A stretch of 64,000 nucleotides of DNA from contig JAZOLH010000037.1 in assembly GCA_045652815.1 (NCBI GenBank), forward strand, positions 691 through 64,690, given 5' to 3'. The first letter of the stretch is position 1; each line of letters starts with the position of its first letter. The DNA comes from Clostridia bacterium. GTDB taxonomy: Bacteria; Bacillota; Clostridia; UBA1381; UBA9506. This document shows positions 1 to 64,000 of the stretch, piece by piece. A program made the translations under genes and the position numbers. Under the pieces are notes generated by a model. That model was given only the letters and a program-made list of their open reading frames with translations. It made no database searches and was not told the origin of the DNA.

Positions 1-989
1 GTTACGGAAATCTCCGAAAATGTCCTGCGGGAAAAACCGATGCCTAAATAACGACCGAAGAGCGATAATTCCCATTCGGTTTCTTCTATGTCGTAATCGG
101 TGAATGTGGTTTCTGCATTTTTAAAGAAAGATACGTCCTTGCTAAACAGGTGCAAGGTGGTTTTTGTTTCCTGTTTCCCCGTTTCTTCCCTGACGGGGGA
201 CCAAAGAGAAAACGCTTTTGTTTTTTCGTACCACACGCGAGCATAAATTTCTCCTTCTGATTGCACGGTACGTGGCGGAACGTCTTTTTCGCTGAGAATT
301 AAACCGCTGACCAAAAGGTCGCCTTTTCGAACGGTATCGCCCAAAGCAACCATAGGATTTCCATTTTTGATAATCATGGATTCAATCACACCGTCTTTGG
401 TGGCGATAATGTTGGCAAGAGTATGTTCATCGTGGATGGGTGGGGCTGGTGTTCGCTCCTTTACCTGTACAATTACTTTGGAGCCGTGTTTATCTGCCCA
501 GAGCCAAACCAGCTCCGGTGTGTTGATTAAAATTTGATTCTGCAATTTCTTTTCGTTAATAAAGGGGCGGAAAGCACCGATGGTAAGCCCGTTTTCCGCC
601 AATTTTTCTTCCACAAGTTTTGGTGAGATGGTTTCGCAGCCAATAATTTCAATTTTCCAGATAAACTGATTCAAAACAATGAGTAAGGATAGGCAAAGCA
701 GAAGCCCCGATACAAACCAAATGCGTTTTTTTAGCTTGGTAAGCAAAATGGGCAGGCCGCATTTTTTTAAAATTTTAATTTGCACATTGGTTTTTCTGGC
801 AATGGGCGAAAGCAGTTTAAATGCCGCCATACTCACGTGGCATTTTAAGACCTTTTCGCCACAGGGGAACAGGTTCCAAAGCAGGATGCCACGGGCGGCA
901 CAAACGTTTAAAAAACGCTCGATATAAGGGCCTGAAACCGTCATAATCACGTAGCCTCGTAAATAGGAATAGAGTTTTGCAAAAAGCAT
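1..989 (-). CDS. yqfD: Sporulation protein YqfD (stage IV sporulation protein), 3' part runs off the window
   Basis: Minus-strand frame is open from ATG at 989 to the window edge. Manual translation begins MLFAKLYSYLRGYVIMTVSGPYIERFLNVC, the YqfD-type N-terminus. It lies directly downstream of yqfC, as in Bacillus and Clostridium. Confidence 0.8.
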   Translation of the reverse strand, partial: MLFAKLYSYLRGYVIMTVSGPYIERFLNVCAARGILLWNLFPCGEKVLKCHVSMAAFKLLSPIARKTNVQIKILKKCGLPILLTKLKKRIWFVSGLLLCLSLLIVLNQFIWKIEIIGCETISPKLVEEKLAENGLTIGAFRPFINEKKLQNQILINTPELVWLWADKHGSKVIVQVKERTPAPPIHDEHTLANIIATKDGVIESMIIKNGNPMVALGDTVRKGDLLVSGLILSEKDVPPRTVQSEGEIYARVWYEKTKAFSLWSPVREETGKQETKTTLHLFSKDVSFFKNAETTFTDYDIEETEWELSLFGRYLGIGFSRRTFSEISV

Positions 990-1004
990 GAAAAAGCCTC
1001 GTTT

Positions 1005-1304
1005 CTACAAAAGTGACAGAGAAGAAATGATACCGTGGATCACAATCTCTTCGTCGGTGATGGCGATGATTTCCAGGTTTTCTCCCTGAATACGGATTTG
1101 ATATTGCTTACACCGAAGCAAAATCTCTGTTTTTTCATATCCTTCGATGCTCTTATAATTTTCAATGGAGAGTTCCCGATTGTCATTTAAGGTAAAACGG
1201 GGCACATCGGCTACCACATCCAAAGGGACATCCAGCATTTGAGACAATCGCTCCCGTTTTGTTTTCTTGGGGGCGGTTTCTTTTTTGTGAACTGATTTTC
1301 TCAC
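1005..1304 (-). CDS. yqfC: Sporulation protein YqfC
   Basis: 99-aa ORF of YqfC size and sequence type (LDVPLDVVADVPRFTLNDNRELSIENYKSI...). GTG start preceded by GAGGTGA. Followed by yqfD. Confidence 0.8.
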   Translation of the reverse strand: MRKSVHKKETAPKKTKRERLSQMLDVPLDVVADVPRFTLNDNRELSIENYKSIEGYEKTEILLRCKQYQIRIQGENLEIIAITDEEIVIHGIISSLSLL

Positions 1305-1381
1305 CCTCTATCACCTCGCTTGTTATTTTTATGCGGCTTTGTTCATAAAGATTACTAAACCACGAGAGGGAGGGTGCTAAG

Positions 1382-2479
1382 ATGGTAAACAAACGTGAAA
1401 AAACGAGAAAAATATGTGTGATTTTTATGATTATAGGATTTTTTATTCTGCTGATTGTCAACTCTGAAAGAGTGCAGTGGGGTGTTAAGGCAGCCCTTGT
1501 TTTGTGTTATCGAACGGTGATTCCGTCACTGTTTCCTTTTTTGGTTTTATCGTCACTTTTAACAGAAAGCGGATTCCCGAAAATCTGCGCCAAATATCTC
1601 GCACCTGTTATGAAACCCTTATTTTCAGTGGGCGGGGCAGGGGCCTTTCCCTTTATCGTCGGTTTAGTCAGCGGATATCCTGTTGGGGCTAAAACCATTG
1701 GTAGCCTATATATGAATGGAACGCTGGCCAAAGACGAGTCAGAACGCCTGCTTGCTTTTTGTAATAACGCAGGACCTTTGTTTGTGATTGGTGCGGTTGG
1801 TGTTGGGATGTTAAAGAGCCTAAAAGTAGGGATTTATCTGTATTTAATACACGTTGTGAGTGCGATTTTGGTTGGGATTTTACTGAAATTGATGAGCCAA
1901 TCAAAAACTGTTAAGGGTAAAGCCTTGACAGCAAAAAATAACTGTCAAGCCCCTCGCCTTAATGGGATAGCGGGAGCAGTGTCTGTTGGCGTGGAAACAG
2001 TTCTGTTAATTTGCGGTTATATCCTGTTATTTTCGGCAATTTGGCAGGCGGTTTTGCCGCTTTTAGAGCGGGTTTTGCCTGACTTTGTTTTACTTGTTCT
2101 CTCAGGTTTGTTTGAGGTGACAAATGGGGTGGCAGGTGCTGTAAAAACCAACCTTTCTCCAAGGATTTTATCGGCACTTTTATCTTTTTTTCTTGGTTGT
2201 GGGGGACTTTGTGTGTATTTGCAGGTGTCGGGGGTTTTAATGGGTACAGGCATCCGCACCAAAACATACTGTTTCGGGAAGTTGCTTCAGGGAAGTTTTG
2301 CTTTTGTTTTAACCTTTGTGCTATATCCTTTTTTGCCGGAAGAAACCCAAAGCGTTTTTTTAAATGCAGGGGAGGTTTTGCAAAAAACGGGTCGTATTTT
2401 GCCGCACTTTGTGAATCTGTTCATTTTGTTTGTTGCGGCCTTGTTGATTCTGGCAAAGGGTCAGCGAAAAAGGGTATAA
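1382..2479 (+). CDS. ylbJ: Sporulation integral membrane protein YlbJ (nucleoside-recognition/Gate-domain membrane protein)
   Basis: 365-aa polytopic membrane ORF with GGAGGG RBS. Sequence style matches the YlbJ family. Divergent from yqfC. Confidence 0.7.
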   Translation: MVNKREKTRKICVIFMIIGFFILLIVNSERVQWGVKAALVLCYRTVIPSLFPFLVLSSLLTESGFPKICAKYLAPVMKPLFSVGGAGAFPFIVGLVSGYPVGAKTIGSLYMNGTLAKDESERLLAFCNNAGPLFVIGAVGVGMLKSLKVGIYLYLIHVVSAILVGILLKLMSQSKTVKGKALTAKNNCQAPRLNGIAGAVSVGVETVLLICGYILLFSAIWQAVLPLLERVLPDFVLLVLSGLFEVTNGVAGAVKTNLSPRILSALLSFFLGCGGLCVYLQVSGVLMGTGIRTKTYCFGKLLQGSFAFVLTFVLYPFLPEETQSVFLNAGEVLQKTGRILPHFVNLFILFVAALLILAKGQRKRV

Positions 2480-2503
2480 TTTCCCTCTGTTTTACATAGA
2501 CTA
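2474..2503 (+). promoter_or_regulatory. Candidate mother-cell (sigmaE-type) promoter of the glg operon
   Basis: GTATAATT, 13 nt, CATAGACT(A) immediately upstream of glgB, resembling the sigmaE/K -10 CATA...T(A). The B. subtilis glgBCDAP operon is sigmaE-dependent. Confidence 0.35.
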
Positions 2504-2539
2504 TCGGTGTGTTTTATGACAGTAAAGGAAGATGATGAC

Positions 2540-4456
2540 ATGAAAAGAACAAAGGAACGAAACAACGACATAAAAAAGGCGTTTTCGGATTTTCATAAAG
2601 GCGAAAATTATCACGCCTATCGCATTTTAGGGGCTCACAGAATCAGGGAGAACGCCTTTTGCTTTCGCGTTTGGGCACCGAATGCCAAAAGCGTTTCCGT
2701 GGTAGGTGATTTTAACCTGTGGGAGCGGGATCAACATCCTATGCGGCGGGTGACGGACGGGGGCATTTGGGAAACGGAAATTGAGGAACTTCTGCCTTTT
2801 GATTTGTACAAATATTCCATTGAGGATAGAGAAGGAACCGTGCGGCTCAAAGCGGACCCTTACGGATATCATTTTGAAACCAGGCCCGGCACAGCTACAA
2901 AACTCTATGAACTGGATGATTTTAACTGGACGGATGGTGTTTATCGCAGAAAGCGCAAGAAAGAAAATCCGCTCCGTCGCCCCGTGAATATCTATGAAGT
3001 GCATCTGGGCTCCTGGAAACAGTATCGAAACGGGGCAGGGTTTGACTACGTTAAACTGGCAGAAGAACTAGTGCCTTATGTGAAGCATATGGGCTATACC
3101 CACATTGAACTTTTGCCCGTCAGCGAATACCCCTACGATGCCTCCTGGGGCTATCAGGTGACGGGGTATTACGCTGTTACCGCCCGCTATGGCACGCCGC
3201 ATGATTTTATGCAGTTTGTGGATATTTGTCACAGCGCAGGTATCGGGGTTATTGTTGACTTCGTGGCGGCACATTTTCCTAAGGATGCCATGGGGCTTTA
3301 TGAGTTTGATGGCACCTGTTGTTATGAATATGCCGACCCTTTGATGAATGAACATCCCCATTGGGGTACGCGGATTTTTGACTACGAAAAAGGGGAAGTG
3401 AAATCCTTTTTAATTTCCAATGCCCTGTTCTTTTTAGAATGCTACCACGTGGATGGCATTCGCGTGGATGCAGTGGCATCTATGCTGTATTTAGATTACG
3501 GTCGCAGGGACGGAGAGTGGCGACCTAATCGGTTTGGTGGCAAAGAAAATTTAGGCGCTATCGACTTTTTAAGAGCGTTAAACAAGGCGGCATATAGTTT
3601 TGACCCTGCAGTTTTGATGATAGCCGAAGAATCCACCGCCTGGCCTATGGTAACAAAGCCGCCCGATGAGGGTGGATTGGGCTTTTTATTTAAATGGAAT
3701 ATGGGGTGGATGAATGATAGCCTTTCCTATATGGCAAAAGACCCGTTTTTCAGAAGCGGAGTGCATCATCAGTTGACGTTTTCTATGACCTATGCCTTTT
3801 CGGAGAACTACATTTTGCCTTTATCCCACGATGAAACGGTCCACGGAAAGTGTTCCCTGCTTTCAAAAATGCCCGGCGGTTATGAGCAAAAATTTGCCAA
3901 TCTCAGAGCCTTTTTGGCTTATCAGATTGCCCACCCAGGCAAAAAACTGTTATTTATGGGCGGGGAGTTTGCCCAGTTTATCGAGTGGGATTACCACAGG
4001 GAAATTGACTGGCTTCTGCTTGGTTACGACCAGCACCAAAAATTCCAGAACTGCATTCGGGACCTAAATCGCTTGTATCTGAAACATTCGTCCTTTTGGG
4101 ATATTGATGATGACTGGGCAGGATTTTTGTGGCTTGTGCCCGATGATTATCAGCAAAACATTTTAGCCTTTATCCGCCGCAATGAAAAGGGTAAATCCAT
4201 TTTGTGTGTGTTTAATTTCTCTCCTGTCATGCGGGAGCATTACCGCATCGGAATGCCGATGCCTGCCAAAGTGCGACGTCTTTTAACAACGGATGATACA
4301 AAATATGGCGGCGGGGGATTGGGGCAGAAAACAACACGGACAAAGGCAGTTTCGTCTCACGGATTTCCGCAAAGCATTGTGCTGACGGTAGCGCCTATGT
4401 CGGCTACTTTTTATGACATAAAACCGATCTTTGAAGAGGAGAGACAACATGAATAA
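2540..4456 (+). CDS. glgB: 1,4-alpha-glucan branching enzyme
   Basis: GH13 motifs [10 protein letters not shown] and IAEEST. ATG at 2540 has an AAGGAAG RBS; the ORF is open from 2507, so the start is uncertain by about 11 codons. Confidence 0.93.
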
Positions 4457-5606
4457 GAAAAAAACAATTGCGATGCTACTGGCCGGTGGTCAGGGCAGTC
4501 GCCTCGGCTCTCTGACGAGGCATATTGCAAAGCCGGCCGTTCCTTTTGGCGGCAAATACCGTATCATTGATTTCACCTTGTCTAACTGCGTGAATTCAGG
4601 AATTGATACAGTTGGTGTTTTAACCCAATATAAACCCTTAGAACTCAATGAATATATCGGCGGCGGTCAGCCCTGGGGATTAGATCGTAACTGGGGTGGT
4701 GTGCATATTCTGCAGCCATACACCAAAATCAATTCAAAGTCCTGGTATGAGGGAACAGCCAATGCGATTTTTCAGAATCTGGCTTTTATTGAGCGCTATC
4801 ATCCCGACTATGTGGTGATTGTGTCGGGTGACCATATTTACAAAATGGATTATAGCGAAATGATTGCCTTTCACGAAGAAAAAAATGCCGATTGCACCAT
4901 TGCGGTGATTGATGTGCCCATAGAAGAGGCCTCCCGTTTCGGCATTATGAATACAGATGATAAAAACCGCATTACAGAGTTTGAAGAAAAACCGAAAAAA
5001 CCCAAAAGCACCAAGGCATCTATGGGTGTTTATGTGTTTAATACAGAGGTTCTTAAAACCTATCTGACAGAGGATGATAAAAAAGAAAAATCCGCCCACG
5101 ATTTTGGCAAAAACATCATTCCCTCTATGCTCTCTGACGGGAAAAACCTGTTTGCCTGGTCCTTTTCGGGATACTGGAAAGACGTTGGCACAACCGAAAG
5201 TTTTTGGGAGGCCAATATGGACATGTTAGAGCCCGATTGCGCTTTTTATCAGGAAGAAGATAGCCTGAAGGTTTATGCCCGAAATGACGACAGTCCGCCC
5301 ACCTTTGTGGCAGAAACTGCCCATCTTTCTGATTCTATCGTGGCAAAAGGTTGCTGTATCGGTGGCGAAGCCATATCATCCGTCATTTCCGCTCGCTGTA
5401 TGATTGAGGAGGGCGCTAAAGTCACTCGTTCTGTGTTACTGCCCGGTGTGGTTGTTAAAAGCGGCGCAGAAGTTTCCTATGCCATTATTGGCAAGCAGGC
5501 GGTGATTGAAGCAGGTGCTAAAGTGGGCGAAGCGGAAAAAGATGGGGTAAGACCTGACATCTACGTGATTGCCGAGAAGAAAAAAATCGGCGCAAAAACG
5601 GTATAG
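4449..5606 (+). CDS. glgC: Glucose-1-phosphate adenylyltransferase catalytic subunit
   Basis: [13 protein letters not shown] nucleotide-binding motif and C-terminal left-handed beta-helix region. RBS GAGGAGAG. Overlaps the glgB stop by 8 nt. Confidence 0.93.
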
Positions 5607-5621
5607 AAAGGAGGCAATACG

Positions 5622-6728
5622 ATGAATATGATGGGGATTATTTTTTCGAACATATATGATGAGCGTTTGGGCGAAATTGCGCGGCACAGAACGCTTGCAT
5701 CCATTCCCTTTGGTGCTCGTTACCGCCTGATTGATTTTGTGCTGTCGGGTATGGTAAATGCAGGCGTTACCAATGTTGGCGTGATTACCAAGCAGAACTA
5801 TCAATCGCTCATGGACCATTTGGGTAGCGGTAAGCCCTGGGATTTGGATAGAAAGGTGGACGGTCTTTTTATCCTGCCGCCCTTTGGCACAGGGCAGAAA
5901 AACATCTATCGTGGTAAAATTGAGGCCCTTTGGGGTGCCAGACGGTTTTTGGAACGCTCTGACGAAGAATATGTGCTTTTGGCGGATGCCAATGTGATTT
6001 GTAACATTGACTATCGGGCTATGCTCAAAGAGCACGTTGCATCCGGTGCCGACATCAGTATGATTACCAAAAAAGAGACCATATCGGGCTATGGCGACAG
6101 TCGGGATTTGGTGGTGCGTACGGAACAAACGGGGCGTGTGCGAGAGGTGTTATTGCATTTCGGTGTGCCGGGTGTGGAAAACGTCAGCATCGGGATGTAT
6201 ATCACAAAACGCCGGTTTTTACTTGATTTGCTCTCCGAGGCTTATTCTTACAGTTTAGTGGATTTTGAGCGGGAGATTTTGCAGGCAAAATGCGGATTGC
6301 TCCAGATTCAAAGTCTTGAATTTAAAGGGGAAATTCTGCGAATTTCCTGCCCGACCAGTTATTTTCGTGCCAATATGGCGCTGCTTGATCAAAACATCCG
6401 TGATGAGATGTTTGCAGGTTCTGTTTATACCAAGATTTTAGATGAAGTGCCCACCCGTTACCATAGCGGCTCTCAGGTTTCCAATTGCCTGCTGGCCGAT
6501 GGCTGTGATATTTTCGGCGAGGCAGACCATTCCGTCATTTTTCGCAATGTGCATATCGGCAAGGGGGCTAGAGTGAAGAACTGCATTTTGATGCAGGATA
6601 CCTATATTGAGGATGGCGCAAGCCTTGAATATGCCATTTGTGATAAAAATGTGCGCATCACAGCAGGGCGGCTTTTATCGGGTGCGCCTGCCCATCAGAT
6701 TATTATGACCAAGGGAAAGGTGGTGTAA
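5622..6728 (+). CDS. glgD: Glucose-1-phosphate adenylyltransferase GlgD subunit
   Basis: GlgC paralogue lacking the GGxGxRL motif, in the Firmicutes glgC-glgD position. RBS AAGGAGG. Confidence 0.88.
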   Translation: MNMMGIIFSNIYDERLGEIARHRTLASIPFGARYRLIDFVLSGMVNAGVTNVGVITKQNYQSLMDHLGSGKPWDLDRKVDGLFILPPFGTGQKNIYRGKIEALWGARRFLERSDEEYVLLADANVICNIDYRAMLKEHVASGADISMITKKETISGYGDSRDLVVRTEQTGRVREVLLHFGVPGVENVSIGMYITKRRFLLDLLSEAYSYSLVDFEREILQAKCGLLQIQSLEFKGEILRISCPTSYFRANMALLDQNIRDEMFAGSVYTKILDEVPTRYHSGSQVSNCLLADGCDIFGEADHSVIFRNVHIGKGARVKNCILMQDTYIEDGASLEYAICDKNVRITAGRLLSGAPAHQIIMTKGKVV

Positions 6729-6730
6729 GG

Positions 6731-8152
6731 ATGAGGATTCTGTTTGCGTCGGCAGAGGCGGCGCCTTTTGCTAAAATCGGCGGTTTGGGTGATGTGGCTT
6801 ACGCGCTGCCGCGCGCCCTGGCAAAAAGCGGCGAAGAGGCGGCGGTTGTGATGCCGCTTTATAAGCAGATTAAAGAGGCAGAGGGGGAGAATCTGACCTT
6901 TCTTTGCGATTTTACGCTGCCACTTTCTTGGCGGCAACTTTACTGCGGTGTGTTTTATAAGAAAGTGGGCGATGTGACCTACTTTTTTATTGATAACGAA
7001 TATTATTTTATGCGGGAGTCTGTCTATGGTCAGTTTGATGACGGGGAGAGGTTTGCTTTTTTCTGCAAGGCGGTTTTGGAGATGCTTTGGCATATTGATT
7101 TTTGCCCTGATGTGATTCACGCAAACGACTGGCAATGCGGACTCATTCCGCTTTTTTTGAATGTGTTTTACCGCACAGAAGAACGATTTTCCAAGATTAG
7201 AACCCTGTTTACCATTCACAACGTGGAATATCAGGGCACCTTTCCCCGAGGTTTTGCAGGTGAGGTTTTAGGGTTTTCTGAAGAAACTATGCCCGATTGC
7301 ATCTGGAACGGGGACGTGAACTGTCTGTATGCAGGTATCCGTGCGGCAAACAGGGTGACAACTGTTTCAAAAACCTATGCAGAGGAACTGAAAACTGCCT
7401 TTTATGGCAGGGGATTAGACAGCGTTTTTAATGAAGAAGCCCACAAATTTTGCGGGGTGATTAACGGGATTGATATGGATCTTTTTAATCCTCATACAGA
7501 TGAGCATCTGTTCCATCGTTATGATGTGAAAACTATGGCAGGCAAGAAAATCGGCAAGCGCAGATTACGTGAAATGCTGGGTCTTGAACAGGAGGAAGAA
7601 GTGCCGATTTTTGGTATGGTCAGCCGATTGGTGGAGCATAAGGGTTTGTCGTTGGTTGAATTTGTGCGCCACGAACTCTTAGAGCGCCCTTTGCAGCTGG
7701 TTGTGCTCGGCACGGGCGACTGGCACTTTGAAGATATGTTTCGTGCGCTCGCCGCAGACTATCCGGGCAAGGTGAGCGCCAATATTTGTTACAGTACAGA
7801 CCTTGCATCGAAAATCTACGCGGCATCGGATTTCTTTTTGATGCCCTCAAAAAGCGAGCCCTGTGGGCTTTCTCAAATGATTGCCATGCGCTATGGTGCT
7901 ATTCCCATCGTTCGTGAAACGGGCGGTCTTTATGATACGGTTTCGCCCATCAATATCGAAACGGGCGAAGGGCAGGGTTTTACCTTTCACACCTACAACG
8001 CTCACGATATGCTGGGGGCGGTGGACAGAGCGCTTAACTTTTATTATGAGAATAAAACAGGGCTAAAAAAGGTCATCCGCAACAATATGGAAGCGGATTT
8101 TAGTTGGCACAAAGCAGCGGGAGACTATCTTTCCCTTTACCAGTCCATATAA
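6731..8152 (+). CDS. glgA: Glycogen synthase (ADP-glucose type)
   Basis: N-terminal KIGGLGDV motif and GT5 architecture. 473 aa. Confidence 0.93.
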   Translation: MRILFASAEAAPFAKIGGLGDVAYALPRALAKSGEEAAVVMPLYKQIKEAEGENLTFLCDFTLPLSWRQLYCGVFYKKVGDVTYFFIDNEYYFMRESVYGQFDDGERFAFFCKAVLEMLWHIDFCPDVIHANDWQCGLIPLFLNVFYRTEERFSKIRTLFTIHNVEYQGTFPRGFAGEVLGFSEETMPDCIWNGDVNCLYAGIRAANRVTTVSKTYAEELKTAFYGRGLDSVFNEEAHKFCGVINGIDMDLFNPHTDEHLFHRYDVKTMAGKKIGKRRLREMLGLEQEEEVPIFGMVSRLVEHKGLSLVEFVRHELLERPLQLVVLGTGDWHFEDMFRALAADYPGKVSANICYSTDLASKIYAASDFFLMPSKSEPCGLSQMIAMRYGAIPIVRETGGLYDTVSPINIETGEGQGFTFHTYNAHDMLGAVDRALNFYYENKTGLKKVIRNNMEADFSWHKAAGDYLSLYQSI

Positions 8153-8216
8153 AACGGTACCGTTGCCCGCGACGGTGCAAAAAAGAAAGTATGCGGGCAG
8201 AAAGGCAAAGAAAACT

Positions 8217-10634
8217 ATGGCGTTATCGGAAAAAGAAATCCTGACCAAAGAACTGACGGATGTGCTTTTAAGGCGGTTTGGATGTGAGCCGAAAGAGGCC
8301 ACACAAATCCAGTTTTACAGAGCAGTTTGCGAAGTGGTGAAAAATCGATTGTCAGAAAAGCGAAGCCACTTTTCTGCCAAACGAAAAGAGCAGAACAAAA
8401 AGCGGGTTTACTATCTTTCGATGGAGTTTTTAACGGGTCCCTCACTGAAAAATCACGTGTTTCACTTGGGGCTAACAGAGCCTCTTTCTGAGGCGCTCAA
8501 TGGATTTGGCATCTCTTTTGAATCTCTGTGCAAGGCGGAGCCTGATGCGGGTTTAGGTAATGGCGGTTTGGGACGTTTGGCGTCTTGCTATCTGGACTCG
8601 ATGACCACCTGCGGTTATGCCTGCACGGGTTTTTCCATTCGCTATGAATTCGGCATTTTCAGGCAGAAGATTGTGGATGGTTGGCAGATGGAGTTTCCTG
8701 ATAACTGGTTAGAACGTGGCGATGTTTGGCTCACTCCTCGTTATGATGACGAAATCCGCATCCATTTCGGCGGTCGGGCGGAAGAATATTGGCAGGATGG
8801 TGAGCACAAAATTGCCTATCACGACCAAAATACCGTGGTGGCAGTGCCTTATGATATGCTGATTTCGGGCTATGATTCGGGCGCTGTAAACAAACTGGTG
8901 CTTTGGAGTGCGAAATCAGAAGACAGTTTGGATATGGATTTATTTTCCCGTGGGGAATATGCCAAGGCTATGGAACAAAATGCTATGGCAGAGGCGATTT
9001 CCAAGGTGCTGTATCCTGCCGATGACCATTATCGCGGCAAGGAACTCAGACTTAAGCAACAGTACCTTTTGGTGAGTGCATCTCTCCAAAGCATTTTAAA
9101 GGATTTCTTCAAAGAAGAAACGGATATTCACAAATTGCCAGAAAAAGTGGCGGTGCATATTAACGACACCCATCCCTCCCTGTGCGTGCCCGAACTGATG
9201 CGACTCCTTTTGGATGAGCATGGGCTCTGCTGGGAAGATGCCTGGGATATTTGTGGGAGGACGCTTTCCTACACCAACCACACCATTATGAGCGAGGCGC
9301 TGGAGGTTTGGCCGGTGTCTCTCTTTTCGTCCCTTTTGCCCCGTATGTATCAGATTGTTAAAGAGATTGACCGCCGCTTTCTTCTTGTTTTGCAGGAGAA
9401 ATATGGCGGTGATACGGGTAAAATCAACTATATGAAAATCCTGGAAAACGACAGGGTGAAAATGGCGAATCTATGCCTTGCTTGTTGCCACAAAGTCAAC
9501 GGTGTTTCGGCACTACACAGCAAGATTTTGCAGGAAGATGTAGTCCGCGATTTTCATCTGATTATGCCTGATAAATTTATGAATGTCACAAACGGGATTG
9601 CCTATCGCAGATGGCTTTGTCAGGCAAATCCTGAACTGACCGCGTTCCTTAAAGAACTCATTGGTGAAGGTTTTATGCATGATGCGGGAGAACTTGAAAA
9701 GTTAAAGGGTTTCGCAGGGGATAAAACGGTTTTAGATACCTTGCAGAAAATCAAACTGAAAAACAAGCTCAGGCTTTCTGACTATATCGGAGAAAAAGCG
9801 GGGATTTTAGTTGACCCTGCCTCTTTGTTTGATGTGCAGATTAAACGCCTGCACGAATATAAACGCCAGCTTTTAAACGCGCTCCACATTCTGTCTTTAT
9901 ACCACAGTTTGCTTGAACATCCCGAGCGGCAAATTCAGCCCCGTACCTTTATTTTCGGGGCAAAAGCTTCGCCCGGTTATGTGCTGGCTAAACAAACCAT
10001 CCGGCTGATTAACTGCATTGCAAAAGAGGTAAACAGTAACCCCATCACCCGCGACAGGCTCAGGGTTGTGTTCTTAGAAGACTATCGCGTATCTCTTGCC
10101 GAACTGATCATTCCTGCGGCAGAAATCTCCGAGCAGATTTCTGTGGCGGGGAAAGAGGCCTCGGGTACAGGCAATATGAAACTGATGATTAACGGGGCGG
10201 TGACTTTGGGTACCTTGGATGGTGCCAATGTGGAAATTCGTGATGCGGTTGGGGAGGAGAATATGTTTTTATTCGGTATGACTGCAGACGAGGTGGCGAA
10301 AAGAAAGAGAGCAGGCTACGAGCCCGGACGGGTGATGGAACAAGACCCCTTGGTGCGTCGTGCTGTTGAGTATCTGCAAAGAGCGCCTTTTGGCGCAGAA
10401 TTCCACGATTTAATCTGGTCGCTGACGGGTCACGGACAGGATGCCTATATGACCCTGGCGGACTTTTCCGATTATTGCCGCGCACAAGGTCAGGTGCAGG
10501 CGGTTTATGGCGATAGAATGCGCTTTAACAAAATGTCGTTGTTAAATATTGCGGGGGCGGGGATTTTCTCTGCCGACCGAAGTGTTAAAGAATATTGTGA
10601 TGCCATTTGGGGCGTTACACCTGTTCAAAACTAA
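8217..10634 (+). CDS. glgP: Glycogen/maltodextrin phosphorylase
   Basis: GT35 PLP site EASGTGNMKLMINGA. The ORF is open from TTG 8163; ATG 8217 gives about 805 aa, typical for the family. Confidence 0.92.
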   Translation: MALSEKEILTKELTDVLLRRFGCEPKEATQIQFYRAVCEVVKNRLSEKRSHFSAKRKEQNKKRVYYLSMEFLTGPSLKNHVFHLGLTEPLSEALNGFGISFESLCKAEPDAGLGNGGLGRLASCYLDSMTTCGYACTGFSIRYEFGIFRQKIVDGWQMEFPDNWLERGDVWLTPRYDDEIRIHFGGRAEEYWQDGEHKIAYHDQNTVVAVPYDMLISGYDSGAVNKLVLWSAKSEDSLDMDLFSRGEYAKAMEQNAMAEAISKVLYPADDHYRGKELRLKQQYLLVSASLQSILKDFFKEETDIHKLPEKVAVHINDTHPSLCVPELMRLLLDEHGLCWEDAWDICGRTLSYTNHTIMSEALEVWPVSLFSSLLPRMYQIVKEIDRRFLLVLQEKYGGDTGKINYMKILENDRVKMANLCLACCHKVNGVSALHSKILQEDVVRDFHLIMPDKFMNVTNGIAYRRWLCQANPELTAFLKELIGEGFMHDAGELEKLKGFAGDKTVLDTLQKIKLKNKLRLSDYIGEKAGILVDPASLFDVQIKRLHEYKRQLLNALHILSLYHSLLEHPERQIQPRTFIFGAKASPGYVLAKQTIRLINCIAKEVNSNPITRDRLRVVFLEDYRVSLAELIIPAAEISEQISVAGKEASGTGNMKLMINGAVTLGTLDGANVEIRDAVGEENMFLFGMTADEVAKRKRAGYEPGRVMEQDPLVRRAVEYLQRAPFGAEFHDLIWSLTGHGQDAYMTLADFSDYCRAQGQVQAVYGDRMRFNKMSLLNIAGAGIFSADRSVKEYCDAIWGVTPVQN

Positions 10635-10635
10635 A

Positions 10636-10665
10636 GTCACATTTTTGTGTCCCGAAGCATATAAT
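10636..10665 (+). promoter_or_regulatory. Candidate mother-cell sigma (E/K-type) promoter of yunB
   Basis: GTCAC, 17 nt, CATATAAT just after the glgP stop. yunB is sigmaE-controlled in B. subtilis. Confidence 0.3.
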
Positions 10666-10696
10666 GCTATATGATTGTATGCGGGGAGTGGATAGT

Positions 10697-11401
10697 ATGC
10701 GCTTGGGCACAAAGCAAACAATCCGTATCAGAAGCGGCAAACTTGGGCGAAAAAAGTTTTCGGGATTTTTGTTGTTATGCTTGATTGTATCCCTTGTTTC
10801 GGCAGGTGGATTGTATTTTTTGAAAGTGGTTAATCCGCTTTTGGTTCACCAGACCCAAAACCGAGCCGGCGTTTTGGCAGAACAGGCCATTCATAGGGCG
10901 GTTAACCGCATGTTTCAGAACGCTGAGGCGGAGGATTTTCTCTCGGTGTCAATGATGGCAGATGGCAGTGTTAGTCTCGCCGGTGCGGATATGGTGAAAC
11001 TCAATCAGTTAAAGGCAGAAGCATCTATGGCCATTCAGGAAGAAATTGATGCCCTTCATCAAACGAAAATTTCCATCCCCTTGGGGACTGTCAGCGGCTG
11101 TTCGCTTTTGTCGGGTTTAGGGCCTTATCTTCCCGTAGAACTGATGCCTTACGGTCGTGTTGTTGTGGATTTTATCAGCCGATTTACAGAGGCAGGCATT
11201 AACCAGACGAAACTGGAAATCAGCTTAAAAGCCAACTGTTTTGTTGGCTTTGTGTTGCCTACCACGAGGCAGTCTGCCAAGGTGGAAACGGAAGTGCCTC
11301 TGGTGCAAACGGTGATTGTGGGCAAGGTGCCCGATAACTATGTCAACATCGACCGTATGGGTGAAACTTTTGAGGGCGATGTGTTGGATATTGTGGGATA
11401 A
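10697..11401 (+). CDS. yunB: Sporulation protein YunB
   Basis: 234 aa with an N-terminal TM segment and YunB-like core (GINQTKLEISL...). GGGGAG RBS 8 nt before ATG 10697. Confidence 0.72.
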   Translation: MRLGTKQTIRIRSGKLGRKKFSGFLLLCLIVSLVSAGGLYFLKVVNPLLVHQTQNRAGVLAEQAIHRAVNRMFQNAEAEDFLSVSMMADGSVSLAGADMVKLNQLKAEASMAIQEEIDALHQTKISIPLGTVSGCSLLSGLGPYLPVELMPYGRVVVDFISRFTEAGINQTKLEISLKANCFVGFVLPTTRQSAKVETEVPLVQTVIVGKVPDNYVNIDRMGETFEGDVLDIVG

Positions 11402-11410
11402 AACAGCATA

Positions 11411-11448
11411 AAAAAAGAGCCGTGGTTTGTACCACGGCTCTTTTGGTT
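11411..11448. terminator. Bidirectional intrinsic terminator (yunB / ybaK-like)
   Basis: Stem GAGCCGTGG, loop tttgta, stem CCACGGCTC, flanked by an A-run and a T-run. Confidence 0.8.
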
Positions 11449-11449
11449 T

Positions 11450-11923
11450 TTATTCTTTCGGTTTGCAAACATCCACCCAACATTTAAAAAATGCGGCATA
11501 CTTTTCCAGTTCAGGAATGGTCAGGCAGATGGCGCTGTTGCCGCTGCCACAGGCAGGGTACACGGTTTCGAAGCGTTTTAAGGATTCGTCTAAATAAACC
11601 GTTACGCCCTCATTGATACCGAAGGGGCAAACACCGCCAACGGGGTGGCCGATTAACTCAATGACTTGCTCCGGGGAGAGCATTTTTGCCTTGGTGCCGA
11701 AAAATGCTTTGTATTTGGCGTTGTCAATTTTCACGTCCCCTGCGGTGATAATCATAACGGGGGCATCATCCACCATAAAAGAAAGACTTTTGGCGATGCG
11801 GGCTTCTTCACATCCCAGTGCTTCTGCCGCCAGAGCCACGGTGGCGCTGGAAACGGAGAATTCCAAAACCCTATCCGCCATGCCGAATTGTTCAAAATAT
11901 GCTTTGCCTTTTTCGATAGACAT
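11450..11923 (-). CDS. YbaK/EbsC-family aminoacyl-tRNA deacylase (Cys-tRNA(Pro)/prolyl-tRNA editing domain protein)
   Basis: 157-aa ORF with YbaK/ProX-type sequence (KSLSFMVDD..., GHPVGGVCPFG). Confidence 0.75.
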   Translation of the reverse strand: MSIEKGKAYFEQFGMADRVLEFSVSSATVALAAEALGCEEARIAKSLSFMVDDAPVMIITAGDVKIDNAKYKAFFGTKAKMLSPEQVIELIGHPVGGVCPFGINEGVTVYLDESLKRFETVYPACGSGNSAICLTIPELEKYAAFFKCWVDVCKPKE

Positions 11924-11980
11924 ATGAATCCCTCTTTTTCGTTTGTGTTATGTTCATTGTAGCAGAAAGCAAAATAAAAA

Positions 11981-12892
11981 TCAAGCCCGAACCAGATAGA
12001 GAAGCATGTTGAGATTATCCCGATAGATCTTGTCGAACTGAGATAGGGGTAAGGGGTTTTCGCCAAGACCTGCCTCGATGGTAAAGGCGGGGATGGAAAA
12101 AGTATCAATCACCCAATCCTTATAGCCGGAGTAAGATGCCATACCCTCGGTTGTATCCGGTTCGTAGCCGCTGATTTCTGCCATAGCCTTTGCCATTTCC
12201 CGTCCTTGCTCGGTGCTTTTGCCCAAAAAGTCATAATAAATCACTTCGCCTTGGGTGTGGTACGCCACAGCAACGTGGGGCAGAAATACACGGGTAAAGG
12301 TGGCAATGGCGTGGCTTTCTGGCTCGCTTTCGGGCTCAGGTCCTGAAAAACGGGTAGGACCGGGGCTGTAAATGCCGCTTTGATGCTGATGGAAAACGCC
12401 CTCTTTAAATTTGGCATCGTAGTTGTGATTAAGGTCAACACCGTTTAGGTTTGCCTGCCACTTTGAAAAATCCTCGCCGCCGTTATAAGAGCGCAGTCGG
12501 GTTTTGGTGATGGGCGGCAACAGTTCGGAAAGACCGTTTACGGAAAGTTCCACCCCGTCGGGATTCACCATAGGGCAGATGACCAAGGTGATTTTGTGAA
12601 ACAAAGTGGGGAAGTGGACGCCTGCGATGGATGTACCGCTTCTGTAACCGATGCAGAATTCTTCCAAAATGCGCATTAAGAGCATGGCGGTAATCCATTC
12701 TGTTCCGTGGTGAGCTCCGTTTAAGAAGATCCGTTTTTCACCATCGCCCCAGCGGATAGCGGTGAGGGTTTTGCCTGCAACCGATTGTCCCAAAGGAAAG
12801 GGATGCAAAAAGGTGTATTCAGAACAGAGTGCGGCAATATCCCGCGCTAAAATATCATAGGTATAGGCTTTTTCACAAGTTGTAATATACAA
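11981..12892 (-). CDS. M14-family zinc carboxypeptidase (gamma-D-glutamyl-meso-DAP peptidase-like)
   Basis: HxxE zinc motif (GAHHGTEW) and M14 fold-type sequence. TTG start immediately follows the rubredoxin terminator, so the start is uncertain. Confidence 0.7.
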   Translation of the reverse strand: MYITTCEKAYTYDILARDIAALCSEYTFLHPFPLGQSVAGKTLTAIRWGDGEKRIFLNGAHHGTEWITAMLLMRILEEFCIGYRSGTSIAGVHFPTLFHKITLVICPMVNPDGVELSVNGLSELLPPITKTRLRSYNGGEDFSKWQANLNGVDLNHNYDAKFKEGVFHQHQSGIYSPGPTRFSGPEPESEPESHAIATFTRVFLPHVAVAYHTQGEVIYYDFLGKSTEQGREMAKAMAEISGYEPDTTEGMASYSGYKDWVIDTFSIPAFTIEAGLGENPLPLSQFDKIYRDNLNMLLYLVRA

Positions 12893-12958
12893 AAAAACAC
12901 CACCCTATTATAGTTTGTAGTACTATTATATAGGCGTGGTGTTTTGTTTAGACATAAA

Positions 12959-13120
12959 TTATTCGGCTACCTCAAAAACGTCTTTGCCGAGACCGCAGAG
13001 AGGGCAAACCCAATCTTCAGGCAGGTCAGCAAAAGAGGTTTCAGGTTCGATGCCGTATTCGGGATCGCCGACTTCGGGATCGTAGATGTAACTGCAAGCG
13101 GTGCATTCGTATTTTTCCAT
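12959..13120 (-). CDS. Rubredoxin
   Basis: 53 aa, [21 protein letters not shown]...DWVCPLCG, with two CxxC pairs. AGGAGG-type RBS before ATG 13120. The ORF-track start at 13171 is rejected. Confidence 0.93.
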
Positions 13121-13236
13121 AGTAAAAGGGCCTCCTTTTTTGTTGTTACATACAGTATAGCAGAATTGCACAAGAAATGCAATTACTTCTTATAATAATT
13201 TTAGCCCTAAATTGCAATTTTATTTACGAAAAATGC

Positions 13237-13265
13237 TTGACATTTTGCTCAAAATGTTATATAAT
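13237..13265 (+). promoter_or_regulatory. SigmaA promoter (TTGACA, 17 nt, TATAAT) with an embedded palindromic operator ACATTTT-gctc-AAAATGT (13240..13257)
   Basis: Perfect consensus hexamers with a 17-nt spacer. A perfect 7+4+7 inverted repeat fills the spacer, directly upstream of the DeoR regulator gene. Confidence 0.7.
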
Positions 13266-13307
13266 AACATAGAAATGAAAAAAATTAACATTTTAACACG
13301 TTAGGCG

Positions 13308-14087
13308 GTGAAAATGTTGAAGGACAGACGTCAGGCAATTTCCGATATTATTGAACAACATGGCGAAATCAGCCTGCACGAGTTGGAGGCACTGTTTCCC
13401 GAAGTTTCTTCTATGACACTTCGCCGTGATATCGACTTTTTGGAGCACGAGCATAAGTTGGTGAAAATTAAGGGCGGTGCAATGTCCTTAACCCAACTGT
13501 CCCGCAGTGTTCTGCAAAATGCGGAAGGTGACTATGCCCAGCGTGAGTTTTTAAACTCTGACGGCAAGCGTTCTATCGCAGAACTGGCCGCACCTTATGC
13601 AGAAGCAGGGCGCAGCATTTTCATTGATGCAGGCTCCACAATGATGCAACTGGCAAGACTCCTTCACTCAGGTCGCTTTTCTGTTGTGACAAACGGTGTG
13701 AACATTTCCGTTGAACTGTCTCAGAACAAAAGCGCAACGGTGAATCTGGTGGGTGGAGAATTAAACCGCAACAATATGTGTGTGTCAGGTGCGGGGGCGC
13801 TGGAGCATCTTCGCAACATCAACATCGACATTGCTTTTATGGCCGCCAGTGGTTACACCGCAGAGGATGGCTTCACCAACGGTAGTTACTATGAATATGA
13901 ATTAAAGCGTCACGTGGTGCAAAAAGCCAAAAAGACCATTGTACTGATGGATACATCCAAAATCGGCAAAACAATGACTTACACATTCTGCAGACCCGAA
14001 GATGTTGACATTTTGATTTTAGACAAAAAGCCCGATAGCGCGCTACTTAAAACCGCCAAAGAAACGGGTATGAAAATCCTTTACTAA
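13308..14087 (+). CDS. DeoR/GlpR-family transcriptional regulator
   Basis: N-terminal HTH (ISLHELEALFPEVSSMTLRRDIDFLE) and a C-terminal DeoR sugar-binding-type domain. GTG 13308 or ATG 13314. Confidence 0.88.
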   Translation: MKMLKDRRQAISDIIEQHGEISLHELEALFPEVSSMTLRRDIDFLEHEHKLVKIKGGAMSLTQLSRSVLQNAEGDYAQREFLNSDGKRSIAELAAPYAEAGRSIFIDAGSTMMQLARLLHSGRFSVVTNGVNISVELSQNKSATVNLVGGELNRNNMCVSGAGALEHLRNINIDIAFMAASGYTAEDGFTNGSYYEYELKRHVVQKAKKTIVLMDTSKIGKTMTYTFCRPEDVDILILDKKPDSALLKTAKETGMKILY

Positions 14088-14142
14088 GTTTTTAATTTTA
14101 GCAAAATATATAGTCGCATAGCGACGGAAATGGAGTGTAAAC

Positions 14143-15390
14143 ATGAAAACAAAAGCAGTTAGACTGTATGGTAAAAATGATTTGCGCTTAGAGGAATTCG
14201 AATTACCGGCAATTAAAGACGACGAAATTTTAGCTCGTGTTATTTCCGACAGTATTTGTATGTCCTCTTACAAAGCATCCATTCAGGGTGAAGATCACAA
14301 GCGCGTTCCCAACGACATCGCTGAAAACCCGATCATCATCGGTCACGAATTCTGTGGTGAAATCGTTGAAGTTGGTGCTAAATGGAAGAACGACTGGAAA
14401 GAAGGCGAACGTTTCGCTATTCAGCCCGCTATTAACTACAAAGGTTCCCTGGCAGCGCCCGGTTATTCTTATCCCCACATCGGTGGTAGCTCTACATACG
14501 TTATTATCCCTCACGAATTTATGGAAATGGGTTGCCTGCTGCCTTACAAAGGTGATGCTTTCTTCTACGGCTCCGTTGCTGAACCTATGAGCTGTATCGT
14601 TGGCGGTTTCCACGCTAACTATCACACCACCGCAGGTTCCTATGTTCACGATATGGGTACCGTTATCGGCGGTAACATGGCAATCTTAGCAGGTGTTGGC
14701 CCCATGGGTCTCGGCGCTATTGACTATGCTATCCATAACGAAAGAAAACCCAAACTGTTAGTTGTTACCGATATCGACCAGGCTCGTCTGGATCGTGCAG
14801 CTTCCATCTTAACCGTTGAAGAAGCAAAGAAAAACGGTATCGAACTGATTTACTTAAATACAGGCAACATTGAAGATCCCGTTGGCAAGATGATGGAATT
14901 GACCGGCGGCAAAGGTTACGATGACGTATTCGTATTTGCTCCCGTTAAACCCGTTGTTGAAATGGGTGACCAGATCTTAGGTAAAGACGGTTGCTTAAAC
15001 TTCTTTGCTGGTCCTACCAACACTGAATTCAAAGCAGAATTCAACTTCTACAATGTTCACTATGCTTCCACTCACATCGTTGGTACCAGTGGCGGTAACA
15101 CAGATGACATGATTGAATCCATTCAGATGATGGAAAAAGGTCTGTTAAACCCCGCTATGATGATTACCCACGTTGGTGGTATGGACTCTATCATTGACAC
15201 CACCTTAAACCTGCCCAAGATTCCCGGCGGTAAGAAACTGGTGTACTTAAACATTGATATGCCCATGACTGCAATCGCAGACTTTGCAACTTCCGGCGAC
15301 CCTGTTTTAGTTGAAATCGCTAAGATCGTTGAAAAGAACAACGGTATCTGGTGCAAAGAAGCTGAAGATTATCTCTTGGCTAATAAATAA
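14143..15390 (+). CDS. Zinc-dependent medium-chain dehydrogenase, long (415 aa) sorbose-1-phosphate-reductase-like subgroup
   Basis: Catalytic-zinc motif GHEFCGEIVEVG and Rossmann motif LAGVGPMGLGA. Strongly optimised codon usage. Confidence 0.8.
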   Translation: MKTKAVRLYGKNDLRLEEFELPAIKDDEILARVISDSICMSSYKASIQGEDHKRVPNDIAENPIIIGHEFCGEIVEVGAKWKNDWKEGERFAIQPAINYKGSLAAPGYSYPHIGGSSTYVIIPHEFMEMGCLLPYKGDAFFYGSVAEPMSCIVGGFHANYHTTAGSYVHDMGTVIGGNMAILAGVGPMGLGAIDYAIHNERKPKLLVVTDIDQARLDRAASILTVEEAKKNGIELIYLNTGNIEDPVGKMMELTGGKGYDDVFVFAPVKPVVEMGDQILGKDGCLNFFAGPTNTEFKAEFNFYNVHYASTHIVGTSGGNTDDMIESIQMMEKGLLNPAMMITHVGGMDSIIDTTLNLPKIPGGKKLVYLNIDMPMTAIADFATSGDPVLVEIAKIVEKNNGIWCKEAEDYLLANK

Positions 15391-15485
15391 GAATCAATTA
15401 CCCGGACTTGCGGCTCGCCGCAGGTCTGGGTTTGTGCACGTTTAATGGATGCTTTTGCATCTCATCATAAAAGGAGGAAATTCCA

Positions 15486-16520
15486 ATGAAATTGTATAAA
15501 ATTGCTCCGGCTCTGCGTGCGGCAATGAATGCAGATGTTCTGACATTTGCTGAAACCGGCGCGGCTGATGTAACTTTAGACGGCGTTACCGAAGAAAACG
15601 TTGTTGAAAAAGTTTTAGCAGCAAATTTAGCCGGCAAAAAGAGCGTTGCAGTTGCAGGTCTCGGTGTTTTCACCGCAGCAAAAGGCGCTGAAGCAGGCAG
15701 ACTGGCTGGCAAAATTGCCATCGTTACAGGTTCTGCACAGGGCTTTGGCTTAGGTATTGCAGAAGCAATGATTGCTGAAGGTGCAAACGTTGTGATTGCA
15801 GACTTAAACTTTGATCTGGCAAACAGCGTTGCAGAAGATCTTTGCAAAAAGAACGGTGCAAACTGTGCTATTGCTTGTAAGGTTGACGTTTCCAATGAAG
15901 AATCTGTTGAAGATATGATCGAAGCAACAGTTAAGGGCTTCGGCGGTCTTGACATTTTTGTAAGTAACGCAGGTGTGTTAAAAGCAGGTAGTTTGGAAGA
16001 AATGGATATGAAGGCATTTGAATTCGTAACCAAAATCAACTATTCCGCTTATTACATCTGTGCAAAATATGCTTCCCGCGTGATGAAAATTCAGCACGCA
16101 GTTGCTCCTGAAAAATTCTTTGATATCATCCAGATTAACTCTAAATCCGGTTTGGAAGGCTCCAATAAGAACTTTGCTTATGCCGGCGGTAAGTTCGGCG
16201 GCATTGGTCTGACTCAGAGCTTTGCACTGGAACTGGTTGAATATAATATCAAAGTTAACTCCATCTGCCCCGGTAACTACTATGACGGTCCCCTGTGGTC
16301 CGATCCTGAAAAAGGTCTGTTCGTACAGTACTTAAAAGCAGGTAAAGTGCCCGGCGCAAAAACCGCTGCTGATGTTAAGAAATTCTACGAAGCAAAAACC
16401 CCCATCCGTCGTGGTTGCAACCCCATCGACGTGGCTCGTGCAATTTTCTACATTGTTGAGCAGGAATATGAAACCGGCCAGGCGGTTCCCGTTACCGGCG
16501 GTCAGGTTATGATGAACTAG
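15486..16520 (+). CDS. Short-chain dehydrogenase/reductase (SDR) with a ~70-aa N-terminal extension
   Basis: TGSAQGFG (TGxxxGxG), NAG, and YAGGK (YxxxK). 344 aa versus about 250 aa for a classical SDR. Confidence 0.8.
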   Translation: MKLYKIAPALRAAMNADVLTFAETGAADVTLDGVTEENVVEKVLAANLAGKKSVAVAGLGVFTAAKGAEAGRLAGKIAIVTGSAQGFGLGIAEAMIAEGANVVIADLNFDLANSVAEDLCKKNGANCAIACKVDVSNEESVEDMIEATVKGFGGLDIFVSNAGVLKAGSLEEMDMKAFEFVTKINYSAYYICAKYASRVMKIQHAVAPEKFFDIIQINSKSGLEGSNKNFAYAGGKFGGIGLTQSFALELVEYNIKVNSICPGNYYDGPLWSDPEKGLFVQYLKAGKVPGAKTAADVKKFYEAKTPIRRGCNPIDVARAIFYIVEQEYETGQAVPVTGGQVMMN

Positions 16521-16558
16521 TTTTTAAATTTTAACATTAATATAAAGGAGAGAAAATT

Positions 16559-17908
16559 ATGGCAACACCGGTTATTATGCCCAGACAGGGTCAGTCCGTT
16601 GAAAGTTGTATCATTGCAACTTGGCACAAACAGAAGGGCGACAAAGTTAATGAAGGCGATCTTCTGTTCACCTATGAAACCGACAAAGCGACATTCGATG
16701 AAGAAGCAAAAGTTTCTGGTACTTTAATCGACGTTTTCTTTGAAGAAGGCGACGATGTTGAATGTCTGTTAAACGTTTGCGTTATCGGTGAAGAAGGCGA
16801 AGATACTTCCGCTTTCCGTCCCGCAGGCGCAGCTGACGAAGCTCCTGCAGAAGCTCCCGCAGCAGCACCCGCAGCAGAAGCAGCACCCGCTGCAGCAGCT
16901 GCTCCCGCAGTAGCAGTTTCCGCTACCGCAAAAGACAATCAGTTCATTTCTCCCAGAGCGAAGAACCACGCTGAAAAACTGGGTGTTGATGTTCGTTTCG
17001 CTGAAGGCACAGGCCCCAACGGTCGCGTGATTGAACGTGATGTTGAAGCACTGGCACAGAGCGGCGTAGCATTCACCAAAGCCGCTGCAGCAGAAGGTGC
17101 AGGCAGCAATGATAAATTTGAAGGCACCGGCATCGGCGGTCGCGTAAGCACCGGCGATCTGAAACGCCCCGTTGCAGAAGCAGTTGCAGAAGCAATGAAA
17201 GCAGAAGAAGGCGTAGCATTCACCGATGTACCTCTGACCAACATCAGAAAGGTTATCTCCAAGGCAATGCACAACTCTCTGTCTTCTACCGCTCAGTTGA
17301 CTCTGAACACCAGCTTCGATGCTACCGAAATCATGGCATACCGCAAGAAGCTGAAAGCAAATGCAGAAAAACTGGGTCTGGGCAACATCACATTAAACGA
17401 TATCGTTCTGTATGCTGTTTCCAGAACTCTCTTAAACCACAGAGATCTGAACGCAAACATGCTGGATGACAAAATGCGCATCTTCAATCATGTTAACCTG
17501 GGTGTTGCAGTTGACACACCTCGTGGCTTAATGGTTCCCAACATCTTCTGCGCAGAACTGAAATCTCTGGCTGAAATCAGTGCAGAAACCAAAGAACTGG
17601 CAGGCGCTTGCCAGGGCGGTACCATCAGCCCCGACCTGCTTAACGGCGGTAGCTTCACTGTTACCAACCTGGGCTCTTTTGGTATCGAATCCTTCACACC
17701 TGTCCTGAATGCTCCTCAGACCGGTATCTTAGGTGTTGACACCATCGTTCAGCGTGCTAAAGAAGTTAACGGTGAAATCGTTCACTATCCTGCAATGGGT
17801 CTGTCCTTAACCTTCGACCACAGAGCAGTTGACGGTGCTCCTGCTGCTAAGTTCTTACAGGAACTGAAAGCTAACCTGGAAAACTTCAGTGTTCTGCTCG
17901 CGAAATAA
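16559..17908 (+). CDS. Dihydrolipoamide acyltransferase (E2) of a 2-oxoacid/acetoin dehydrogenase complex
   Basis: Lipoyl domain (YETDKATFD), Ala/Pro linker, peripheral-subunit-binding domain (SPRAKNHAEKLGVD) and catalytic DHRAVDG. Confidence 0.92.
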   Translation: MATPVIMPRQGQSVESCIIATWHKQKGDKVNEGDLLFTYETDKATFDEEAKVSGTLIDVFFEEGDDVECLLNVCVIGEEGEDTSAFRPAGAADEAPAEAPAAAPAAEAAPAAAAAPAVAVSATAKDNQFISPRAKNHAEKLGVDVRFAEGTGPNGRVIERDVEALAQSGVAFTKAAAAEGAGSNDKFEGTGIGGRVSTGDLKRPVAEAVAEAMKAEEGVAFTDVPLTNIRKVISKAMHNSLSSTAQLTLNTSFDATEIMAYRKKLKANAEKLGLGNITLNDIVLYAVSRTLLNHRDLNANMLDDKMRIFNHVNLGVAVDTPRGLMVPNIFCAELKSLAEISAETKELAGACQGGTISPDLLNGGSFTVTNLGSFGIESFTPVLNAPQTGILGVDTIVQRAKEVNGEIVHYPAMGLSLTFDHRAVDGAPAAKFLQELKANLENFSVLLAK

Positions 17909-17937
17909 TTAACATTTTATAGAAAGAAGGCAATACA

Positions 17938-19302
17938 ATGGCTTATGATCTGATCGTGCTGGGCGGCGGCCCCGGCGGTTATCTGGCGGCAGAACGTGCC
18001 GGCCACGCAGGTCTTAAAACCCTGCTGATTGAAAAGCGTAATTTAGGCGGCGTTTGCTTAAACGAAGGTTGCGTTCCTTCCAAAGCGCTGCTGTATTCTG
18101 CAAAAATTTACGACTATGCTCGTTTCTCCGATCATTACGGCGTAACCTGCGAAGGCGTTAAATTTGATCATGCAGCTGTACTGGAAAGAAAGAAAAGAGT
18201 TGTTAACACTCTGGTTTCCGGTATCCGCATGCAGATGAAAGCAAACAAAGTTACTGTTGTTGATGGCGAAGGCGTAATCGACGGTAAAGAGGGTAGTGAC
18301 ATCGTTGTTAAAGTTGGCGACGAACGTTACACCGCACCCCGCCTGATTATCGCAACCGGCTCTATGCCCGTTATGCCTCCCATCCCCGGCGTTAAAGAAA
18401 ACTTTGAAGGCGGTACAGTTTTAACTAACCGCGAAATCTTAGACCTGGCTGAACTGCCCAAAGAACTGGTTATCGTTGGCGGCGGCGTTATCGGTTTAGA
18501 GATGGCTTCTTACTTTAACTCTGCAGGTTCCAAAGTTACCGTTGTGGAAATGATGGACAAGATTGCAGGCCCCACTGATGCTGAAATTTCCAAGATTCTG
18601 ATGAAGAACTACGAAAAGAAAGGCATCGAATTCAAACTGGGTGCAAAAGTTGTTGAAGTTAAGAAAGATGCTGTTGTTTACGAAAAAGATGGCAAAGTGG
18701 AAGAAGTTAAAGCTGATAAAGTTCTGCTGTCCATCGGTCGTCGCGCTGTAACACAGGGCGTTGGCTTGGAAAGCATCGGCGTTCTGACCGAACGTGGTGC
18801 TATCGTAACCGACCGTTTCATGAAAACAAACATCCCCAACGTATATGCTGTCGGTGACGTTAACGGTAAATCCATGCTGGCTCACACCGCTTACCGCGAA
18901 GCAGAAGTGGCTGTGAACAACATCTTAGGTAAAAAAGACATCATGCGCTACAATGCAATTCCTGCTGTTATCTACACCAACCCCGAAGTTGGTAGCGTAG
19001 GTGAAACAGAAGAAACTGCAAAACAGAAGGGTATCGATGTTGAAGTTGCAAACATCACCATGAACTACAGCGGTCGTTATGTTGCTGAAAACGAAGGCGG
19101 CAACGGCATCTGCAAAGTTTTAATTGACAAGAAAACCCGTCGCATGGTTGGTTGCCATATGCTGGCTAACTATGCTTCCGAAATCATCGTTTCTGCCGGT
19201 ATCATGATTGAAACCGAAATGCGTATCGATGACATTAAGGAACTGGTATTCCCCCATCCTACGGTTTGTGAAATCGTAAGAGAAGGTATTTTTCAGCTGT
19301 AA
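17938..19302 (+). CDS. lpdA: Dihydrolipoyl dehydrogenase (E3)
   Basis: GGGPGGY FAD motif, redox-active CLNEGCVPSK, and a C-terminal dimerisation HPT motif. Confidence 0.93.
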   Translation: MAYDLIVLGGGPGGYLAAERAGHAGLKTLLIEKRNLGGVCLNEGCVPSKALLYSAKIYDYARFSDHYGVTCEGVKFDHAAVLERKKRVVNTLVSGIRMQMKANKVTVVDGEGVIDGKEGSDIVVKVGDERYTAPRLIIATGSMPVMPPIPGVKENFEGGTVLTNREILDLAELPKELVIVGGGVIGLEMASYFNSAGSKVTVVEMMDKIAGPTDAEISKILMKNYEKKGIEFKLGAKVVEVKKDAVVYEKDGKVEEVKADKVLLSIGRRAVTQGVGLESIGVLTERGAIVTDRFMKTNIPNVYAVGDVNGKSMLAHTAYREAEVAVNNILGKKDIMRYNAIPAVIYTNPEVGSVGETEETAKQKGIDVEVANITMNYSGRYVAENEGGNGICKVLIDKKTRRMVGCHMLANYASEIIVSAGIMIETEMRIDDIKELVFPHPTVCEIVREGIFQL

Positions 19303-19336
19303 AATTTAATTATTATATAACGAAAGGAAGTTAATT

Positions 19337-21811
19337 ATGCCGAAGTCACAATTTATGGATCCCGATGTGCTGCGTCAGCCCGGATTTCTGGAATTTTCTC
19401 CTATCCCGGTAAACCAGTACAACAAAACAATCAAAGATGAAAGCAAGAATTTCTCCAAGGACGATTTCCTGCGCATTTACCGCGATATGGCTATCATCCG
19501 TGAATTCGAACAGATGCTGCTCGATATCAAAACCAAGAGCGAATATCAGGGTATTGAATACAACAACCCCGGTCCGGCTCACTTATCTTTAGGTCAGGAA
19601 GCGTCTGCTGTTGGTCAGGCTTATCTGCTGGATAAAAACGACTACATCTTCGGTTCTCACAGAAGCCATGGCGAAATCCTGGCAAAAGGTCTTTCTTGTA
19701 TCCACAAGTTAGACGACAAAGAACTGCTGACCGATATGGAAAGCTTCTTTGACGGTGCTACATACAGAGTTGTAGAAGGCAAAGAAAAAGATAAGGGTAA
19801 CGTTAAAGACCTGGCTATCGACTTCTTGCTCTACGGTGCACTGGCAGAAATCTTTGCTCGTGAAACCGGTTTTAACAAGGGTCTGGGCGGCTCCATGCAC
19901 GCTTTCTTCACTCCCTTTGGTATTTACCCCAACAACGCTATCGTAGGTGGTAGTGCTACCATCGCTATGGGTGCTTCTATGTTCAAGAGAATCAATGGCA
20001 AACCCGGTATCGTTGTTTCTAACGTTGGTGACGCTTCTATGGGTCGTGGTCCCGTTTGGGAAGCTCTGAACATGGGCTCCATGGACCAGATCACTCAGTT
20101 GTGGGAAGAAGGCCACAACAAGGGTCTTCCCATCATCTTCAACTTCTTCAATAACCTGTACGGTATGGGTGGCCAGACCGTTGGTGAAACCATGGCTTAC
20201 AACATTCTGGCTCGTGTTGGTGCCGGCGTAAGCCCCACTCAGCTGCATGCAGAACGTGTTGACGGTTACAACCCGCTGGCAGTTATTGATGCAATGAGAA
20301 GAAAGATCGACATTCTGAACAACCAGGGTGGTCCCGTTCTGATGGATACTCTGACCTACAGAATGACCGGTCACTCTCCCTCTGACGCTTCTACTTACAG
20401 AACTAAGGAAGAGGTTGAAAAATGGGCAGAGCATGACGTTCTGGTTAACTACGAAAAGAAACTGGTTGAAGCTAAAGTTGCTAAATCTGACGATTTTGCT
20501 TCTATGCGTGAAGACATCAGAGAACGTATGATGAAGATCGTTAAACTGGCTATCGACGACAGCGTTTCTCCCAGAATGGACCTGCAGAAGAACCCCGGCA
20601 TCATTGCTGATATGATGTTCTCCAACGAAAAGATCGCTAAGATGGAAGATCGTGAACCCGACGTTCTGATCCCGAAAGAAGAAAACCCCAGAGTTCAGAA
20701 GATCGCGAAGAAAGAACGTTTCGGTATCGACAAGAACGGCAAACCCGTTTCCAAAAACAAGGTTTACCAGCTGCGTGACGGTCTGTTCGAAGCTATCATT
20801 GATAAATTCTACGAAGATCCGACCTTAGTTGCTTACGGTGAAGATAACCGTGACTGGGGCGGCGCTTACGCTGTATATCAGGGTCTGACTGAATCTCTGC
20901 CTTACCACAGATTCTTCAACTCTCCCATTTCCGAATCTGCAATCGCAGGTTCTGCAGTAGGTTACGCAATGAGCGGCGGTCGTGTTATCGCTGAAATCAT
21001 GTACTGTGACTTTATCGGCTGCTGTGGTGATGAAATCTTCAACCAGCTGGCTAAATGGCAGTCCATGAGTGCAGGCGTTCTGAAAATGCCCGTAATCATC
21101 CGTGTATCCGTTGGTTCTAAGTACGGCGCTCAGCACTCTCAGGACTGGACCAGTATGTGTGCTCACGTACCCGGCCTGAAAGTTGTATTCCCCGTAACTC
21201 CTTACGATGCTAAAGGTATCATGAACTCTGCTCTGAACGGTACCGATCCCGTTATCGTATTCGAAAGCCAGAGAATTTATGATGTAGGCGAACAGTTCCA
21301 CGAAGGTGGCGTTCCCGAAGGTTACTATGAAGTGCCCATCGGCGAACCCGACATCAAGAAAGAAGGTAAGGATGTTACCATCCTGACCATCGGTGCAACC
21401 CTGTACCGTGCTCTTGATGCAGCTAAAGAACTGGAAGAAAAATATGGTGTTTCTGCTGAAGTTATCGACGCTAGAACCATCGTTCCCTTCAACTACGAAA
21501 AAGTTTTAGAATCTGTTAAGAAAACAGGTCGTATCGTTCTGGCTAGTGATGCTTGTACCAGAGGTTCTGCCCTGAACACCATCGCTCAGAACATCACCGA
21601 AATGGCATTCGATTACCTGGATGCTCCTCCGGTTGTTGTCGGTGCACAGAACTGGATCACTCCCTGTCACGAACTGGAAAATGCATTCTTCCCGCAGAAA
21701 GAATGGATCATCGATGCAATCCACGAAAAGATCCTGCCTCTGCCGGGTCATGTTGCAACTACCAACTTCACTGAAACTGAACAGATCAGAAAGAATAAGT
21801 TAGGTATCTAA
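19337..21811 (+). CDS. Fused E1 alpha-beta (TPP-dependent dehydrogenase E1 alpha + transketolase-like beta) in one 824-aa polypeptide
   Basis: N-terminal half has the TPP motif GDASMGRG...NFFNN. A ~100-aa charged linker follows, then a C-terminal E1-beta pyrimidine-binding and C-terminal domain ([16 protein letters not shown]...). Confidence 0.88.
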
Positions 21812-21831
21812 TTGCAATTAACCTAAATGCA

Positions 21832-21863
21832 AAGAGCCACCGCGTTTGCGGTGGCTCTTTTTT
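21832..21863 (+). terminator. Intrinsic terminator of the dehydrogenase operon (copy 1 of an identical 32-nt element)
   Basis: AAGAGCCACCGCGTTTGCGGTGGCTCTTTTTT. GC-rich 9-bp stem plus a T6 run. Confidence 0.88.
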
Positions 21864-21884
21864 GTGTGAAAATAGCGGGAAAAA

Positions 21885-21913
21885 TTGACTTTTACATAGG
21901 GGAGTGATATAAT
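21885..21913 (+). promoter_or_regulatory. SigmaA promoter TTGACT, 17 nt, TATAAT for the Big_2 surface protein gene
   Basis: Near-consensus hexamers with a 17-nt spacer, about 50 nt upstream of the start codon. Confidence 0.65.
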
Positions 21914-21965
21914 AACAGTAGAGGAAAATAGTATTGTTGTCCACATATTTTAAAGGGTGATTGTT

Positions 21966-24900
21966 ATGAAAAGAAAGTTTTTCTGCTTTGTTAGTCTATG
22001 TCTTAGTTTTCTTATGATGCTATCTTTTGTGCCGATGGCGAGCGCAGAAACTGAGATGCAAGCGCAAGAAGTTTCTGTAACAGAACCAAACTGTTGCGAT
22101 GAAACGGTTTTTGTAAAAGGTCTTCTTTTAAATGCTATTTTAGAAGAGCAGGCAAGCATAGATTTGACTGTATTTTCGCTCACAGGAGAAGAAGCAGAGA
22201 TGCTTCTGCTTGATGTTGTAAACGAAAATGAAAACAGCATTAAAAGACTGGCAGATTACAGCATTTCTGCCGATGAAAACGGTCTTTTCATCTATTTTGA
22301 GTACGCTGAACCCACCGTTTCCTTTTTCGCCACCAGAGCGAACAACACAGAAATTGAAAAAGAAAAACAAAGAATCCTCTCCTGTGTTGATGAATCTATG
22401 TCTGATATGGAAAAAGCGCTGGTTGTGCACGATTATATGGTTTTGAATTATGAGTACGATGAGACCTATTCCATTTACAGCGCAGATGGTATGTTTGAAC
22501 ATAAAACGGGCGTTTGTCAGGCCTATGCAGAGGCATTTAAAGAAATTATGACGGAACTGGGGATTCCTTGCCAGCTTGCCAGCAGCAGAGCTATGAATCA
22601 TGCTTGGAATCTGGTTAAAATTGATGGTAGTTGGTACCACGTGGATGTTACCTGGGATGATCCCGTACCCGACAGGCTGGGCAGAGTCAGACACGTGTTC
22701 TTCCTGCTCAGTGATGATGCAATTTCCGACCCTGCCTATTACCGCAGACCTCATTATGATTGGGTGGCTTCCAATGCGGCAACCAATGACCGCTTCGACT
22801 ATTCCTTCTGGTATGATGTTGATAGCGCCATTGTCGCAGCAGAAGGAAACTGGTATTATATTAAACCCGACGACTATAACTATGACAGTAGTGGTTATAT
22901 TGTAAAGAAAAACATTGCAACTGAAGCGGAAACCAATCTGTACGAAATCGATACAGTGTGGAATGTATGGGATGAGCCCTATAGCTACTGGATTGGTTGC
23001 TTTTCCAGTTTGGGATTATATGAAGGCAGACTCTATTTCAACACCCCGCAGGAGATAAAGAGCATCACTCTCAGCGGAAGAAGTCCCAAAACAGTTTACG
23101 AACCAAACACATCAACAGGCTATATCTTCGGTTTCGTGTTAAATGGAACAACGATTACCTATGGTTTGTCAAAATCGCCTAATGATGGGATAGAAAGCAC
23201 AGGAAAGTGTACGGTTTCAGGTACAGCGGTTATTCCTGTGACAGGTGTTTCTCTGAATCAAACATCCGTTACCTTGCTGAAAGACGAAACGACAAGATTG
23301 ATCGCAACGGTTCGGCCGAGCAATGCAAGCAATAAGAAAGTTCTCTGGACTTCTTCCAACAAGAAGGTTGCAACCGTTGATGAAAACGGTGTTGTAACAG
23401 CGAAATCGGCAGGCATGGCAAACATCAGAGTTACCACGGAAGATGGCGATGCAACTGCACTTTGCAAAGTCACCGTTATGCGTAAAATGGATGTGGCAAT
23501 CGAAGGGGAAAGTGCAGTTTCTCTGGGTAAGACAATAAACTTAACAGGCTACGCATATTATGAAGAAAATGGCAGAATAGTGAAAACAAGCGATGCTATC
23601 GAATGGAGTAGTTCTGATGTGTCTGTTGCTACTGTTTCAGGTGGTAAGGTAACAGGCGTGGGTATTGGAACGGCCACAATCACAGCACGTATTGCGGGTA
23701 CCGATATTTATGAAGAATTTGAAGTGAGTGTTGCAGCACCTGTTACAAGTCTGAAATTTGCATCAACTAAAATGACGGCCTATGTTGGCAATCGCTTTTC
23801 ATTGTTCTATGAGTTAAATATAGCACCTTCTGAGCATACCGATACAATTGAATGGACATCATCTGATGAAACTGTTGCACGGGTCAACCAATACGGCGTT
23901 GTAACACCGATTGCAACAGGTACTGCCAAAATTACTGCAAAAGCTGTTGCGGGTAACAAAACCGCCACGGTGACCGTGACAGTTGCTCGCGAGCCGGAAG
24001 GCATCGTTATTGAAGGTGCTACAGCTGTTGCACAGGGCAAGAGCATCACCTTGAAAGCATATGCTTATTACGAAGAAAACGGTAAGGTTGTTAAGACGAA
24101 GGATACAATTAGTTGGATGAGTTCCGATCATTTTGTCGCAACCGTTTCTAATGGTAAGGTAACCGGTAAAAATGCCGGTATTGCCATTATTACAGCATAC
24201 CTTGCAGGTACAGACATAGAAGCAACCTTTGAAGTGAATGTTGCCGTTCCCGTTAAAACTCTGAAATTTGCATCTACCAAAGCAACGGTTTATGTGGGTC
24301 ATGAACTTGACCTTTCTGAAACCCTGACAGTTTCTCCTTTCGATAATACAGATGATATTATCTGGACATCTTCCAAGGAAAGTGTAGCCGTTGTTGACGA
24401 AAATGGTGTTGTAACACCGATTGCAACAGGTAGTGCTAAGATTACCGCAAAAGCTGTTGCTGGAGGTAAAACCGCATCTGTTACCGTTACAGTTGCTCGT
24501 GAGCCGGAAGGCATTGTGATTACCGGCGATTCTGCTGTTGCACAGGGTAAGAGCATCACCTTAAAAGCCTATGCTTATTATATGGAAAATGGCAAAGAAG
24601 TTAAGACGAAAGATGTTATCAGTTGGATGAGTTCTGATGAATCCGTTGCTACTGTTTCCAAAGGTAAGGTAACCGGTAAGGGTGCCGGCATTGCAACCAT
24701 TCGTGCATACATCGATGGCACTGAGATTGCAGCATCCTTTGATGTGAATGTTGCTGTTCCCGTTAAAACCTTGAAATTTGCATCTACCAAGGCGACTGTT
24801 TACGAAGACGGTGTTATCGACCTTTCTGAAACTCTGACAATTGCACCCTTTGACAACACAGATGACATCCTCTGGACGTCTTCTAACACAAGTGTTGCCA

Positions 24901-25523
24901 CCGTTGATGCAAACGGTGTTGTCACCGCAATCAGCAAAGGTACTGCTAAAATTACAGCTAATGCTGTTGCAGGTAAGAAAAAAGCGACAGTTACCGTGAC
25001 TGTTGCCCGTATGCCCGAAGGCATTGATGTGACGGGTAATAATGCACTGGCAGTTGGCAAGTATGTAACCTTAAAAGCGTATGCGTACTATGAAGAAAAC
25101 GGTAAGGTTGTTAAAACCAAAGATGTTATCCGTTGGGAATCCTCTGATGAAAGCGTTGCAACTGTTACCGATAAAGGTAAAGTAACTGCTAAAGGCGATG
25201 GTGTTGCCTATATCCGTGCCTATATCGCAGGAACAGGTGTTGAAGAAATTTTTGAAATGCATGTTGTTGTTCCGGCGAAAACCGTTAAACTGTCTTCCAC
25301 AAAACTGTCGGCTTCGGTTGGTGATGTTCTGGATTTAACAAACCTGCTGACCGTTACACCGGAAGAACATACCGATGTTATCATCTGGGCATCATCGAAA
25401 ACATCAGTGGCGACGGTGACGGAAGATGGCGTTGTGACCATTGTTGGCACCGGAACAGCCAAAATTACGGTTAAGGCTGTTGGCGGAAATAAATCTGCAT
25501 CGGTGACAGTTACGGTTAAATAA
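21966..25523 (+). CDS. Secreted transglutaminase-like cysteine protease-domain protein with nine Big_2 (bacterial Ig-like group 2) domains
   Basis: Signal peptide (MKRKFFCFVSLCLSFLMMLSFVPMASA). Cys-His-Asp core (GVCQAYAEAF...NHAWNLV...HVDVTWDD). One single Big_2 domain followed by four double-Big_2 units. No LPXTG, SLH or C-terminal TM segment. Confidence 0.85.
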   Translation: MKRKFFCFVSLCLSFLMMLSFVPMASAETEMQAQEVSVTEPNCCDETVFVKGLLLNAILEEQASIDLTVFSLTGEEAEMLLLDVVNENENSIKRLADYSISADENGLFIYFEYAEPTVSFFATRANNTEIEKEKQRILSCVDESMSDMEKALVVHDYMVLNYEYDETYSIYSADGMFEHKTGVCQAYAEAFKEIMTELGIPCQLASSRAMNHAWNLVKIDGSWYHVDVTWDDPVPDRLGRVRHVFFLLSDDAISDPAYYRRPHYDWVASNAATNDRFDYSFWYDVDSAIVAAEGNWYYIKPDDYNYDSSGYIVKKNIATEAETNLYEIDTVWNVWDEPYSYWIGCFSSLGLYEGRLYFNTPQEIKSITLSGRSPKTVYEPNTSTGYIFGFVLNGTTITYGLSKSPNDGIESTGKCTVSGTAVIPVTGVSLNQTSVTLLKDETTRLIATVRPSNASNKKVLWTSSNKKVATVDENGVVTAKSAGMANIRVTTEDGDATALCKVTVMRKMDVAIEGESAVSLGKTINLTGYAYYEENGRIVKTSDAIEWSSSDVSVATVSGGKVTGVGIGTATITARIAGTDIYEEFEVSVAAPVTSLKFASTKMTAYVGNRFSLFYELNIAPSEHTDTIEWTSSDETVARVNQYGVVTPIATGTAKITAKAVAGNKTATVTVTVAREPEGIVIEGATAVAQGKSITLKAYAYYEENGKVVKTKDTISWMSSDHFVATVSNGKVTGKNAGIAIITAYLAGTDIEATFEVNVAVPVKTLKFASTKATVYVGHELDLSETLTVSPFDNTDDIIWTSSKESVAVVDENGVVTPIATGSAKITAKAVAGGKTASVTVTVAREPEGIVITGDSAVAQGKSITLKAYAYYMENGKEVKTKDVISWMSSDESVATVSKGKVTGKGAGIATIRAYIDGTEIAASFDVNVAVPVKTLKFASTKATVYEDGVIDLSETLTIAPFDNTDDILWTSSNTSVATVDANGVVTAISKGTAKITANAVAGKKKATVTVTVARMPEGIDVTGNNALAVGKYVTLKAYAYYEENGKVVKTKDVIRWESSDESVATVTDKGKVTAKGDGVAYIRAYIAGTGVEEIFEMHVVVPAKTVKLSSTKLSASVGDVLDLTNLLTVTPEEHTDVIIWASSKTSVATVTEDGVVTIVGTGTAKITVKAVGGNKSASVTVTVK
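23478..25520 (+). repeat. Four in-frame tandem repeats of 510 bp (170 aa, two Big_2 domains each)
   Basis: Unit boundaries at 23478, 23988, 24498 and 25008, each exactly 510 nt apart. Units share strings such as REPEGIVI, AVAQGKSITLKAYAYY and NVAVPVKTLKFASTKATVY. Confidence 0.9.
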
Positions 25524-25536
25524 GTATTAAACATAG

Positions 25537-25568
25537 AAGAGCCACCGCGTTTGCGGTGGCTCTTTTTT
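25537..25568. terminator. Bidirectional intrinsic terminator (copy 2 of the identical 32-nt element)
   Basis: Same 32 nt as 21832..21863. Sits between the convergent Big_2 gene and the Cys-rich ORF. Confidence 0.88.
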
Positions 25569-25573
25569 ATCTT

Positions 25574-25804
25574 TTAGCAATGACAGTGACAGCCGGAGCC
25601 GGTGGTAGCCAGATAATCTTCTAACAGACATTCGGCACGATGAGCGGCTTCCTCTGCACACTGAGCAGCCTTTTTGGCTTCGCAAGCAGCGGCTTCGGCG
25701 CGGCGTGCTGCTTCGCAGGCACACTGAGCAGCGGCTCTGGCCTCGCGAACGGCTTCCTTGATTGCAGATGTGTTTGTTGTCTGGTTGTTACAGCAGTTAA
25801 ACAT
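25574..25804 (-). CDS. Hypothetical 76-aa Cys/Ala-rich helical protein (10 Cys, C-terminal CHCHC)
   Basis: GGGAGGA RBS 7 nt before ATG 25804. Sequence is MFNCCNNQTTNTSAIKEAVREARAAAQCACEAARRAEAAACEAKKAAQCAEEAAHRAECLLEDYLATTGSGCHCHC. Has its own promoter-like element and terminator. Confidence 0.6.
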   Translation of the reverse strand: MFNCCNNQTTNTSAIKEAVREARAAAQCACEAARRAEAAACEAKKAAQCAEEAAHRAECLLEDYLATTGSGCHCHC

Positions 25805-25848
25805 AAAAGTTCCTCCCAATTGATGAATAGGGGATATATCCTCAGTTT

Positions 25849-25878
25849 TAGTATATGCTTGTCTGCGGTTATAGTGAC
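25849..25878 (-). promoter_or_regulatory. Candidate sigmaK-type promoter (GTCAC, 16 nt, CATATACTA)
   Basis: Minus-strand sequence gtCACtataaccgcagacaagCATAtacTA matches AC-16/17-CATAnnnTA, 45 nt upstream of the Cys-rich ORF start. Confidence 0.45.
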
Positions 25879-25910
25879 AAAAAAGGAGAGCAGAAATCTG
25901 CTCTCCTTTT
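25879..25910 (-). terminator. Intrinsic terminator of csp
   Basis: Stem GGAGAGCAG, loop aaat, stem CTGCTCTCC, followed on the minus strand by a T-run. Confidence 0.8.
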
Positions 25911-25912
25911 TA

Positions 25913-26113
25913 TTATGCAGGATATACATTCACCGCTTGTTTTCCCTTTGGACTATCTTCTATTTCAAAGGTCACCCTTTGACCTTCGGGCAGAGTTTTA
26001 AATCCTTCGGATATAATAGCGGAGTAGTGGACGAATATATCTTCTCCCGAATCCGCGGCAATAAACCCGTAACCTTTTTCATTATTAAACCATTTCACTG
26101 TACCGGTATTCAT
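25913..26113 (-). CDS. csp: Cold-shock protein (CspA family)
   Basis: [18 protein letters not shown] with RNP1/RNP2 motifs. AAGGAG RBS 9 nt before ATG 26113; the start at 26122 has no spacing for an RBS. Confidence 0.93.
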
Positions 26114-26143
26114 TATAGACATCTCCTTTGTGTTTCGTTATTT

Positions 26144-26171
26144 ATTATAGCAGAATCCCGAAAAATGTCAA
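26144..26171 (-). promoter_or_regulatory. SigmaA promoter of csp (TTGACA, 16 nt, TGcTATAAT)
   Basis: Consensus -35 and an extended -10 on the minus strand. Confidence 0.6.
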
Positions 26172-26199
26172 CATTCAGAGGTTTTTTTATTGGAGAGGA

Positions 26200-26228
26200 T
26201 TGCAATAAATGCAGGAAAATGATATACT
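26200..26228 (+). promoter_or_regulatory. SigmaA promoter of aroF-aroB (TTGCAA, 17 nt, TATACT)
   Basis: Hexamers with a 17-nt spacer, about 55 nt upstream of the start. Confidence 0.55.
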
Positions 26229-26282
26229 TAATACATATAGATTGTTTTTATGTATGTTGTGATCAAAGGAGGAAACGAGATC

Positions 26283-27296
26283 ATGATTGTTATTATGAGA
26301 CCTGAGGCAACCGAAGAAAGCATACGCCTTTTGGTGCAAAATTTTAAATCAATGGAGATGGATGTGCAGGTCAACGAAGGCGTTGAATGCACGGTGCTGG
26401 GCATCTTGGGTAATACATCGGAAATCGATGCAGGTGTTTTGGAACTGAACCCCGATGTAGAACGCGTGATGCGTGTTTCCGAGCCCTTTAAAAAGGCAAA
26501 TCGCAAGTTCCATCCTGAAGATAGCGTGATTCACATTGGCAAGGAAGTCATCGGCGGCAAAAAACTGGCGCTGATTGCAGGCCCTTGCTCTGTGGAAAGT
26601 GAAGAGCAGATTATTGATGTGGCAAAACGCGTAAAAGCCGCAGGTGCGGGCTTTTTGCGTGGTGGCGCATTCAAACCCAGAACATCCCCTTATGCCTTTC
26701 AGGGCATGCAGTTTGAAGGGCTGGAACTGATGCAGGAAGCAAAGAGAGAAACAGGACTTCCTATCGTGTCTGAAATTATGTCCCCCAAACATGTGGAATT
26801 TTTTGATTTTGCGGTGGATATCATTCAGGTGGGCGCCCGTAATATGCAGAACTTTGACTTGCTCAAAGAACTGGGCAAAACCAAGAAACCGATTCTGTTA
26901 AAACGCGGTATGTCCTCCACATTGGAAGAATGGCTGATGTCCGCTGAGTATATTATGGCAGGCGGCAACGAAAACGTGATTTTGTGTGAACGTGGCGTTA
27001 GAACTTTTGAATCTTACACTCGCAACACCTTGGACTTAAGCGCCATTCCTGCCATCAAGAAAATGAGTCATTTGCCCGTTTTGGTTGATCCTTCCCACGC
27101 GACGGGTATGCATTGGATGGTTGAGCCCCTTGCCATGGCGGCTGTTGCGGCAGGTGCCGACGGACTTATGATTGAAGTGCACAACGATCCCAAAAATGCA
27201 AAATGCGATGGTCCGCAGTCCATCACACCCGATGCATTTGGCGACCTGACCAAGAAACTTGCGCGTATGGCGGAGGTTGTGGGTCGTGAACTGTGA
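26283..27296 (+). CDS. aroF: 3-deoxy-7-phosphoheptulonate (DAHP) synthase, type I-beta with an N-terminal regulatory domain
   Basis: AGGAGGAAA RBS. KDO8P/DAHP-family core (IAGPCSVES, KPRTSPY, VDPSH). Confidence 0.9.
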   Translation: MIVIMRPEATEESIRLLVQNFKSMEMDVQVNEGVECTVLGILGNTSEIDAGVLELNPDVERVMRVSEPFKKANRKFHPEDSVIHIGKEVIGGKKLALIAGPCSVESEEQIIDVAKRVKAAGAGFLRGGAFKPRTSPYAFQGMQFEGLELMQEAKRETGLPIVSEIMSPKHVEFFDFAVDIIQVGARNMQNFDLLKELGKTKKPILLKRGMSSTLEEWLMSAEYIMAGGNENVILCERGVRTFESYTRNTLDLSAIPAIKKMSHLPVLVDPSHATGMHWMVEPLAMAAVAAGADGLMIEVHNDPKNAKCDGPQSITPDAFGDLTKKLARMAEVVGREL

Positions 27297-27332
27297 TTCC
27301 GACGGTTTGTATCCTGATTAGGAGATGAGATA

Positions 27333-28400
27333 ATGCGAAAACTTCAGGTTTCACTTGGTGAAAGAAGTTACGATATTTTAATAGAAAAAGGCATTTTGGA
27401 AGCCTGTGGCGCGCGGATTGCCGCGACTTGCAAGGCAGAGCGGGCTTTGATTGTCACCGATGATACGGTGGGTGGTCTTTATGCTGATAGAGTTAAGGCG
27501 TCCTTGATTGCCGAAGGATACGATGTAAAAGTTGTCAGCTTTGCGGCCGGTGAAGGTTCTAAGAGTTTGGAAAGTGCACAAAGGTTGTATCAGGCCGCTT
27601 TTGATTTCGGGATGACCCGTTCCGATGTGGCGGTTGCCTTAGGTGGCGGTGTGATTGGTGATTTAACGGGCTTTTTTGCCGCAACCTTGTATCGTGGCAT
27701 TCCCTTTATTCAAATTCCCACAACGCTTTTGGCTCAGGTGGATAGTTCCGTTGGCGGTAAAACAGGTGTGAATGTGCCTGCGGGTAAAAATCTTGTAGGT
27801 AGTTTTTATCAGCCCAAATTGGTATTGATTGATCCCGAAACCCTTGCCAGTCTGCCTGATGCAGATTTTGCCGATGGTATGGCAGAAGTGATTAAATACG
27901 GTTGTATTTGCGATAAAAACCTGTTTTCGCATCTGGCAGAGCAGGGAAGTCGCAGGGCGCTTTCCGAAACGCTTGAAGACGTGATTTTCACTTGCTGTGA
28001 TGCTAAGCGGAAACTGGTGGAAGAAGATGAGCACGATACGGGAGACCGTATGCTGTTAAACTTTGGGCATACCTTAGGTCACGTGATCGAAAAGGTCTTT
28101 GGTTTTAAAACCTATACTCACGGTCAGGCTGTAGCAATCGGTATGGTGCTGGCGGCAAAACTCAGCGAGAGAAAAGGCTTAATCAAAACAGAGGATGTTG
28201 GCGCTATTACCAATCTTATCAAACAATTCGACTTGCCGACGGAGGTGAAACTGCCTGATGGTTGGGAAGAAACCATCTTACTCGATAAGAAAATGGACGA
28301 TGCAGGTCTTCGCTTTGTTTTATTAGATGCTATCGGTCACGCCTTTTACGAACGACTGAATCCGAAAGAATTGGTGGAGCAAATCAAAACATTTTTATAA
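27333..28400 (+). CDS. aroB: 3-dehydroquinate synthase
   Basis: GGGVIGDLTGF NAD motif and metal ligands (HTLGH). Confidence 0.92.
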   Translation: MRKLQVSLGERSYDILIEKGILEACGARIAATCKAERALIVTDDTVGGLYADRVKASLIAEGYDVKVVSFAAGEGSKSLESAQRLYQAAFDFGMTRSDVAVALGGGVIGDLTGFFAATLYRGIPFIQIPTTLLAQVDSSVGGKTGVNVPAGKNLVGSFYQPKLVLIDPETLASLPDADFADGMAEVIKYGCICDKNLFSHLAEQGSRRALSETLEDVIFTCCDAKRKLVEEDEHDTGDRMLLNFGHTLGHVIEKVFGFKTYTHGQAVAIGMVLAAKLSERKGLIKTEDVGAITNLIKQFDLPTEVKLPDGWEETILLDKKMDDAGLRFVLLDAIGHAFYERLNPKELVEQIKTFL

Positions 28401-28409
28401 AAAGACATA

Positions 28410-28449
28410 AAAAAAGAGCAACCAAATCGGTTGCTCTTTTATTTTTTTA
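28410..28449. terminator. Bidirectional terminator (aroB / NlpC-P60 gene)
   Basis: Stem GAGCAACC, loop aaatc, stem GGTTGCTC, with flanking A- and T-runs. Confidence 0.8.
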
Positions 28450-28450
28450 A

Positions 28451-29134
28451 TTATCGGATGATTCTTCTTGCAGCATAGTAACAATCGTTGTAATAACCGC
28501 TTACGATGCTTGTGTATTTAACAACATCGCCTGTCTGGGGAGAGTGAATCAGCATACCGTCGCCAACATAAATACCAACGTGATGAACGTATGTATTACC
28601 AGCGCGTTTAAACAGAACCAAGTCGCCGGGGCGCAGTTCGTTTTTGTTAACGGGGATACCGTTTGCCAGCTGGTCGTGTGCTACACGATTTAAAGTGTAA
28701 CCCATCTGACGGTAAACGAAAGATGTGAAACCGGAGCAGTCAAAGCCGGAGGGAGAAGAACCACCGTATACATAGGGCGTTCCCAGATACTGCTTTGCAA
28801 TCTGCACGATTCTGTTGCCGCCGGTAAACTGACCACGGGCAGCCACATCTTCGGGACGAATGCTCACATAATCGGCACAGATGAAAGCGGTTTTGCCGCC
28901 GCCAAGACCGATTTTATACCAGTTATTAACGCGAGCATAAACATCCATTGTGATGCCGGCATCAACACGGTCAACGATTTCAAAGTTTGTGCCTGCGCCG
29001 GAGCGGATGTTAACAGAATAAGCTGTAACAACACCGATGCAAGGGTAAGATTCTGCACTGACAACCGGGGCAGAAAGGCTTAAAACAAGCGCTAAAACTG
29101 CAACCAGCACAGCCAGTTTCTTCTGTATATGCAT
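28451..29134 (-). CDS. Secreted SH3-domain + NlpC/P60 (C40) peptidoglycan endopeptidase
   Basis: Signal peptide MHIQKKLAVLVAVLALVLSLSAPVVSA, an SH3b-like segment, the catalytic DCSGF motif and HHVGIYVG. GGAGGAAC RBS before ATG 29134. Confidence 0.88.
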   Translation of the reverse strand: MHIQKKLAVLVAVLALVLSLSAPVVSAESYPCIGVVTAYSVNIRSGAGTNFEIVDRVDAGITMDVYARVNNWYKIGLGGGKTAFICADYVSIRPEDVAARGQFTGGNRIVQIAKQYLGTPYVYGGSSPSGFDCSGFTSFVYRQMGYTLNRVAHDQLANGIPVNKNELRPGDLVLFKRAGNTYVHHVGIYVGDGMLIHSPQTGDVVKYTSIVSGYYNDCYYAARRIIR

Positions 29135-29350
29135 AATAAATGTTCCTCCAAAAATCTTTTGTAAAACAATATTACAATGTTCATTATACTCGAAAATAAC
29201 AAAAAAGTCAACCGTTTTTAAAACTTTTTTAACAATTTCGTAGCAATTGTAACATTTTTGGCCCGAAATCACGGTTAAAACGAGAGCACAGTCCGTTTTA
29301 TAGGACAGGTTGAATGTTATACTTAAAATATCAAAAAGGAGGAGATTTTG

Positions 29351-29785
29351 ATGAGACGTCGAAGTAAATATGGGACAGATAAGTCCGTTGAAACACTGGT
29401 GGGATTTTTGGCACTGATCGGATTGCCGATATACATTATGGTGCTTTATCCGATTGTTTTCTGGGTTCTGCTTGTGCTTGTTCTGATTGGTGTTGCGGGC
29501 GGGATTGCCTATTATATTAAGAAACATTCCGCCAAGGTTCAACCTGTGGGAGTGGCAGCGTTTGACGACGAGTTTGATGATGAATTTGGCGACGATGAGG
29601 ATACTGCTAAGGGCGTTTCCTTTTTTGATTGGGGAGAGTCGGAGAAAAAACATAACGGCAGATGTGACGGCGATTGTGCCAACTGTCCGCCACATTATGG
29701 CTATCGTCATGGCAGATGGTATTATGGTCACGACCATATAGAAGGTTGCGAATTCGGCGGTAACCGCGGTGGCGGTGGTATATAA
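29351..29785 (+). CDS. Hypothetical small membrane protein with an acidic linker and a Cys/His/Gly-rich C-terminus
   Basis: AGGAGGAG RBS 6 nt before ATG 29351. Two predicted TM helices, then DDEFDDEFGDDED, then CDGDCANCPPHYGYRHGRWYYGHDHIEGC...GGGG. Confidence 0.55.
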   Translation: MRRRSKYGTDKSVETLVGFLALIGLPIYIMVLYPIVFWVLLVLVLIGVAGGIAYYIKKHSAKVQPVGVAAFDDEFDDEFGDDEDTAKGVSFFDWGESEKKHNGRCDGDCANCPPHYGYRHGRWYYGHDHIEGCEFGGNRGGGGI

Positions 29786-29850
29786 AAATCACATTTTGTC
29801 AAAATTACCAAAAATTTAAACTAAATTTTATATAAAATGAAAAACAACTT

Positions 29851-29882
29851 TAGAAAAAATAAAGTTGTTTTTTGTTTTTGTA
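29851..29882 (+). terminator. Putative AT-rich terminator hairpin
   Basis: AAAACAACTTTA ... TAAAGTTGTTTTTTG downstream of 29785. Confidence 0.5.
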
Positions 29883-29955
29883 TGTGTTATAATCAACATA
29901 TAGTGTTTTGAAAAAACAAAGCACACAAGATTTCTAATTTTAAGGAGGAATCACT

Positions 29956-31317
29956 TTGGAAAAACTGTTCAAAATCAAAGAACGTGGCAGTAGTGTCAAA
30001 ACCGAAATCATTGCCGGTATCACAACATTCTTAGCAATGTCTTACATTCTGGCAGTTAACCCCGGTTATCTGGGTGGCATCCCCGGCGCATCTGCTGCAG
30101 GCGTATTCATGGCAACCGCTCTTTCCGCTGCAATTGCTACTCTGTGTATGGCATTCTTTGCTAACTACCCCGTAGCTCTGGCTTCCGGTATGGGCCTCAA
30201 TGCATTCTTTGCATTCACTGTTTGTGGTGCTATGGGCTATTCTTATGAAGTTGCTCTGACCGCAATCTTAATTGAAGGTATCATCTTCATGATTCTTTCA
30301 ATCTTCAAATTCCGTGAAGCTCTGGTTAACAAAATTCCGAACAACTTAAAATACGGTATCACTGCCGGTATTGGTCTGTTCATCGCAATCATTGCTTTAA
30401 TCAACGCTAAAATCGTTGTTGCTGACCCCGCAACCACCGTTGCTCTGGGTAGTCTGGCATCTCCTGGCGTTGTTTTAGCTCTGGTTGGTCTGTTAATTAT
30501 CGGCGTTCTGCAGTACTTCAAAGTGCCCGGCGGCATCCTGCTGGGTATCCTCATCACATGGGTACTGGGTATCGTTGCTGAACTGGTTGGCTGGTATGTA
30601 GTTGATCCCGCAGCTGGCGTTTACTCCGTAATCCCCAACCTGTCTTGGGACGCAATCAAAGCAAACTTTGCAGCACCTGCACTGTTCAAATTTGACTTTG
30701 CATTCATCGGCAAAAACTTCTTTAGTTTTGCAATCGTTGTATTCACATTCTTATACACCGATATCTTCGATACCGTTGGTACCTTAATCGGCGTTGCTCA
30801 GAAGGGCGATCTGCTGGATGAAAACGGCGAACTGCCCAAAGCCGGTGGCGCGCTGATGGCTGACGCTGTTGGTACTGTTGTTGGTGCTTGTCTGGGTACT
30901 TCTACCGTAACAAGTTACGTAGAATCCAGTGCTGGTGTAGCAGCAGGTGGTAAAACCGGTCTGACCGCAGTGACAACTGCAGTTATGTTCCTGATTGCTA
31001 TCATCTTTGCTCCTATCTTCCTGGCAATCCCCAGTTTTGCAACCACTCCTGCAATGCTGTACGTTGCACTCTTAATGCTGTCTTCTGTTAAGAAGGTAGA
31101 CTTTGATGGCGATGCTGCTGACGTTATCGGCGCATTCTTAGCTATCGTTATGATGCCCCTGACTTACTCCATCGCTAACGGTATTATGTTTGGTATCTTA
31201 GCATGGGTAATCCTGAAACTTCTGTGTGGTAAAGCAAAAGACATCAGCGGTGTAATGTGGATTTCCGTTGTTCTGTTTGCTGCTTATATCGCATTAAAAG
31301 TTATGGGCTTAGCATAA
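29956..31317 (+). CDS. NCS2/AzgA-family purine (adenine/guanine/hypoxanthine) permease
   Basis: 453-aa polytopic protein, N-terminus MEKLFKIKERGSSVKTEIIAGITTFLAMSYILAVNP, typical of PbuG/AzgA. AGGAGG RBS with TTG start. Optimised codon usage. Confidence 0.88.
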   Translation: MEKLFKIKERGSSVKTEIIAGITTFLAMSYILAVNPGYLGGIPGASAAGVFMATALSAAIATLCMAFFANYPVALASGMGLNAFFAFTVCGAMGYSYEVALTAILIEGIIFMILSIFKFREALVNKIPNNLKYGITAGIGLFIAIIALINAKIVVADPATTVALGSLASPGVVLALVGLLIIGVLQYFKVPGGILLGILITWVLGIVAELVGWYVVDPAAGVYSVIPNLSWDAIKANFAAPALFKFDFAFIGKNFFSFAIVVFTFLYTDIFDTVGTLIGVAQKGDLLDENGELPKAGGALMADAVGTVVGACLGTSTVTSYVESSAGVAAGGKTGLTAVTTAVMFLIAIIFAPIFLAIPSFATTPAMLYVALLMLSSVKKVDFDGDAADVIGAFLAIVMMPLTYSIANGIMFGILAWVILKLLCGKAKDISGVMWISVVLFAAYIALKVMGLA

Positions 31318-31355
31318 GATAATTCTGAATTCTTTTTGAAGGGAAGTCATTTCAA

Positions 31356-31916
31356 ATGGATAAGGCATATACCATTGATATAGCAGGTGTTAAAAGGGAT
31401 TTACCCCTGTGCCCGCTGAATGAAAATTTATATATCGGCGCATTCATTATGTTTGGCGACGTGGAACTGACCGAAAAAGCGGCAGCAGCACTCCTTGCCA
31501 AGGCACCGGAGTTTGACATTTTAATCACAGCAGAATCAAAAGGTATTCCGCTTCTTTACGAAATGGCAAGACAGTCCGGCAACAACTATTACATTGTTGC
31601 CAGAAAAGGTCCTAAACTCTACATGAAGAATGTGATTACCACTCAGGTTGATTCTATCACCACCGACCATGTGCAGATTCTCTGCTTAGGCGGCGATGAA
31701 GCAGATGCAATGCGCGGTAAGCGTGTGCTGATCGTGGATGATGTTATCAGTACCGGTGAATCTTTAGCAGCCCTTGAAACCCTCATCAATCAGGTGGGCG
31801 GTAACATCGTGGGCAAAATGGCGGTGCTGGCTGAAGGCGATGCCATCGCAAGAACAGATATTACCTATCTGGCGCCCTTGCCGCTGTTTGATAAAGACGG
31901 TAATCCGATTGAATAA
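31356..31916 (+). CDS. Purine phosphoribosyltransferase-family protein (adenine PRTase-like)
   Basis: PRPP-binding motif VLIVDDVISTGES. Adjacent to the purine permease. Confidence 0.8.
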   Translation: MDKAYTIDIAGVKRDLPLCPLNENLYIGAFIMFGDVELTEKAAAALLAKAPEFDILITAESKGIPLLYEMARQSGNNYYIVARKGPKLYMKNVITTQVDSITTDHVQILCLGGDEADAMRGKRVLIVDDVISTGESLAALETLINQVGGNIVGKMAVLAEGDAIARTDITYLAPLPLFDKDGNPIE

Positions 31917-31927
31917 TAAAAAATTAA

Positions 31928-31961
31928 AGCCAACATCCAAATCGGATGTTGGCTTTTTTTA
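31928..31961. terminator. Bidirectional intrinsic terminator
   Basis: Stem AGCCAACATCC, loop aaatc, stem GGATGTTGGCT, plus a T7 run. Confidence 0.85.
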
Positions 31962-31969
31962 TGTCTTAT

Positions 31970-32833
31970 TTAAAATACAAGCGGCACTAAGATACCGGCG
32001 ATAACAATCAACGAGCAGAGCAGTTTATAAAGGATATTCTTTTCTTTAAAAATCAACCAGCCGGAGAGAACGGACACAATGACGGAGGATTGTTTGATGA
32101 GCGTCATCAAGGTCACCTGACTTTCCGGCATGGCATTGGCACGGAACAGAAGCAAATCGCCGAACACAAGGGAAAGACTCATCAAGGGAATCCAGTAGTT
32201 TGTTTTAATGGATTTAATGGAGATTTTTTCGCGACGCACTAAGAGCACAATGCCATAGATAATGCACATAAAAAGCATAAACCAAAATTGCAACTGCTGG
32301 GGCAGAATGCTCTTCATCAGAATTTTATCCAGCGTGCCCGAGATGGCGTTAAACAGACAGTTCATTAAAACCGCAAAGAGAGCAAAGAGGGTGGCATTAC
32401 CGCCGCTTCCTTTGTTCTTTTTTAAGTTCACAAGCAAAAGACCTGTGATAACAAGCAGAACGCCGATGCACTTTTGCCAGGTAAAACTTTCTCCTAAAAC
32501 GAACACACCCAAAGCGGTGGAGAAGACCATGCGACCTAAATCCATAACGCTGTAAAGACTCAAAGACATCCGCTTTAAAGCCGCTAAAGAGAACAACCAA
32601 GCGATGCAACAAGCGGCGGATTTTAAGAATGCATAAAAAATCTGTGTGCCGCTTAAAGCAAAGGCCACCTTGATATGGGGCAGCGTCATCAAAAAGCCGA
32701 TGAAGGTGTAAAAAAACAATATTTCATTAGCACCCGATTTTTTCAGGGCGGCTTTTTTCATACATTCCCTGCCGCCTTTTAAGAGGGCATAAATCACAAC
32801 TAAATAAATCCACAAGTTTTCCAAGTTTTTCAT
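31970..32833 (-). CDS. EamA/DMT-family transporter
   Basis: 287 aa with about 10 TM segments and the two-EamA-repeat style. Confidence 0.7.
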   Translation of the reverse strand: MKNLENLWIYLVVIYALLKGGRECMKKAALKKSGANEILFFYTFIGFLMTLPHIKVAFALSGTQIFYAFLKSAACCIAWLFSLAALKRMSLSLYSVMDLGRMVFSTALGVFVLGESFTWQKCIGVLLVITGLLLVNLKKNKGSGGNATLFALFAVLMNCLFNAISGTLDKILMKSILPQQLQFWFMLFMCIIYGIVLLVRREKISIKSIKTNYWIPLMSLSLVFGDLLLFRANAMPESQVTLMTLIKQSSVIVSVLSGWLIFKEKNILYKLLCSLIVIAGILVPLVF

Positions 32834-32968
32834 CCTTTTCTTTTTTGCAATGTCTCTATTTTACTACAAATAAAAACAAATTTCAAGGGGAGATAATTGT
32901 TGAAAAAAATGGCAAATGGTGGTATAATATAAAATAGGATATTCTTGAATTGAATTGGAGGGGCTATT

Positions 32969-33850
32969 ATGGCAAAAGAACTTTCAAAAGAAGCACTGAA
33001 AATCGTGAAGAAAATGCAGCAGAGCGAACTGACGGAAAGCGTGATTTATGCTGAAATCGCCAAGTTTGCCAAAGGTGATGAAAATAAAGAAACCTTGCTT
33101 CGTTTGGCAAGGGAAGAAAAGGCGCATTATGAAATCTGGAAGCGTTATACGGGCGTTGAAATGAAACCCGAAAAGCGCAAGGTTTTCAAATATAAATGGA
33201 TTGCCCGCATTTTAGGTTTTACCTTTGCGGTGAAACTGATGGAAAACGGTGAAACAAACGCCCAGTCAGAATATGAATTGCTGGCAAAAGAAGTGGAAGA
33301 AAGCGCTTCCATTCGCGCACAGGAAGAAGAGCACGAAAAAGCACTGCTTGAAATTCTGGATGAAGAAAGTTTGCAGTATGTGGGCAGTATGGTGCTGGGT
33401 ATGAATGATGCGCTGGTGGAACTGACAGGTTCTTTAGCAGGTTTTACCTTTGCTATGCAGAACACCCGCCTGATTGCTCTTGCCGGTCTTATTATGGGTA
33501 TTTCTGCCACATTTTCTATGGCGTCCAGTGAATTTTTGGCGGCAAAAAGTGAAGGCAGAACCGATGCCTTTAAGTCCTGTACTTACACGGGCGTTGCCTA
33601 CCTTGTGACTGTTGCACTTTTGGTGCTTCCGTATCTGCTTCTCGGCAACGAACAATATATGACCGCTCTTGCTGTGATGCTTTGCATCGTTGTTTTAATC
33701 ATCGCAGGATTTACATACTATATTTCTGTTGCTAAAAGCGAAAAATTCCGCCCCAGATTCTTGGAAATGTCCTTAATCAGCATCGGCGTTGCCATCGTTT
33801 CTTTCGGTGTTGGTATTTTAGCAAAGAAATTTTTAGGTGTTGAGTTATAA
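32969..33850 (+). CDS. Ferritin-like (rubrerythrin-type) domain fused to a VIT1/CCC1 iron/manganese transporter domain
   Basis: N-terminal ExxH ferritin-like helices (EEKAHYEIW, EEEHEKAL) and a C-terminal five-TM VIT1-like region. Confidence 0.75.
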   Translation: MAKELSKEALKIVKKMQQSELTESVIYAEIAKFAKGDENKETLLRLAREEKAHYEIWKRYTGVEMKPEKRKVFKYKWIARILGFTFAVKLMENGETNAQSEYELLAKEVEESASIRAQEEEHEKALLEILDEESLQYVGSMVLGMNDALVELTGSLAGFTFAMQNTRLIALAGLIMGISATFSMASSEFLAAKSEGRTDAFKSCTYTGVAYLVTVALLVLPYLLLGNEQYMTALAVMLCIVVLIIAGFTYYISVAKSEKFRPRFLEMSLISIGVAIVSFGVGILAKKFLGVEL

Positions 33851-34758
33851 TGCAGGAACTGTACCCCAATTATTATCATAAATTTAACTGTATTGCAGAC
33901 CGTTGCCGCCATTCTTGTTGCGTTGGTTGGGAAATTGATATAGATGCAGAAACTATGGCACGCTACGAGGCAATAGAGACGCCTATGGGCGATACAATCC
34001 GTAAGCACATTGAGGGAGAAGACCCCCACTTTATTTTAGGTCCGGGGGATAGATGCCCGTTTTTGCAGGAAGACGGTCTTTGCGAACTGATTATCGAATG
34101 TGGTGAAAATGTGCTTTGCGACATTTGCCGCCTGCATCCCCGTTTTCGTAATTTTTATGAAAATGCCGTGGAAACAGGTTTGGGTTTATGCTGTGAGGAA
34201 GCGGCGCGGATTATCCTGACGGAGCAGGAAAAGTTCAAGATTTCTCTCCCGCGGGATACCGACCTTTCGGAAGAGGCATTCTTTGCCATCCGTGATACGA
34301 TTTTTTACATCCTGCAGGAGCGCGAAAAAACCATCTACGACCGTTTTTGCTCTCTGGCAAAGAAGTTTGGCCTGTCCTTTTCGTTCTCGCTAGAAACCTT
34401 GCAAAAAACCTATCTTTCGCTGGAACGGTTGGATGAAGCGTGGACAGATTGTCTGACTACTTTAGATGGCTTTACTTTTGACGAAACAATCTTTCGGGAT
34501 GAGGCCTTTGCCATCCCCTTTGAGCAACTTTGTGTTTATTTCATCTTCCGTCATCTGACTGATGCAATGTGGGACGGAGAGTATGAAAAACGGGTACGCT
34601 TTGCCCTTGTAAGTTGTTATGTTATTGGCGCCCTTTGGGCAAACTGCAAACAAGAAAAAGGCACTCTGACTTTAGAGGATATGGTGGAAATTGTTCGGCT
34701 GTATTCTTCTGAAATCGAATATTCGGAAGAGAACACAGAAACACTAATGAATTTATAA
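33850..34758 (+). CDS. FliB-like (flagellin lysine-N-methylase family) Cys-cluster protein
   Basis: N-terminal YHKFNCIADRCRHSCCVGWEIDID cysteine cluster characteristic of the family. The start overlaps the VIT1 stop (TAATG). Confidence 0.6.
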   Translation: MQELYPNYYHKFNCIADRCRHSCCVGWEIDIDAETMARYEAIETPMGDTIRKHIEGEDPHFILGPGDRCPFLQEDGLCELIIECGENVLCDICRLHPRFRNFYENAVETGLGLCCEEAARIILTEQEKFKISLPRDTDLSEEAFFAIRDTIFYILQEREKTIYDRFCSLAKKFGLSFSFSLETLQKTYLSLERLDEAWTDCLTTLDGFTFDETIFRDEAFAIPFEQLCVYFIFRHLTDAMWDGEYEKRVRFALVSCYVIGALWANCKQEKGTLTLEDMVEIVRLYSSEIEYSEENTETLMNL

Positions 34759-34773
34759 ATTTAGGAGATAACC

Positions 34774-34992
34774 ATGGAAGAACTGATTAAAAAAATTAAT
34801 GCCCTTGCTAAAAAGTCAAGGGAAGAAGGTCTGACTGACGAAGAAAAAGAAGAACAGGCAAAACTTCGCGCGGCCTATATTCAAAAATTCCGTCAAGGGA
34901 TGGAAAACACCCTGAGCAACACCTACATTATGGATGAGCAGGGCAACAAAAAGAAAGTGGAAAAGAAAGGCGGCAACAAGTTTTTGTCGTAA
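34774..34992 (+). CDS. DUF896 (YnzC/UPF0291) family protein
   Basis: 72 aa (INALAKKSREEGLTDEEKEEQAKLRAAYIQKFR), closely YnzC-like. Confidence 0.8.
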   Translation: MEELIKKINALAKKSREEGLTDEEKEEQAKLRAAYIQKFRQGMENTLSNTYIMDEQGNKKKVEKKGGNKFLS

Positions 34993-35001
34993 GCGTTTGA
35001 A

Positions 35002-37626
35002 ATGAAGCGAATTGCTGTTGGCATTCTGGCTCACGTGGACGCAGGCAAAACAACCCTCTCTGAAGGTCTTTTATATACAGCGGGGGAGATTCGAAAGTTT
35101 GGTCGCGTGGATACCGGAGACACGTTTTTGGACACAAATGAAATCGAGCGCAAAAGAGGCATTACTGTTTTTTCAAAGCAGGCGGTGATCAGTCTGGAAG
35201 AAACTGTGATGACTCTTTTAGACACGCCCGGACACGTGGATTTTGCCGCAGAAGCAGAGCGTACACTTTCTGTTTTGGATTATGCGATTTTAGTCATCAG
35301 CGGAACCGATGGCATTCAAAGCCACACCAAAACTCTTTGGGATATGCTGGCAAAACACAATCTTCCTGTGTTTGTTTTTATAAATAAACTGGATTTAACC
35401 GGTAGCGATAAACAGCGCGTTATCAGCGAACTGAAAGCAGAATTCGGCGGCAATTTTGTTGATTTTACGGAGAAGACTGAAACTCTTTGTGATGAACTCT
35501 CCCTTTGCAGTGAAGCGCTGATGGAAGAGGCGCTGGAAGGTAAGATTACGGAGAAAAGCGTTGCTGAGGCGATCTGCGACCGTCATCTGTATCCTTGTTT
35601 TTCGGGGTCCGCACTGAAGATGGAGGGCGTCTCTTTCTTTTTAAAGGCCTTCGACCGCCTGACTTTGCCTGCCAAGGCCATGGCAATTTTTGGTGCGAAA
35701 GTGTTTAAAATCGGTCAGGACGACCGTGGCAACCGCCTGACGTTTATGAAAATCACGGGCGGTAGTCTGAAAGTGAAAAGCACGCTTGTAACCGATGGGG
35801 AAACAAGTGAAAAAGTCAATGAAATCCGCATTTATTCCGGCGAAAAATATAAAACTGAAGAGGAAGTGTTCCCCGGCACCGTTTGCGCTGTGACAGGTCC
35901 GAAACTGACAGCGGCAGGGCAGGGGCTTGGCTTTGAGAAAAACGCTTCTGCACTAACAGCAGAGCCGATTTTTACCTATCGGGTGATTCTGCCCGCAGGC
36001 GTTATGCCCTCGGTGGCTTTAGAAAATTTCCGTCAGCTAGAGCAGGAAGAAACCCAGCTGAAAGTCACTTGGAATGAGCAACTTGGCGAAATCCAAATCA
36101 GACTGATGGGTGAAATTCAACTTGAAATTTTAAAAGATTTAGTCAAAACTCGTTTCGGGATGGACGTGGAGTTTGAAGAAGGCCGCATTGTTTATAAAGA
36201 AACCATTGTCAACACTGTGGAGGGCGTGGGTCATTTTGAACCCCTGCGCCATTATGCAGAGGTGCATCTGCTTCTCGAGCCCTTGCCCGAAAACACGGGG
36301 ATGCAGTTTGAAATTGATTGCCCCGAGAGCGTTTTAGATAAAAACTGGCAACGACTTATCTTGACGCACTTAATGGAAAAGCAACATCTGGGCACTTTGA
36401 CAGGGTCGCCCATTACCGATATTAAAATCACCTTAAAATCAGGTGCGGCACACCAAAAACATACAGAGGGCGGCGATTTCCGTCAGGCGACTTACCGCGC
36501 TGTTCGTCAGGGTTTAATGCAGGCTCAGAGCGCTTTGCTTGAGCCATACTATGAATTTGTGATTGAAGTTCCTGCCGAAAACGTGGGCAAGGCCATGACA
36601 GACCTTGATATGTTGGGTGCACAGTTTTCCATCTCCCATTTGGGCGGTGATTTAACAAAAATCAAGGGCACTGCACCTGCCGAAGCCATCCGAAATTACG
36701 GACAACAAATGATTGGGTATACCCACGGAAAAGGCAGAATTACCTGCAAATTCTGTGGTTATGGCAAGTGTAAAAATGCTGAAAGCATTATTGAATCCAT
36801 CGGTTATAATGCCGAAGCCGATGTTTTAAACACCCCCGATTCTGTGTTCTGCAGCCACGGGGCAGGGTTTACGGTGAAATGGGACGAAGTGCCACAGCAC
36901 ATGCACTTAGAGAGCATTTTAAAGCCCAAAAAGGCAGAAGAAAAGGAACGGGTAGTTCGTTCCTCTTCCATCCACGCAGGCGACGATGAACTCCTTGCCA
37001 TTTTTGAAAAAACCTATGGTAAGGTGGAAACAAAACTGCCTTCCCGTGCTATGCACACTAAGAAGAATATGCCGGAGAATAAGAGACATCACGCGGTGAA
37101 ACGTTTTGATAAAGACTATCTGCTCATTGATGGTTATAATATGATTTTCGCTTGGGAGAGTTTGAAAAAAATCGCCCAAAGCAGTTTAGAAGATGCGCGG
37201 CGTGAACTCATCGACCGCATTTCTGTTTACAAAGTCTTTAAAGGCTGGGAGGTTATCATTGTTTTTGATGCCTATAAGGTAAAAGGCAACATCGGTGAGG
37301 TTGAAAAGGAAAAGGGCATCACCATTGTGTACACAAAAGAATCCCAAACTGCCGATGCTTATATCGAGAAAGCCACCCGTGAACTGACAAAACAGTATAA
37401 CGTAACCGTTGCCACCTCTGATGCCTTAGAGCAGTTAATCATCTTCGGCAGCGGTGCCTTCCGCATGCCTGCAAGGCATCTCGAGGAGGAAGTGTTGCAG
37501 GTGGAAAAAGGCGTGCGGCAGATGGTGGAAACCTATAACTTAGAAACCGAAAGTTCGGGCTTTTTAAAAGTGTTAGAAGAAAAACTGGCGGGCTGGAAAG
37601 AGAAAAACCGCCCCGAAATGAAATAA
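35002..37626 (+). CDS. Tet(M)/EF-G-like translational GTPase fused to a C-terminal Rae1/YacP-type NYN ribonuclease domain
   Basis: G motifs AHVDAGKTT, DTPGH and NKLD, with Tet(M)-like N-terminal similarity. C-terminal LLIDGYN, VFDAY, TADAYIE and ATSDALEQ match YacP/Rae1 catalytic motifs. A single 874-codon frame. Confidence 0.85.
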   Translation: MKRIAVGILAHVDAGKTTLSEGLLYTAGEIRKFGRVDTGDTFLDTNEIERKRGITVFSKQAVISLEETVMTLLDTPGHVDFAAEAERTLSVLDYAILVISGTDGIQSHTKTLWDMLAKHNLPVFVFINKLDLTGSDKQRVISELKAEFGGNFVDFTEKTETLCDELSLCSEALMEEALEGKITEKSVAEAICDRHLYPCFSGSALKMEGVSFFLKAFDRLTLPAKAMAIFGAKVFKIGQDDRGNRLTFMKITGGSLKVKSTLVTDGETSEKVNEIRIYSGEKYKTEEEVFPGTVCAVTGPKLTAAGQGLGFEKNASALTAEPIFTYRVILPAGVMPSVALENFRQLEQEETQLKVTWNEQLGEIQIRLMGEIQLEILKDLVKTRFGMDVEFEEGRIVYKETIVNTVEGVGHFEPLRHYAEVHLLLEPLPENTGMQFEIDCPESVLDKNWQRLILTHLMEKQHLGTLTGSPITDIKITLKSGAAHQKHTEGGDFRQATYRAVRQGLMQAQSALLEPYYEFVIEVPAENVGKAMTDLDMLGAQFSISHLGGDLTKIKGTAPAEAIRNYGQQMIGYTHGKGRITCKFCGYGKCKNAESIIESIGYNAEADVLNTPDSVFCSHGAGFTVKWDEVPQHMHLESILKPKKAEEKERVVRSSSIHAGDDELLAIFEKTYGKVETKLPSRAMHTKKNMPENKRHHAVKRFDKDYLLIDGYNMIFAWESLKKIAQSSLEDARRELIDRISVYKVFKGWEVIIVFDAYKVKGNIGEVEKEKGITIVYTKESQTADAYIEKATRELTKQYNVTVATSDALEQLIIFGSGAFRMPARHLEEEVLQVEKGVRQMVETYNLETESSGFLKVLEEKLAGWKEKNRPEMK

Positions 37627-37639
37627 ACAGGAGATACAA

Positions 37640-39193
37640 ATGAGTATTTTAAATGCAGAAAACATCAGCCACAGTTTTGGTGGCAGACAAATTTTAGAAG
37701 ATGCAAGTTTCCGCTTGCTCAAAGGGGAGCACATTGGCTTAATTGGTGCTAATGGTGAGGGAAAATCCACTTTCCTGAAGATTATCACAGGTGAAATGCA
37801 CCCCGAACAGGGTAAGGTGGAATGGTGCCGCCACGTGACCTATGGTTACCTTGACCAGTATTCTTCACTGGAAGCTGGCAAAACCATCCGCGATGTGCTT
37901 CGTGATGCTTTTTCCCACCTTTCCGAACTGGAAGCAGAGATGATTGCCATTTATGATAAAATGGCAGAAGCAAGCGAAGAAGAACTTGCCGATATGATGG
38001 AAGAAGTGGGCGAAATGCAGGAAATTTTGGATTCCTCCGGCTACTATACCATCGACACCAAAATCTCGGAATATGCCAACGGTTTAGGTCTCGGTGAAAT
38101 CGGTCTTGACCGTGATGTAACGGAACTTTCAGGCGGACAGAGAGCCAAAGTTTTGCTTGCTAAAGTGCTTCTTGAAAACCCCATGATTCTGATTTTGGAC
38201 GAGCCCACGAACTTTTTGGATGAAAACCACATTAACTGGCTGACGGAGTTTTTGCAGAACTACGAAAATGCCTTTATTCTGGTATCTCACGATATGCCTT
38301 TCTTAACTAAGGTTACCAACGTGATTTATCACCTTGAAAATACGGTTTTAACCCGCTACAAAGGTACTTACGAAGACTTTTTGCGTATGCACGATTTAAA
38401 GAAACAGCAGCTGGAACAGGCCTTTAAAAAGCAGCAGAAAAAGATTGCTGATTTAGAGGATTTTGTGGCCCGAAACAAAGCCCGTGCCGCAACAGCAACG
38501 CTGGCACGTTCCCGCCAAAAAGAACTTGACAAAATGGAGCGTATCGAACTGGCGCCCGAGAAAATCAAGCCCACATTTAACTTTCAGGCAGACCGTGCAC
38601 CGGGCAGAATTGTTATTGAGGCCAAGGGTTTGGTCATTGGTTACGATTCACCCCTGACAAAGAAAATTGACATTCAGATTGAGCGCAACAAAAAGATTGC
38701 CATCCGCGGTGTGAATGGCTTGGGTAAATCCACGCTTTTAAAAACCTTACTTAAAATGATTCCTGCCCTAGAGGGCGAGATTCATCACGACCAGTTTATC
38801 AATGTTGGCTATTTTGAGCAGGAGGAAAGCACCTCCGATAAAACCGCTTTGCAGGAATTCTGGGATGAATTCCCTGCCATGACCAATGCGGAAGTTCGTG
38901 CGGCACTTGCAAAATGCGGTCTGACAACAGAGCATATCACAACACAGATGCGCGTGCTCTCCGGTGGCGAAAATGCGAAAGTACGTCTTTGCAAAATTAT
39001 GCAAAAGCCTGCTAACATCTTGGTTTTGGACGAACCGACGAACCACCTTGATATTGTGGCAAAAGAAGAACTGGCTAAAGCCATTCGCGAGTTCCGTGGC
39101 ACAGTCCTTTTGGTTTGCCACGAAGCCGAATTTTATCAGGGCGTTGTGGATGAAATCTGGGATGTATCTGATTGGAGCACAAAAATTGTTTAA
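37640..39193 (+). CDS. ABC-F family ATPase (no TMD; ribosome-associated translation factor / antibiotic-protection family)
   Basis: Two NBDs (GANGEGKST / LSGGQRAK / ILDEPTNFLD; GVNGLGKST / LSGGENAK / VLDEPTNHLD) joined by a charged linker. 517 aa. 13 nt downstream of the GTPase-NYN gene. Confidence 0.9.
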   Translation: MSILNAENISHSFGGRQILEDASFRLLKGEHIGLIGANGEGKSTFLKIITGEMHPEQGKVEWCRHVTYGYLDQYSSLEAGKTIRDVLRDAFSHLSELEAEMIAIYDKMAEASEEELADMMEEVGEMQEILDSSGYYTIDTKISEYANGLGLGEIGLDRDVTELSGGQRAKVLLAKVLLENPMILILDEPTNFLDENHINWLTEFLQNYENAFILVSHDMPFLTKVTNVIYHLENTVLTRYKGTYEDFLRMHDLKKQQLEQAFKKQQKKIADLEDFVARNKARAATATLARSRQKELDKMERIELAPEKIKPTFNFQADRAPGRIVIEAKGLVIGYDSPLTKKIDIQIERNKKIAIRGVNGLGKSTLLKTLLKMIPALEGEIHHDQFINVGYFEQEESTSDKTALQEFWDEFPAMTNAEVRAALAKCGLTTEHITTQMRVLSGGENAKVRLCKIMQKPANILVLDEPTNHLDIVAKEELAKAIREFRGTVLLVCHEAEFYQGVVDEIWDVSDWSTKIV

Positions 39194-39227
39194 AAAGAAA
39201 AAGCCTACCGTTTGGTAGGCTTTTTTA
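39194..39227. terminator. Bidirectional intrinsic terminator (ABC-F / rlmN-like)
   Basis: Stem AAGCCTACC, loop gttt, stem GGTAGGCTT, with flanking A- and T-runs. Confidence 0.85.
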
Positions 39228-40241
39228 ATTTTCATATGCAGAAGAAAGTTGCCCGCAGGCGGCATTCATATCGCCGCCAAATTCTCGGCGGACGGTAACA
39301 TTAACGCCCCGCCTTTTTAAAATATCAAAAAAAGCGGCGATACGCTCTTTGGTGCTGGCGCAAAAATCAGCCGAACGGGTTTGGTTATAGGGAATCAGAT
39401 TTACATAGCAGTTAAAACCCGAAAGAAGAGTCGCCAGTTCCTCGGCGCAGGCATCGGAATCGTTCACATCCTGAATCATAATGTAGGCAAAGGTAACCTT
39501 TTTATTGCTTCTTTCGGCATAGAGTTTTGCCGCGTCAATCAGATCGCTGATGGGGTATGCCTTGTTGATGGGCATCAGCTTGCTTCTGAGTTCGTCATTG
39601 GGTGCGTGGAGACTGATGGCAAGACTGTTAAAGGCCTCACGAGAGGCGTATTCAATAATTTTCGGGGTGATGCCGCTGGTGGAAATGGTAACGTGGCGGG
39701 CAGCAATGGCAATGCCCGGCTGGGCGGTTATGATATCAATAAAGTCCATTACGTTGTCATAGTTATCAAAGGGCTCGCCGATGCCCATCAGCACCACGTG
39801 GGAGATGGGAAACTTAAGTTTATCCCGCAGGTAAAGAACCTGAGCCACCATTTCGCCTGCAGAGAGATTGCGGACTTTTTTGAGTTTGCCGCTTTCGCAA
39901 AAAGCACAGTCCATATTGCATCCCACCTGTGTGGAAACACAAACACCGTTGCCGTAATCGTGTTTCATCAAAACGGTCTCGATGGTGCAACCGTCAGACA
40001 GGCGGAACAAAAACTTTTCCGTATCATCACTTTCGGCGGTTTTGATGAGCGAAAGGGCATCAAAGGTAAAGTCCTGTGCCAGTTTTTCACAGATGGCAGG
40101 AGACAGGGTTTTGATGTCTGAAAAGGATGTTAACTTGTCTTCATAAATGGCTTTAAAAACGATTTTTGCCTTGGCGGGATTCTCCCCAAAAGAGCGGAAA
40201 TAATCCTCGAGTTTCGGCATCGTCATGTCGTAAATATTCAT
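39225..40241 (-). CDS. RlmN/Cfr-family radical SAM 23S rRNA A2503 methyltransferase
   Basis: CNMDCAFC radical-SAM cluster, SLHAPNDELRSKLMPIN, and C-terminal ACGQL. AGAGGAAC RBS before ATG 40241. The ORF-track start at 40406 is rejected. Confidence 0.85.
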   Translation of the reverse strand: MNIYDMTMPKLEDYFRSFGENPAKAKIVFKAIYEDKLTSFSDIKTLSPAICEKLAQDFTFDALSLIKTAESDDTEKFLFRLSDGCTIETVLMKHDYGNGVCVSTQVGCNMDCAFCESGKLKKVRNLSAGEMVAQVLYLRDKLKFPISHVVLMGIGEPFDNYDNVMDFIDIITAQPGIAIAARHVTISTSGITPKIIEYASREAFNSLAISLHAPNDELRSKLMPINKAYPISDLIDAAKLYAERSNKKVTFAYIMIQDVNDSDACAEELATLLSGFNCYVNLIPYNQTRSADFCASTKERIAAFFDILKRRGVNVTVRREFGGDMNAACGQLSSAYEN

Positions 40242-40398
40242 AGCGGTTCCTCTTAAAATGCAAGTTACAAGGTCTATTATACCGCAAAAATCCCACTCTG
40301 TAAAGTGAGAGAAACAGTAAAATATATTGTCATTTTCTGTCGAATATGGTATACTAAAAGATAAGAAGAATAAATAACATCTGACAAGGAGGGGAAAT

Positions 40399-41238
40399 AT
40401 GTTCAAAAAAGTAATTGCTTTAGTGATGACGGTGATGCTGGCATTATGTTCAACCGGCGTTTATGCTGTAGATTCTTACGGTGGCTACGATATCCCCATT
40501 GATATTGATATTAACGGAAGTTTTATTAAGTGTGTAGAAAAGCCGATTTTGATTGATGGCACAACATATATCCCTTTGCGCGCTTTCTCCGATGCTATTG
40601 GCGGCGTGGTTGGATGGGATGAAAAAGAAAATGCCGCTAAGATGGAAAAAGACGGTCATACCTTTGTGTTCTGTCCCGAAAAAAACTATTGCCTTATCGA
40701 TGGCGCACTGAAAGAACATCCCTCCGTTATCTATAAAGACCTGACCTTTATTCCCGTCAGAGCTGTGTCTGAAACTTTAGGTTATAACGTTAAATGGGAT
40801 GGTTTTTACCTGACGGTTAAGATTGAGGCGCCGAATGTGACTGTTCCGCAGGAATGCAGGGATGATTCTTATACCTATGAAGACGTTCTGTACCTTGGAA
40901 AAATTATTCAGATTGAATGTGGATATGAATCTTTTAACGTTAAATTGGGTGTTGGCGGTACTGTTTTTAATCGCGTTGGATCATCAAGTTTCCCAAACAC
41001 CGTTAAAGACGTTATTTTTGATACAAGGTATGGCATTCAGTTCCCGCCGGTACATACGGATATGATTAACAGAACGCCCTCTGCGGAGAGTATCAGCGCC
41101 GCAAAATGCGTGCTGAACGGTGTTAATATCGTGGGCAATTCGCTGTATTTTATCGATACAAAACGTGCGGCATCTTCCTGGGCTCACAACAACAGACCTC
41201 ATCATGCCGATATAGATGGAATGTCTTTTTATGAGTGA
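40399..41238 (+). CDS. Secreted copper-amine-oxidase-N-like domain + SleB/CwlJ-type cell wall hydrolase
   Basis: Signal peptide. Two IPLRA/IPVRA stalk repeats. C-terminal Hydrolase_2-like region (GKIIQIECGYES...VFNRV...YFID). Confidence 0.75.
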   Translation: MFKKVIALVMTVMLALCSTGVYAVDSYGGYDIPIDIDINGSFIKCVEKPILIDGTTYIPLRAFSDAIGGVVGWDEKENAAKMEKDGHTFVFCPEKNYCLIDGALKEHPSVIYKDLTFIPVRAVSETLGYNVKWDGFYLTVKIEAPNVTVPQECRDDSYTYEDVLYLGKIIQIECGYESFNVKLGVGGTVFNRVGSSSFPNTVKDVIFDTRYGIQFPPVHTDMINRTPSAESISAAKCVLNGVNIVGNSLYFIDTKRAASSWAHNNRPHHADIDGMSFYE

Positions 41239-41277
41239 TTTTTAGCATAAATCTCTTGGAACAAGGAGATGAGCAAT

Positions 41278-41526
41278 ATGAAAAAATTTAGACGTTGTGA
41301 AACATGTGGAAAATGGTTTGCTATGAAAGAAACCGAAAAAACACTTGTTGGAAAAGAAGACATCAAAATTTTTGAACGCTTAACTCAGCCTCATTTAAAG
41401 GGTCAGGTGGAGAAAGTGGTAGACCGTTTTGTTCCGGGAGAAAGGTTTTTCTATGACGTAACCTATCGCTGTCGATTTTGCGGTGCAGAAGTGAAAGAGA
41501 GCGTTTTTGAAGACGTTAAGAAGTAA
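41278..41526 (+). CDS. Hypothetical zinc-ribbon protein (CxxC...CxxC)
   Basis: AAGGAG RBS 9 nt before ATG 41278. CETCGKW ... CRFCGAE. Confidence 0.55.
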   Translation: MKKFRRCETCGKWFAMKETEKTLVGKEDIKIFERLTQPHLKGQVEKVVDRFVPGERFFYDVTYRCRFCGAEVKESVFEDVKK

Positions 41527-41544
41527 TTGGGAGGCAGTTTTTCG

Positions 41545-41994
41545 ATGAAATTTGTTTTGCAAAGAGTGTTAGAAGGCAAGGTGACCGTAGACGGTCAGGT
41601 TTGCGGTGAAATCGGCAAAGGTTACGTGCTCCTTTTGGGTGTTGCCGAGGGCGATACCAAGGAAATGGCTGACAAAATGATTGAAAAAATTGCCCGTCTG
41701 CGCATTTTTGAAGATGAAAACGGAAAAACCAATCTGTCCATTGATCAGGTGGATGGAGAAGTGCTGGTGGTTTCCCAGTTTACGCTCTATGCCAACTGCA
41801 AAAAGGGCAATCGCCCCAGTTTCACAGAGGCAGGCAGTCCTGCGCTGGCAGAGGAATTATATAACTATGTGCTGACCCGTTGCAGCGAGTTATTCAAACG
41901 GGTGCAAAGCGGCATTTTCGGGGCGGATATGAAGGTCTCTTTGGTGAACGATGGCCCCTTTACCTTGGTGTTAGACAGCAAAGAAATTCTCTAA
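41545..41994 (+). CDS. dtd: D-aminoacyl-tRNA deacylase
   Basis: [15 protein letters not shown] and NDGPFT motifs. GGGAGG RBS. Confidence 0.92.
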
Positions 41995-42010
41995 AAAAGC
42001 GAGCAAAACA

Positions 42011-42439
42011 ATGAAAGACATTTTAAAGAAATGGACAGCAAAAGAATATATCTGTTTTGGTCTTTTGGTAGTGCTTGTCACGGGATTTGGTTTGTGGCTT
42101 TTGTGCCGCGACCTTGCCGCTGAGGGCAGACTTACGGAGGATTTGCCCATCCTATCCATCGCGGCAGAGAAGACAGAGACAGAGCAAGAACCTGTGCCCG
42201 AACCGGTGCCGCCGGAAGAGAGTGGAATTCGGGCGGATGGGCTTGTGAATATTAACATAGCCAGCATTGAAGAACTCAAAACATTGCCGAATATCGGTGA
42301 TGCGATGGCAAAGAGAATCATTGCCAAAAGGGAAGAAGCGCCCTTTCGGCAGATACGGGATATTAAGAAAGTCAACGGTATCGGTGATAAAACTTTTGAT
42401 GTTTTAAAAGACAGAATTTGCGTTTCAAATGAAGAATGA
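42011..42439 (+). CDS. comEA: ComEA-family helix-hairpin-helix DNA-binding protein
   Basis: N-terminal TM anchor. C-terminal tandem HhH (LKTLPNIGDAMAKRII...VNGIGDKTF). Confidence 0.82.
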   Translation: MKDILKKWTAKEYICFGLLVVLVTGFGLWLLCRDLAAEGRLTEDLPILSIAAEKTETEQEPVPEPVPPEESGIRADGLVNINIASIEELKTLPNIGDAMAKRIIAKREEAPFRQIRDIKKVNGIGDKTFDVLKDRICVSNEE

Positions 42440-42473
42440 AAAGGATTATGACTTTGGTCGTAATCCTTTTTTA
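42440..42473 (+). terminator. Intrinsic terminator of comEA
   Basis: AAGGATTATGA ... TCGTAATCCTT plus a T-run. Confidence 0.75.
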
Positions 42474-42532
42474 TTGCATAGAACCGCATAAAGAGATAAT
42501 ACTAAAATTATCAAACAAAAGGAGGATACAAA

Positions 42533-42712
42533 ATGAGCGAAGTTAAGAAAACAGAAAAAGCATTATCAGGTGTTGCCTGCACCGTGACAAACTGTATGTA
42601 TCACGGTGGTCATACCGACTGTGAGGCGGCATCTATCGAGGTGACCACCTGTGATCCTGTGCAGCAGTGCAGTGTGCAGTGTAAAACCTTTCGTCCCCGT
42701 GCAGGCCGCTAA
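42533..42712 (+). CDS. DUF1540-domain small Cys-rich protein (59 aa; not in the supplied ORF track)
   Basis: AGGAGG RBS 6 nt before ATG 42533. Manual translation: MSEVKKTEKALSGVACTVTNCMYHGGHTDCEAASIEVTTCDPVQQCSVQCKTFRPRAGR. The C-x-V-x-x-C ... C-x-A ... C-x-T-F pattern is typical of DUF1540. Confidence 0.75.
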   Translation: MSEVKKTEKALSGVACTVTNCMYHGGHTDCEAASIEVTTCDPVQQCSVQCKTFRPRAGR

Positions 42713-42731
42713 TTAAAATTTGCAAATAACA

Positions 42732-42760
42732 TTGTAAGACGTGCGCATTTGTGCTATACT
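42732..42760 (+). promoter_or_regulatory. SigmaA promoter of addA (TTGTAA, 17 nt, TGcTATACT)
   Basis: Extended -10 with a 17-nt spacer, 42 nt upstream of ATG 42802. Confidence 0.5.
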
Positions 42761-42801
42761 TTAAGTAAAGATATGAATTTGTCTTTGCAGGAGTGGTACA
42801 A

Positions 42802-45800
42802 ATGGCAAGAAGTTGGACAACTGATCAAAAAGCGGCCATTGATGCAAGGTCCGCCGACATTTTAGTTGCGGCGGCGGCAGGTAGTGGTAAAACCGCGGTT
42901 TTGGTTGAAAGAATTATAGAAAGAATCACCGATGAAACAAATCCCGTGGACATCGATCGCCTGCTGGTAGTAACCTTTACCAATGCGGCGGCGGCAGAAA
43001 TGCGGGAGAGAATCGGCGATGCCTTAATGAAGAAGTTAGAAGATGAGCCGGCAAGTAAATTGCTGGCTCGTCAGCTTGCTCTTTTGCCCACAGCTTCCAT
43101 TACCACCATTCATTCTTATTGCCTGCAGGTGCTTCGTGCCAATTTTAACGCGCTGGGGCTTGATCCCACTTTCCGCATTGCCGATACAACGGAAAACGAA
43201 CTGTTGCGTATGGCGGCGCTGGAAGATGTGATTGAGGAAATGTATGAAGATGAGGTCTTTGCGGAGGATTTTCTGTCCTTAACAGAGGCGTTTATGAACA
43301 TTCGAAACCCCGAAGAATTTTATAAACTCATTAACCGCATTTATGATTTTTCCATGAGTTTACCCGAGCCGGAAGCGTGGCTGACTACGGCGGCAGAAAA
43401 CCTGAATCTTACTGATTTTGAGGATTCTATCTATGCCAAAACATTGGTGGATTATGGCAAGCAGATTCTTGCCAATATTTTAGAAAAATATGAAGTGATG
43501 CTTCGCTTGTCTCGTGATGATGACGGATGCGAAGCCCTTTATCAACTGCTTTTAGAAGAGAAAAAATTATATGCAGAACTCTCCCGCGAAACGAGTTATA
43601 AAGCGTTACATAATCTTTTGTCTGTCCTGAAACTTGCGCCCATTCCCCGCGTTCCCAAAAACGCGATGCCCATGCATCGCGAGACCGTGAAGGATATGCG
43701 CGATGACATTAAAAAGCACGAACTGTCTCTGCTTTCTGATAAATTGTTTGCCACAAGCAGTGCAGAACAGGTTGCAATTTTGCAAAAAAGCTATCCGCAG
43801 ATGCGATGCTTATCTGAGGTGGTTCGTCGTTTGATGGTTTGTTTTGATGCAAAAAAAGCGGCAAAAAATATTTTGAATTTTAATGATTTGGAGCACGGTT
43901 GCTACCGCTTGTTTGTAGATGAAACGGGCAAGGAAACAGACATTGCTCAAGCAGAAAAAGAACGCTTTGACGAGATTTTAATTGACGAATATCAGGATAC
44001 CTCGGCTTTGCAGGAAGCGATTTTCTCCGCTATCAAGAAAGACGGAAGTCTGTTTTTGGTGGGCGATATTAAGCAGAGTATTTACCGCTTCCGTAACACA
44101 AATCCCAAACTTTTTGCCGACAAAAAGGATAGTTATGGTTTGGAGCAGGAAGCGCCGAAAAGAAAAATTGTTTTATCCAAAAACTTCCGTAGCCGCGCCG
44201 AAGTGTTAGATGCCATCAACTTTATTTTTGAGCGGATGATGTCACAGGGCGTTGGTGAAGTGACATATAACGAGGAAGAAAAACTCTATCCCGGTGCTAT
44301 CTATGACGCGATGGAGAATCCCATTCCCACGGAAACGGAAATCTATCTGGTGGAAATGCCTGCGGAAAGTGATGAAGATACGCCTGAAAAAATTGAAGCT
44401 GAAGCTATGGTGGCGGCAAAACGGATTACCGACTTGATTGAAAAAGGGTATCAGGTACAGGGCAAAAACGGGCCGAGAAAAATCACCTATCGGGATATTT
44501 GCATTTTAATGCGTTCGGGCAACGCTCACGGCCCTGCCTATTGCAAAGTTCTGGCTGATTGGGGCATTCCCTGTTACTGTGATGCAGGTGATACCTTCTT
44601 GCAGAGTCGCGAGATTGTGGTGATGCTTTCCCTTTTAAAAATCATTGATAACCCCCATCAGGATATTCCGCTTCTTGCGGTTTTGCGTTCGCTTTTGTGG
44701 AATCTCTCCACCGATGAACTGGCAGAGATTCGTTTAGCAGATAGAAAAAGTGACCTTTATGATGCTCTGAAAAAGCGTGCTCAAAGGGATGATGAACTGG
44801 GCGGAAAACTCAATGATTTTCTTACAAAACTTGCGCTATACCGCGAAAAAAGCCGCGAATATGATACAGCGGAACTGATTTGGTATCTCTTGATGCAAAC
44901 GGGATTTTATGAAGCGCAGGCGGCCCTGCGTGGCGGAGAACTCCGCCGCATGAATTTGCGGCTTTTATATACCCGTGCGGCCGACTTTGAAAAAACGGGG
45001 CTGAAAGGTCTTTATAACTTTGTGCGCTTTATTGATGAATATGAGTCTATTCAGGGTGACTATGGTGCGGCTCGCAATGTGGGCGAGGAGCAGGATGTTG
45101 TCCGCGTGATGAGTATTCATAAAAGTAAAGGTCTTGAGTTTCCTGTTGTGATTATCAGCGGTATGGACAAGCAGTTTAACGAAATGGATTTGCGTCAGAA
45201 TGTGCTGATTCACAGCGACTTGGGTTACGGACCTAAATACATTGATTCTGATTTATCTCTTTCCTATGATAACGGTGCCCGTCAGGCTGTTGAAAAGATT
45301 CTTAAACAGGAAAATTTATCTGAAGAAATGCGTATTCTCTATGTGGCTATGACCCGCGCCAGAGAAAAACTGATTTTAACAGCGGCAGGTAAAGATATGG
45401 GGCGGACGATTCGCAAAAAACTGGTGAATCCGAATGAAGAAAAGGTGTCCCCCTATTTTGCCACATCGGCCAAATCCTATATGGATTGGGTACTGATGGC
45501 GCTATATCCCCATTCTGATGCAAAGGAACTGCGGGAACTGAATGATGATAAAGACTTTAACAATATTTTAGACCATCCAAGCCGATTTAACATTTTCTTA
45601 GAAGAGGCAGATGTGCTTTGTGGCGAGTTGCCGGAAGAAGCAGATGTAGCGGCTGAGGAAACAGAAACAACAGCGTTACCATCTATGCTTGACTATCGGT
45701 ATCCCTTTGCCGATGAAGCGGTTCTGCCTGCGAAAATCACGGTTTCCGAAGTGAAACGGAAGATGCAGGGATTAGAACCCGATGGGGTGTATTTATATCC

Positions 45801-46332
45801 CCAGCCGAACTTTTTGCGGAGCCATAAAGCGTCTCTGAGCGCGGCAGAAATGGGTACAGCTATGCACGGTTTTATGGAACATTTAGACTACGCCCGTGTG
45901 GGCAGCATAGAAGAAATCGGAGCGCAACTTTCTCAGTTGGTTGAAAAGAACCTGCTGACAGAGGAAGAAGCGGCGACGGTTTCTGCTGAAAAGGTATTTA
46001 CCTTTACACAAACAGAACTGGGTAAGCGGATGCAAAATGCCGAAAAACTCTGCCGAGAAGTGTCCTTTAGTTTATATGTGGATGCAGAGCCTTTCTTTGA
46101 TGTACAGGGCAAGGTGATGCTGCAAGGTATGATCGACTGTGTTCTGTTTGAGCCCGATGGCATCAGCGTCATTGACTATAAGACAGACAGGGATGAGCGT
46201 CCCGAGATAACAGCGGATAAATACCGCGTGCAGCTTGATTGCTATGCCAAGGCGGCAGAAACTATGTATGGGCAAAAGGTACTTCACAAGTATTTATATC
46301 TGTTCCATCACGATACATTCATTGAACTGTAA
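42802..46332 (+). CDS. addA: ATP-dependent helicase/nuclease subunit A (AddA/RexA)
   Basis: UvrD-type motifs (AAAGSGKT, DEYQDTS) plus a C-terminal RecB-type nuclease motif (GMIDCV...IDYKTD). About 1176 aa. Confidence 0.9.
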   Translation: MARSWTTDQKAAIDARSADILVAAAAGSGKTAVLVERIIERITDETNPVDIDRLLVVTFTNAAAAEMRERIGDALMKKLEDEPASKLLARQLALLPTASITTIHSYCLQVLRANFNALGLDPTFRIADTTENELLRMAALEDVIEEMYEDEVFAEDFLSLTEAFMNIRNPEEFYKLINRIYDFSMSLPEPEAWLTTAAENLNLTDFEDSIYAKTLVDYGKQILANILEKYEVMLRLSRDDDGCEALYQLLLEEKKLYAELSRETSYKALHNLLSVLKLAPIPRVPKNAMPMHRETVKDMRDDIKKHELSLLSDKLFATSSAEQVAILQKSYPQMRCLSEVVRRLMVCFDAKKAAKNILNFNDLEHGCYRLFVDETGKETDIAQAEKERFDEILIDEYQDTSALQEAIFSAIKKDGSLFLVGDIKQSIYRFRNTNPKLFADKKDSYGLEQEAPKRKIVLSKNFRSRAEVLDAINFIFERMMSQGVGEVTYNEEEKLYPGAIYDAMENPIPTETEIYLVEMPAESDEDTPEKIEAEAMVAAKRITDLIEKGYQVQGKNGPRKITYRDICILMRSGNAHGPAYCKVLADWGIPCYCDAGDTFLQSREIVVMLSLLKIIDNPHQDIPLLAVLRSLLWNLSTDELAEIRLADRKSDLYDALKKRAQRDDELGGKLNDFLTKLALYREKSREYDTAELIWYLLMQTGFYEAQAALRGGELRRMNLRLLYTRAADFEKTGLKGLYNFVRFIDEYESIQGDYGAARNVGEEQDVVRVMSIHKSKGLEFPVVIISGMDKQFNEMDLRQNVLIHSDLGYGPKYIDSDLSLSYDNGARQAVEKILKQENLSEEMRILYVAMTRAREKLILTAAGKDMGRTIRKKLVNPNEEKVSPYFATSAKSYMDWVLMALYPHSDAKELRELNDDKDFNNILDHPSRFNIFLEEADVLCGELPEEADVAAEETETTALPSMLDYRYPFADEAVLPAKITVSEVKRKMQGLEPDGVYLYPQPNFLRSHKASLSAAEMGTAMHGFMEHLDYARVGSIEEIGAQLSQLVEKNLLTEEEAATVSAEKVFTFTQTELGKRMQNAEKLCREVSFSLYVDAEPFFDVQGKVMLQGMIDCVLFEPDGISVIDYKTDRDERPEITADKYRVQLDCYAKAAETMYGQKVLHKYLYLFHHDTFIEL

Positions 46333-46365
46333 AAAAAGCCTTCCGCGGTTGCGGAAGGCTTTTTA
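46331..46365. terminator. Bidirectional terminator (addA / araC-type gene)
   Basis: Stem AGCCTTCCGC, loop ggtt, stem GCGGAAGGCT, with A- and T-runs. Confidence 0.85.
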
Positions 46366-47373
46366 TTTTGGCAGGAGGCAATCCCGATATTCTTTTGGGG
46401 TTTTGCCTGTCAATCGGCGGAAAGTTTTGCCGAAGTAACTGCGGCTTTCGTATCCTACCATAGTGGCGATGTCTTCAATCCTGATGAGCGGGGAGGCAAG
46501 GAGTTCTTTGGCTTTTGCAATGCGAAGATGATTGAGATATTGGTTGAAACTGCAGCCCTGAGCCTCTTTAAAAATCTTTGAAAAGTAGGGTGGACTCACG
46601 TAAACTGCATGTGCCACCTGATTCTGAGTTAACCGCTTTTGGTAATTCTGAGCAATAAACAGGCAGGCGTTTTGTATTAGTTCGACGTGCTTGCGGCTTT
46701 GGGTGGGATAGACAGCATCCGTAAACTGTTTTCCTGCTTCAAAAATGCAGGAAGCCAAATGTCCGATAGACGAAGCGGAGTAAAGAGAAGAGAGCTGCTC
46801 ATCTTTCCAAATGGCACCGCCAAAGGATTCTGCCAGTTCGTACAGAGATAAGATAAAGCAGATTAAATCTTGTTTGTTTTTGAAAAAGTCATTGCCGTTT
46901 TGAGTCAGGATTTTTGAGAGGGCGTTTCGGATGGCGGTTTGTGTTTCGGCAGGGGAAGAAAGAAGGCGGGATAACTCCGCGGACAACTCAGCCGCCAGGG
47001 GACTGATTTCTTCGGCGGCAAAAGTAAAAGAAAAGAGTTTTGCCGCTTTGTAAAATGCGGCAGGTGACAGGTGCTGAACCGGTGCGCTCTCTGCGGATTT
47101 TCTGCAGGGGACCATATTCTTGCAAGAGGAAGAGGTGGAAAAGGAAACGGGGGAGGAGAGGTATATTGTTTTGTGGCATATAAGTGCTAAACGACAAAAC
47201 CCGTTTTCGCAAAGGGTGATGATTGCTTTCGGTGTGGCAGATGATTCTGCAAAAGCACCGATTATGCAAGCAGAGCAGGGCTTCGTATCATCTTGAGTCA
47301 AACGCTCAAAAGACAGCCCTGACAGGGAAGAGAACAGGGCTAGGTTTTGCATCAGATTTTGAGATTGTTCCAT
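46363..47373 (-). CDS. AraC-family transcriptional regulator
   Basis: C-terminal double HTH (VAHAVYVSPPYFSKIFK...IATMVGYESRSYFGKTFRRLTGKTPKEYR). The N-terminal domain is not recognisable. Confidence 0.85.
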   Translation of the reverse strand: MEQSQNLMQNLALFSSLSGLSFERLTQDDTKPCSACIIGAFAESSATPKAIITLCENGFCRLALICHKTIYLSSPVSFSTSSSCKNMVPCRKSAESAPVQHLSPAAFYKAAKLFSFTFAAEEISPLAAELSAELSRLLSSPAETQTAIRNALSKILTQNGNDFFKNKQDLICFILSLYELAESFGGAIWKDEQLSSLYSASSIGHLASCIFEAGKQFTDAVYPTQSRKHVELIQNACLFIAQNYQKRLTQNQVAHAVYVSPPYFSKIFKEAQGCSFNQYLNHLRIAKAKELLASPLIRIEDIATMVGYESRSYFGKTFRRLTGKTPKEYRDCLLPK

Positions 47374-47475
47374 TTTTCACCCTCCTTGGTTGTCAGTATA
47401 ACAAATAAAAAGCAAGGATGCAAGGAATGTGACAATAAGAGACAAAAGCATATGCAAAGTGTGACAATTCGACAA

Positions 47476-47530
47476 AAAAACGCCTCATTTCAGAAGAGAA
47501 ATGAGACGCTTGTGTTTTGTTTATTTTTTG
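47476..47530. terminator. Second (bidirectional) terminator hairpin downstream of tRNA-Thr
   Basis: CGCCTCATTTC, loop agaagag, GAAATGAGACG, flanked by an A8 run and a T-rich tract. Confidence 0.6.
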
Positions 47531-47568
47531 TATAAAAAAAGTCGAAGCAAAGCGGACTTTGCTTCGAC
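47531..47568 (-). terminator. Intrinsic terminator immediately after tRNA-Thr
   Basis: Stem GTCGAAGCAAAG, loop cgga, stem CTTTGCTTCGAC, followed on the minus strand by T7. Confidence 0.85.
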
Positions 47569-47569
47569 A

Positions 47570-47645
47570 TGGAGCTGGTGGCAGGAATTGAACCTGTAAC
47601 CTGCTGATTACAAATCAGCTGCTCTGCCTATTGAGCTACACCAGC
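47570..47645 (-). tRNA. tRNA-Thr (anticodon UGU), CCA encoded
   Basis: Manual cloverleaf: acceptor GCTGGTG/CACCAGC, D arm GCTC-AATAGGCA-GAGC, anticodon arm GCTGA-TTTGTAA-TCAGC, T loop TTCAATT, discriminator T, then CCA. One A-C mismatch at pair 49:65. Confidence 0.9.
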
Positions 47646-47743
47646 TTGAAAATCGCTCTGTTATGCGGTTTTAAAATTTTGTCACACTGATTTATAGTGA
47701 CTTGAGCTGCTGATTAGGTGTACTTACCTTTTCAACAAATGGT

Positions 47744-47773
47744 ATTATAGCACAGAACTAAAGCTTGTGTCAA
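47744..47773 (-). promoter_or_regulatory. SigmaA promoter for tRNA-Thr (TTGACA, 18 nt, TGcTATAAT)
   Basis: Consensus -35 and an extended -10 on the minus strand, about 90-100 nt upstream of the mature tRNA 5' end. Confidence 0.5.
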
Positions 47774-47845
47774 TAACTTTTTTCGAAAAAATCCAAAAAA
47801 AGATGGATTTTATGGGAAAATGGCTAAATTTTATGCAAAAAAATG

Positions 47846-47875
47846 TTGACATTCGCTATTATATTGTGGTATACT
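47846..47875 (+). promoter_or_regulatory. SigmaA promoter of rplU operon (TTGACA, 18 nt, TGgTATACT)
   Basis: Consensus -35 plus an extended -10. Confidence 0.65.
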
Positions 47876-47879
47876 ATTT

Positions 47880-47960
47880 CGTAGCCGCGTGTACCGGGTC
47901 GCAAACGACCGAACGGTCTACCCTATGAGCAGCGAGCAAGGATGGAGGAGGTGCAAATTG
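47880..47960 (+). ncRNA. Structured 5' leader of rplU (candidate L21-leader-type autoregulatory element)
   Basis: About 80-nt UTR with nested stems (GGTCG-caaa-CGACC at 47897..47910, enclosed by GTACCG/CGGT-AC). Firmicutes rplU operons carry an L21 leader RNA. Confidence 0.45.
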
Positions 47961-48272
47961 ATGTACGCAATTATTCAAACAGGCGGAAAACAGTACAAGG
48001 TTAGCGAAGGTGATACCATTTTCGTTGAAAAACTGGGTTTAGCTTTAGACGAAACCGTAACTTTCAGCGAAGTTGTTGCTGTTGGTGAAGGTAGCGAATT
48101 GAAGGTTGGTGCTCCTTTTGTTGAAGGTGCAACTGTAACCGCTAAAGTAGCAGCTGAAGGTAAAGCCAAGAAGGTTATTGTATTCAAGTACAAACCCAAG
48201 AAGGGCTATGCGAAGAAGCAGGGTCACAGACAGCCTTACACTAAGGTTGTTATCGAAAAGATCAACGCTTAA
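47961..48272 (+). CDS. rplU: 50S ribosomal protein L21
   Basis: [29 protein letters not shown]. The ORF-track start at 47889 is rejected. Confidence 0.95.
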
Positions 48273-48281
48273 TTTCGTCTT

Positions 48282-48602
48282 ATGATTACGATTAAATTAA
48301 CAAAAAACAAAGAAAGTCAAATAACCGGATTTACTGTCAGCGGTCACGCGGGCTATGGTGAATATGGCACAGACATTGTTTGTGCGGCAGTTACCACAGC
48401 GGCGATGACAGCGGTAAACGGTTTGACAGATGTGGTTGGACTTGAGATTATGCCCGAAGTTCGAGAGGGATTTTTATCCTGCAATCTTCCCGATAATCTT
48501 TCCGGAGAAAAACGGCACGATGCCGATGTGTTGCTCTCCAGCATGGTACTTTCTTTAGAAAACATCGCAGAGCAATATGGCGAATATGTCCGTATTTTGT
48601 AA
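48282..48602 (+). CDS. prp: Ribosomal-processing cysteine protease Prp (YsxB family)
   Basis: 106 aa between rplU and rpmA. GHAGYGEYGTDIVCAAVT catalytic His/Cys region. Confidence 0.9.
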   Translation: MITIKLTKNKESQITGFTVSGHAGYGEYGTDIVCAAVTTAAMTAVNGLTDVVGLEIMPEVREGFLSCNLPDNLSGEKRHDADVLLSSMVLSLENIAEQYGEYVRIL

Positions 48603-48656
48603 GTCCAAACTCTATTTTGCAGCACTGGGCTGCTAACAAAAAAAGGAGGTTTTACC

Positions 48657-48935
48657 GTGATTAAGTTTGATATTCAGCTGTTTGCACACAAAAAGGGTGT
48701 TGGTAGCACAAAGAACGGCCGTGATAGCGAAGCTAAACGTCTTGGTGTTAAAAAAGGCGACGGTCAGGCAGTACTTGCTGGTAACATTATTGTTCGTCAG
48801 CGCGGTACTAAAATCCACGCCGGTATCAATGTGGGCAAGGGCGGCGACGATACGCTGTTTGCTTTGATTGACGGTCATGTTAAATTCGAAAGAAAAGGCA
48901 AGAATAAGAAGCAGGTAAGCGTATATTCTGCATAA
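48657..48935 (+). CDS. rpmA: 50S ribosomal protein L27 with a cleavable N-terminal extension
   Basis: GTG start after an [33 protein letters not shown], carrying the Prp cleavage motif. Confidence 0.95.
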
Positions 48936-48947
48936 TTTAAGCTAGTT

Positions 48948-48980
48948 AAAAGCCCATTCCGTTACGGTTTGGGCTTTTTT
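48948..48980 (+). terminator. Intrinsic terminator of rplU-prp-rpmA
   Basis: AAGCCCA ... TGGGCTT plus T6. Confidence 0.75.
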
Positions 48981-49001
48981 CATAGCATGAGGAGTTTTGT
49001 T

Positions 49002-49685
49002 ATGGCTATTTTCGCCATTTCCGATTTGCATCTGGGACTGTCAAACGACAAACCGATGGATATTTTCGGTGCCAGATGGGAAAATTATTTAGAGATTTTA
49101 AAAGAAAACTGGGAAAAAACCGTAAAGGAAGAGGATTTGGTTTTAATCCCGGGTGATACGTCCTGGGCAACTTATATCGACAGGGCCGAGGCAGACTTTG
49201 CCTTTTTGCACTCTCTGCCCGGCAAAAAACTGATTTCCAAGGGCAATCACGACTATTGGTGGGAAACCCTCTCTAAGCTTAACAACTGGCTTTCATCTAA
49301 AGGGTATTCCGATATGCTTTTTTTGCATAACACCGTTTATCAGCACGAAAACATCGCGATTTGTGCCGCTAAGGGCTATCCCGATAACGGCAAAAGCGCA
49401 GAAGATATAAAACTGTTTAACAGGGAAGTGTCTCGCCTGAAATTGTCACTTGATATGGCAAAGAAATCAGGGGCGGAGACCCTGTATGTGATGATTCATT
49501 ACCCGCCGCAGCCGGGTTCTGAATTTGCAAAATTGATGGAAGAATATGGCGTGAAGTTATGTCTTTACGGGCACTTGCACGGAAAACATCACGCTATGGC
49601 AGTACCGCCTGTGCAAAATGGCGTTGCCTATCGTTTAGTCTCTGCAGATTTTCTGCGGTTTGAGCCCCTTTTGATTGAAGATTGA
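49002..49685 (+). CDS. Calcineurin-like metallophosphoesterase
   Basis: Motifs ISDLHLG, GDTSW and GNHDYWW. GAGGAG RBS before ATG 49002. Confidence 0.82.
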   Translation: MAIFAISDLHLGLSNDKPMDIFGARWENYLEILKENWEKTVKEEDLVLIPGDTSWATYIDRAEADFAFLHSLPGKKLISKGNHDYWWETLSKLNNWLSSKGYSDMLFLHNTVYQHENIAICAAKGYPDNGKSAEDIKLFNREVSRLKLSLDMAKKSGAETLYVMIHYPPQPGSEFAKLMEEYGVKLCLYGHLHGKHHAMAVPPVQNGVAYRLVSADFLRFEPLLIED

Positions 49686-49714
49686 CGGAACTGAAAAGGA
49701 AGGGTGGTGAGCCC

Positions 49715-50296
49715 ATGTCCGAGCAGGAATTAATCAAGCGTTGTCAGGATGGTGACCTTTCCGCCTTTAATGAACTGATGGATGCTTATGACAATAAAAT
49801 ACTGTCTTACTGCTATCGGATGCTGGGTAACCGCGCTGATGCGGAAGATGCCACTCAGGAAGTGTTTGTAAAGGTTTACCGCTTTATAGGTAAATTTACA
49901 GGAAAATCTTCATTTTCCACCTGGCTTTACAAAATTGCCTCCAACGTTTGTATGGATATGCTTCGAAAAGCAAAACGAAGAGGAGAATCGGTGAGTCTTC
50001 ACCAGCAAAATGATGAGGGAGACGAGTTTTCCTTACCGCTTGCCGATAGCGGGTTGTCACCTTTTGAAAAGGCGCAACTGTCAGAGGCACAAAAAGTGCT
50101 TTCTGATGCGCTCTCAAAATTGCCCGAAGAGCAAAAACAGGTGATTATCCTGCGGGATGTGGAAGGACTTTCCTATGAAGAAATTGCCGAGATTGTTCAC
50201 GCGGCAGAGGGAACGGTTAAATCCCGCATCAACCGAGGCAGAAAAACATTACAAAAATTTTTAGAGCCCCATCGGGAACTTTTTACGTTGTCATAA
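49715..50296 (+). CDS. ECF-type sigma-70 family RNA polymerase sigma factor
   Basis: Region 2 (DAEDATQEVFVKVYR...FSTWLYKIASN) and region 4 (LSYEEIAEIVHAAEGTVKSRINRGR). Confidence 0.88.
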   Translation: MSEQELIKRCQDGDLSAFNELMDAYDNKILSYCYRMLGNRADAEDATQEVFVKVYRFIGKFTGKSSFSTWLYKIASNVCMDMLRKAKRRGESVSLHQQNDEGDEFSLPLADSGLSPFEKAQLSEAQKVLSDALSKLPEEQKQVIILRDVEGLSYEEIAEIVHAAEGTVKSRINRGRKTLQKFLEPHRELFTLS

Positions 50297-50338
50297 CGTC
50301 TTAACAGTAGATTGAATTTTTTGAAGGGAGGGTTAACC

Positions 50339-51115
50339 GTGAGCCAAACATGCGAAACGTGCAAAGAACAATTACCGTTATACATAGACGGAGCATGCAC
50401 GGAAGCAGAGGCAGAAGCCATACGTGAGCATTTGTCCGTCTGCGAAGCGTGCCAAAAGGAAGAAGCCTTTTTGCGCAGTATTTCCGCAACAGCCAAAACA
50501 TTACCCGGACTTGCGGTGACCGAAGACTTTCGCCTGCGTTTACAAAATAGATTGGAACAGGAAGCGGCTAAACCGAAATCGCGCGTTCTGCCTTTGTGGA
50601 AAAAGGCGGCAGGATTTACAGCGGCAGCGGCTGTGATTGCCATCTCTGTTTTCACCTTTGGCAATCTGCCCGAAACCGATATTGCGCCTCCGCAGGACAT
50701 CACATCTCAAGCGGTGCAGGGAGAAACAGCGCAGAAGGAAAACGATATATCCGTTCTTGCTGATACAGCGCGCCTTGAAACGAAGGATGAAGAAAAATCT
50801 GCCGGCGTTCCCGCAAGCGCAGAGAGTCAGGAAACTGCTGTCCAGCCCCGTTTTACCTATGCCACAAAAGGCGTTCTTCATTATACTTTTGATGAGGCGG
50901 CTTACCATCAGGCAGAAACCATTTTGTCAAACTGCGAATTTGATGGTACGGGTTACAAAGTACCTGTTGACGATATTGTTTCGGTTTGCGAAAAACTGGA
51001 AGATCTGGTGGGCTATGTAGGTCACAGACCATCGTCTGACAGTCCGGAAGCCGAAACGGAAGAAGAAAAGGAACTGTATAACAGTTTCGTCTGCATTATT
51101 ATAGAAAAAGTATAA
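50339..51115 (+). CDS. Anti-sigma factor (zf-HC2 type) with one TM segment and an extracytoplasmic domain
   Basis: H-x3-C-x2-C motif (HLSVCEACQ) after CETCKEQL. TM segment AAGFTAAAAVIAISVFTF. GTG 50339 after an AGGGAGGG RBS. Confidence 0.78.
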   Translation: MSQTCETCKEQLPLYIDGACTEAEAEAIREHLSVCEACQKEEAFLRSISATAKTLPGLAVTEDFRLRLQNRLEQEAAKPKSRVLPLWKKAAGFTAAAAVIAISVFTFGNLPETDIAPPQDITSQAVQGETAQKENDISVLADTARLETKDEEKSAGVPASAESQETAVQPRFTYATKGVLHYTFDEAAYHQAETILSNCEFDGTGYKVPVDDIVSVCEKLEDLVGYVGHRPSSDSPEAETEEEKELYNSFVCIIIEKV

Positions 51116-51148
51116 AAAAAGGGTTGCCATTTGGCAACTCTTTTTTTA
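51114..51148. terminator. Bidirectional intrinsic terminator
   Basis: GGGTTGCC-attt-GGCAACTC flanked by A7 and T7 runs. Confidence 0.8.
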
Positions 51149-51514
51149 ATGTTCTTCAGCGGTAAAGTAACCCGCTAAAGAGAGGGAAAATTCCCCGTTA
51201 TCTTCGCTAAACCGAAGCAGGCGATAGAGTGATTCAAGGTCGGGATTTTTACCGTAAACGGTTTTAATGCCCTGCAAATCCGCCATATTCAAAATGGCCT
51301 TGGCAAGACCGTGGGCGATGGCTGTGCCGCCTTCGGCGTGAATCAAATCAAGGTAAACCTTGGTGTATTCTAACGTGATAGCGGCTAAACCACACAGGGT
51401 TTCGCCCTCGAACATCCCCATATACTGACATGGTGCGGCGGGAATGGTAACGCTATTGGCTTTACAGTAAGCCGAAATTTCGTTCTGATTATCTGTTTTG
51501 CGAATGGTTAACAT
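51146..51514 (-). CDS. Hypothetical 122-aa protein, co-transcribed with rluB
   Basis: ORF starts 4 nt after the rluB stop. No recognisable motif; possibly GNAT-like. Confidence 0.45.
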   Translation of the reverse strand: MLTIRKTDNQNEISAYCKANSVTIPAAPCQYMGMFEGETLCGLAAITLEYTKVYLDLIHAEGGTAIAHGLAKAILNMADLQGIKTVYGKNPDLESLYRLLRFSEDNGEFSLSLAGYFTAEEH

Positions 51515-51518
51515 CGGT

Positions 51519-52235
51519 TTATCCTTTCAGTTTTTTCACTTCTTCATCGGTTAAATGTCGCCAAGAGCCAACGGGTAAATTCCCTAAAGAAATGGGACCT
51601 TCAGAGATGCGAATCAGTTTGGCGGCAGCGTGACCGATAGCGGCACACATTTTTCTCACCTGACGGTTGCGACCTTCGTGAAGGGTAATGAAAAGATCGG
51701 TGGTGTTAGATGTTTTTTTGCCGTTTTTTACGCCTGCGGGGCGGGTTTTTCTGCCATCAATCACAACGCCTTTTTTCAAAGCGGCGATGGCATCTGCATC
51801 AGGAAAACCTGCCACGGTGGCAAGATATGTTTTACTGATTTCGTGGCTGGGATGAGTCAGACGGTTAGTTAAATCGCCATCGTTTGTTAAGAGCAAAAGA
51901 CCTTCCGTATCGTAGTCAAGACGACCAACGGGGTAAATGCGCCCCAAAGATGCAGGCACTAAATCCAGAACGGTTTCGCGGTCAAAATTGTCCTTTGCCG
52001 TTGTCACAACCCCTGCGGGTTTATGGAGCATGATATACACTTTTTCTTCGGCTAGGGATACATTTTTACCGTCCACAGTAACGCTATCGTGCTCGGGATC
52101 GACTTTTGTGCCCAAGGTATCGCACAGGGTACCATTAACGCTCACACGTCCGTCCAAAATCATCGTTTCGGCACTGCGACGGGATGCAACACCACAAAGG
52201 GCCAGATATTTTTGCAATCTCATTTCTTCAGCCAT
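51519..52235 (-). CDS. rluB: Pseudouridine synthase, RsuA/RluB family (S4 domain + catalytic domain)
   Basis: S4 domain (MRLQKYLALCGVASRR) and catalytic GRLDYDTEGLLLLTNDG. Confidence 0.9.
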   Translation of the reverse strand: MAEEMRLQKYLALCGVASRRSAETMILDGRVSVNGTLCDTLGTKVDPEHDSVTVDGKNVSLAEEKVYIMLHKPAGVVTTAKDNFDRETVLDLVPASLGRIYPVGRLDYDTEGLLLLTNDGDLTNRLTHPSHEISKTYLATVAGFPDADAIAALKKGVVIDGRKTRPAGVKNGKKTSNTTDLFITLHEGRNRQVRKMCAAIGHAAAKLIRISEGPISLGNLPVGSWRHLTDEEVKKLKG

Positions 52236-52284
52236 GAATTCACCTTCGTTCTGCTTAACATAACAGTTTAATTATATAGGTTTT

Positions 52285-53421
52285 TCAGGCAAAGTTCAAG
52301 ATGAATTTGAAAATATTGCGGAAATTATCCCAAAAGGTAGGGGGTGGCGGCGCTACAAAATGCACATCTGTTCCTGCCAGCAAATCCATTTCTTCTAAAA
52401 TCTGTGTATCATAGCGGATGGTCAGGCGCCCGATTTTTGAACCGGCTTTAATGGGGGCAGAGATGGTTTCGGGGATTAAATAATCCAGTTTGATGTGGCT
52501 GAGGCTGTCTTTATCCTGTGCTGTTGTGTAAAAAGTTTTGCCTGCAACTAAATCTAAAGATTCATAATTGCCGTTTTCGATGGGGACGGTTTTTAACACC
52601 ATATTTTCTAAAATCAAAGGCGTGGCTTCTAAGACAGAAAAACCATAATCCAGCATAGTTTTATGGTCATTCCAATCGTTTGGAGCGTTCAGGGTGACAC
52701 AAATTAAAAATTCGTTATCCCGTTTTGCTGCAGATACTAAACATCGCCCCGTCTTTTTGGTGAATCCTGTTTTAACACCAATGCAACCTGCGTAAAGAGA
52801 CAGGAGTTTGTTGTGGTTATGAAAACTGCGGGGAACGGAGTCTTCATCAGCCTGAGTGGTTTTGTTTTTGGTAGCAACGATTTCGGCAAAACGGGGGTTT
52901 GAAAGTGCCTCCTTTGTGATTAAAGCCAGATCGTAGGCAGTGGTGAAATGTCCCTCTTCATCAAGTCCGTTTGGGTTTTTAAAAGCGGTGTTTTTAGCAC
53001 CGATGGCTTTTGCTTTTCGGGTCATCATCTGTGCAAAAGAGTTCACATCTTTTGCAATGTGTTCGGCAATGGCGATGGCAGCATCGTTGCCCGAGGAGAG
53101 CATCAGCCCATAGAGTAAATCGCTCATGGGCAGGGTTTCGCCCGCCTTTACATACATACTGGAGCCCTCAGTTCCTGCGGCGTTATCGCTCACCGTTACA
53201 ATCTCGTTTTCCTTGGCGTTTTCAAGGGCTAAAAGTGCGGTCATAATCTTGGTGGTACTGGCCATAGAATGGGTTTCATAAGCGTTTTTTTCAAACAAAA
53301 CCCGCCCTGTTTGCCCGTCAATCAAACAAGCATATTTTGCGGAAACATTGATGGCGGAAACAGGCAGGGGAAAGGCAGAAATCAGCAGACAAAATGCAAG
53401 ACAAAAAGCAATCACTTTCAT
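52285..53421 (-). CDS. dacB: D-alanyl-D-alanine carboxypeptidase (S11, PBP5/DacB-like)
   Basis: SxxK (SMASTTK), SGN and KTG motifs. Signal peptide and a C-terminal PBP5_C-like domain. Confidence 0.88.
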   Translation of the reverse strand: MKVIAFCLAFCLLISAFPLPVSAINVSAKYACLIDGQTGRVLFEKNAYETHSMASTTKIMTALLALENAKENEIVTVSDNAAGTEGSSMYVKAGETLPMSDLLYGLMLSSGNDAAIAIAEHIAKDVNSFAQMMTRKAKAIGAKNTAFKNPNGLDEEGHFTTAYDLALITKEALSNPRFAEIVATKNKTTQADEDSVPRSFHNHNKLLSLYAGCIGVKTGFTKKTGRCLVSAAKRDNEFLICVTLNAPNDWNDHKTMLDYGFSVLEATPLILENMVLKTVPIENGNYESLDLVAGKTFYTTAQDKDSLSHIKLDYLIPETISAPIKAGSKIGRLTIRYDTQILEEMDLLAGTDVHFVAPPPPTFWDNFRNIFKFILNFA

Positions 53422-53588
53422 ACAAACACTCCTTTTTTAAAACTATATGAAATGAAACAGGCGGGCATACAAAAAAATTTTAAAAATCAAAATTTTCTGT
53501 TTAAAATAAAAAAAGATAGGGTATATAATATATAACAAAGTTATCCAAAGGGTAACTTTGCATATATCAGGAAGAGGAGTTGACCTAT

Positions 53589-54125
53589 ATGAAAATAACG
53601 ATGACAGGTAAACAGATTGAATTAACCCAGGGTTTAAAAGACAGAATCACCGATCGTTTCAGCAAACTCGATCGCTATTTCCACAAAGAAACGGAAGCAA
53701 CGGTCACTCTTTCCGTACAGAAGGAACAGCAGGTTGTGGAAGCAACTGTCTATTCCGGTAGTTTGATTATGCGCGTGGAAGAAGCCACCAGCGATATGTA
53801 CACAAGTATTGATAACGCTGTGGATATTTTAGAACGCCAGCTGAGAAAACACAAAACAAGAATCGAAAAGAAACTGAAAAAAGATACGTTTGATGCGGCA
53901 TTTTTAGCTGAAATTCCTTACAGCAAAATTGTTGAGGAAGAAGATGAGTTTAACATTGTTCGCAAAAAGCGCTTTACAACAAAACCCATGAGCGCTGAAG
54001 AAGCCATTTTGCAGATGAACCTGCTGGGACATCAGTTCTATATTTTCCAGAATGCAGAAACGAGCGAAACCAATGTGGTTTACAAACGTAAAAGCGGCGA
54101 CTACGGTCTGATTGAACTTGGTTAA
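53589..54125 (+). CDS. hpf: Ribosome hibernation promoting factor (long HPF)
   Basis: MKITMTGKQIELTQGLKD... S30AE domain plus a C-terminal dimerisation domain (HQFYIFQNAETSETNVVYKRKSGDYGLIE). Confidence 0.92.
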   Translation: MKITMTGKQIELTQGLKDRITDRFSKLDRYFHKETEATVTLSVQKEQQVVEATVYSGSLIMRVEEATSDMYTSIDNAVDILERQLRKHKTRIEKKLKKDTFDAAFLAEIPYSKIVEEEDEFNIVRKKRFTTKPMSAEEAILQMNLLGHQFYIFQNAETSETNVVYKRKSGDYGLIELG

Positions 54126-54159
54126 AAATTTTTGACGATATAAGGAGGCAACAAACAAC

Positions 54160-54693
54160 ATGGAACTCAAAGGCACAAAAACAGAGAAAAATTTGATGGA
54201 GGCATTTGCAGGCGAAAGTCAGGCGCGCAATAAATATACATATTTTGCGTCTGTTGCCAAAAAAGAAGGCTATCAGCAGATTGCCGCAATCTTTGAAGAA
54301 ACTGCCAATAACGAAAAAGAACATGCAAAACTGTGGTTTAAGGCATTGGGTGAACTGGGCGACACCGCGCAGAACCTTTTGCACGCTGCTGAGGGCGAAA
54401 ACTATGAATGGACCGATATGTATAGCGGTTTTGCAAAAGATGCTGAAGAAGAAGGTTTCACAGCACTGGCGGCGCAGTTCCGTATGGTAGCGGCCATTGA
54501 AAAGACCCACGAAGAACGCTATCGCAAACTTTTGTCTAACGTTGAAATGCAGGCAGTGTTTGAAAAAGCAGAAGAAACTATGTGGGAATGTCGCAACTGC
54601 GGTCATCTGGTGATCGGCAAAAAAGCACCTCAGGTTTGCCCTGTTTGTGCACATCCTCAGGCATACTTTGAAGTACGCAAAGAAAACTATTAA
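54160..54693 (+). CDS. rbr: Rubrerythrin
   Basis: Diiron ExxH helices and a C-terminal rubredoxin-like CRNCGH...CPVC. Confidence 0.92.
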
Positions 54694-54705
54694 TTCTTAA
54701 ATTAA

Positions 54706-54740
54706 AAAGAGCCACGGGAGTTCCGTGGCTCTTTTTTTAT
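54706..54740. terminator. Bidirectional terminator (rbr / lonB)
   Basis: Stem AGAGCCACGG, loop gagtt, stem CCGTGGCTCT, plus T7. Overlaps the lonB stop codon. Confidence 0.85.
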
Positions 54741-56416
54741 GAACTTTGTGCGCTCATCACGCCTGTATCGGGATATGGCAGGGGAGAATGGGGCAGAGAA
54801 TCAAGGTGGTGGTTCTCAAAAACAGTGTCGAACAGTTCACTTATGGTGCCAATAGGCACAACGGTGATCCCATCGGTTTTGTGGGCATCGTGCCTGTTAT
54901 CTTTAGGAATCAAAACAGTTTTGGCGCCTGCAGCCTTGGCGGCGGATACCTTTGCAGAAACACCACCCACGGGGAGAATGTGCCCTCGGATAGAGATTTC
55001 CCCTGTCATAGCTAGTCTGTTTGGAACGGGGATGCCTTTGATGGCGGAATAGACAGCAGTCAGGATGGCAGCGCCGGCAGAAGGACCGTCGATAGGTGTG
55101 CCGCCGGGTAGGTTAATGTGCAGGTGATAGGCAGTAGGGTCGATTTTGTAGAACTTTTTTAAAAGGGTGAGCATATTTTCAATGGAGGCACGGGCCGAAC
55201 TCTGACGAACCAGTTTTTGACCGCGACCGTCCAGCTGCTGCTGTTCCACAATGCCTGTCACTGTCAGTGTACCACATCCTGATTCGGCAGGGATGGCGCT
55301 GGCTTCCACATCGATTAAAACCCCTGTACCGCCCTCTGAAACAGCCAGACCGTTGACTAAGCCGATGGTGGCGCCATTCGTGACTTTTTTATCATAGCGG
55401 GGCACATAGCGACCATTTTCCGCCACCCACTGTATGTGTTCGGGCAGGATGGTAAGACCATCATCCAGCGAGACAACGCTGCCTGCAGTTTGCACTAAAT
55501 TCACCGCATCACGACCGTTTTGTGCATAGGTACACACAAGGTCTAAAGCATCGGGAGATACGGTAAAACCGCTTTTTTGCGCCGCATTTTCGGCAATGAT
55601 ATGCATATCTGCTCCGGATAGGGGCGAAAAGAAGATTTCCACACAACGTGAGCGGAGTGCCGGCGGGATTTCTTCGGGGTTTCGGGTTGTGGCACCGATT
55701 AAACGAAAATCCGCAGGCAGACCTTTTTGAAACATCTCGTGAATGTGCGGGGGGATGTTTTTGTTGCCGGAGGCATAGTAGGAACTTTCCAGCATAACCG
55801 TTCTGTCCTCTAACACCTTCAGGAGTTTATTCATCTGGGAGGGGTGCAACTCACCGATTTCATCTAAAAACAAAATACCACCGTGGGCACGGGTGACAGC
55901 CCCCGGTTTGGGTTGTGGAATCCCCGCAGGACCATAAGCACCTGCGCCCTGATAAATGGGGTCGTGAACGGAGCCAATCAAGGGGTCTGCGATACTGCGC
56001 TCATCAAAGCGTAGGGTGGTGGCATCCAGTTCAATGAACGGAGCGCCAGCGCGGAACGGTGTTTTTGTGCAGATGACAGCCTCTTTAAACACCGCACGTG
56101 CCGCCGCGGTTTTACCAACGCCGGGCGGTCCGTAGATTAAAATGTGTTGGGGGTTTGGGCTGCAAAGAGCGGCTTTTAAGGCCCGGATACTGTTTTCCTG
56201 ACCGATAACGTCAGACAGTTCTCGGGGTCTTGTTTTTTCAGAGAGAGGTGTTGAAAGATGGATACCCCTTAGTCTGCGGAGTTTTTCCAGTTCCTTAGCC
56301 GAATCACTTTCAACGCCGCTTTTGCTTGACCGCTGGTTGCGGAGCATAGAGAAGAAATATAAACTCATTATGAGTGTTAAGAAAATCTGCAGAAACATAA
56401 AAATTGTATTAAACAA
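54737..56416 (-). CDS. lonB: Sporulation Lon-like protease LonB
   Basis: N-terminal TM anchor, AAA+ Walker A GPPGVGKT, and Lon protease Ser site DGPSAGAA. 559 aa. TTG start 10 nt after AGGAGG. Confidence 0.85.
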   Translation of the reverse strand: MFNTIFMFLQIFLTLIMSLYFFSMLRNQRSSKSGVESDSAKELEKLRRLRGIHLSTPLSEKTRPRELSDVIGQENSIRALKAALCSPNPQHILIYGPPGVGKTAAARAVFKEAVICTKTPFRAGAPFIELDATTLRFDERSIADPLIGSVHDPIYQGAGAYGPAGIPQPKPGAVTRAHGGILFLDEIGELHPSQMNKLLKVLEDRTVMLESSYYASGNKNIPPHIHEMFQKGLPADFRLIGATTRNPEEIPPALRSRCVEIFFSPLSGADMHIIAENAAQKSGFTVSPDALDLVCTYAQNGRDAVNLVQTAGSVVSLDDGLTILPEHIQWVAENGRYVPRYDKKVTNGATIGLVNGLAVSEGGTGVLIDVEASAIPAESGCGTLTVTGIVEQQQLDGRGQKLVRQSSARASIENMLTLLKKFYKIDPTAYHLHINLPGGTPIDGPSAGAAILTAVYSAIKGIPVPNRLAMTGEISIRGHILPVGGVSAKVSAAKAAGAKTVLIPKDNRHDAHKTDGITVVPIGTISELFDTVFENHHLDSLPHSPLPYPDTGVMSAQSS

Positions 56417-56508
56417 AAAATGTACGCCTCCTGTTCATCGCTTGCCGACTGTTATCGGTTTTAGTATGAACAGATGTGCAAATTTTATTGCACGGCGTAC
56501 ATTTTTTA

Positions 56509-58713
56509 TTAGTTTTCTTTTGTCAGTTTCGCAAAGGAACCCAGCAGGGTTTTGGTGCCGCAGGAATCAAAGGCAATTTCCAGTTGCACGTCGCCGCCAT
56601 TAGGCGTCACGGACATAATCATACCCCGACCAAACTTTTTGTGGGACACCACATCGCCGGGATTGTAGGCAGAAGAGGCGGCTTTGCGCTCTTCTTTGTC
56701 TTTGGAGAGAGCCTGCAGCAGTGACTTGGTGCTGTCATAAAACTTGTAGTCACTTTTCTTAACCGAAGAGGCGGCAATGGGCTCAGATTCTTTCACAAGT
56801 GCGTTTAAGCACTCTGTGGGAATCTCCTGCAAAAAGCGGGATGGCATAGTGTAACCGCCGCTACCGTAGCGGTTTCGATAGTTAGCGTGAGAGAGAATCA
56901 GGTGTCGCTTTGCGCGGGTGATACCCACATAGCAAAGGCGGCGTTCTTCTTCCACTTCATCATCAGACATGGATTTTAAACTGGGGAAAAGTCCCTCTTC
57001 CATACCGCACAGGAACACGCGGGGGAACTCAAGACCTTTGGCACTGTGGAGGGTCATTAAAACAACACTTTCAGCATCGGGGTCATAGTTATCAATATCG
57101 GAAACCAGCGCTGTCAGTTCCAAAAAGCCGGACAGTGTGGGCTCTTCTTCGTTTCGTTCATATTCAACTGCAGCGTTCACAAATTCCTGCAGGTTGTCAA
57201 GCCTAGTTTGGTTTTCAACGGAATCATCAGCGTGGAGCATATCCTGATATCCCGTTTCTGCCAACATAATTTCAATCAGTTCAGAGGGTTTTATGCCAAT
57301 GGCACGTGCCTGCAGGCGACGAATCAGGGCGGTAAAGGCAACCAAACGGTCTGCCGCACGGGCAAGGGTAGGCTCATTCACTGCATTTTCCATTACGGTG
57401 AACAGGCTCACATCGTTTTCGCGGGCCACTTCGGACACTTTTTCTAAGGATGCCACACCGATTTTTCGGGCAGGCTCGTTCACAACGCGCAGCAGACTGA
57501 TGCTATCGTTGGGGTTTTGAATCAGGCGCAGATACGCCAGCGCATCCTTAACTTCCTTGCGGTCGTAAAAGCGCAGACCGGCTAAAACGCGGTAGGGAAT
57601 ACCGTGACCCGAAAGCGTTGTTTCGATCACGCGGGACTGGGCGTTGGTGCGATAGAGAATCGCACAATCAGAATATGCCGCACCACTGCGAACAGCAGAT
57701 GTAATCTGGTTTGCAATAAATTCCGCTTCGTCATATTCATTGTCGCCACGGAACAGGTCAATTTTTTCACCGCCGCCATTCTCTGTCCAAAGGTTTTTGC
57801 CTTTTCGACCGCGGTTGTTGGCAATAACAGCGTTGGCAGCATTCAAAATTGTCTGTGTGGAGCGGTAGTTCTGCTCCAGTTTAATCACCTGTGCGCCGGG
57901 GAATTCTTTTTCAAAATTCAGAATGTTCTGAATGTTGGCACCACGGAATTTATAAATACTCTGGTCATCATCGCCTACGACGCAAATATTGTCATAGCCC
58001 TGCGCCAGTAGATTCACAAGCATAGACTGGGAATTGTTAGTATCCTGATACTCATCCACGAACACATAATGGAACTGACGCTGATAGCGTTTTAACACTT
58101 CTTCTTCCTGAGAGAGAAGTTGTACGGTGCGCATAATGATATCGTCAAAGTCCAGCGCATTGGCTTCCACCAGTTGCTTCTGATATTCGCGGTAGGCCTC
58201 GCCGATGAGTTTTTTGCGATAGTTTCCTTCGTTGATGGAAAGGTACTCCGTGGGACCGTAAAGTTCATCTTTTGCTGTTGAAATTTCGTAGAGAACACTG
58301 CGGATCGGGAGCATTTTTTCATCAATATTCAGGGTCTTTAAAACGCGCTTCATCAGGGTTTTCTGGTCGGCAGCGTCATAAATCACAAAGTCGCGGGTGT
58401 AACCGCCTAAACGCTCAATATCGCGGCGGAGAATACGCATACAAAGGGAGTGGAAAGTACCAATCCACATACTGCCGGCATCTTTACCAACACTTTTTTC
58501 GATTCGCTCTTTCATTTCGTTAGCGGCCTTGTTGGTGAAGGTGATGGCAAGAATCTGCCAAGGCTCAGCCAGTTTTTGTTCTAATATGTAAGCAATTTTG
58601 TTAACAACAACGGTGGTTTTACCACTGCCGGCACCTGCTAAAATCAAGAGGGGTCCATCGGTTTCCAAAATAGCTTTTTTCTGTTGGGGGTTAAAACGAT
58701 CTAAATTGATCAT
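56509..58713 (-). CDS. pcrA: ATP-dependent DNA helicase PcrA (UvrD family)
   Basis: [15 protein letters not shown] and a C-terminal Tudor-like tail. 734 aa. Confidence 0.9.
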
Positions 58714-60008
58714 AACGATTCGATGATTCCTTTCATAATATCCAAAGCGCGGAGGGAGATTTTGCGATAGCGTTCACGCTTGTTTTTCTCTCGCTCGGGG
58801 AGAGAATCAATGATGCCGAAGTTGATGTTCATGGGCTGGAAGTTCTTGCCCGCAAAGTTTGCAATATAGTGCCCCAAAGCACCTGTTGCAGTAGCAGAGG
58901 GGAAGGTAACTTTCGGTTTGCCGAGGAGTTCTCTTGCGGCGGAAAGACCTGCCACAATGCCGGAGGAGGCAGATTCAACATAGCCCTCAACACCCGTCAT
59001 CTGACCGGCAAAGTAAAGACCTTTTCTTGCCTTAAATGCAAAGTTTTCGTTAAGCTTTCCGGGGGAGTGGAGATAGGTGTTTCGATGCATGACGCCATAG
59101 CGGACGATATCTAAATTTTCAAGACCGGGAATCATAGAAAATACCCGTTTTTGTTCCCCGAATTTTAGGTGAGTCTGAAAACCCACGAGGTTAAACAATG
59201 TGCCTGCTTCGTTATCCTGACGAAGCTGTACCACCGCGTGATAACGTTTGCCTGTTTCGGGATGCTCAAGACCAACGGGCTTTAAAGGACCAAAGGTCAG
59301 GGCATCTTTGCCGCGTTTTGCCATAACTTCCACGGGCATACAGCCCTCGAACACACGGTTATCTTCAAAGTCTTTCAGCTGGGCGGTTTCAGCGTTAATC
59401 AGCGCCTCGTGAAAGGCCTCATATTCTTCTTTTGTCATAGGGCAGTTCAGGTAATCTGCTGTGCCTTTATCGTAACGGGCCTTGCGGTACACCTTGGTCA
59501 TATCAATAGACTCTAAGGTGATAATGGGTGCGGCGGCATCGTAAAAATAAAGTCCGTCGCCGCAGAGTTTGCTGATGGCGGCAGAGAGGGCATCAGAGGT
59601 CAACGGACCACTTGCCACAACAACGCAATCAGCGTCAGGGATTTCGGCGATTTCCTCGTTGATGATGTTGATATTCGGGCAACTTTCCATTTGCTCTGTG
59701 ATACATTCGGAAAAGCCGATGCGGTCAACTGCCAAAGCGCCGCCTGCGGGCACGCGACATTTGTCTGCGGCACGCATCACGACAGAGTCTAAAAGGCGCA
59801 TTTCTTCTTTGAGCAAACCGGGGCCGTTTTCGAGGCCTTCTGCTCGCAGAGAATTGGAGCAGACAAGTTCACCCAAAGTGTCCAGCGAGTGAGCAGGAGA
59901 GTGCTTTTTGGGCTTCATTTCATATAAATCAACTTCTATACCATGTTTGGCCAGTTGCCATGCGGCTTCACAGCCGGCAAGACCGCCGCCGATTACAATT
60001 GCTTTCAT
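58710..60008 (-). CDS. trmFO: Methylenetetrahydrofolate--tRNA-(uracil-5-)-methyltransferase TrmFO
   Basis: FAD motif [11 protein letters not shown]. 432 aa. 4-nt overlap with the pcrA start. Confidence 0.92.
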
Positions 60009-60017
60009 AAAATCACC

Positions 60018-61136
60018 TTATACATCTCTTAGAATAAAATTAATATAGTTATGCTGTTTAGGATACAGTTTGTCAAGACAGAGGATGGCTTCGCTGCTTC
60101 CTGTCAGTTTTCCGGCTTCTGCCAGTTCTTTGCAGGATGAGTAGCCAAGTACCAGTTGGGTTAAAGAGCCGATGTCTGTTGTTACGTCCGCCCTTTTTTC
60201 TGCCTTTTGGATGTTCCCATCTTGTTCAAGATAAACGCCGTTGTTTTCGGGGCAAAACACGTCTGTAACGCCAAGCGAAACATCTCCCAACCCTGCTGAC
60301 AAGGCGGCAGGCACATCAATGATGCGCGCCATAGCGGAGGGGTGTTTTGTTGCTTCTGCGAAAGAAGGCGCATTTGCAGGAAGTAAAAAATCGATGGCTT
60401 GGTAATCCGCCGCCTCTTTCTTTGCAAAAGCGAGCAGAGCAGATGCCTGACTTTCGTTTTCATACGCCATTTCTAAGATGCGGAACCGCTTTTTATCTTT
60501 CAAAAAGGCGATATAACCTGCAGGGTTGCCGCTTTGGTCTTTATACAAAATGAGTTTTCCGTTTACCATAGACAAAAAGGAAAACACAAATTCCCATTCT
60601 TTTTTTCTGCGGCGCACAAAGGCATTTTTATCTTTACAGAATGTTTCGTATATGTTGTTTAAGACGTTATAATTCTCTAAACTTGCGATTGAGAAAGTGC
60701 CCTCTGCATCATCAGGAAGCGTTTCGGTTTTGAAACTGCTATGGCTTTCGCTGTAGCAGGTGGCGAAGCCCATTTTTTCATAAAATTCATAGGAAAAAGG
60801 GATCAGGTGGCTGAACACCTCGCCCCGTTTTTTCTGCTCGGACAGTGCCGCCTGCATCAATGCTTTCGCAACACCAAGGTTGCGATGGGAAGGATGGGTG
60901 CTAACGCCAACGATATAGGAGATTTTAAGATCCTGATTTCGCACGGACAACGTGTAAGGCACCAGTTCCAAAGCACCGATCACGTGATTATCCTCCAGCA
61001 TAGCAAGCGCATTTTCACCTTGCCAGATGCCGCCGAAATATACAGAAAGAAAGGCCTCTGTGTCGCCAAATGCGATGTGCCAAAGGTCTTTGATTTCGTC
61101 TATAAATTGAGAATTATCGGGGAAACGAATGTTCAT
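60018..61136 (-). CDS. Eis-like GNAT N-acetyltransferase with a C-terminal SCP2-like domain
   Basis: GNAT core (VSTHPSHRNLGVAKALM). About 370 aa with the three-domain Eis-like layout. Confidence 0.7.
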   Translation of the reverse strand: MNIRFPDNSQFIDEIKDLWHIAFGDTEAFLSVYFGGIWQGENALAMLEDNHVIGALELVPYTLSVRNQDLKISYIVGVSTHPSHRNLGVAKALMQAALSEQKKRGEVFSHLIPFSYEFYEKMGFATCYSESHSSFKTETLPDDAEGTFSIASLENYNVLNNIYETFCKDKNAFVRRRKKEWEFVFSFLSMVNGKLILYKDQSGNPAGYIAFLKDKKRFRILEMAYENESQASALLAFAKKEAADYQAIDFLLPANAPSFAEATKHPSAMARIIDVPAALSAGLGDVSLGVTDVFCPENNGVYLEQDGNIQKAEKRADVTTDIGSLTQLVLGYSSCKELAEAGKLTGSSEAILCLDKLYPKQHNYINFILRDV

Positions 61137-61180
61137 AGTTCACCTTGTTTAATGTGTAAAGTAAAACCACTTTACATAAA

Positions 61181-61945
61181 TTATCGCAGGGTTTCTTCAT
61201 ACACGCGGCGCAAATGAGCCAGCACCTTTTTCTCCATACGGGAGATGTTCATTTGCGAGGTGTTCATTCTCTCAGCAATTTGCGTCTGGGTCAGTTCGTC
61301 GTAATAACGATAGCGGATAAATTCCTGCTCTTTGGGGGGCAAAGAGTTAATAAAATGCTCAATAAAATCGCGGTTTTCGATCATTAAAAACTCATCGTCT
61401 TCCATACCGATACAGTCTGATAAAATGGCTTCCTGACCGTCTAAGGGTTGCTCTAAGGATTGCACGGTTTGGTTATCGCCCCAATAAAGTGCCTGTGCCA
61501 GTTGTTCGACGGAAATGCCCAATGCCTTTGAAAGTTCATCACGGTCGGGCAGATGACCTGTTTTGACCAGTTTTTCGTTACGGAGTTTATTGGCACGGGA
61601 GAAAATTTCATAGAGCCGTCTGGGGACGCGGATGCAGTTTCCTTTATCCCTGAACAAACGCTTGATTTCGCCTAAAATGGTGGGGGTTGCAAAGGTGGCA
61701 AAACGAATGCCGCGGGAATGGTCAAATCGTTTGACCGCCATCATAAGACCAATGGAGGCAGACTGATAGATGTCATCATATTCAAGGCCTTTGCCTACAA
61801 AACGACGAGACAGAATTTCGGTTATGTAACTATATGTTTCAACAATTTCGCCTAAGAGTGCCAGGCTTTTTGTTTCGCTGTAACGGGAAAATAAAGCCTG
61901 CTCATTCATGAGTTCCTGTTCGGCTTTAACACATGTTGCTTCCAT
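61181..61945 (-). CDS. Sigma-70 family sigma factor of the SigB/SigF/SigG subgroup
   Basis: Region 2 (DDIYQSASIGLMMAVKRFD...FATFATPTILGEIKRLFRD), IRVPRRL, and region 4 HTH (LTQTQIAERMNTSQMNISRMEKK). Confidence 0.82.
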   Translation of the reverse strand: MEATCVKAEQELMNEQALFSRYSETKSLALLGEIVETYSYITEILSRRFVGKGLEYDDIYQSASIGLMMAVKRFDHSRGIRFATFATPTILGEIKRLFRDKGNCIRVPRRLYEIFSRANKLRNEKLVKTGHLPDRDELSKALGISVEQLAQALYWGDNQTVQSLEQPLDGQEAILSDCIGMEDDEFLMIENRDFIEHFINSLPPKEQEFIRYRYYDELTQTQIAERMNTSQMNISRMEKKVLAHLRRVYEETLR

Positions 61946-61969
61946 AGTTTTCTCCTTAGAAAAGGGACT

Positions 61970-62602
61970 TTATGCTTGCTCCATCAGAGCCGCCAACACC
62001 TTTGCGGCGTTTTCATATTGTGCCTGTGTGAAGGCGTCGTTAGCATCTTCGGGGCGGGTAAAGAGAATCAGACCGTAAAGGTCATCATCTGTGAATTTCA
62101 TATCAGCTAAAATGCGGCTGCCCTTTAAAGACAGGGCAACGGGGCTGTCACCACGATAGATAACACGATCACCGTAACTTGCTACATCCATCCATTCGTC
62201 GAGAGCGGAGAAGGCATCTTTTTTAATCATGCGGTCAAAGTTAACCTTGTCCATAATGTAAAGCGTTGCGCCTTTTTCGGAAAGCTGACTGAGCAATTTA
62301 GAATAGTGCTCACGACTGTCTTTGCCCTCTGCATCTTCGCCGATAAACTGACGGGAAATGGTGATGTTTTCCATACCGTCGTGATTGGCATCAACAATGA
62401 GGCCGGGGAGGGCTTCGTTAAAGTTAATGGTTTCTTCGGACAGGGAGCCGATAGAAGTCAGCGAAATGTTTAAATCGCTGACAGGCTGTGTGACAAAATC
62501 AAACACAAGCCAAACGCCCAACAAAGCAACCAGAGCAATCAGACAATGAAATTTATAATAATACCAGAAATTATCAAGTTTTTGTTTCCAAGTGTTGTTC
62601 AT
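61970..62602 (-). CDS. Hypothetical membrane-anchored (N-terminal TM) extracytoplasmic protein
   Basis: GAGG RBS 7 nt before ATG 62602. Single TM segment LIALVALLGVWLVFDF. No recognisable motif. Confidence 0.5.
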   Translation of the reverse strand: MNNTWKQKLDNFWYYYKFHCLIALVALLGVWLVFDFVTQPVSDLNISLTSIGSLSEETINFNEALPGLIVDANHDGMENITISRQFIGEDAEGKDSREHYSKLLSQLSEKGATLYIMDKVNFDRMIKKDAFSALDEWMDVASYGDRVIYRGDSPVALSLKGSRILADMKFTDDDLYGLILFTRPEDANDAFTQAQYENAAKVLAALMEQA

Positions 62603-62691
62603 AGAAAGGCCTCTTTTTCGATAAAATTTCTCTTTATACAGTATAGCACAAAACCCTATACATTTCAATCACAAGTTTGGAAAAAGAAAAG

Positions 62692-62727
62692 AAAAAAGGT
62701 GTTACCGAATCAGGTAACACCTTTTCT
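62692..62727 (-). terminator. Intrinsic terminator of the ClC gene
   Basis: AAGGTGTTACC-gaatca-GGTAACACCTT with flanking A/T runs. Confidence 0.8.
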
Positions 62728-62732
62728 ATCGT

Positions 62733-63992
62733 TTACATTGTTTCTGCATTTATGTAACGGTCTTCAATTTTGGAATAGACAATGGTTTGACTCTTGTATA
62801 AACTGAATCTGCCTGACATCATAAAACTGATGCTGCAGGCCAAAGCAAAGAGCAAAATGCCCTCAGAGCCGAAGACCTCGAGCGCCAAAATGGTGGAGGC
62901 CAGAGGGCAGTTAACCGCACCGCAGAACAGGGCGGTAAAGCCGATGGCGGCGGCAAAACCCGCATCGAGCCCCAAAAGACTTCCGACCACACAACCAAAG
63001 GTTGAGCCGATGAAAAAGGCAGGCACGATTTCGCCACCTTTAAAGCCAACGGAAATGGTGATGGCGGTGAGCAGAATTTTAAGGATAAAGGCTTCGGGAC
63101 GGGCGATGCCTTCTGTAATGGCACGGGTGATCACATCCATACCGGCACCGTTGTAATCAAAGGCACCCGTCATTACATGGATGGCGAGAGAAATCAGCAG
63201 AATCACCGCACCGCCTACCAAACCTCTGATATAGCGGTTGGGGAGCAGTTTTTCGATGGTATGTTCACACTTTTTGATGGATACACAAAACAGAATGCTG
63301 ACCAGTGCACAAAGCACGGAGAGAACAATAACCTGACCCACAGTTGTCAAGGAAATTTCGGGAATGTTGATGCCTGCAAAATGAACAGGATGCAGACCAA
63401 AGGAAAGAGCAAGACGGGAGCCGACAATCGCCGCAAACACACAAGGCACCAAAGCGGCATAATAACTAACGCCAACGGAAACCACTTCCAAAGCAAAAAC
63501 TGCGGCGGTCAGCGGTGTTCCAAAAAGAGCGGCAAACACAGCACTCATACCGGTCATAACCGCAATGTGTAAATCTTTTTTATCCAAATGGAACAGTTTG
63601 CCCGTGTTGTACCCAATGCTACCACCAAGCTGCAGAGCAGCACCTTCACGACCGGCAGAACCGCCCACAAAATGAGTCACAACAGTGCTGATAAAAATCA
63701 GGGGCGCCATTACAAACGGTACCTTATCTTCGGTTTTAACAGCATCCAGCACCCGATTTGTATCCAGTTTGCCGAAACGCTTGCAAAGACCATAAAGAAC
63801 CGCGAGTAGCAAGCCGCCTGCGGGCAGAAGATATAAAACCCAACTATGCTCTGTGCGGTATTCTGTGGCAATATCAATGGCCATATGGAACACGCTACCG
63901 ATAGACCCACCGATTAAACCGATGATGAGCGAAACAAAAATCCATTTTAACAGGGTTTTGCCATATGTCAGAGAATCCTTTATATTACACAA
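62733..63992 (-). CDS. ClC-family voltage-gated chloride channel / H+-Cl- antiporter
   Basis: GSAGREG selectivity motif and GGEIVPAFFIG. The frame stays open to the window edge, so the TTG 63992 start is tentative. Confidence 0.85.
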   Translation of the reverse strand: MCNIKDSLTYGKTLLKWIFVSLIIGLIGGSIGSVFHMAIDIATEYRTEHSWVLYLLPAGGLLLAVLYGLCKRFGKLDTNRVLDAVKTEDKVPFVMAPLIFISTVVTHFVGGSAGREGAALQLGGSIGYNTGKLFHLDKKDLHIAVMTGMSAVFAALFGTPLTAAVFALEVVSVGVSYYAALVPCVFAAIVGSRLALSFGLHPVHFAGINIPEISLTTVGQVIVLSVLCALVSILFCVSIKKCEHTIEKLLPNRYIRGLVGGAVILLISLAIHVMTGAFDYNGAGMDVITRAITEGIARPEAFILKILLTAITISVGFKGGEIVPAFFIGSTFGCVVGSLLGLDAGFAAAIGFTALFCGAVNCPLASTILALEVFGSEGILLFALACSISFMMSGRFSLYKSQTIVYSKIEDRYINAETM

Positions 63993-64000
63993 GATATGTT

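Follow-up and report, generated by a model that had tools for sequence, protein, structure and literature searches.

A six-gene operon of an uncultured gut Clostridia bacterium, located in a window of 64,000 nucleotides (the whole stretch of DNA analyzed), joins dehydrogenases of the sugar-phosphate type to a pyruvate-dehydrogenase-like complex, and genome comparison suggests that it serves the breakdown of rhamnose or fucose, not that of acetoin or butanediol. The operon is probably an accessory branch, under DeoR repression, of the catabolism of 6-deoxyhexoses, the sugar in this organism being L-rhamnose freed by GH106-type rhamnosidases.

Operon structure and regulatory sites

The six genes, promoter and terminator proposed in the initial annotation were found again at the same places by means of open reading frames, domains and motifs (Table 1). 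All six ORFs run in the same direction, in the order DeoR-MDR-SDR-E2-E3-E1, with intergenic gaps of 55, 95, 38, 29 and 34 nt. The same order was seen in many related contigs, so the arrangement is not due to chance, and the proposal of one regulated unit coupling two dehydrogenases to a TPP/lipoamide complex was borne out. The -35 and -10 boxes upstream of deoR were kept in related loci, and no further strong promoter-like sites were found within the operon, in agreement with the single promoter first described. The accompanying claim of a single terminator is not strictly true, because the gap between MDR and SDR contains a strong hairpin (-38.5 kcal/mol, z = -4.6) with a weak U tract 3' of it. 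A contig from an RNA library (gut metatranscriptome) of a ~94%-identical relative covers positions 15201-20541, from MDR into E1, across this hairpin.

Table 1. Features of the operon (positions in the window)
Feature	Position	Strand	Size or structure	Basis
Sigma-70-type promoter	13237..13265	+	TTGACA-17 nt-TATAAT	12/12 consensus positions
Candidate DeoR operator, over the -10 box	13254..13270	+	ATGTTATATAATAACAT, perfect 7-3-7 palindrome	Conservation
Second conserved box, between promoter and deoR	13278..13298	+	AAAAAATTAACATTTT	Several related loci, same distance
DeoR-family repressor	13308..14087	+	259 aa	PF08220 (HTH_DeoR) + PF00455 (DeoRC)
SorE/YggP-family Zn-dependent dehydrogenase (MDR)	14143..15390	+	415 aa	ADH_N + ADH_zinc_N
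Intra-operon hairpin, 3' of MDR stop codon	15400..15431	+	14-bp stem	
SrlD/RhaW-like short-chain dehydrogenase (SDR)	15486..16520	+	344 aa, vestigial N-terminal segment	
E2 dihydrolipoyl acyltransferase	16559..17908	+	449 aa, one lipoyl domain	PF00364 + PF02817 + PF00198
E3 dihydrolipoyl dehydrogenase	17938..19302	+	454 aa	TIGR01350, 491 bits, above cut-off 408.8
Fused E1 alpha-beta, TPP-dependent	19337..21811	+	824 aa	PF00676 + PF02779 + PF02780 (E1_dh + Transket_pyr + Transketolase_C)
Intrinsic terminator	21831..21860	+	13-bp stem + T tract	

The regulator reached no NCBIfam equivalog cut-off; its top matches were GlpR, AgaR and SrlR. Its candidate operator, ATGTTATATAATAACAT, proposed from sequence and conservation, recurred with three substitutions or fewer in 14 of 18 related loci that were compared; three more end at the ATG of the palindrome, apparently a mis-called ORF start, and in this genome it is the sole copy at up to two mismatches. 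Another palindrome, in the promoter spacer (13240-13257), was not conserved in related loci. The second box, AAAAAATTAACATTTT, may be the site of a second regulator or a leader element.

Dehydrogenases and lipoamide complex

The MDR carries Cys39 and a GHE motif (67-69), and no structural-Zn Cys4 motif was found in it. Over its full length it shares 55% identity with E. coli YggP; identity is 48.5-50% to annotated L-sorbose-1-phosphate reductases (SorE) and 60-66% to its counterpart in Bacteroidota modules, SorE/YggP being far closer than butanediol dehydrogenase PDB 6ie0 (only E = 5e-7); it is a putative ketose-1-phosphate reductase. The core of the SDR begins at residue 76, and its nearest characterized relative is sorbitol-6-phosphate dehydrogenase (SrlD; 36-38% identity). 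The SDR matched PDB 5o3z with E = 7e-46 and NF009050 with 236.6 bits, below the cut-off of 307; matches to acetoin reductase and butanediol dehydrogenase models were weaker (128-135 bits). In the L-sorbose pathway, SorE and then glucitol-6-phosphate dehydrogenase form a consecutive pair that shifts the carbonyl along the hexose phosphate. Homologues of both members of this pair (SorE and SorD/SrlD of Klebsiella and E. coli) stand here in one operon; unlike that pair, they are coupled to a lipoamide complex, the SDR falls below the SrlD equivalog cut-off, and no EIIC turned up when this genome was searched for two PTS families.

Residues 1-70 of the SDR align with the middle region of 650-690-aa aldolase-SDR fusions, and in other lineages the SDR is the C-terminal half of a RhaEW-type class II aldolase/SDR fusion. 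Such fusion to a class II aldolase-like domain, with metal and catalytic motifs intact, was found in 25 of 80 related loci. These fused relatives reached 236-306 bits against TIGR02632, far below its cut-off of 567.75, and are therefore paralogues rather than RhaEW orthologues, although they share the RhaEW architecture. RhaEW (YuxG) itself is a bifunctional L-rhamnulose-1-phosphate aldolase/L-lactaldehyde dehydrogenase that yields lactate via lactaldehyde (PMC3870299); the SDR of the window is homologous to its RhaW half and, unlike RhaEW, lacks the aldolase half.

The catalytic motifs of E1, E2 and E3 are all retained. E2 has the lipoyl motif ETDKA at residue 40, the catalytic DHRAVDG at residue 420 and an E3-binding domain, while E3 shows the redox motif CLNEGC. 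In E1, the TPP motif GDAS...NN (231-273) and the alpha His in GHS (345-347) are accompanied in the beta part by the Glu in ISES (531-534) and the His in QHSQD. These catalytic residues are the same as in PDH E1; none of E1 alpha, E1 beta and E2 reaches the curated PDH family cut-offs. The clade of the fused E1 is distinct and highly conserved, with members in Clostridia, Bacteroidota, Lentisphaerota and Rhizobiaceae, and a quick tree set this E1 apart, at SH-aLRT 100, from AcoB of Klebsiella and from split E1 proteins of the Aco-like kind.

Among well-known lipoamide systems, to our knowledge, only the Aco system (AcoA/AcoB/AcoC/AcoL; Cupriavidus necator, Clostridium magnum, Klebsiella, Bacillus subtilis) cleaves a ketol instead of a 2-oxoacid. 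A TPP-dependent E1, a lipoyl E2 and an E3 are common to both, whereas here E1 alpha and beta are fused, the order is E2-E3-E1, the accompanying dehydrogenase genes are sugar-phosphate-type, and the regulator is DeoR-type rather than the sigma-54 AcoR. Of the pathway first suggested, acetoin-type ketol cleavage is still the most coherent chemistry for the complex; the small uncharged diol substrate was not supported. The acoRABCL operon of Clostridioides difficile is likewise a lipoamide complex of an anaerobe with a co-transcribed regulator, assigned to the DeoR family in a preprint; acetoin does not induce it, and in Voges-Proskauer tests acetoin did not change significantly in an acoA mutant (bioRxiv 10.1101/2023.07.28.551048). 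RefSeq labels that regulator as a sugar-binding transcriptional regulator. The C. difficile operon differs in its separate E1 alpha and E1 beta genes, canonical order and lack of MDR/SDR partners, and its E1 beta, of another clade, is only 39% identical to the E1 described here.

Genomic context and links to rhamnose genes

As annotated initially, no transporter, kinase or aldolase gene was found within the operon; elsewhere in the genome there are rhaA-rhaD (contig C29) and a rhaB-like kinase gene flanked by two GH106 rhamnosidase-like genes (contig C24). Since the search of two PTS families gave no EIIC, a ketose-1-phosphate would have to come from a kinase, for which this rhaB-like gene is the candidate. 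The rhaD was judged bona fide; in same-genus genomes, its position directly 3' of rhaA is held by an aldolase-like (RhaE-like) half. An LplA gene (contig C12), 2-oxoacid:ferredoxin oxidoreductase genes and Fe-type alcohol dehydrogenases are also present. The lack of kinase and transport genes had been read as an argument against a phosphosugar; the YggP/SorE affinity of the MDR, the SrlD affinity of the SDR, the aldolase fusions and the rha neighbors in other genomes point the opposite way, and a phosphosugar route is more likely than a small uncharged diol or acetoin.

The comparison covered 80 related loci; 58 loci were available at 14 kb or more, and these contained the MDR in 43 cases and the SDR in 37. 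Some modules adjoin rhaB (rhamnulokinase), rhaA (L-rhamnose isomerase) and rhaT passing NCBIfam cut-offs, and both this adjacency and the RhaE-like fusion repeat in several phyla; in this genus, the operon has no rha or fuc neighbors and occurs on its own. A PHP-like protein (36 of 80 loci) and, in some, HAD phosphatases are signs of phosphorylated intermediates. Rhizobiaceae plasmids carry the fused E1, its beta part sharing 60% identity, together with an alpha/beta hydrolase and a stand-alone lipoyl protein, like a split AcoC, in clusters with a sugar kinase, a SorC-type regulator, a sugar ABC transporter and an RbsD/FucU-family protein. The SDR was absent from several otherwise intact loci, and neither dehydrogenase was found in two 97-98%-complete genomes with DeoR-E2-E3-E1. 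Across 41 relatives, presence of the complex did not track rhaA or fucI, and in one genome with the module (G010, 93% complete) fucI, rhaA and the kinase were not found.

By the initial annotation, an identical cluster already characterized experimentally would speak against its proposal; this is half the case, as the same gene set has been described as rhamnose-associated in Caldicellulosiruptor. That cluster (C. bescii Athe_0695-0706 = C. saccharolyticus Csac_0865-0876), for which upregulation on rhamnose is reported, includes a complex termed "predicted dehydrogenase in rhamnose utilization", with no function assigned (PMC8579813, PMC4187192). Athe_0698-0706 holds the same gene set (SrlD-like SDR, SorE-like MDR, E2, E3, single E1 and the DeoR regulator RhaR2), orthology being by annotation, and Aco proteins are the nearest characterized relatives of its E1, E2 and E3 (33-42%; PMC8579813 supplement). 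That cluster adds fucA, rhaD1, lipB, lipA and rhaA and has its regulator 3' of E1, whereas the operon here is limited to its six genes, rhaA-rhaD and the rhaB-like gene being located on other contigs.

Proposed pathway and competing readings

Tentatively, the best explanation overall is the deoxyhexose branch working by a carbonyl shift, whose substrates, step order and products we infer throughout. As a possible but doubtful route, L-rhamnulose-1-phosphate, supplied by RhaA and the RhaB-like kinase from outside the operon, would be reduced at its C2 keto group by the SorE/YggP-like MDR with NADH, giving a 6-deoxyhexitol-1-phosphate. The SrlD-like SDR would then re-oxidize the penultimate carbon, at the methyl end, to a 1-deoxy-ketohexose-6-phosphate, a methyl ketol that the fused E1 could split as acetoin dehydrogenase splits acetoin. 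The acetyl group would pass via the lipoyl-E2 to CoA, with E3 restoring lipoamide and forming NADH, and a tetrose-4-phosphate would remain. The sugar phosphate may also act as the inducer, releasing the repressor from the palindrome that spans the -10 box. The family assignments, rha-gene links, rhaB-like kinase as candidate source of a ketose-1-phosphate, phosphatases, Rhizobiaceae sugar clusters, intact motifs and expression contig count in favor of this explanation, whereas the failure of the complex to track rhaA or fucI, together with the G010 case, counts against it. Also against it stand the bona fide rhaD, the loci lacking SDR or MDR, and the aldolase-SDR fusions, whose intact motifs and RhaEW precedent point to a step after the aldolase. 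By our own stereochemical reasoning, the predicted leftover would moreover be D-threose-4-phosphate, not erythrose-4-phosphate, which also weighs against it and would call for an isomerase, for which no candidate was identified. Finally, C. saccharolyticus is reported in the literature to form 1,2-propanediol, acetate, H2 and CO2 from rhamnose at 1:1:1:1, matching the classical aldolase route.

Several of these observations suit the main rival reading, in itself rather unlikely, in which rhamnulose-1-phosphate is cleaved by RhaD, or by the fused aldolase-like domain of other lineages, to give DHAP and L-lactaldehyde. The RhaW-like SDR and the MDR would oxidize the latter to pyruvate via lactate or methylglyoxal, and the complex would be a dedicated pyruvate dehydrogenase, so that acetyl-CoA and NADH are gained where 1,2-propanediol would otherwise be excreted. 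The conserved aldolase motifs, the proven activities of RhaEW, rhaA-rhaD here and the RhaE-like gene 3' of rhaA in the genus, the complexes without SDR or MDR and the PDH-type residues of E1 are consistent with it, and lactaldehyde was proposed as the substrate handled by the complex by the authors of PMC8579813. It would, however, leave the PHP and HAD phosphatases of many modules without a phosphorylated substrate, and E1 alpha, E1 beta and E2 fall under PDH cut-offs. We know of no precedent for a SorE-family MDR as lactate or lactaldehyde 2-dehydrogenase. The 2-oxoacid:ferredoxin oxidoreductase and Fe-type alcohol dehydrogenases could already handle pyruvate and lactaldehyde, and the equal amounts of propanediol and acetate (1:1) formed by C. 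saccharolyticus count against this reading too.

A sorbose/glucitol-type pathway for hexitols or ketose phosphates, without deoxy sugars and with the complex as a co-regulated pyruvate or 2-oxoacid dehydrogenase, is improbable: the types of MDR and SDR, the SrlR, AgaR and GlpR matches of the regulator, the absence of adjoining rha/fuc genes in this genus and the lack of tracking with rhaA or fucI would fit, but the EIIC search left no evident source of sorbose-1-phosphate, and the rhaB, rhaA and rhaT adjacency and RhaE-like fusions across several phyla, as well as the rhamnose-associated Caldicellulosiruptor cluster, speak against it. Most improbable is that both dehydrogenases oxidize a small uncharged diol or ketol (2,3-butanediol/acetoin, or 1,2-propanediol from other gut microbes) for acetoin-dehydrogenase cleavage to acetyl-CoA, as the type of complex, the weaker SDR matches, the lack of kinase or transporter in the operon and the G010 genome are outweighed by the 49-55% identity of the MDR to SorE/YggP, a DeoR-type regulator in place of AcoR, the split of E1 from the Aco proteins and the sugar-phosphate context in other phyla.

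The operon and its lipoamide complex

The operon reported in the initial annotation is real and well delimited, with six co-directional ORFs, separated by gaps of 55, 95, 38, 29 and 34 nt, between a promoter and a terminator located where they had been placed. The sugar-linked lipoamide module is widespread, and the operon represents a minimal form of it, lacking the kinase, the aldolase domain and the PHP protein of the fuller versions. The module itself is already noted in the literature, where its function is uncharacterised, and the literature searches found no paper describing it or its pathway biochemically.

Coordinates of the operon, its signals and the compared loci
Feature	Sequence	Positions	Description
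Operon	window	13237-21863	DeoR-MDR-SDR-E2-E3-E1
Promoter	window	13237-13265	12/12 consensus positions
Candidate operator	window	13254-13270	17-bp palindrome ATGTTATATAATAACAT, over the -10 box, upstream of deoR
Terminator	window	21831-21860	strong
Second terminator hairpin	window	25535-25566	
Rubredoxin-like ORF	window	12959-13120 (-)	53 aa
Second lipoamide cluster	contig C67 (locus L013), window genome	4826-13678	split E1
rhaA-rhaD	contig C29 (L103), window genome	7259-9312	
Rhamnulokinase-like gene	contig C24 (L104), window genome	2955-10510	with two GH106 genes
Short module	L014 (G028:C76)	15361-18823	DeoR-E2-E3-E1 only
PHP-like protein, example	L057	12746-13981	
PHP-like protein, example	L041	4395-5612	
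Plasmid fused E1	L105 (Rhizobium sp. CIAT894), L106 (Agrobacterium tumefaciens)	12597-17100	

The catalytic motifs of the lipoamide complex were intact throughout. E2 contained one lipoyl domain together with E3-binding and catalytic domains and carried ETDKA and DHRAVDG, while E3 scored above the cut-off of TIGR01350 and retained the CLNEGC motif. E1 was a single chain of 824 aa with E1_dh, Transket_pyr and Transketolase_C domains, in which the TPP motif (GDAS...NN), the alpha His (GHS), the beta Glu (ISES) and the beta His (QHSQD) were intact and agreed with the catalytic residues of PDB 1ni4_A and 3duf_B in alignments, these residues being common to all E1 types and thus non-discriminating. 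With respect to the PDH complex, whose E1 is an alpha2-beta2 assembly, the NCBIfam cut-offs for E1 alpha, E1 beta and E2 were all missed widely (TIGR03182, 196.6 vs. 393.85; NF006667, 247.7 vs. 321; TIGR01349, 273.8 vs. 445). As judged by Pfam and NCBIfam domains and motifs, the operon has in common with the acetoin dehydrogenase system AcoABCL, which converts acetoin to acetyl-CoA and acetaldehyde, a TPP-dependent E1, a lipoylated E2 and an E3 encoded together, yet the E1 of the operon is fused. AcoABCL is under sigma-54-dependent control by AcoR and induced by acetoin; the operon has a DeoR-family regulator and a sigma-70 type promoter.

When the beta parts were placed in a quick maximum-likelihood tree, whose references were labelled by context only and comprised no bona fide PdhA/B, BkdA/B or Swiss-Prot AcoA/B, all fused E1 of about 770-850 aa fell in one clade, including the forms from Rhizobium and Agrobacterium plasmids. 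This clade was split at an SH-aLRT of 100 from a second one that held Klebsiella AcoB, the C. difficile Aco-like E1, the window genome's own split E1 and other fused forms; the window E1 does not group with Klebsiella AcoB, contrary to the acetoin-like reading of the initial annotation.

The split E1 belongs to a second lipoamide cluster of the window genome, on contig C67, where a divergent GntR is followed by a transaldolase/FSA-like gene (348 aa), an MDR (360 aa), split E1 alpha, E1 beta, E2, E3 and an archaeal-type (type II) GAPDH. Its E1 alpha scored 380 bits against the TIGR03182 cut-off of 394. Both complexes were also present in a relative, G010.

The two dehydrogenases

The MDR, a Zn-type dehydrogenase of 415 aa, aligned over 99-100% of its length with E. 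coli YggP (55% identity) and with annotated sorE products, L-sorbose-1-phosphate reductases of Klebsiella, Citrobacter and Serratia (48.5-50%), while it resembled the structures of butanediol or sorbitol dehydrogenases only marginally. This full-length similarity, at about 410 aa, places it in the SorE/YggP family as a putative ketose-1-phosphate reductase; the kinship came from tblastn against plasmids, the only NCBIfam match being a weak one to IolM. A sorbose PTS supplying sorbose-1-phosphate would be expected to accompany SorE, but neither of the two PTS EIIC families searched (PF03609 and PF02378) matched in the 91%-complete window genome.

The SDR, of 344 aa, was closest to sorbitol-6-phosphate dehydrogenase (PDB 5o3z at 7e-46; 36-38% identity to annotated SrlD), although it missed the NF009050 equivalog cut-off for SrlD (236.6 vs. 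307 bits). Its catalytic core begins at residue 76. The extra N-terminus does not represent a new domain: it aligned with the middle region of aldolase-SDR fusions of 650-690 aa, which join a class II aldolase-like domain, with GGGNTS, PSVE, HxH and NHG motifs kept, to an SDR of the window type. RhaEW, a proven aldolase/lactaldehyde dehydrogenase (PMC3870299), also carries its aldolase domain N-terminal to the SDR, whereas all that the window SDR retains is a 70-aa remnant of the middle region, and it lies below the TIGR02632 cut-off (153.7 vs. 567.75 bits). The small uncharged diol proposed initially as substrate, similar to acetoin or butanediol, is thus not borne out by SorE/YggP- and SrlD-like dehydrogenases in a sugar-linked context.

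Gene neighbourhoods and rhamnose genes

At least 8000 relatives of E1 were found, the best 120 being 73-97% identical, and identities of 66-70% were maintained throughout Bacteroidota, Lentisphaerota and a Desulfobacteraceae MAG among species-representative genomes. The lipoamide module is widespread, the 80 loci kept from this set coming from Bacillota, Bacteroidota, Lentisphaerota and one Desulfobacteraceae MAG.

Genes within the available stretch of the 58 loci of at least 14 kb
Component	Loci
E2	56/58
E3	38/58
MDR	43/58
SDR	37/58 (21 of them aldolase fusions)
Unnamed protein of about 405 aa, weak PHP match	30/58
DeoR regulator	20/58
GntR regulator	20/58
rhaB-like kinase	11/58
rhaA	6/58

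The gene order of the operon was the Clostridia arrangement, while in Bacteroidota a divergent GntR preceded E2-(E3)-E1-PHP-like-aldolase/SDR-MDR, and a tandem class II aldolase or an FGGY kinase came after it. The Dysgonomonadaceae module was divergent from AraC-rhaT-rhaA-rhaB, all of these genes above NCBIfam cut-offs, and one Oscillospiraceae contig showed the order rhaB-aldolase/SDR-PHP-like-MDR-E2-E3-E1. The PHP-like protein of about 405 aa, which matched no Pfam or NCBIfam family beyond the weak PHP match, accompanied the module in 36 of the 80 loci across several phyla; tblastn with three family members detected none in the window genome. A different family within this order has a shorter version (locus L014), with a divergent lipoate-protein ligase and a sodium:solute symporter beside it, and orthologues of the MDR and SDR were not found in that 98%-complete genome. 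Rhizobiaceae plasmids carry a fused E1, with about 60% identity over the beta part, which was followed by a lone 78-aa lipoyl protein, an alpha/beta hydrolase, a PfkB kinase (Rhizobium only) and a SorC-type regulator; these clusters lie within sugar-uptake regions, with sugar ABC transporter genes and an RbsD/FucU-family gene but no E3 nearby. These cultured Rhizobiaceae would be tractable hosts for studying E1 function.

The window genome, a 1.38-Mb assembly of 88 contigs from an uncultured gut Clostridia of Oscillospiraceae type, encodes a lipoate-protein ligase (contig C12), 2-oxoacid:ferredoxin oxidoreductase, Fe-type alcohol dehydrogenases and aldehyde dehydrogenases. On contig C29, rhaA (626 bits; cut-off 572) adjoins rhaD (357 bits; cut-off 170), with galK and galT as neighbours. 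Contig C24 carries a rhamnulokinase-like gene (397 bits, below the cut-off) between two GH106 alpha-L-rhamnosidase-like genes of about 1020 aa each. A search of 41 genomes, the window genome among them, gave fucI above the cut-off in 33, but not in the window genome. In two genomes of the same genus, G019 (L111, C22) and G015 (L112, C28), rhaA is directly followed by a separate gene for an aldolase-like protein of about 365 aa, which shares 42-43% identity with the corresponding half of the aldolase-SDR fusions; the window genome has an E. coli-type rhaD in that slot, which looks like a non-orthologous displacement. Co-occurrence with rhamnose or fucose genes was considered as further support and dropped, since it was non-discriminating and related genomes are not independent: the fused E1 was present in 26 of 41 relatives, rhaA in 11 of these 26 vs. 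10 of the 15 others, fucI in 22/26 vs. 12/15, and the rhamnulokinase-like gene in 35 of the 41.

A putative route from 6-deoxyhexoses to acetyl-CoA

Rhamnose and fucose rank among the main sugars of pectin from plants and of mucin from the host. According to textbooks, gut anaerobes cleave them to DHAP and lactaldehyde, the latter being excreted as 1,2-propanediol, which feeds propionate producers. Good support for a link between the operon and 6-deoxyhexose catabolism, which we regard as probable, comes from gene fusion, from synteny that recurs in several phyla, from the rha genes of the window genome and from published data on Caldicellulosiruptor. The Caldicellulosiruptor cluster (Athe_0695-0706 / Csac_0865-0876) comprises fucA, rhaD1, 'SrlD', 'SorE', lipB, lipA, E2, E3, E1, the DeoR 'RhaR2' and rhaA (PMC8579813), so that, by comparison with published annotation tables only, Athe_0698-0705 unites in one locus the same six functions as the operon. 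According to a review, the cluster is upregulated on rhamnose, and the extra genes have an unclear role (PMC4187192). The complex has been described as a predicted dehydrogenase in rhamnose utilization with a suggested role in lactaldehyde metabolism, and was also listed among genes without assigned function (PMC8579813). Caldicellulosiruptor is a genetically tractable carrier of the gene set.

Regarding mechanism, a carbonyl shift is favoured because each enzyme would then act as its nearest characterised relative does. The SorE-type MDR would reduce a ketose-1-phosphate, the SrlD-type SDR would oxidise the product at the far, methyl end to give a methyl ketol, and a cleavage of the acetoin dehydrogenase type would yield acetyl-CoA and a tetrose phosphate. 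Rhamnulose and fuculose would converge on this route, since C4, the only position at which they differ, would end up as the aldehyde carbon. Anaerobes from gut and sediment, belonging to several phyla, might share an as yet undescribed, aldolase-independent route for rhamnose and fucose, in which a carbonyl shift allows a dedicated Aco-like lipoamide complex to cut C5-C6 as acetyl-CoA, leaving one common tetrose-4-phosphate and losing no carbon as 1,2-propanediol; this full scheme is tentative and, in our estimation, rather doubtful. Several observations count against the carbonyl shift: the SDR is dispensable in some loci, two near-complete genomes have the complex without MDR and SDR, the aldolase-like fusion partner is apparently intact, the window genome has rhaD, the stereochemistry of the product is awkward, and C. 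saccharolyticus forms propanediol and acetate at 1:1, its products from rhamnose being 1,2-propanediol, acetate, H2 and CO2 at 1:1:1:1 (PMC4187192).

In the main rival scheme, lactaldehyde is oxidised first to pyruvate and from there to acetyl-CoA, which would account for the aldolase-SDR fusion but leave the SorE-like enzyme and the phosphatases unexplained. Oxidation of acetoin or butanediol has little support. A C. difficile aco-like operon, which has a sugar-type regulator, did not show the expected response to acetoin (bioRxiv 10.1101/2023.07.28.551048).

If the methyl end does leave as acetyl-CoA through the lipoamide complex, fermentation balances would shift towards more acetate, ATP and NADH and less cross-feeding on propanediol. 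A function would also be found for a lipoate-dependent complex of strict anaerobes already equipped with ferredoxin enzymes for pyruvate oxidation, and acetoin dehydrogenase chemistry would extend to sugar phosphates.

Regulation and transcription of the operon

The regulator belongs to the DeoR family, with HTH_DeoR (PF08220, 1.6e-12) and DeoRC sensor (PF00455, 8.6e-43) domains. Of the 18 related loci examined, whose DeoR is 56-85% identical, 14 conserve the palindrome ATGTTATATAATAACAT, which is followed by a second A/T-rich box, with up to three substitutions, and a whole-genome search at up to two mismatches detected no further copies, e.g. before rhaA or rhaB. Given a conserved palindrome upstream of deoR in a single genomic copy, we infer that DeoR acts as a local, self-regulated repressor. 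Another palindrome, ACATTTTGCTCAAAATGT, in the promoter spacer, was rejected as the main operator because it was not conserved among relatives.

The gap between MDR and SDR contains a stable hairpin, although its U tract is poor. An RNA contig of 5.3 kb from one gut metatranscriptome study, about 94% identical to the window, spans this hairpin and extends from the MDR 3' end into E1, which weakly supports read-through and expression in a close relative. In the three RNA runs, all from this one study and with contigs that may be those of relatives, RNA-library cover spanned MDR to E1 and was missing over deoR and past the terminator, gaps that prove nothing.

Just upstream of the operon promoter, a divergent ORF with two CxxC pairs, rubredoxin-like by eye, was covered by RNA-library contigs in two runs. 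On the downstream side, two nearly identical terminator hairpins, the first being that of the operon, flank the adjoining gene for a transglutaminase/Big_2 surface protein of 1188 aa.

What the first reader, a model, noticed from the sequence alone, without database searches (positions are those of the whole stretch)
25574..25878. 76-aa Cys/Ala-rich helical ORF ending in CHCHC, with a sigmaK-type promoter
Seen in sequence: the ORF has a strong RBS (GGGAGGA, 7 nt, ATG) and is bracketed by its own promoter-like element and a terminator.

The product MFNCCNNQTTNTSAIKEAVREARAAAQCACEAARRAEAAACEAKKAAQCAEEAAHRAECLLEDYLATTGSGCHCHC has 10 Cys and 21 Ala in 76 residues. It contains an internal DNA/protein repeat (GCACACTGAGCAGC occurs twice, giving AAQCACEA and AAQCAEEA). 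Local GC is clearly higher than in the flanks.

Upstream on the minus strand is gtCAC, 16 nt, then CATAtacTA. This matches the B. subtilis sigmaK consensus AC-16/17-CATAnnnTA (established knowledge).

Inference: this is a late mother-cell product, for example a disulfide-crosslinked spore coat or crust component or a metal-binding peptide. I recognise no family for it.
Basis: partly seen in the sequence, partly recalled or inferred. Interest (0 to 1): 0.6.

Follow-up and report, generated by a model that had tools for sequence, protein, structure and literature searches.

The report
Cysteine-capped alanine-zipper sporulation protein
This is a real, stand-alone gene for a small rod-shaped, cysteine-studded protein, found only in one family of small-genome spore-forming gut-type bacteria, that is probably made late in spore formation and built into the spore's outer shell.

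Summary
The ORF at 25804..25574 (-) encodes 76 aa with 10 Cys and 21 Ala. It has a strong RBS, a terminator of its own, and the csp gene upstream ends at a separate terminator.

It is a real gene. In related genomes dN/dS is 0.03-0.50. The family has no Pfam or NCBIfam model and is confined to one bacterial family: 25 of 54 genomes there, 0 of 184 in three sister families. Only 15 hits turned up among 1.84 billion representative proteins.

All 26 loci examined carry AC-N16-CATA(T/G)(A/T)nT(G/A), about 45-70 nt before the ATG. In this genome the sigmaK marker gene dpaA has the same GCAC-type -35. The sigmaE marker genes spoIVA, spoIIM, yabP and a dacB-like gene have ATA-type -35 boxes. The genes spo0A, sigK, spoIIID and spoIVA are all present.

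The protein is one continuous helix with an unbroken heptad register. Positions a, d and e are about 72% Ala, and helix length changes only in steps of 7 residues. Of the 114 helix Cys, 111 lie at outward positions, and both tails are Cys-rich.

Best reading (about 0.5): a late mother-cell, self-associating alanine-zipper rod that is disulfide-cross-linked into the spore envelope. Expression, oligomer state and location are all untested. A conserved 5'-UTR hairpin (21 of 26 loci) is an added finding.

The parts
25880..25911 (-). Terminator of the upstream csp gene. It insulates the ORF from csp read-through.
   Evidence: 14-bp stem-loop of -21.5 kcal/mol, z = -6.7, followed by UUUUUU.
25874..25878 (-). 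-35 element GTCAC. The key AC dinucleotide is at 25875-25874.
   Evidence: AC lies exactly 16 nt upstream of CATA in 26 of 26 family loci, and the scripts did not impose this.
25849..25857 (-). -10 element CATATACTA, of the mother-cell sigma type.
   Evidence: CATATA is present in 25 of 26 loci and CATAGT in 1.
25829..25844 (-). Degenerate copy of the family's 5'-UTR hairpin (TGAGGATATATCCCCT). In this copy the CCCCU stretch can pair with the RBS instead.
   Evidence: local hairpin only -2.0 kcal/mol. The MFE fold of the whole leader (-6.7) pairs CCCCUAU with GGGAGG. In 21 of 26 loci a hairpin of -3 kcal/mol or better sits here.
25811..25817 (-). Ribosome-binding site GGGAGGA.
   Evidence: GGAGG is conserved 6-12 nt before the ATG in the homologues.
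25574..25804 (-). Coding sequence of 76 aa plus stop: N-tail with a CC pair (residues 1-14), a helix whose heptad register runs over residues 15-65, and the C-tail GSGCHCHC.
25537..25564 (-). Rho-independent terminator, bidirectional and shared with the convergent Big_2-repeat gene that ends at 25523.

Best explanation
The ORF is a genuine monocistronic gene. It belongs to an undescribed, lineage-restricted family of small proteins (76-129 aa in the loci read).

Transcription (inferred): RNA polymerase carrying the late mother-cell sigma factor sigmaK reads it from a conserved AC-N16-CATATAnT(G/A) promoter. In most family members the transcript begins with a short conserved hairpin. That hairpin most likely protects the 5' end and lengthens mRNA life, or tunes access to the RBS.

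Protein (shown by models and alignment): it has no signal peptide. It is one long alpha-helix with an unbroken heptad repeat in which positions a, d and e are almost always Ala, an alanine-zipper stripe. The helix Cys sit at the outward b, c, f and g positions. The helix is capped by a short N-tail with a CC motif and a C-tail with CxC or CC motifs.

Mechanism (inferred): the helices pack through the Ala stripe into tight coiled-coil rods in the reducing mother-cell cytoplasm and deposit on the developing spore. When the mother cell lyses and thiols oxidise, the surface and terminal Cys lock the rods to each other and to other Cys-rich envelope proteins by disulfides. That would make the protein a structural cross-linker of the coat or outermost spore layer.

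Shown versus inferred: shown are the gene, its purifying selection, the conserved promoter type, the helix register and the Cys placement. Inferred are sigmaK dependence, oligomerisation, spore location and disulfide cross-linking.
For: Real gene:
- The frame is open and the ATG start, with the N-terminal motif M-x-N-C-C, is conserved in homologues.
- dN/dS is 0.026 for the closest pair (dN 0.016, dS 0.62). It is 0.09-0.50 in the other 32 of 55 pairs for which NG86 gave a value.

sigmaK-type promoter:
- AC lies 16 nt upstream of CATA in 26 of 26 loci from four genera.
- In this genome dpaA, a sigmaK gene in B. subtilis by established knowledge, is preceded by GCACC-N-CATATTATG.
- spoIVA has GTATA at -35. 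spoIIM, yabP, a dacB-like S11 peptidase and an M23 peptidase have GTCATA.
- sigK scores 301.5 bits against a cut-off of 298.65. spoIIID, spoIVA and spo0A are also present.
- PMC3789822 states that sigmaE and sigmaK promoters share the -10 box and differ by ATA against AC at -35.

Stand-alone unit: the gene has its own terminators. Its neighbours differ between loci: gyrB in 5 of 12, a transketolase-type gene in 3 of 12, others elsewhere.

Rod shape: AF2 gives a single helix over residues 12-68 (pLDDT 75). For a 116-aa homologue it gives residues 12-90, with 68 residues above pLDDT 90. The register is unbroken in 22 of 22 sequences. The register segment is 51, 58, 65 or 72 residues long, and a, d and e are 72-73% Ala.

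Cys placement: 111 of 114 helix Cys are at b, c, f or g. Every one of the 22 sequences also has 1-4 Cys in the N-tail and 2-8 in the C-tail.

General principle: Cys-rich, self-assembling, disulfide-stabilised proteins of unrelated folds build spore envelopes in Bacilli and Clostridia (abstract of 10.64898/2026.09.03.749163).

Hairpin: present in 21 of 26 loci. 94.4% of cells are paired, 2 of 6 pairs show double (compensatory) changes, and 3 cells are G-U. G-U pairs favour an RNA structure over a DNA palindrome.
Against: - No expression, proteomic or localisation data exist. No sequencing run could be listed.
- The promoter motif is low in information and is not enriched genome-wide.
- Mother-cell sigmaE and sigmaK promoters overlap in specificity. 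cotJA, which is sigmaE-dependent in B. subtilis (recalled), carries the same CAC-type -35 here. In C. difficile, however, the cotJB2-cotD operon is sigmaK-dependent.
- The family is missing from most sporulating relatives. Genus g7 has spoIVA in 21 of 21 genomes but this gene in only 1 of 21. It is therefore dispensable for sporulation as such.
- Oligomerisation is untested.
- An all-Ala core is a weak hydrophobic driver, so the helix might instead dock onto another protein.
- The hairpin is weak in the window's own copy (-2.0 kcal/mol) and absent in 4 of 5 genus-g3 loci read. The transcription start is unmapped, so whether the hairpin is truly 5'-terminal is unknown.
Confidence: 0.5

Rival explanations
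1. A thiolate metal-binding or metal-buffering peptide (Zn, Cu(I), Fe or Ni) made in the mother cell. It would use the CC, CHCHC, GCGC or DCDC tails, and perhaps the helix Cys, either to load metal into the spore or onto coat enzymes, or to detoxify metal.
For: Cys makes up 13% of the protein. The tails have Cys/His motifs: CHCHC here, and CGC...DCDC or CCCD in homologues. The architecture, a coiled coil plus a flexible Cys/His tail, recalls metallochaperones such as CooJ (recalled, not tested).
Against: His is not conserved in the tails. The helix Cys are outward-facing rather than forming a core metal site: 111 of 114 lie at b, c, f or g. No metal transporter or metalloenzyme is a conserved neighbour. 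No metal-binding family was hit.
Confidence: 0.15
2. The same gene and protein, but transcribed by sigmaE (early mother cell) or by both sigmaE and sigmaK. The protein would then act as a small morphogenetic adaptor that docks through its Ala stripe onto another coat or engulfment protein, and would not be a bulk structural component.
For: sigmaE and sigmaK share the -10 box. cotJA and ytxC in this genome carry similar CAC-type -35 boxes. An all-Ala interface suits tight packing against a partner helix.
Against: All 26 loci have AC, and none has the ATA or TCATA seen at this genome's spoIVA, spoIIM and yabP promoters. No conserved neighbour suggests a partner.
Confidence: 0.15
3. The precursor of a ribosomally made, Cys-modified peptide (sactipeptide or ranthipeptide type), or of a secreted bacteriocin.
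For: It is small and Cys-rich, with a variable C-terminal Cys-rich tail following a conserved helical 'leader-like' part.
Against: No radical-SAM enzyme, protease or ABC exporter sits beside it. In the 12 loci scanned, the neighbours are housekeeping genes and they differ between loci. There is no leader cleavage motif and no signal peptide. The heptad-quantised helix points to a structural role.
Confidence: 0.03
4. A spurious ORF in a GC-rich spacer, not a gene.
For: Short ORFs with low-complexity products often arise by chance. An overlapping 221-aa ORF exists on the other strand.
Against: There is purifying selection. The start, RBS, promoter and terminator are conserved in 26 loci. Indels in the helix occur only in multiples of 7 codons.
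Confidence: 0.02

Closest known systems
Cysteine-rich spore-envelope proteins (B. subtilis CotY/CotZ, B. cereus-group ExsY/CotY, C. difficile CdeC/CdeM, C. sporogenes CsxA/CsxC)
   Same: Cys-rich and without a signal peptide. They are made in the mother cell late in sporulation and are thought to self-assemble and then be locked by cooperative disulfides. The principle is stated in the abstract of 10.64898/2026.09.03.749163; PMC6101409 and PMC7333573 were seen as listing and abstract only.
   Different: There is no sequence relation: no Pfam or NCBIfam hit. The protein is much smaller (76 aa) and is a single alanine-zipper helix rather than a globular or SPOCS-domain fold. Self-assembly and spore location are not shown here.
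Lpp/OprI alanine-zipper lipoproteins (PF11839, NF040598)
   Same: Ala-rich heptad helix. These are the only, sub-threshold, profile hits: 16.3 bits against a 23.1 cut-off, and 17.6 against 43. It probably works like them in using small residues for tight helix packing.
   Different: There is no lipoprotein signal peptide or lipobox. The organism has Gram-positive-type sporulation genes. Ala occupies three heptad positions (a, d, e). It has Cys at outward positions and Cys caps. The scores are below the cut-offs, so it is not a member.
sigmaK regulon promoters of B. subtilis and C. difficile
   Same: AC at -35, a 16-nt spacer, and a CATATAnT-type -10 box. PMC3789822 gives AC plus CATATAAT for sigK P2.
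   Different: Dependence on sigmaK is not demonstrated in this organism. The ninth base is G rather than A in most family members.
5' mRNA stabilisers of Bacillus (aprE leader stem-loop, cryIIIA STAB-SD, ermC)
   Same: A short stem-loop and an SD-like purine tract (GAGGA) near the predicted 5' end, ahead of a strong RBS. [quoted passage not shown]
   Different: The transcription start is unmapped and mRNA half-life is unmeasured. The 3' arm (UCCUC) is also an anti-SD that could mask the real RBS, so the element could repress translation instead.

Membership tests
Lpp/OprI alanine-zipper lipoprotein (PF11839 / NF040598) | Profile score above the curated cut-off | tested here: not met
   PF11839 scored 16.3 bits against 23.1. 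NF040598 scored 17.6 against 43.
Lpp/OprI alanine-zipper lipoprotein (PF11839 / NF040598) | N-terminal lipoprotein signal peptide with a lipobox Cys | tested here: not met
   The N-terminus is MFNCCNNQTTNTS, with no hydrophobic signal segment. No signal-peptide predictor was run; this was read directly from the sequence.
Lpp/OprI alanine-zipper lipoprotein (PF11839 / NF040598) | Heptad repeat with Ala in core positions | tested here: met
   Positions a, d and e are 72-73% Ala over 22 sequences, with an unbroken register.
sigmaK-dependent promoter | AC at -35, a 16-17 nt spacer, CATAnnnTA-like -10 box | tested here: met
   GTCAC-16 nt-CATATACTA in the window. 26 of 26 loci have AC-N16-CATA.
sigmaK-dependent promoter | -35 box distinct from the sigmaE type (ATA) used by early mother-cell genes of the same genome | tested here: met
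   dpaA has GCACC. spoIVA has GTATA. spoIIM, yabP, a dacB-like gene and an M23 peptidase gene have GTCATA.
sigmaK-dependent promoter | sigK gene present in the genome | tested here: met
   TIGR02846 scored 301.5 bits against a 298.65 cut-off, with no internal stops.
sigmaK-dependent promoter | Transcription lost in a sigK mutant, with a mapped start site | not testable with these tools
   No sequencing run was listed.
Cys-rich spore coat/exosporium structural proteins (CotY/Z, ExsY, CdeC/M, CsxA) | Sequence or domain homology to a known member | tested here: not met
   No Pfam, NCBIfam, PDB-sequence or ESM-Atlas match.
Cys-rich spore coat/exosporium structural proteins (CotY/Z, ExsY, CdeC/M, CsxA) | High Cys content, no signal peptide | tested here: met
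   10 of 76 residues are Cys, and 9-17 Cys per protein in 22 homologues.
Cys-rich spore coat/exosporium structural proteins (CotY/Z, ExsY, CdeC/M, CsxA) | Self-assembly into ordered arrays, and presence in spores | not testable with these tools
No proteomics is at hand.
RiPP precursor (sacti-/ranthipeptide type) | Adjacent maturase (radical SAM), protease or exporter genes | tested here: not met
   32 flanking ORFs in 12 loci were scanned. None is a maturase, and the neighbours vary.
Copper storage proteins (Csp1/Csp3, Cys-lined four-helix bundle; features recalled) | Cys pointing into the core of a four-helix bundle | tested here: not met
   The models show a single helix. Only 3 of 114 helix Cys are at the core positions a, d or e. 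No such family appeared in the Pfam scan at E <= 10.

The most novel reading that the evidence does not exclude
The family is a new kind of spore-envelope building block: a disulfide-capped alanine-zipper rod that acts as a molecular spacer or ruler.

Its length has been tuned in evolution by adding or removing whole heptads. The register segment is 51, 58, 65 or 72 residues long, roughly 7.5 to 11 nm as an ideal helix. The Cys clusters at both ends and along the outer face staple the rods end-to-end and side-to-side. Rod length would then set the lattice spacing or thickness of an outer spore layer in these small-genome Oscillospirales-type bacteria.

A conserved 5'-terminal hairpin gives the mRNA the long life needed in the dying mother cell.
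Probability: 0.15. Interest if true: 0.7.

Novelty: new variant of a known kind. Interest (0 to 1): 0.45.

Why it matters
Spore envelopes of gut anaerobes outside the model species are almost unknown at the molecular level, and their outer-layer proteins evolve too fast for homology searches.

This locus gives a clean, testable example. It is a lineage-specific, unannotated small protein. Its regulation can be read from a promoter conserved in 26 of 26 loci. Its architecture (Ala-stripe helix, outward Cys, Cys caps, heptad-quantised length) suggests a simple physical mechanism for disulfide-locked assembly.

If confirmed, it would add a minimal single-helix fold to the list of unrelated folds that converge on Cys-rich, self-assembling, disulfide-stabilised spore layers. 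It would also show that sigmaE and sigmaK promoter types can be told apart by sequence in uncultured small-genome Clostridia.

If the protein turns out not to be in spores, it is just one more orphan small protein.

Tried and rejected
- Homologue search, word-indexed: only 2 proteins at E <= 0.01 among 52 candidates.
- Profile search of 1.84 billion representatives: 15 hits at E <= 0.001. One of them (P0014, 717 aa) looks like an unrelated Ala/Asn repeat protein, and one (P0015) has a divergent C-terminal half.
The 3-row alignment returned one low-identity match (27%) in a Bryobacterales contig, judged a compositional match and not used.
- PDB sequence search: best E-value 0.14, nothing meaningful.
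- ESM Atlas: no usable hit.
The oligomer state is therefore open.
- The look-up of sequencing runs: none was listed and no RNA holder was listed.
- The search of earlier findings: nothing on this genome.
- Fold search was not run, because a single helix has no discriminating fold.
- Genome-wide weight-matrix scan for the promoter: no enrichment over shuffled sequence, so it could not define a regulon. A regex screen (CATAnnnT before an RBS-led ORF) gave 157 mostly noisy candidates, of which 15 were annotated.
- Link between gene presence and sporulation capacity: rejected. spoIVA is found in 52 of 55 genomes of the family, whether or not they have this gene.
- yabG was not found in this 91%-complete genome.
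- Whole-leader MAFFT alignments misplaced the two hairpins with 5-nt loops. The pair count was therefore made on 10 of 12 loci, with L010 and L012 dropped.
- Literature: searches found no description of an Ala/Cys-rich single-helix sporulation protein. This covers only the open-access library searched.

Full report
**1. The observation**

The minus-strand ORF runs from ATG 25804 to TAA 25574 and gives exactly the 76-residue product quoted. It has 10 Cys and 21 Ala.

- GGGAGGA (25817-25811) lies 6 nt before the ATG.
- A 12-bp GC-rich stem-loop (25564-25537, -23.7 kcal/mol, z = -7.1) follows the stop.
- The upstream csp gene (25913-26122) ends at its own strong terminator followed by a T6 run (-21.5 kcal/mol, z = -6.7). 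The ORF is therefore a separate transcription unit.
- GTCAC, 16 nt, CATATACTA sits at 25878-25849.
- The 14-nt repeat occurs twice, with 0 expected by chance. The copies are 63 nt apart, which is three heptads of protein.
- Local GC is 0.565 against 0.451 genome-wide, as expected from Ala and Cys codons.
- The bare promoter pattern is not statistically remarkable in one genome. There are 56 matches to AC-N16/17-CATAnnnTA, and a family-derived weight matrix found no excess over shuffled sequence.

**2. It is a real gene of a small, lineage-restricted family**

Homologues are scarce:

- A word-indexed search of 5.8 billion proteins found two relatives.
- A profile search of 1.84 billion representatives found 15 at E <= 0.001.
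- NCBI calls one of them 'hypothetical protein' from Ruminococcaceae/Oscillospiraceae MAGs.

Whole-genome six-frame searches show where the family occurs:

| Group | Genomes with the gene |
|---|---|
| Own genus g1, first search | 17 of 19 |
| Own genus g1, better profile | 18 of 19 |
| Genus g3 | 5 of 8 |
| Genus g5 | 1 of 1 |
| Genus g7 | 1 of 21 |
| Three other families of the order (f4 0/164, f3 0/19, f2 0/1) | 0 of 184 |

The genome holds one copy.

Selection on the frame is clear. Among 11 full-length genes (the contig-truncated L005 was dropped), the closest pair has dN 0.016, dS 0.62 and a ratio of 0.026. The other 32 of 55 pairs with a computable ratio give 0.09-0.50. The remaining 22 pairs were saturated at synonymous sites.

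The neighbours differ between loci. gyrB is next to it in 5 of 12 loci, a transketolase-type gene in 3 of 12, and csp and a Big_2-repeat protein here. The gene therefore travels alone, with no conserved partner.

**3. Regulation**

In all 12 loci first read and all 14 fetched later, which include genera g3, g5 and g7, CATA(T/G)(A/T)nT(G/A) lies about 45-70 nt before the ATG. An AC dinucleotide sits exactly 16 nt upstream of it. The scripts searched only for the -10 box, so the AC was not imposed.

The genome is a sporulator:

- spo0A scores 334.5 bits.
- sigK scores 301.5 bits against a 298.65 cut-off, and a second sporulation-type sigma scores 252.9.
- spoIVA scores 776.9 bits.
- spoIIID scores 118.1 bits.

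Within this genome the two mother-cell promoter types can be told apart:

- dpaA is preceded by GCACC-N-CATATTATG.
- spoIVA is preceded by GTATA-N-CATATACTG.
- spoIIM, yabP, a dacB-like S11 peptidase and an M23 peptidase are preceded by GTCATA-type -35 boxes.

This matches the rule reported for C. difficile and B. subtilis: the same -10 box, with ATA for sigmaE and AC for sigmaK (PMC3789822, passages read). That dpaA is sigmaK-dependent and that spoIVA, spoIIM and yabP are sigmaE-dependent is established B. subtilis knowledge, recalled here. I conclude the promoter is of sigmaK type, with about 0.8 confidence. Actual dependence is untested.

**4. A conserved 5'-UTR hairpin (additional finding)**

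A 5-8-bp stem begins 2-5 nt after the -10 nonamer. It is typically UGAGGA-N4-UCCUCA.

- It is present at -3 kcal/mol or better in 21 of 26 loci.
- It is absent in four g3 loci and weak in the window's copy (-2.0 kcal/mol).
- On the 10 of 12 loci with a 4-nt loop, 94.4% of cells pair, against 41-56% for slid partners.
- Two of six pairs show changes on both sides, and three cells are G-U. More distant loci keep a stem with a different sequence, such as GGGA/UCCC and GUAGGC/GCCUGC.
- G-U pairs argue for RNA structure rather than a DNA operator.

By analogy with Bacillus 5' stabilisers (PMC3997798), I read it as protection of the mRNA 5' end. Its 3' arm is also an anti-SD, so translational masking is the alternative. 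In the window's copy the CCCCU stretch pairs with the RBS in the MFE fold.

**5. The protein**

No Pfam or NCBIfam family reaches its threshold. The only hits are sub-threshold alanine-zipper (Lpp/OprI) matches.

AlphaFold2 gives one continuous helix. It covers residues 12-68 (pLDDT 75). In a 116-aa homologue it covers residues 12-90, with 68 residues above pLDDT 90. There is no hairpin.

Across 22 sequences the heptad register never breaks. The register segment is 51, 58, 65 or 72 residues long, so all indels are whole heptads. Residue use by heptad position:

| Position | Commonest residues |
|---|---|
| a | Ala 73%, then L, Y, V, I |
| d | Ala 72%, then L, S, M, I |
| e | Ala 72%, then V, L, I, S |
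| b, c, f, g | charged residues or Cys |

Of the 114 Cys in the helix, 111 are at b, c, f or g and 3 are at a, d or e. Every protein also has 1-4 Cys in the 13-15-residue N-tail and 2-8 in the C-tail. There is no signal peptide (read directly from the sequence).

**6. Mechanism proposed**

All of this section is inference from section 5 and from the general principle that spore envelopes are built from Cys-rich self-assembling proteins locked by cooperative disulfides (abstract of 10.64898/2026.09.03.749163).

- A three-position Ala stripe allows very close helix-helix packing with more than one neighbour.
- The protein would form coiled-coil rods in the reducing mother cell.
- It would then be cross-linked through its outward and terminal thiols once the mother cell lyses.

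**7. Rivals**

- Metal-binding peptide: 0.15.
- Early or dual sigmaE expression, acting as an adaptor: 0.15.
- RiPP precursor: 0.03.
- Spurious ORF: 0.02.

**8. Evidence against or limiting**

- The gene is not needed for sporulation as such, because most spoIVA-positive g7 genomes lack it.
- No transcript, proteome or assembly data could be obtained.
- The transcription start is unmapped.

**9. Verdict**

The sigmaK-type promoter is supported by comparative evidence. The spore-envelope role is plausible but unproven.

This is an undescribed family that fits a known functional class with a new, minimal architecture. I rate it a new variant of a known kind, of moderate interest.

Noticed in passing
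Own genome, contig C29:2324-7525 (outside the window); loci L041, L042: dpaA (spoVFA) is split. Residues 2-250 match at C29:2324-3067 and residues 244-287 at C29:6810-6941, just before dpaB (6929-7525). The 3.7-kb insert carries a serine-recombinase-like ORF (5900-6763, minus strand) preceded by a mother-cell-type CATAGACTA -10 box, plus two large membrane-protein ORFs. It looks like a skin-like intervening element that is excised in the mother cell.
   Followed up: partly
Relatives G032:C4:150737-163994; also G007 and G009: spoIVA matches come in pieces. In G032, residues 1-403 and 398-492 lie about 12 kb apart. In G007 and G009 only residues 1-403 were matched. This hints at intervening elements in spoIVA in some relatives.
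   Followed up: no
Own genome C34:1580-1759 (-), locus L034:4-183: A second orphan Cys-rich small ORF of 60 aa with 11 Cys. It has a strong RBS and the same CAC-N16-CATATAATG promoter type. It has no Pfam or NCBIfam hit. Only 2 weak matches turned up in 19 same-genus genomes.
   Followed up: partly
Promoter spacers of 26 family loci; window 25858-25863: GAC(A/G) sits at the same spacer position (7th-10th base after AC) in 10 of 26 loci from four genera. The window instead has GACAAG abutting the -10 box. A GACA core recalls SpoIIID sites (recalled, not tested). SpoIIID is encoded in the genome.
   Followed up: partly
Own genome C67:15917-16177 (cotJA), C30:22461-23400 (ytxC), C50:14579-14802, C12:4124-4500, C57:21296-21622: Other ORFs preceded by CAC-type -35 plus a CATA -10 box: CotJA, YtxC, a 48-aa membrane peptide, a Se/S-carrier-like 87-aa protein, and FeoA. 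These are candidate late mother-cell genes of this organism.
   Followed up: partly
window 21957-25523 (+): A convergent 1188-aa ORF with an N-terminal hydrophobic segment and at least four Big_2 Ig-like repeats in its last 481 residues. It shares the bidirectional terminator with the small gene.
   Followed up: partly
window 29348-29785 (+): A 145-aa ORF with a predicted membrane segment and a Cys/His/Gly-rich C-terminal tail (…CDGDCANCPPHYGYRHGRWYYGHDHIEGC…). It lies opposite an SH3/NlpC-P60-like ORF (28451-29737, -). It was seen only in the ORF list.
   Followed up: no

Follow-up and report, generated by a model that had tools for sequence, protein, structure and literature searches.

Rae1 (YacP), an NYN endoribonuclease of Bacillus subtilis, is now placed on collided ribosomes, at a position ∼12 nt upstream of the A site, and its action there feeds tmRNA rescue (PMC13622287). 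An earlier note on the DNA described here relied on cleavage by Rae1 within the A site, which is outdated and has been withdrawn by the same laboratory. According to a 2026 CART preprint no ribosome-bound structure of Rae1 exists, because its binding is transient. Proteins in which a TetM-like GTPase is fused to an NYN_YacP domain have already been described in Clostridia (Atkinson 2015, PMC4342817; Matelska 2017, PMC5499597). Both surveys recorded the architecture only, regarding the GTPase as a Tet protein and making no test of function (PMC4342817, PMC5499597), and the 2015 survey counted ten species with the fusion (PMC4342817). The novelty claimed in the earlier note does not therefore extend to the architecture, which was reported in 2015 and 2017; its statement that there is no characterised example stands, as no functional study of a TetM-like/NYN_YacP fusion was found in the literature searched.

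The present gene is one further member, with the same architecture and from the same taxon as the Atkinson and Matelska proteins. It lies in a window of 64,000 nucleotides, the whole stretch of DNA that was analysed. The single frame of 874 codons that had been described on the forward strand was recovered from the ORF list and translation, and no alternative in-frame start codon was present upstream of 35002. The layout of the gene is as follows:

35002..37626, + strand, fusion gene of 874 aa and stop codon (ORF list, translation, Pfam and full-length orthologues)
35002..35661, + strand, G domain, aa 1–220, without G′ insertion (Pfam GTP_EFTU)
35662..36177, + strand, EF-G-like domains II (aa 221–320) and III (aa 321–392) (Pfam EF-G_D2 and EFG_III; AlphaFold2 model)
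36178..36531, + strand, domain IV, aa 393–510 (Pfam EFG_IV)
36532..36777, + strand, domain V, aa 511–592 (Pfam EFG_C)
36778..36936, + strand, family-specific mini-domain after domain V, aa 593–645 (AlphaFold2 and residue conservation)
36937..37113, + strand, flexible basic linker, aa 646–704 (AlphaFold2 pLDDT and composition)
37114..37560, + strand, Rae1/YacP-type NYN endoribonuclease domain, aa 705–853 (Pfam NYN_YacP)
37561..37623, + strand, weakly conserved C-terminal helix and tail, aa 854–874 (alignment conservation and AlphaFold2)

The Pfam domains proposed for this protein, and with them EF-G_D2 and EFG_III, were found in the anticipated order on one polypeptide: GTP_EFTU (residues 3–220, E 5.6e-47), EF-G_D2 (232–307), EFG_III (343–392), EFG_IV (394–509, E 4.8e-17), EFG_C (512–592, E 2.6e-15) and NYN_YacP (PF05991; 707–853, E 2.6e-48), the last with 164.6 bits against a gathering cut-off of 24.6 and spanning profile positions 1–149 of 166. 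These scores are far beyond chance. The motifs read by eye were located at residues 7–19 (GILAHVDAGKTTL), 52–56 (RGITV), 72–81 (LLDTPGHVDF) and 126–131 (FINKLD) in the GTPase, and in the nuclease as DYLLIDGYNMIFAW with D710, IIVFDAY with D756, QTADAYIE with D785 and VATSDALEQ with D807. An AlphaFold2 model gave a mean pLDDT of 87.6, and Foldseek comparison with the PDB returned the EF-G fold, with E ∼1e-52 to ribosome-bound EF-G structures; the same search gave no insight on the mini-domain or on the placement of the NYN domain.

Both the architecture and the genuineness of the fusion, as first read from the letters, were borne out by this domain order and by orthologues that are likewise fused. 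Both parts were present in all 120 of the closest database proteins (64–100% identity, 862–930 aa), and the fused architecture was found across 80 species-representative genome loci with matches spanning nearly the whole query. Each of the best 150 clusters at 50% identity scored at least 630 bits; almost all were 830–1000 aa long and nearly all shared the full-length fused architecture. Carriers among the genome loci included the cultured Anaerotruncus colihominis DSM 17241, a Ruminococcus isolate and metagenome-assembled genomes assigned to Blautia, Acetatifactor and Pseudoflavonifractor, and fusion relatives were named Oscillospiraceae, Ruminococcaceae or Clostridia. Divergence within the family is deep, at 34–75% identity across several Clostridia families. 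The fusion is not an assembly artefact, because the identical continuous architecture recurs across independent assemblies, numbering hundreds and including complete genomes of cultured strains, and the linker carries its own conserved motif; that two neighbouring genes were joined here by an assembly or frameshift error is scarcely conceivable. The frameshift merge at the junction against which the earlier note had cautioned is likewise excluded by the orthologues and species-representative loci, which carry both parts. Among the short matches inspected, three without an NYN domain (P0256, P0257 and P0259; 616–719 aa) were considered as unfused forms and rejected; they stop in the middle of conserved segments, which marks them as truncated gene calls rather than naturally unfused proteins. 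The gene belongs to a large, vertically inherited, conserved protein family of gut Clostridia.

The window is chromosomal and contains glycogen, shikimate, 2-oxoacid dehydrogenase and sporulation genes, while the GC content at the locus is normal and the composition is not island-like. Setting and distribution look like those of a housekeeping or core gene. No second NYN or GTPase paralogue was found within the 64-kb window. The immediate surroundings of the gene are:

34774..34992, + strand, DUF896 gene, 9 nt before the fusion start codon (Pfam DUF896)
37640..39193, + strand, ABC-F ATPase, 13 nt past the fusion stop codon (NCBIfam NF000355, 393 bits against a cut-off of 380)
39197..39226, no strand assigned, bidirectional terminator-like hairpin, 13-bp stem with a T-run on both strands (pattern match only)

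The terminator-like hairpin sits between the + strand unit and a convergent rlmN, closing both. A conserved operon with DUF896, ABC-F and RlmN was considered and rejected after tblastn of the neighbours across the 80 loci: DUF896 upstream and ABC-F directly downstream were kept only in L001, the locus of the closest relative. An ABC-F gene occurred within 5 kb in six of the 80 loci. De novo clustering of neighbours gave no family in more than eight of the 80; those that recurred were an ABC exporter, an AraC-type regulator, ABC-F (six loci) and GreA (four Lachnospiraceae loci). DUF896, ABC-F and RlmN are local neighbours and not conserved partners.

This setting bears on a toxin-like or anti-phage (abortive infection) effector, which would halt translation by triggered cutting of mRNA on ribosomes. 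The Agathobacter rectalis gene adjoins a BrnT/CopG toxin–antitoxin pair, and the authors of PMC13622287 speculate that Rae1 might be directed at phage transcripts, but there was no PADLOC match and no family member on viral contigs, the 80 loci showed neither a recurring neighbour nor an immunity gene nor a defence island around the gene, the distribution is core-gene-like and the composition is normal. Such a role is very improbable, and the abortive-infection idea of the earlier note, with neither island-like composition nor a conserved neighbourhood behind it, is unsupported. A mobile or defence origin of the gene was also considered and was rejected (no viral contigs, no PADLOC match, normal GC).

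Residue conservation was counted on an alignment of 193 family members. The motifs of the translational GTPase superfamily (AHVDAGKTT, RGIT, DTPGH and NKLD) are present and are invariant or nearly so, comprising a P-loop at D13–T17, switch-I T55, switch-II DTPGH with H78, and NKLD at 128–131. Residues K16, T17, T55, D74, K129 and D131 are invariant wherever the column is occupied; the catalytic H78 is kept in 192 of the 193 sequences and N128 in 189. The catalytic centres of GTPase and nuclease were both found conserved in these orthologues, as had been expected. Domain IV is the most conserved part of the protein, with a mean conservation of 0.85 compared with 0.66–0.73 in the other folded regions, and the residues of its tip loops, EGVGHFEPLRHYAEVH (406–421) and GAAHQKHTEGGDFR (481–494), are 98–100% conserved with the exception of E489 (177 E, 16 D).

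The GTPase had been said to follow Tet(M)/Tet(O) closely. This was overstated; identity to Tet(O) is 29%, and in the PDB sequence search Tet(O), Tet(M) and EF-G scored almost alike (232, 226 and 221 bits respectively). Every NCBIfam Tet and EF-G cut-off was missed: the best model, tet_protect, gave 412.6 bits, about half its cut-off of 775, the scores against TetM/W/O/S (274 against 1100), Tet(Q) (271 against 1425) and Otr(A) (294 against 900) were far lower than required, and the EF-G model TIGR00484 gave 263.5 against 659.4. The protein does possess the structural arrangement of Tet-type proteins, five EF-G-like domains without the G′ insertion; its alignment with Tet(O)/Tet(M) forms one stretch ending at residue 588, whereas that with EF-G forms two, split at residues 150/171 because the G′ region is absent. 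Loop III of Tet(M), with S508 and P509, occupies the tetracycline site (PMC8161019, PMC4750697). Here the Tet-type loop sequence is not present, LYYSPVSTP being aligned with AAHQKHTEG, so that the position of Y506-Y507-S508-P509-V510 holds A483-H484-Q485-K486-H487. H484, K486 and H487 are each conserved in at least 191 of the 193 members, and K486, which aligns with Tet(M) P509, is lysine in 191. Loop I also differs in sequence from that of Tet(M)/Tet(O) and is two residues shorter.

Atkinson's suggestion of 2015, a resistance protein with an added nuclease (PMC4342817), has to be weighed against these data. The GTPase would then be a tetracycline ribosomal protection protein that dislodges the drug from the 30S subunit, and the nuclease an accessory RNase adding a second resistance activity. 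NCBI names several orthologues as protection proteins, and both the best NCBIfam model and the best PDB sequence matches, which align continuously, are of Tet type. Replacement of loop III by a highly conserved family sequence and the altered loop I argue against this role, although loop conformation is reported to matter more than loop sequence (PMC4750697) and alanine mutants of Tet(M) loop III have been published as still active. The sub-threshold scores, a score to Tet(O) scarcely above that to EF-G and the location among chromosomal housekeeping genes, in a window that offers no mobile-element context, all count against it, as does the deep divergence of the family across Clostridia families, which is consistent with long residence in these genomes and not with recent spread as a resistance gene. 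A tetracycline-protection function is accordingly judged quite improbable. Judged from its sequence, the GTPase cannot be counted as a genuine tetracycline-protection protein, and the comparisons place it in a subfamily of its own, apart from Tet(M)/Tet(O).

Unfused orthologues of the GTPase were found on Lactobacillaceae chromosomes. These are translational GTPases of 640–665 aa, for example WP_324177469.1 of Ligilactobacillus salivarius, with 45% identity to residues 1–651 of the fusion protein, and they are named in databases as 'translation factor GTPase family protein', 'elongation factor G' or 'TetM family'. They resemble the fusion protein in having the same loop I and the same mini-domain after domain V, but end at the start of the linker, lack the NYN domain and carry a loop III variant, ASNVHSVGGDFR. 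No NYN gene was located beside the unfused GTPase in two Lactobacillaceae genomes; in Levilactobacillus an RsgA-like GTPase gene follows the orthologue. The mini-domain, which lies outside the region alignable with Tet(M)/Tet(O), was modelled as a helix, a beta-hairpin bearing DSVFCSHGAGFTVKW and a short helix, with pLDDT >90 and conserved residues. A zinc site formed here by C590, C617, H619 and H635 was considered and left aside, these residues being only 77–94% conserved in a diverse set. Compared with the earlier surveys, the family is shown to be much larger; it stands apart from Tet(M)/Tet(O), and its GTPase also occurs unfused, as orthologues in Lactobacillaceae.

The Lys/Glu-rich linker that had been noted is real, residues 637–704 holding 17 K+R and 11 D+E. 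In the AlphaFold2 model pLDDT falls below 50 at 646–661 and 672–698, on either side of a helix at 662–672 that forms part of a conserved short motif, DELLAIFEKTYGK (662–674). Across the family the linker is 59–98 aa long and rich in K, E, R and P. These data show that a disordered basic linker tethers the GTPase to the NYN nuclease.

The NYN domain aligns with B. subtilis Rae1 (5MQ8/5MQ9) over Rae1 residues 2–165 (phmmer E 1e-28, 40% identity) and is 52% identical to a stand-alone NYN protein of C. difficile; the AlphaFold2 model is confident for residues 705–845. Its catalytic residues are D710, D756, D785 and D807, together with N713, T778 and Q811. The four aspartates correspond to Rae1 D7, D53, D81 and D104, and Rae1 N10, T74 and Q108 likewise have equivalents; the published catalytic-dead mutant of Rae1 is D7N D81N (PMC10351889). 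Loss of the catalytic aspartates in orthologues, which would have spoken against a nuclease, was not seen in the 193 members, where D710, N713, D756, D785 and D807 are conserved without exception. The operon context of the Rae1 family is absent: an N-terminal fusion of ∼700 aa precedes the domain, and cysS, mrnC and rlmB(yacO) are not nearby. The alignments show a complete Rae1 (YacP)-type domain with a conserved predicted active site, and its chemistry and kind of substrate are probably those of Rae1.

With slightly better than even confidence we infer that the protein is a tethered mRNA endonuclease, docked by its GTPase, for stalled or collided ribosomes. The GTP-bound GTPase module would dock at the ribosomal factor-binding site, and domain IV would reach into the decoding centre of a ribosome unable to proceed. 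The target could be a ribosome that has stalled with its A site free, in a Tet-like mode, or, in an EF-G-like mode, a trailing ribosome that has collided and is held before translocation. The tethered NYN domain would then cut mRNA adjacent to the docked ribosome, most plausibly in the exposed mRNA between stalled and trailing ribosome, as free Rae1 does in B. subtilis. Cleavage would yield a truncated mRNA that passes to tmRNA rescue and decay, and the factor would be released by GTP hydrolysis. Recruitment to the ribosome, only transient in free Rae1, would in this way be hard-wired by the fusion. The strong conservation of the domain IV tip fits a putative contact with the decoding centre of a complete ribosome loaded with mRNA. 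A factor bound at the factor-binding site lies on the A-site/mRNA-entry side of its ribosome, whereas the cut of Rae1 has been mapped to the 5′ side of the stalled one. For the cut to be reached, the factor would therefore have to bind the trailing ribosome, or the linker would have to stretch far.

A different target would be expected of a ribosome biogenesis or turnover factor, which would dock on immature, idle or damaged subunits while the NYN domain cuts rRNA or tRNA. The operon context of YacP first led to a prediction of rRNA/tRNA processing (PMC5499597, PMC4342817), its genes occurring with mrnC and an rRNA methyltransferase in an operon in ∼300 Firmicutes genomes, and this never-disproved tie allows an rRNA substrate. 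The RsgA-like gene in Levilactobacillus, and rlmN and ABC-F in the window, are compatible hints from the neighbourhood. Other paralogues of translational GTPases, such as BipA and LepA, act in subunit assembly. However, every direct experiment on the Rae1 nuclease has shown that it is mRNA that is cut, in a translation- and frame-dependent manner, the neighbourhood hints are not conserved, and the strongly conserved domain IV tip would suit a complete ribosome. A role in biogenesis or turnover therefore appears rather unlikely.

More tentatively than the docked-endonuclease model, the GTPase may be an unnamed translational GTPase subfamily, not concerned with tetracycline resistance, that serves as a dedicated ribosome-docking partner of Rae1-type nucleases, fused to them in Clostridia and acting with free Rae1 in Lactobacillaceae. 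If true, this would constitute a bacterial GTPase-delivered mRNA cleavage step in collided-ribosome rescue and would reveal the ribosomal site from which Rae1 works; the unfused orthologues offer a concrete candidate partner of Rae1 in genetically tractable bacteria. That Rae1 is naturally welded to a factor-site GTPase is in itself a clue to its site of action. As a practical tool, a GTPase-locked, nuclease-dead version of the fusion might stay bound to the ribosome for cryo-EM. The name 'TetM/TetW/TetO/TetS family tetracycline resistance ribosomal protection protein' is attached to many members of the family, yet these fail the curated thresholds, and gut-metagenome resistome surveys that use such names may therefore over-count tet genes.

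Compared with known systems, the fusion resembles B. subtilis Rae1 in its nuclease, which can be aligned over the whole of Rae1 and shares active-site equivalents with it. Rae1 is however a free protein of ∼170 aa (PDB chains of 181 residues) that binds the ribosome transiently, and its gene lies in a cysS-mrnC-rlmB operon, which the fusion gene lacks. Tet(M) and Tet(O) (3J9Y, 4V6V) share the five-domain EF-G-like GTPase without G′ insert, but differ in overall identity, in model scores and in loops I and III of domain IV; where Tet(M) has a short C-terminal extension helix (PMC4750697), the fusion instead has the mini-domain, linker and nuclease. Elongation factor G shares the overall fold and the GTPase motifs including the catalytic His, but has the G′ subdomain, a model whose cut-off the fusion does not reach and different domain IV loops. 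SmrB of E. coli and Cue2/NONU-1 of eukaryotes are collision-dependent mRNA endonucleases and are comparable only in how they work; their nuclease fold, SMR, is unrelated to the NYN fold, and they are recruited through the disome interface or ubiquitin and not by a GTPase module.

The region 35002-37626 of the forward strand forms one open reading frame of 874 codons, as seen both in the list of open reading frames and on translation, and every motif quoted in the earlier note was found at its stated place in the product. The proposed arrangement of a GTPase followed by NYN_YacP on one protein was borne out by the ordered Pfam matches, all of which were above the gathering score:

residues 3-220, GTP_EFTU (E 5.6e-47)
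residues 232-307, EF-G_D2
residues 343-392, EFG_III
residues 394-509, EFG_IV
residues 512-592, EFG_C
residues 707-853, NYN_YacP (E 2.6e-48)

A sequencing or assembly artefact could have produced such a frame by merging two genes. The 120 closest proteins, drawn from a collection of 5.8 billion, were 64-100% identical over at least 98% of the query and were 862-930 aa long, and PF05991 accompanied the EF-G domains in all of them (120/120). A scan of species-representative genomes (one genome per GTDB species) yielded 183 stretches encoding relatives; in the best 80 of the 183, which were kept, the query was matched from residue 1 to about 830-870, bar a few cut by contig ends. These 80 loci included cultured strains (Anaerotruncus colihominis DSM 17241, with a complete genome, and a Ruminococcus isolate) and MAGs classified as Blautia, Acetatifactor, Pseudoflavonifractor, Dysosmobacter, Faecousia, Congzhengia and Acutalibacteraceae. 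Among representatives of 50%-identity clusters, the best 150 matches all reached at least 630 bits, and almost all were 830-1000 aa long and aligned over both parts. The same full-length fusion in the closest proteins, in nearly all of the genome loci and in almost all of the clusters excludes an artefact, and the junction is not a false merge. Short matches lacking the NYN domain were considered as natural unfused forms and rejected, those inspected being truncated gene calls.

The window represents ordinary chromosomal DNA of a spore former within the Clostridia. Its genes include a glycogen operon, ylbJ and yunB, those for a 2-oxoacid dehydrogenase complex, shikimate genes and one for an AddA-like helicase; GC content is even throughout. 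The features surrounding the fusion gene were as follows:

1382-11401, glycogen operon (glgB, glgC, glgD, glgA and a phosphorylase), with the sporulation genes ylbJ and yunB flanking
21957-25523, forward strand, probable surface protein of 1188 aa that combines a transglutaminase-like core with numerous Big_2 Ig-like repeats
33850-34758, forward strand, 302-aa protein matching the NCBIfam flagellin lysine-N-methylase FliB (203 bits, cut-off 85)
34774-35004 region, forward strand, DUF896 gene, ending 9 nt before the fusion gene ATG
37640-39193, forward strand, ABC-F ATPase, starting 13 nt after the end of the fusion gene
39197-39226, strong bidirectional terminator-like hairpin, common to the ABC-F gene and the convergent rlmN
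39225-40406, reverse strand, rlmN, encoding an RlmN-type radical-SAM rRNA/tRNA methyltransferase (TIGR00048, 376 bits, cut-off 290)
47570-47645, reverse strand, single tRNA-Thr(TGT)

The best stretch of the FliB match covered the first half of the profile only, and Pfam gave no match to the 302-aa protein. The 9-nt gap, in which no obvious Shine-Dalgarno sequence was found, suggests that the DUF896 and fusion genes are translationally coupled. The sole strong promoter-like site on the forward strand (32900-32928) precedes a VIT1-like gene, so that the transcription unit of the fusion gene may extend from 32969 to 39193.

The ABC-F protein just passed the NCBIfam model 'ribosomal protection-like ABC-F' (393 bits vs a cut-off of 380), while the RlmN-type protein fell under the Cfr cut-offs. 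An ABC-F gene was detected no more than 5 kb from the fusion gene in 6 of the 80 related loci, which is perhaps slightly above chance; it is not a conserved partner. A functional link through this translation-flavoured neighbourhood was tempting and was rejected, since the DUF896/ABC-F/rlmN arrangement was kept, among the 80 loci, only in the closest one (L001, 81% identity). No neighbour family recurred in more than 8/80 loci, and no second NYN gene was found in the 64-kb window. A role in defence or as a toxin was considered highly improbable. In four loci labelled Blautia or Acetatifactor, both Lachnospiraceae (L059, L066, L072 and L075), a gene for a GreA-like transcription elongation factor lay immediately downstream of the fusion on the same strand. 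A 933-aa fused orthologue from Agathobacter rectalis (L082:4310-7775, NZ_CP143948.1), annotated as a TetM-family resistance protein and with an apparent G-domain insertion of about 25 aa, adjoined a BrnT/CopG toxin-antitoxin pair; the record is a 252-kb 'plasmid' with housekeeping genes (methionyl aminopeptidase and a GatB/YqeY protein).

An AlphaFold2 model was built with a diverse 101-sequence family alignment and gave a mean pLDDT of 87.6. The five GTPase domains were modelled confidently and matched ribosome-bound EF-G structures in Foldseek (E about 1e-52). Two further elements were located between domain V and the nuclease:

36778-36936 (aa 593-645), forward strand, post-V mini-domain of a helix, a hairpin and a short helix, confidently modelled
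36985-37023 (aa 662-674), forward strand, short conserved helix DELLAIFEKTYGK inside the disordered, poorly conserved linker

The mini-domain is family-specific and common to fused and unfused forms. Its C590, C617, H619 and H635 were 77-94% conserved in the 101-sequence alignment and 95-100% among closer relatives, and may bind a metal or form a surface for interaction. The linker, 59-98 residues long across the family and with a high content of Lys, Glu, Arg and Pro, had a pLDDT below 50 at 646-661 and 672-698; in its helix, DELLAIFEKTYGK, E663 and I667 were about 90% conserved. The NYN domain is the next element C-terminal to it. As the linker is disordered and variable, the model predicts that the nuclease is held on a flexible leash, without packing on the GTPase.

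Retention of the catalytic residues in orthologues was assessed in a second alignment of 193 family members. D710, N713, D756, D785, D807 and Q811 of the NYN domain were invariant; in the GTPase the P-loop, the switch-I Thr, D74 and K129/D131 were kept wherever the column had a residue, H78 was kept in 192/193 and N128 in 189/193. The 101-sequence alignment gave the same picture. Judged by these residues, both enzymes look active.

Unfused orthologues of the GTPase were identified in Lactobacillaceae. Megaplasmids of Ligilactobacillus salivarius encode a 644-aa protein (tblastn, plasmid records), 45% identical to residues 1-651 of the fusion protein; it has the same loop I and post-V mini-domain and terminates precisely at the position where the linker begins in the fused forms. 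Its 120 closest relatives were mostly 640-665 aa long (the few shorter being truncated calls) and were without PF05991; they included members on multi-megabase contigs and in complete genomes of Companilactobacillus, Levilactobacillus and Paucilactobacillus, with others in Pediococcus and Lactiplantibacillus, and their annotations varied between EF-G, GTP-binding protein and TetM family. Mean identity was 45% between fused and unfused proteins and likewise 45% among the fused proteins themselves, each form shared about 29% identity with Tet(M)/Tet(O), and neither reached the NCBIfam cut-offs. On these comparisons the GTPase therefore belongs to a distinct, unnamed subfamily, occurring with and without the nuclease, which is one of its points of interest; no earlier description of the subfamily and its unfused members was found in the literature searched. 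Loop I (GHFEPLRHY[AS]EVH) and the mini-domain motif DSVFCxHGAG serve to recognize the subfamily. At least one species of Lactobacillaceae, Latilactobacillus curvatus, has a stand-alone Rae1 homologue, but no NYN gene adjoined the unfused GTPase in two Lactobacillaceae genomes examined.

In the L. salivarius megaplasmid NZ_CP117984.1 (L081:5402-7920) the unfused gene was divergently adjacent to a copy of rpsN, which encodes ribosomal protein S14, and to the gene of a 'putative metal homeostasis protein', with IS elements flanking the region on both sides. An RsgA-like GTPase gene lay directly 3' of the unfused gene in Levilactobacillus and an HflX gene about 6 kb upstream of it in Companilactobacillus (loci L083:10236-11309, L085:3035-4180 and L087:525-1820 cover both finds); both neighbours are ribosome-associated GTPases.

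The observation in the earlier note, which named no characterised example of the fusion, was correct. TetM-like/NYN_YacP fusions in Clostridia had already been reported (Atkinson 2015, PMC4342817; Matelska et al. 2017, PMC5499597), and the novelty is smaller than claimed because the gene adds a further member to a family that is catalogued and uncharacterised. Full-text literature searches found no functional study of the fusion, and a 2026 CART preprint does not mention it (PMC13622287). The accompanying interpretation was reasonable in spirit and partly outdated, as its premise that Rae1 cleaves in the A site has been revised, cleavage now being placed about 12 nt upstream of that site. Rae1 makes tmRNA substrates on collided ribosomes; the preprint states that its means of recognizing these ribosomes is unknown, and there is no structure of ribosome-bound Rae1 (PMC13622287). 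The function of the fusion bears directly on this current question of how Rae1 finds collided ribosomes.

The most likely mechanism, favoured with somewhat better than even confidence, is tethered mRNA cleavage by a GTPase-docked nuclease at halted ribosomes. The GTPase module would occupy the factor-binding site of a ribosome unable to move on, with its highly constrained domain IV tip reaching the decoding centre; from its tether, the Rae1 domain would cut the mRNA alongside, and GTP hydrolysis would release the factor. EF-G-like factors engage ribosomes that await translocation, whereas Tet(M) engages those whose A site is free. A trailing ribosome turns its mRNA entry side towards the 5' edge of the stalled ribosome ahead, and a factor on the trailing ribosome could therefore present its nuclease to the very stretch that free Rae1 cuts, which could bring the fusion into line with the revised view of Rae1. 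A role directed at rRNA, in biogenesis or turnover, appears unlikely, if less so than the other functions weighed against cleavage of mRNA.

Comparison of the GTPase with known factors gave a near tie among PDB sequences (Tet(O) 232 bits, Tet(M) 226, Thermus thermophilus EF-G 221). Tet(O) is 29% identical to it, and the G' insert of EF-G is absent, as it is from Tet proteins. The score against NCBIfam tet_protect was 412.6 bits vs a cut-off of 775, and the protein was far under the cut-off of every specific Tet or EF-G model. Domain IV was the most conserved part (mean conservation 0.85 vs 0.66-0.73 in other folded regions), and its tip loops, EGVGHFEPLRHYAEVH and GAAHxKHTEGGDFR, were nearly invariant (n=193). 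These loops differ from those of Tet(M)/Tet(O): loop I is shorter by two residues, and in loop III the fusion has AAHQKHTEG where Tet(M) has L505-P513 (LYYSPVSTP), so that Lys486 takes the position of Pro509. In Tet(M) it is Pro509 that occupies the tetracycline site (PMC8161019). Tetracycline protection by a protein with an additional domain is improbable, the loop comparison lowering this reading rather than abolishing it because loop III of Tet(M) tolerates alanine substitutions (PMC4750697). These sequence features indicate a GTPase that is Tet-like in outline and is not a Tet protein. The NYN domain aligns at 40% identity with residues 2-165, the whole, of Bacillus subtilis Rae1 (5MQ8/5MQ9), with D710 and D785 matching D7 and D81, the pair mutated in catalytic-dead Rae1 (PMC10351889), and is 52% identical to a stand-alone NYN protein of C. 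difficile.
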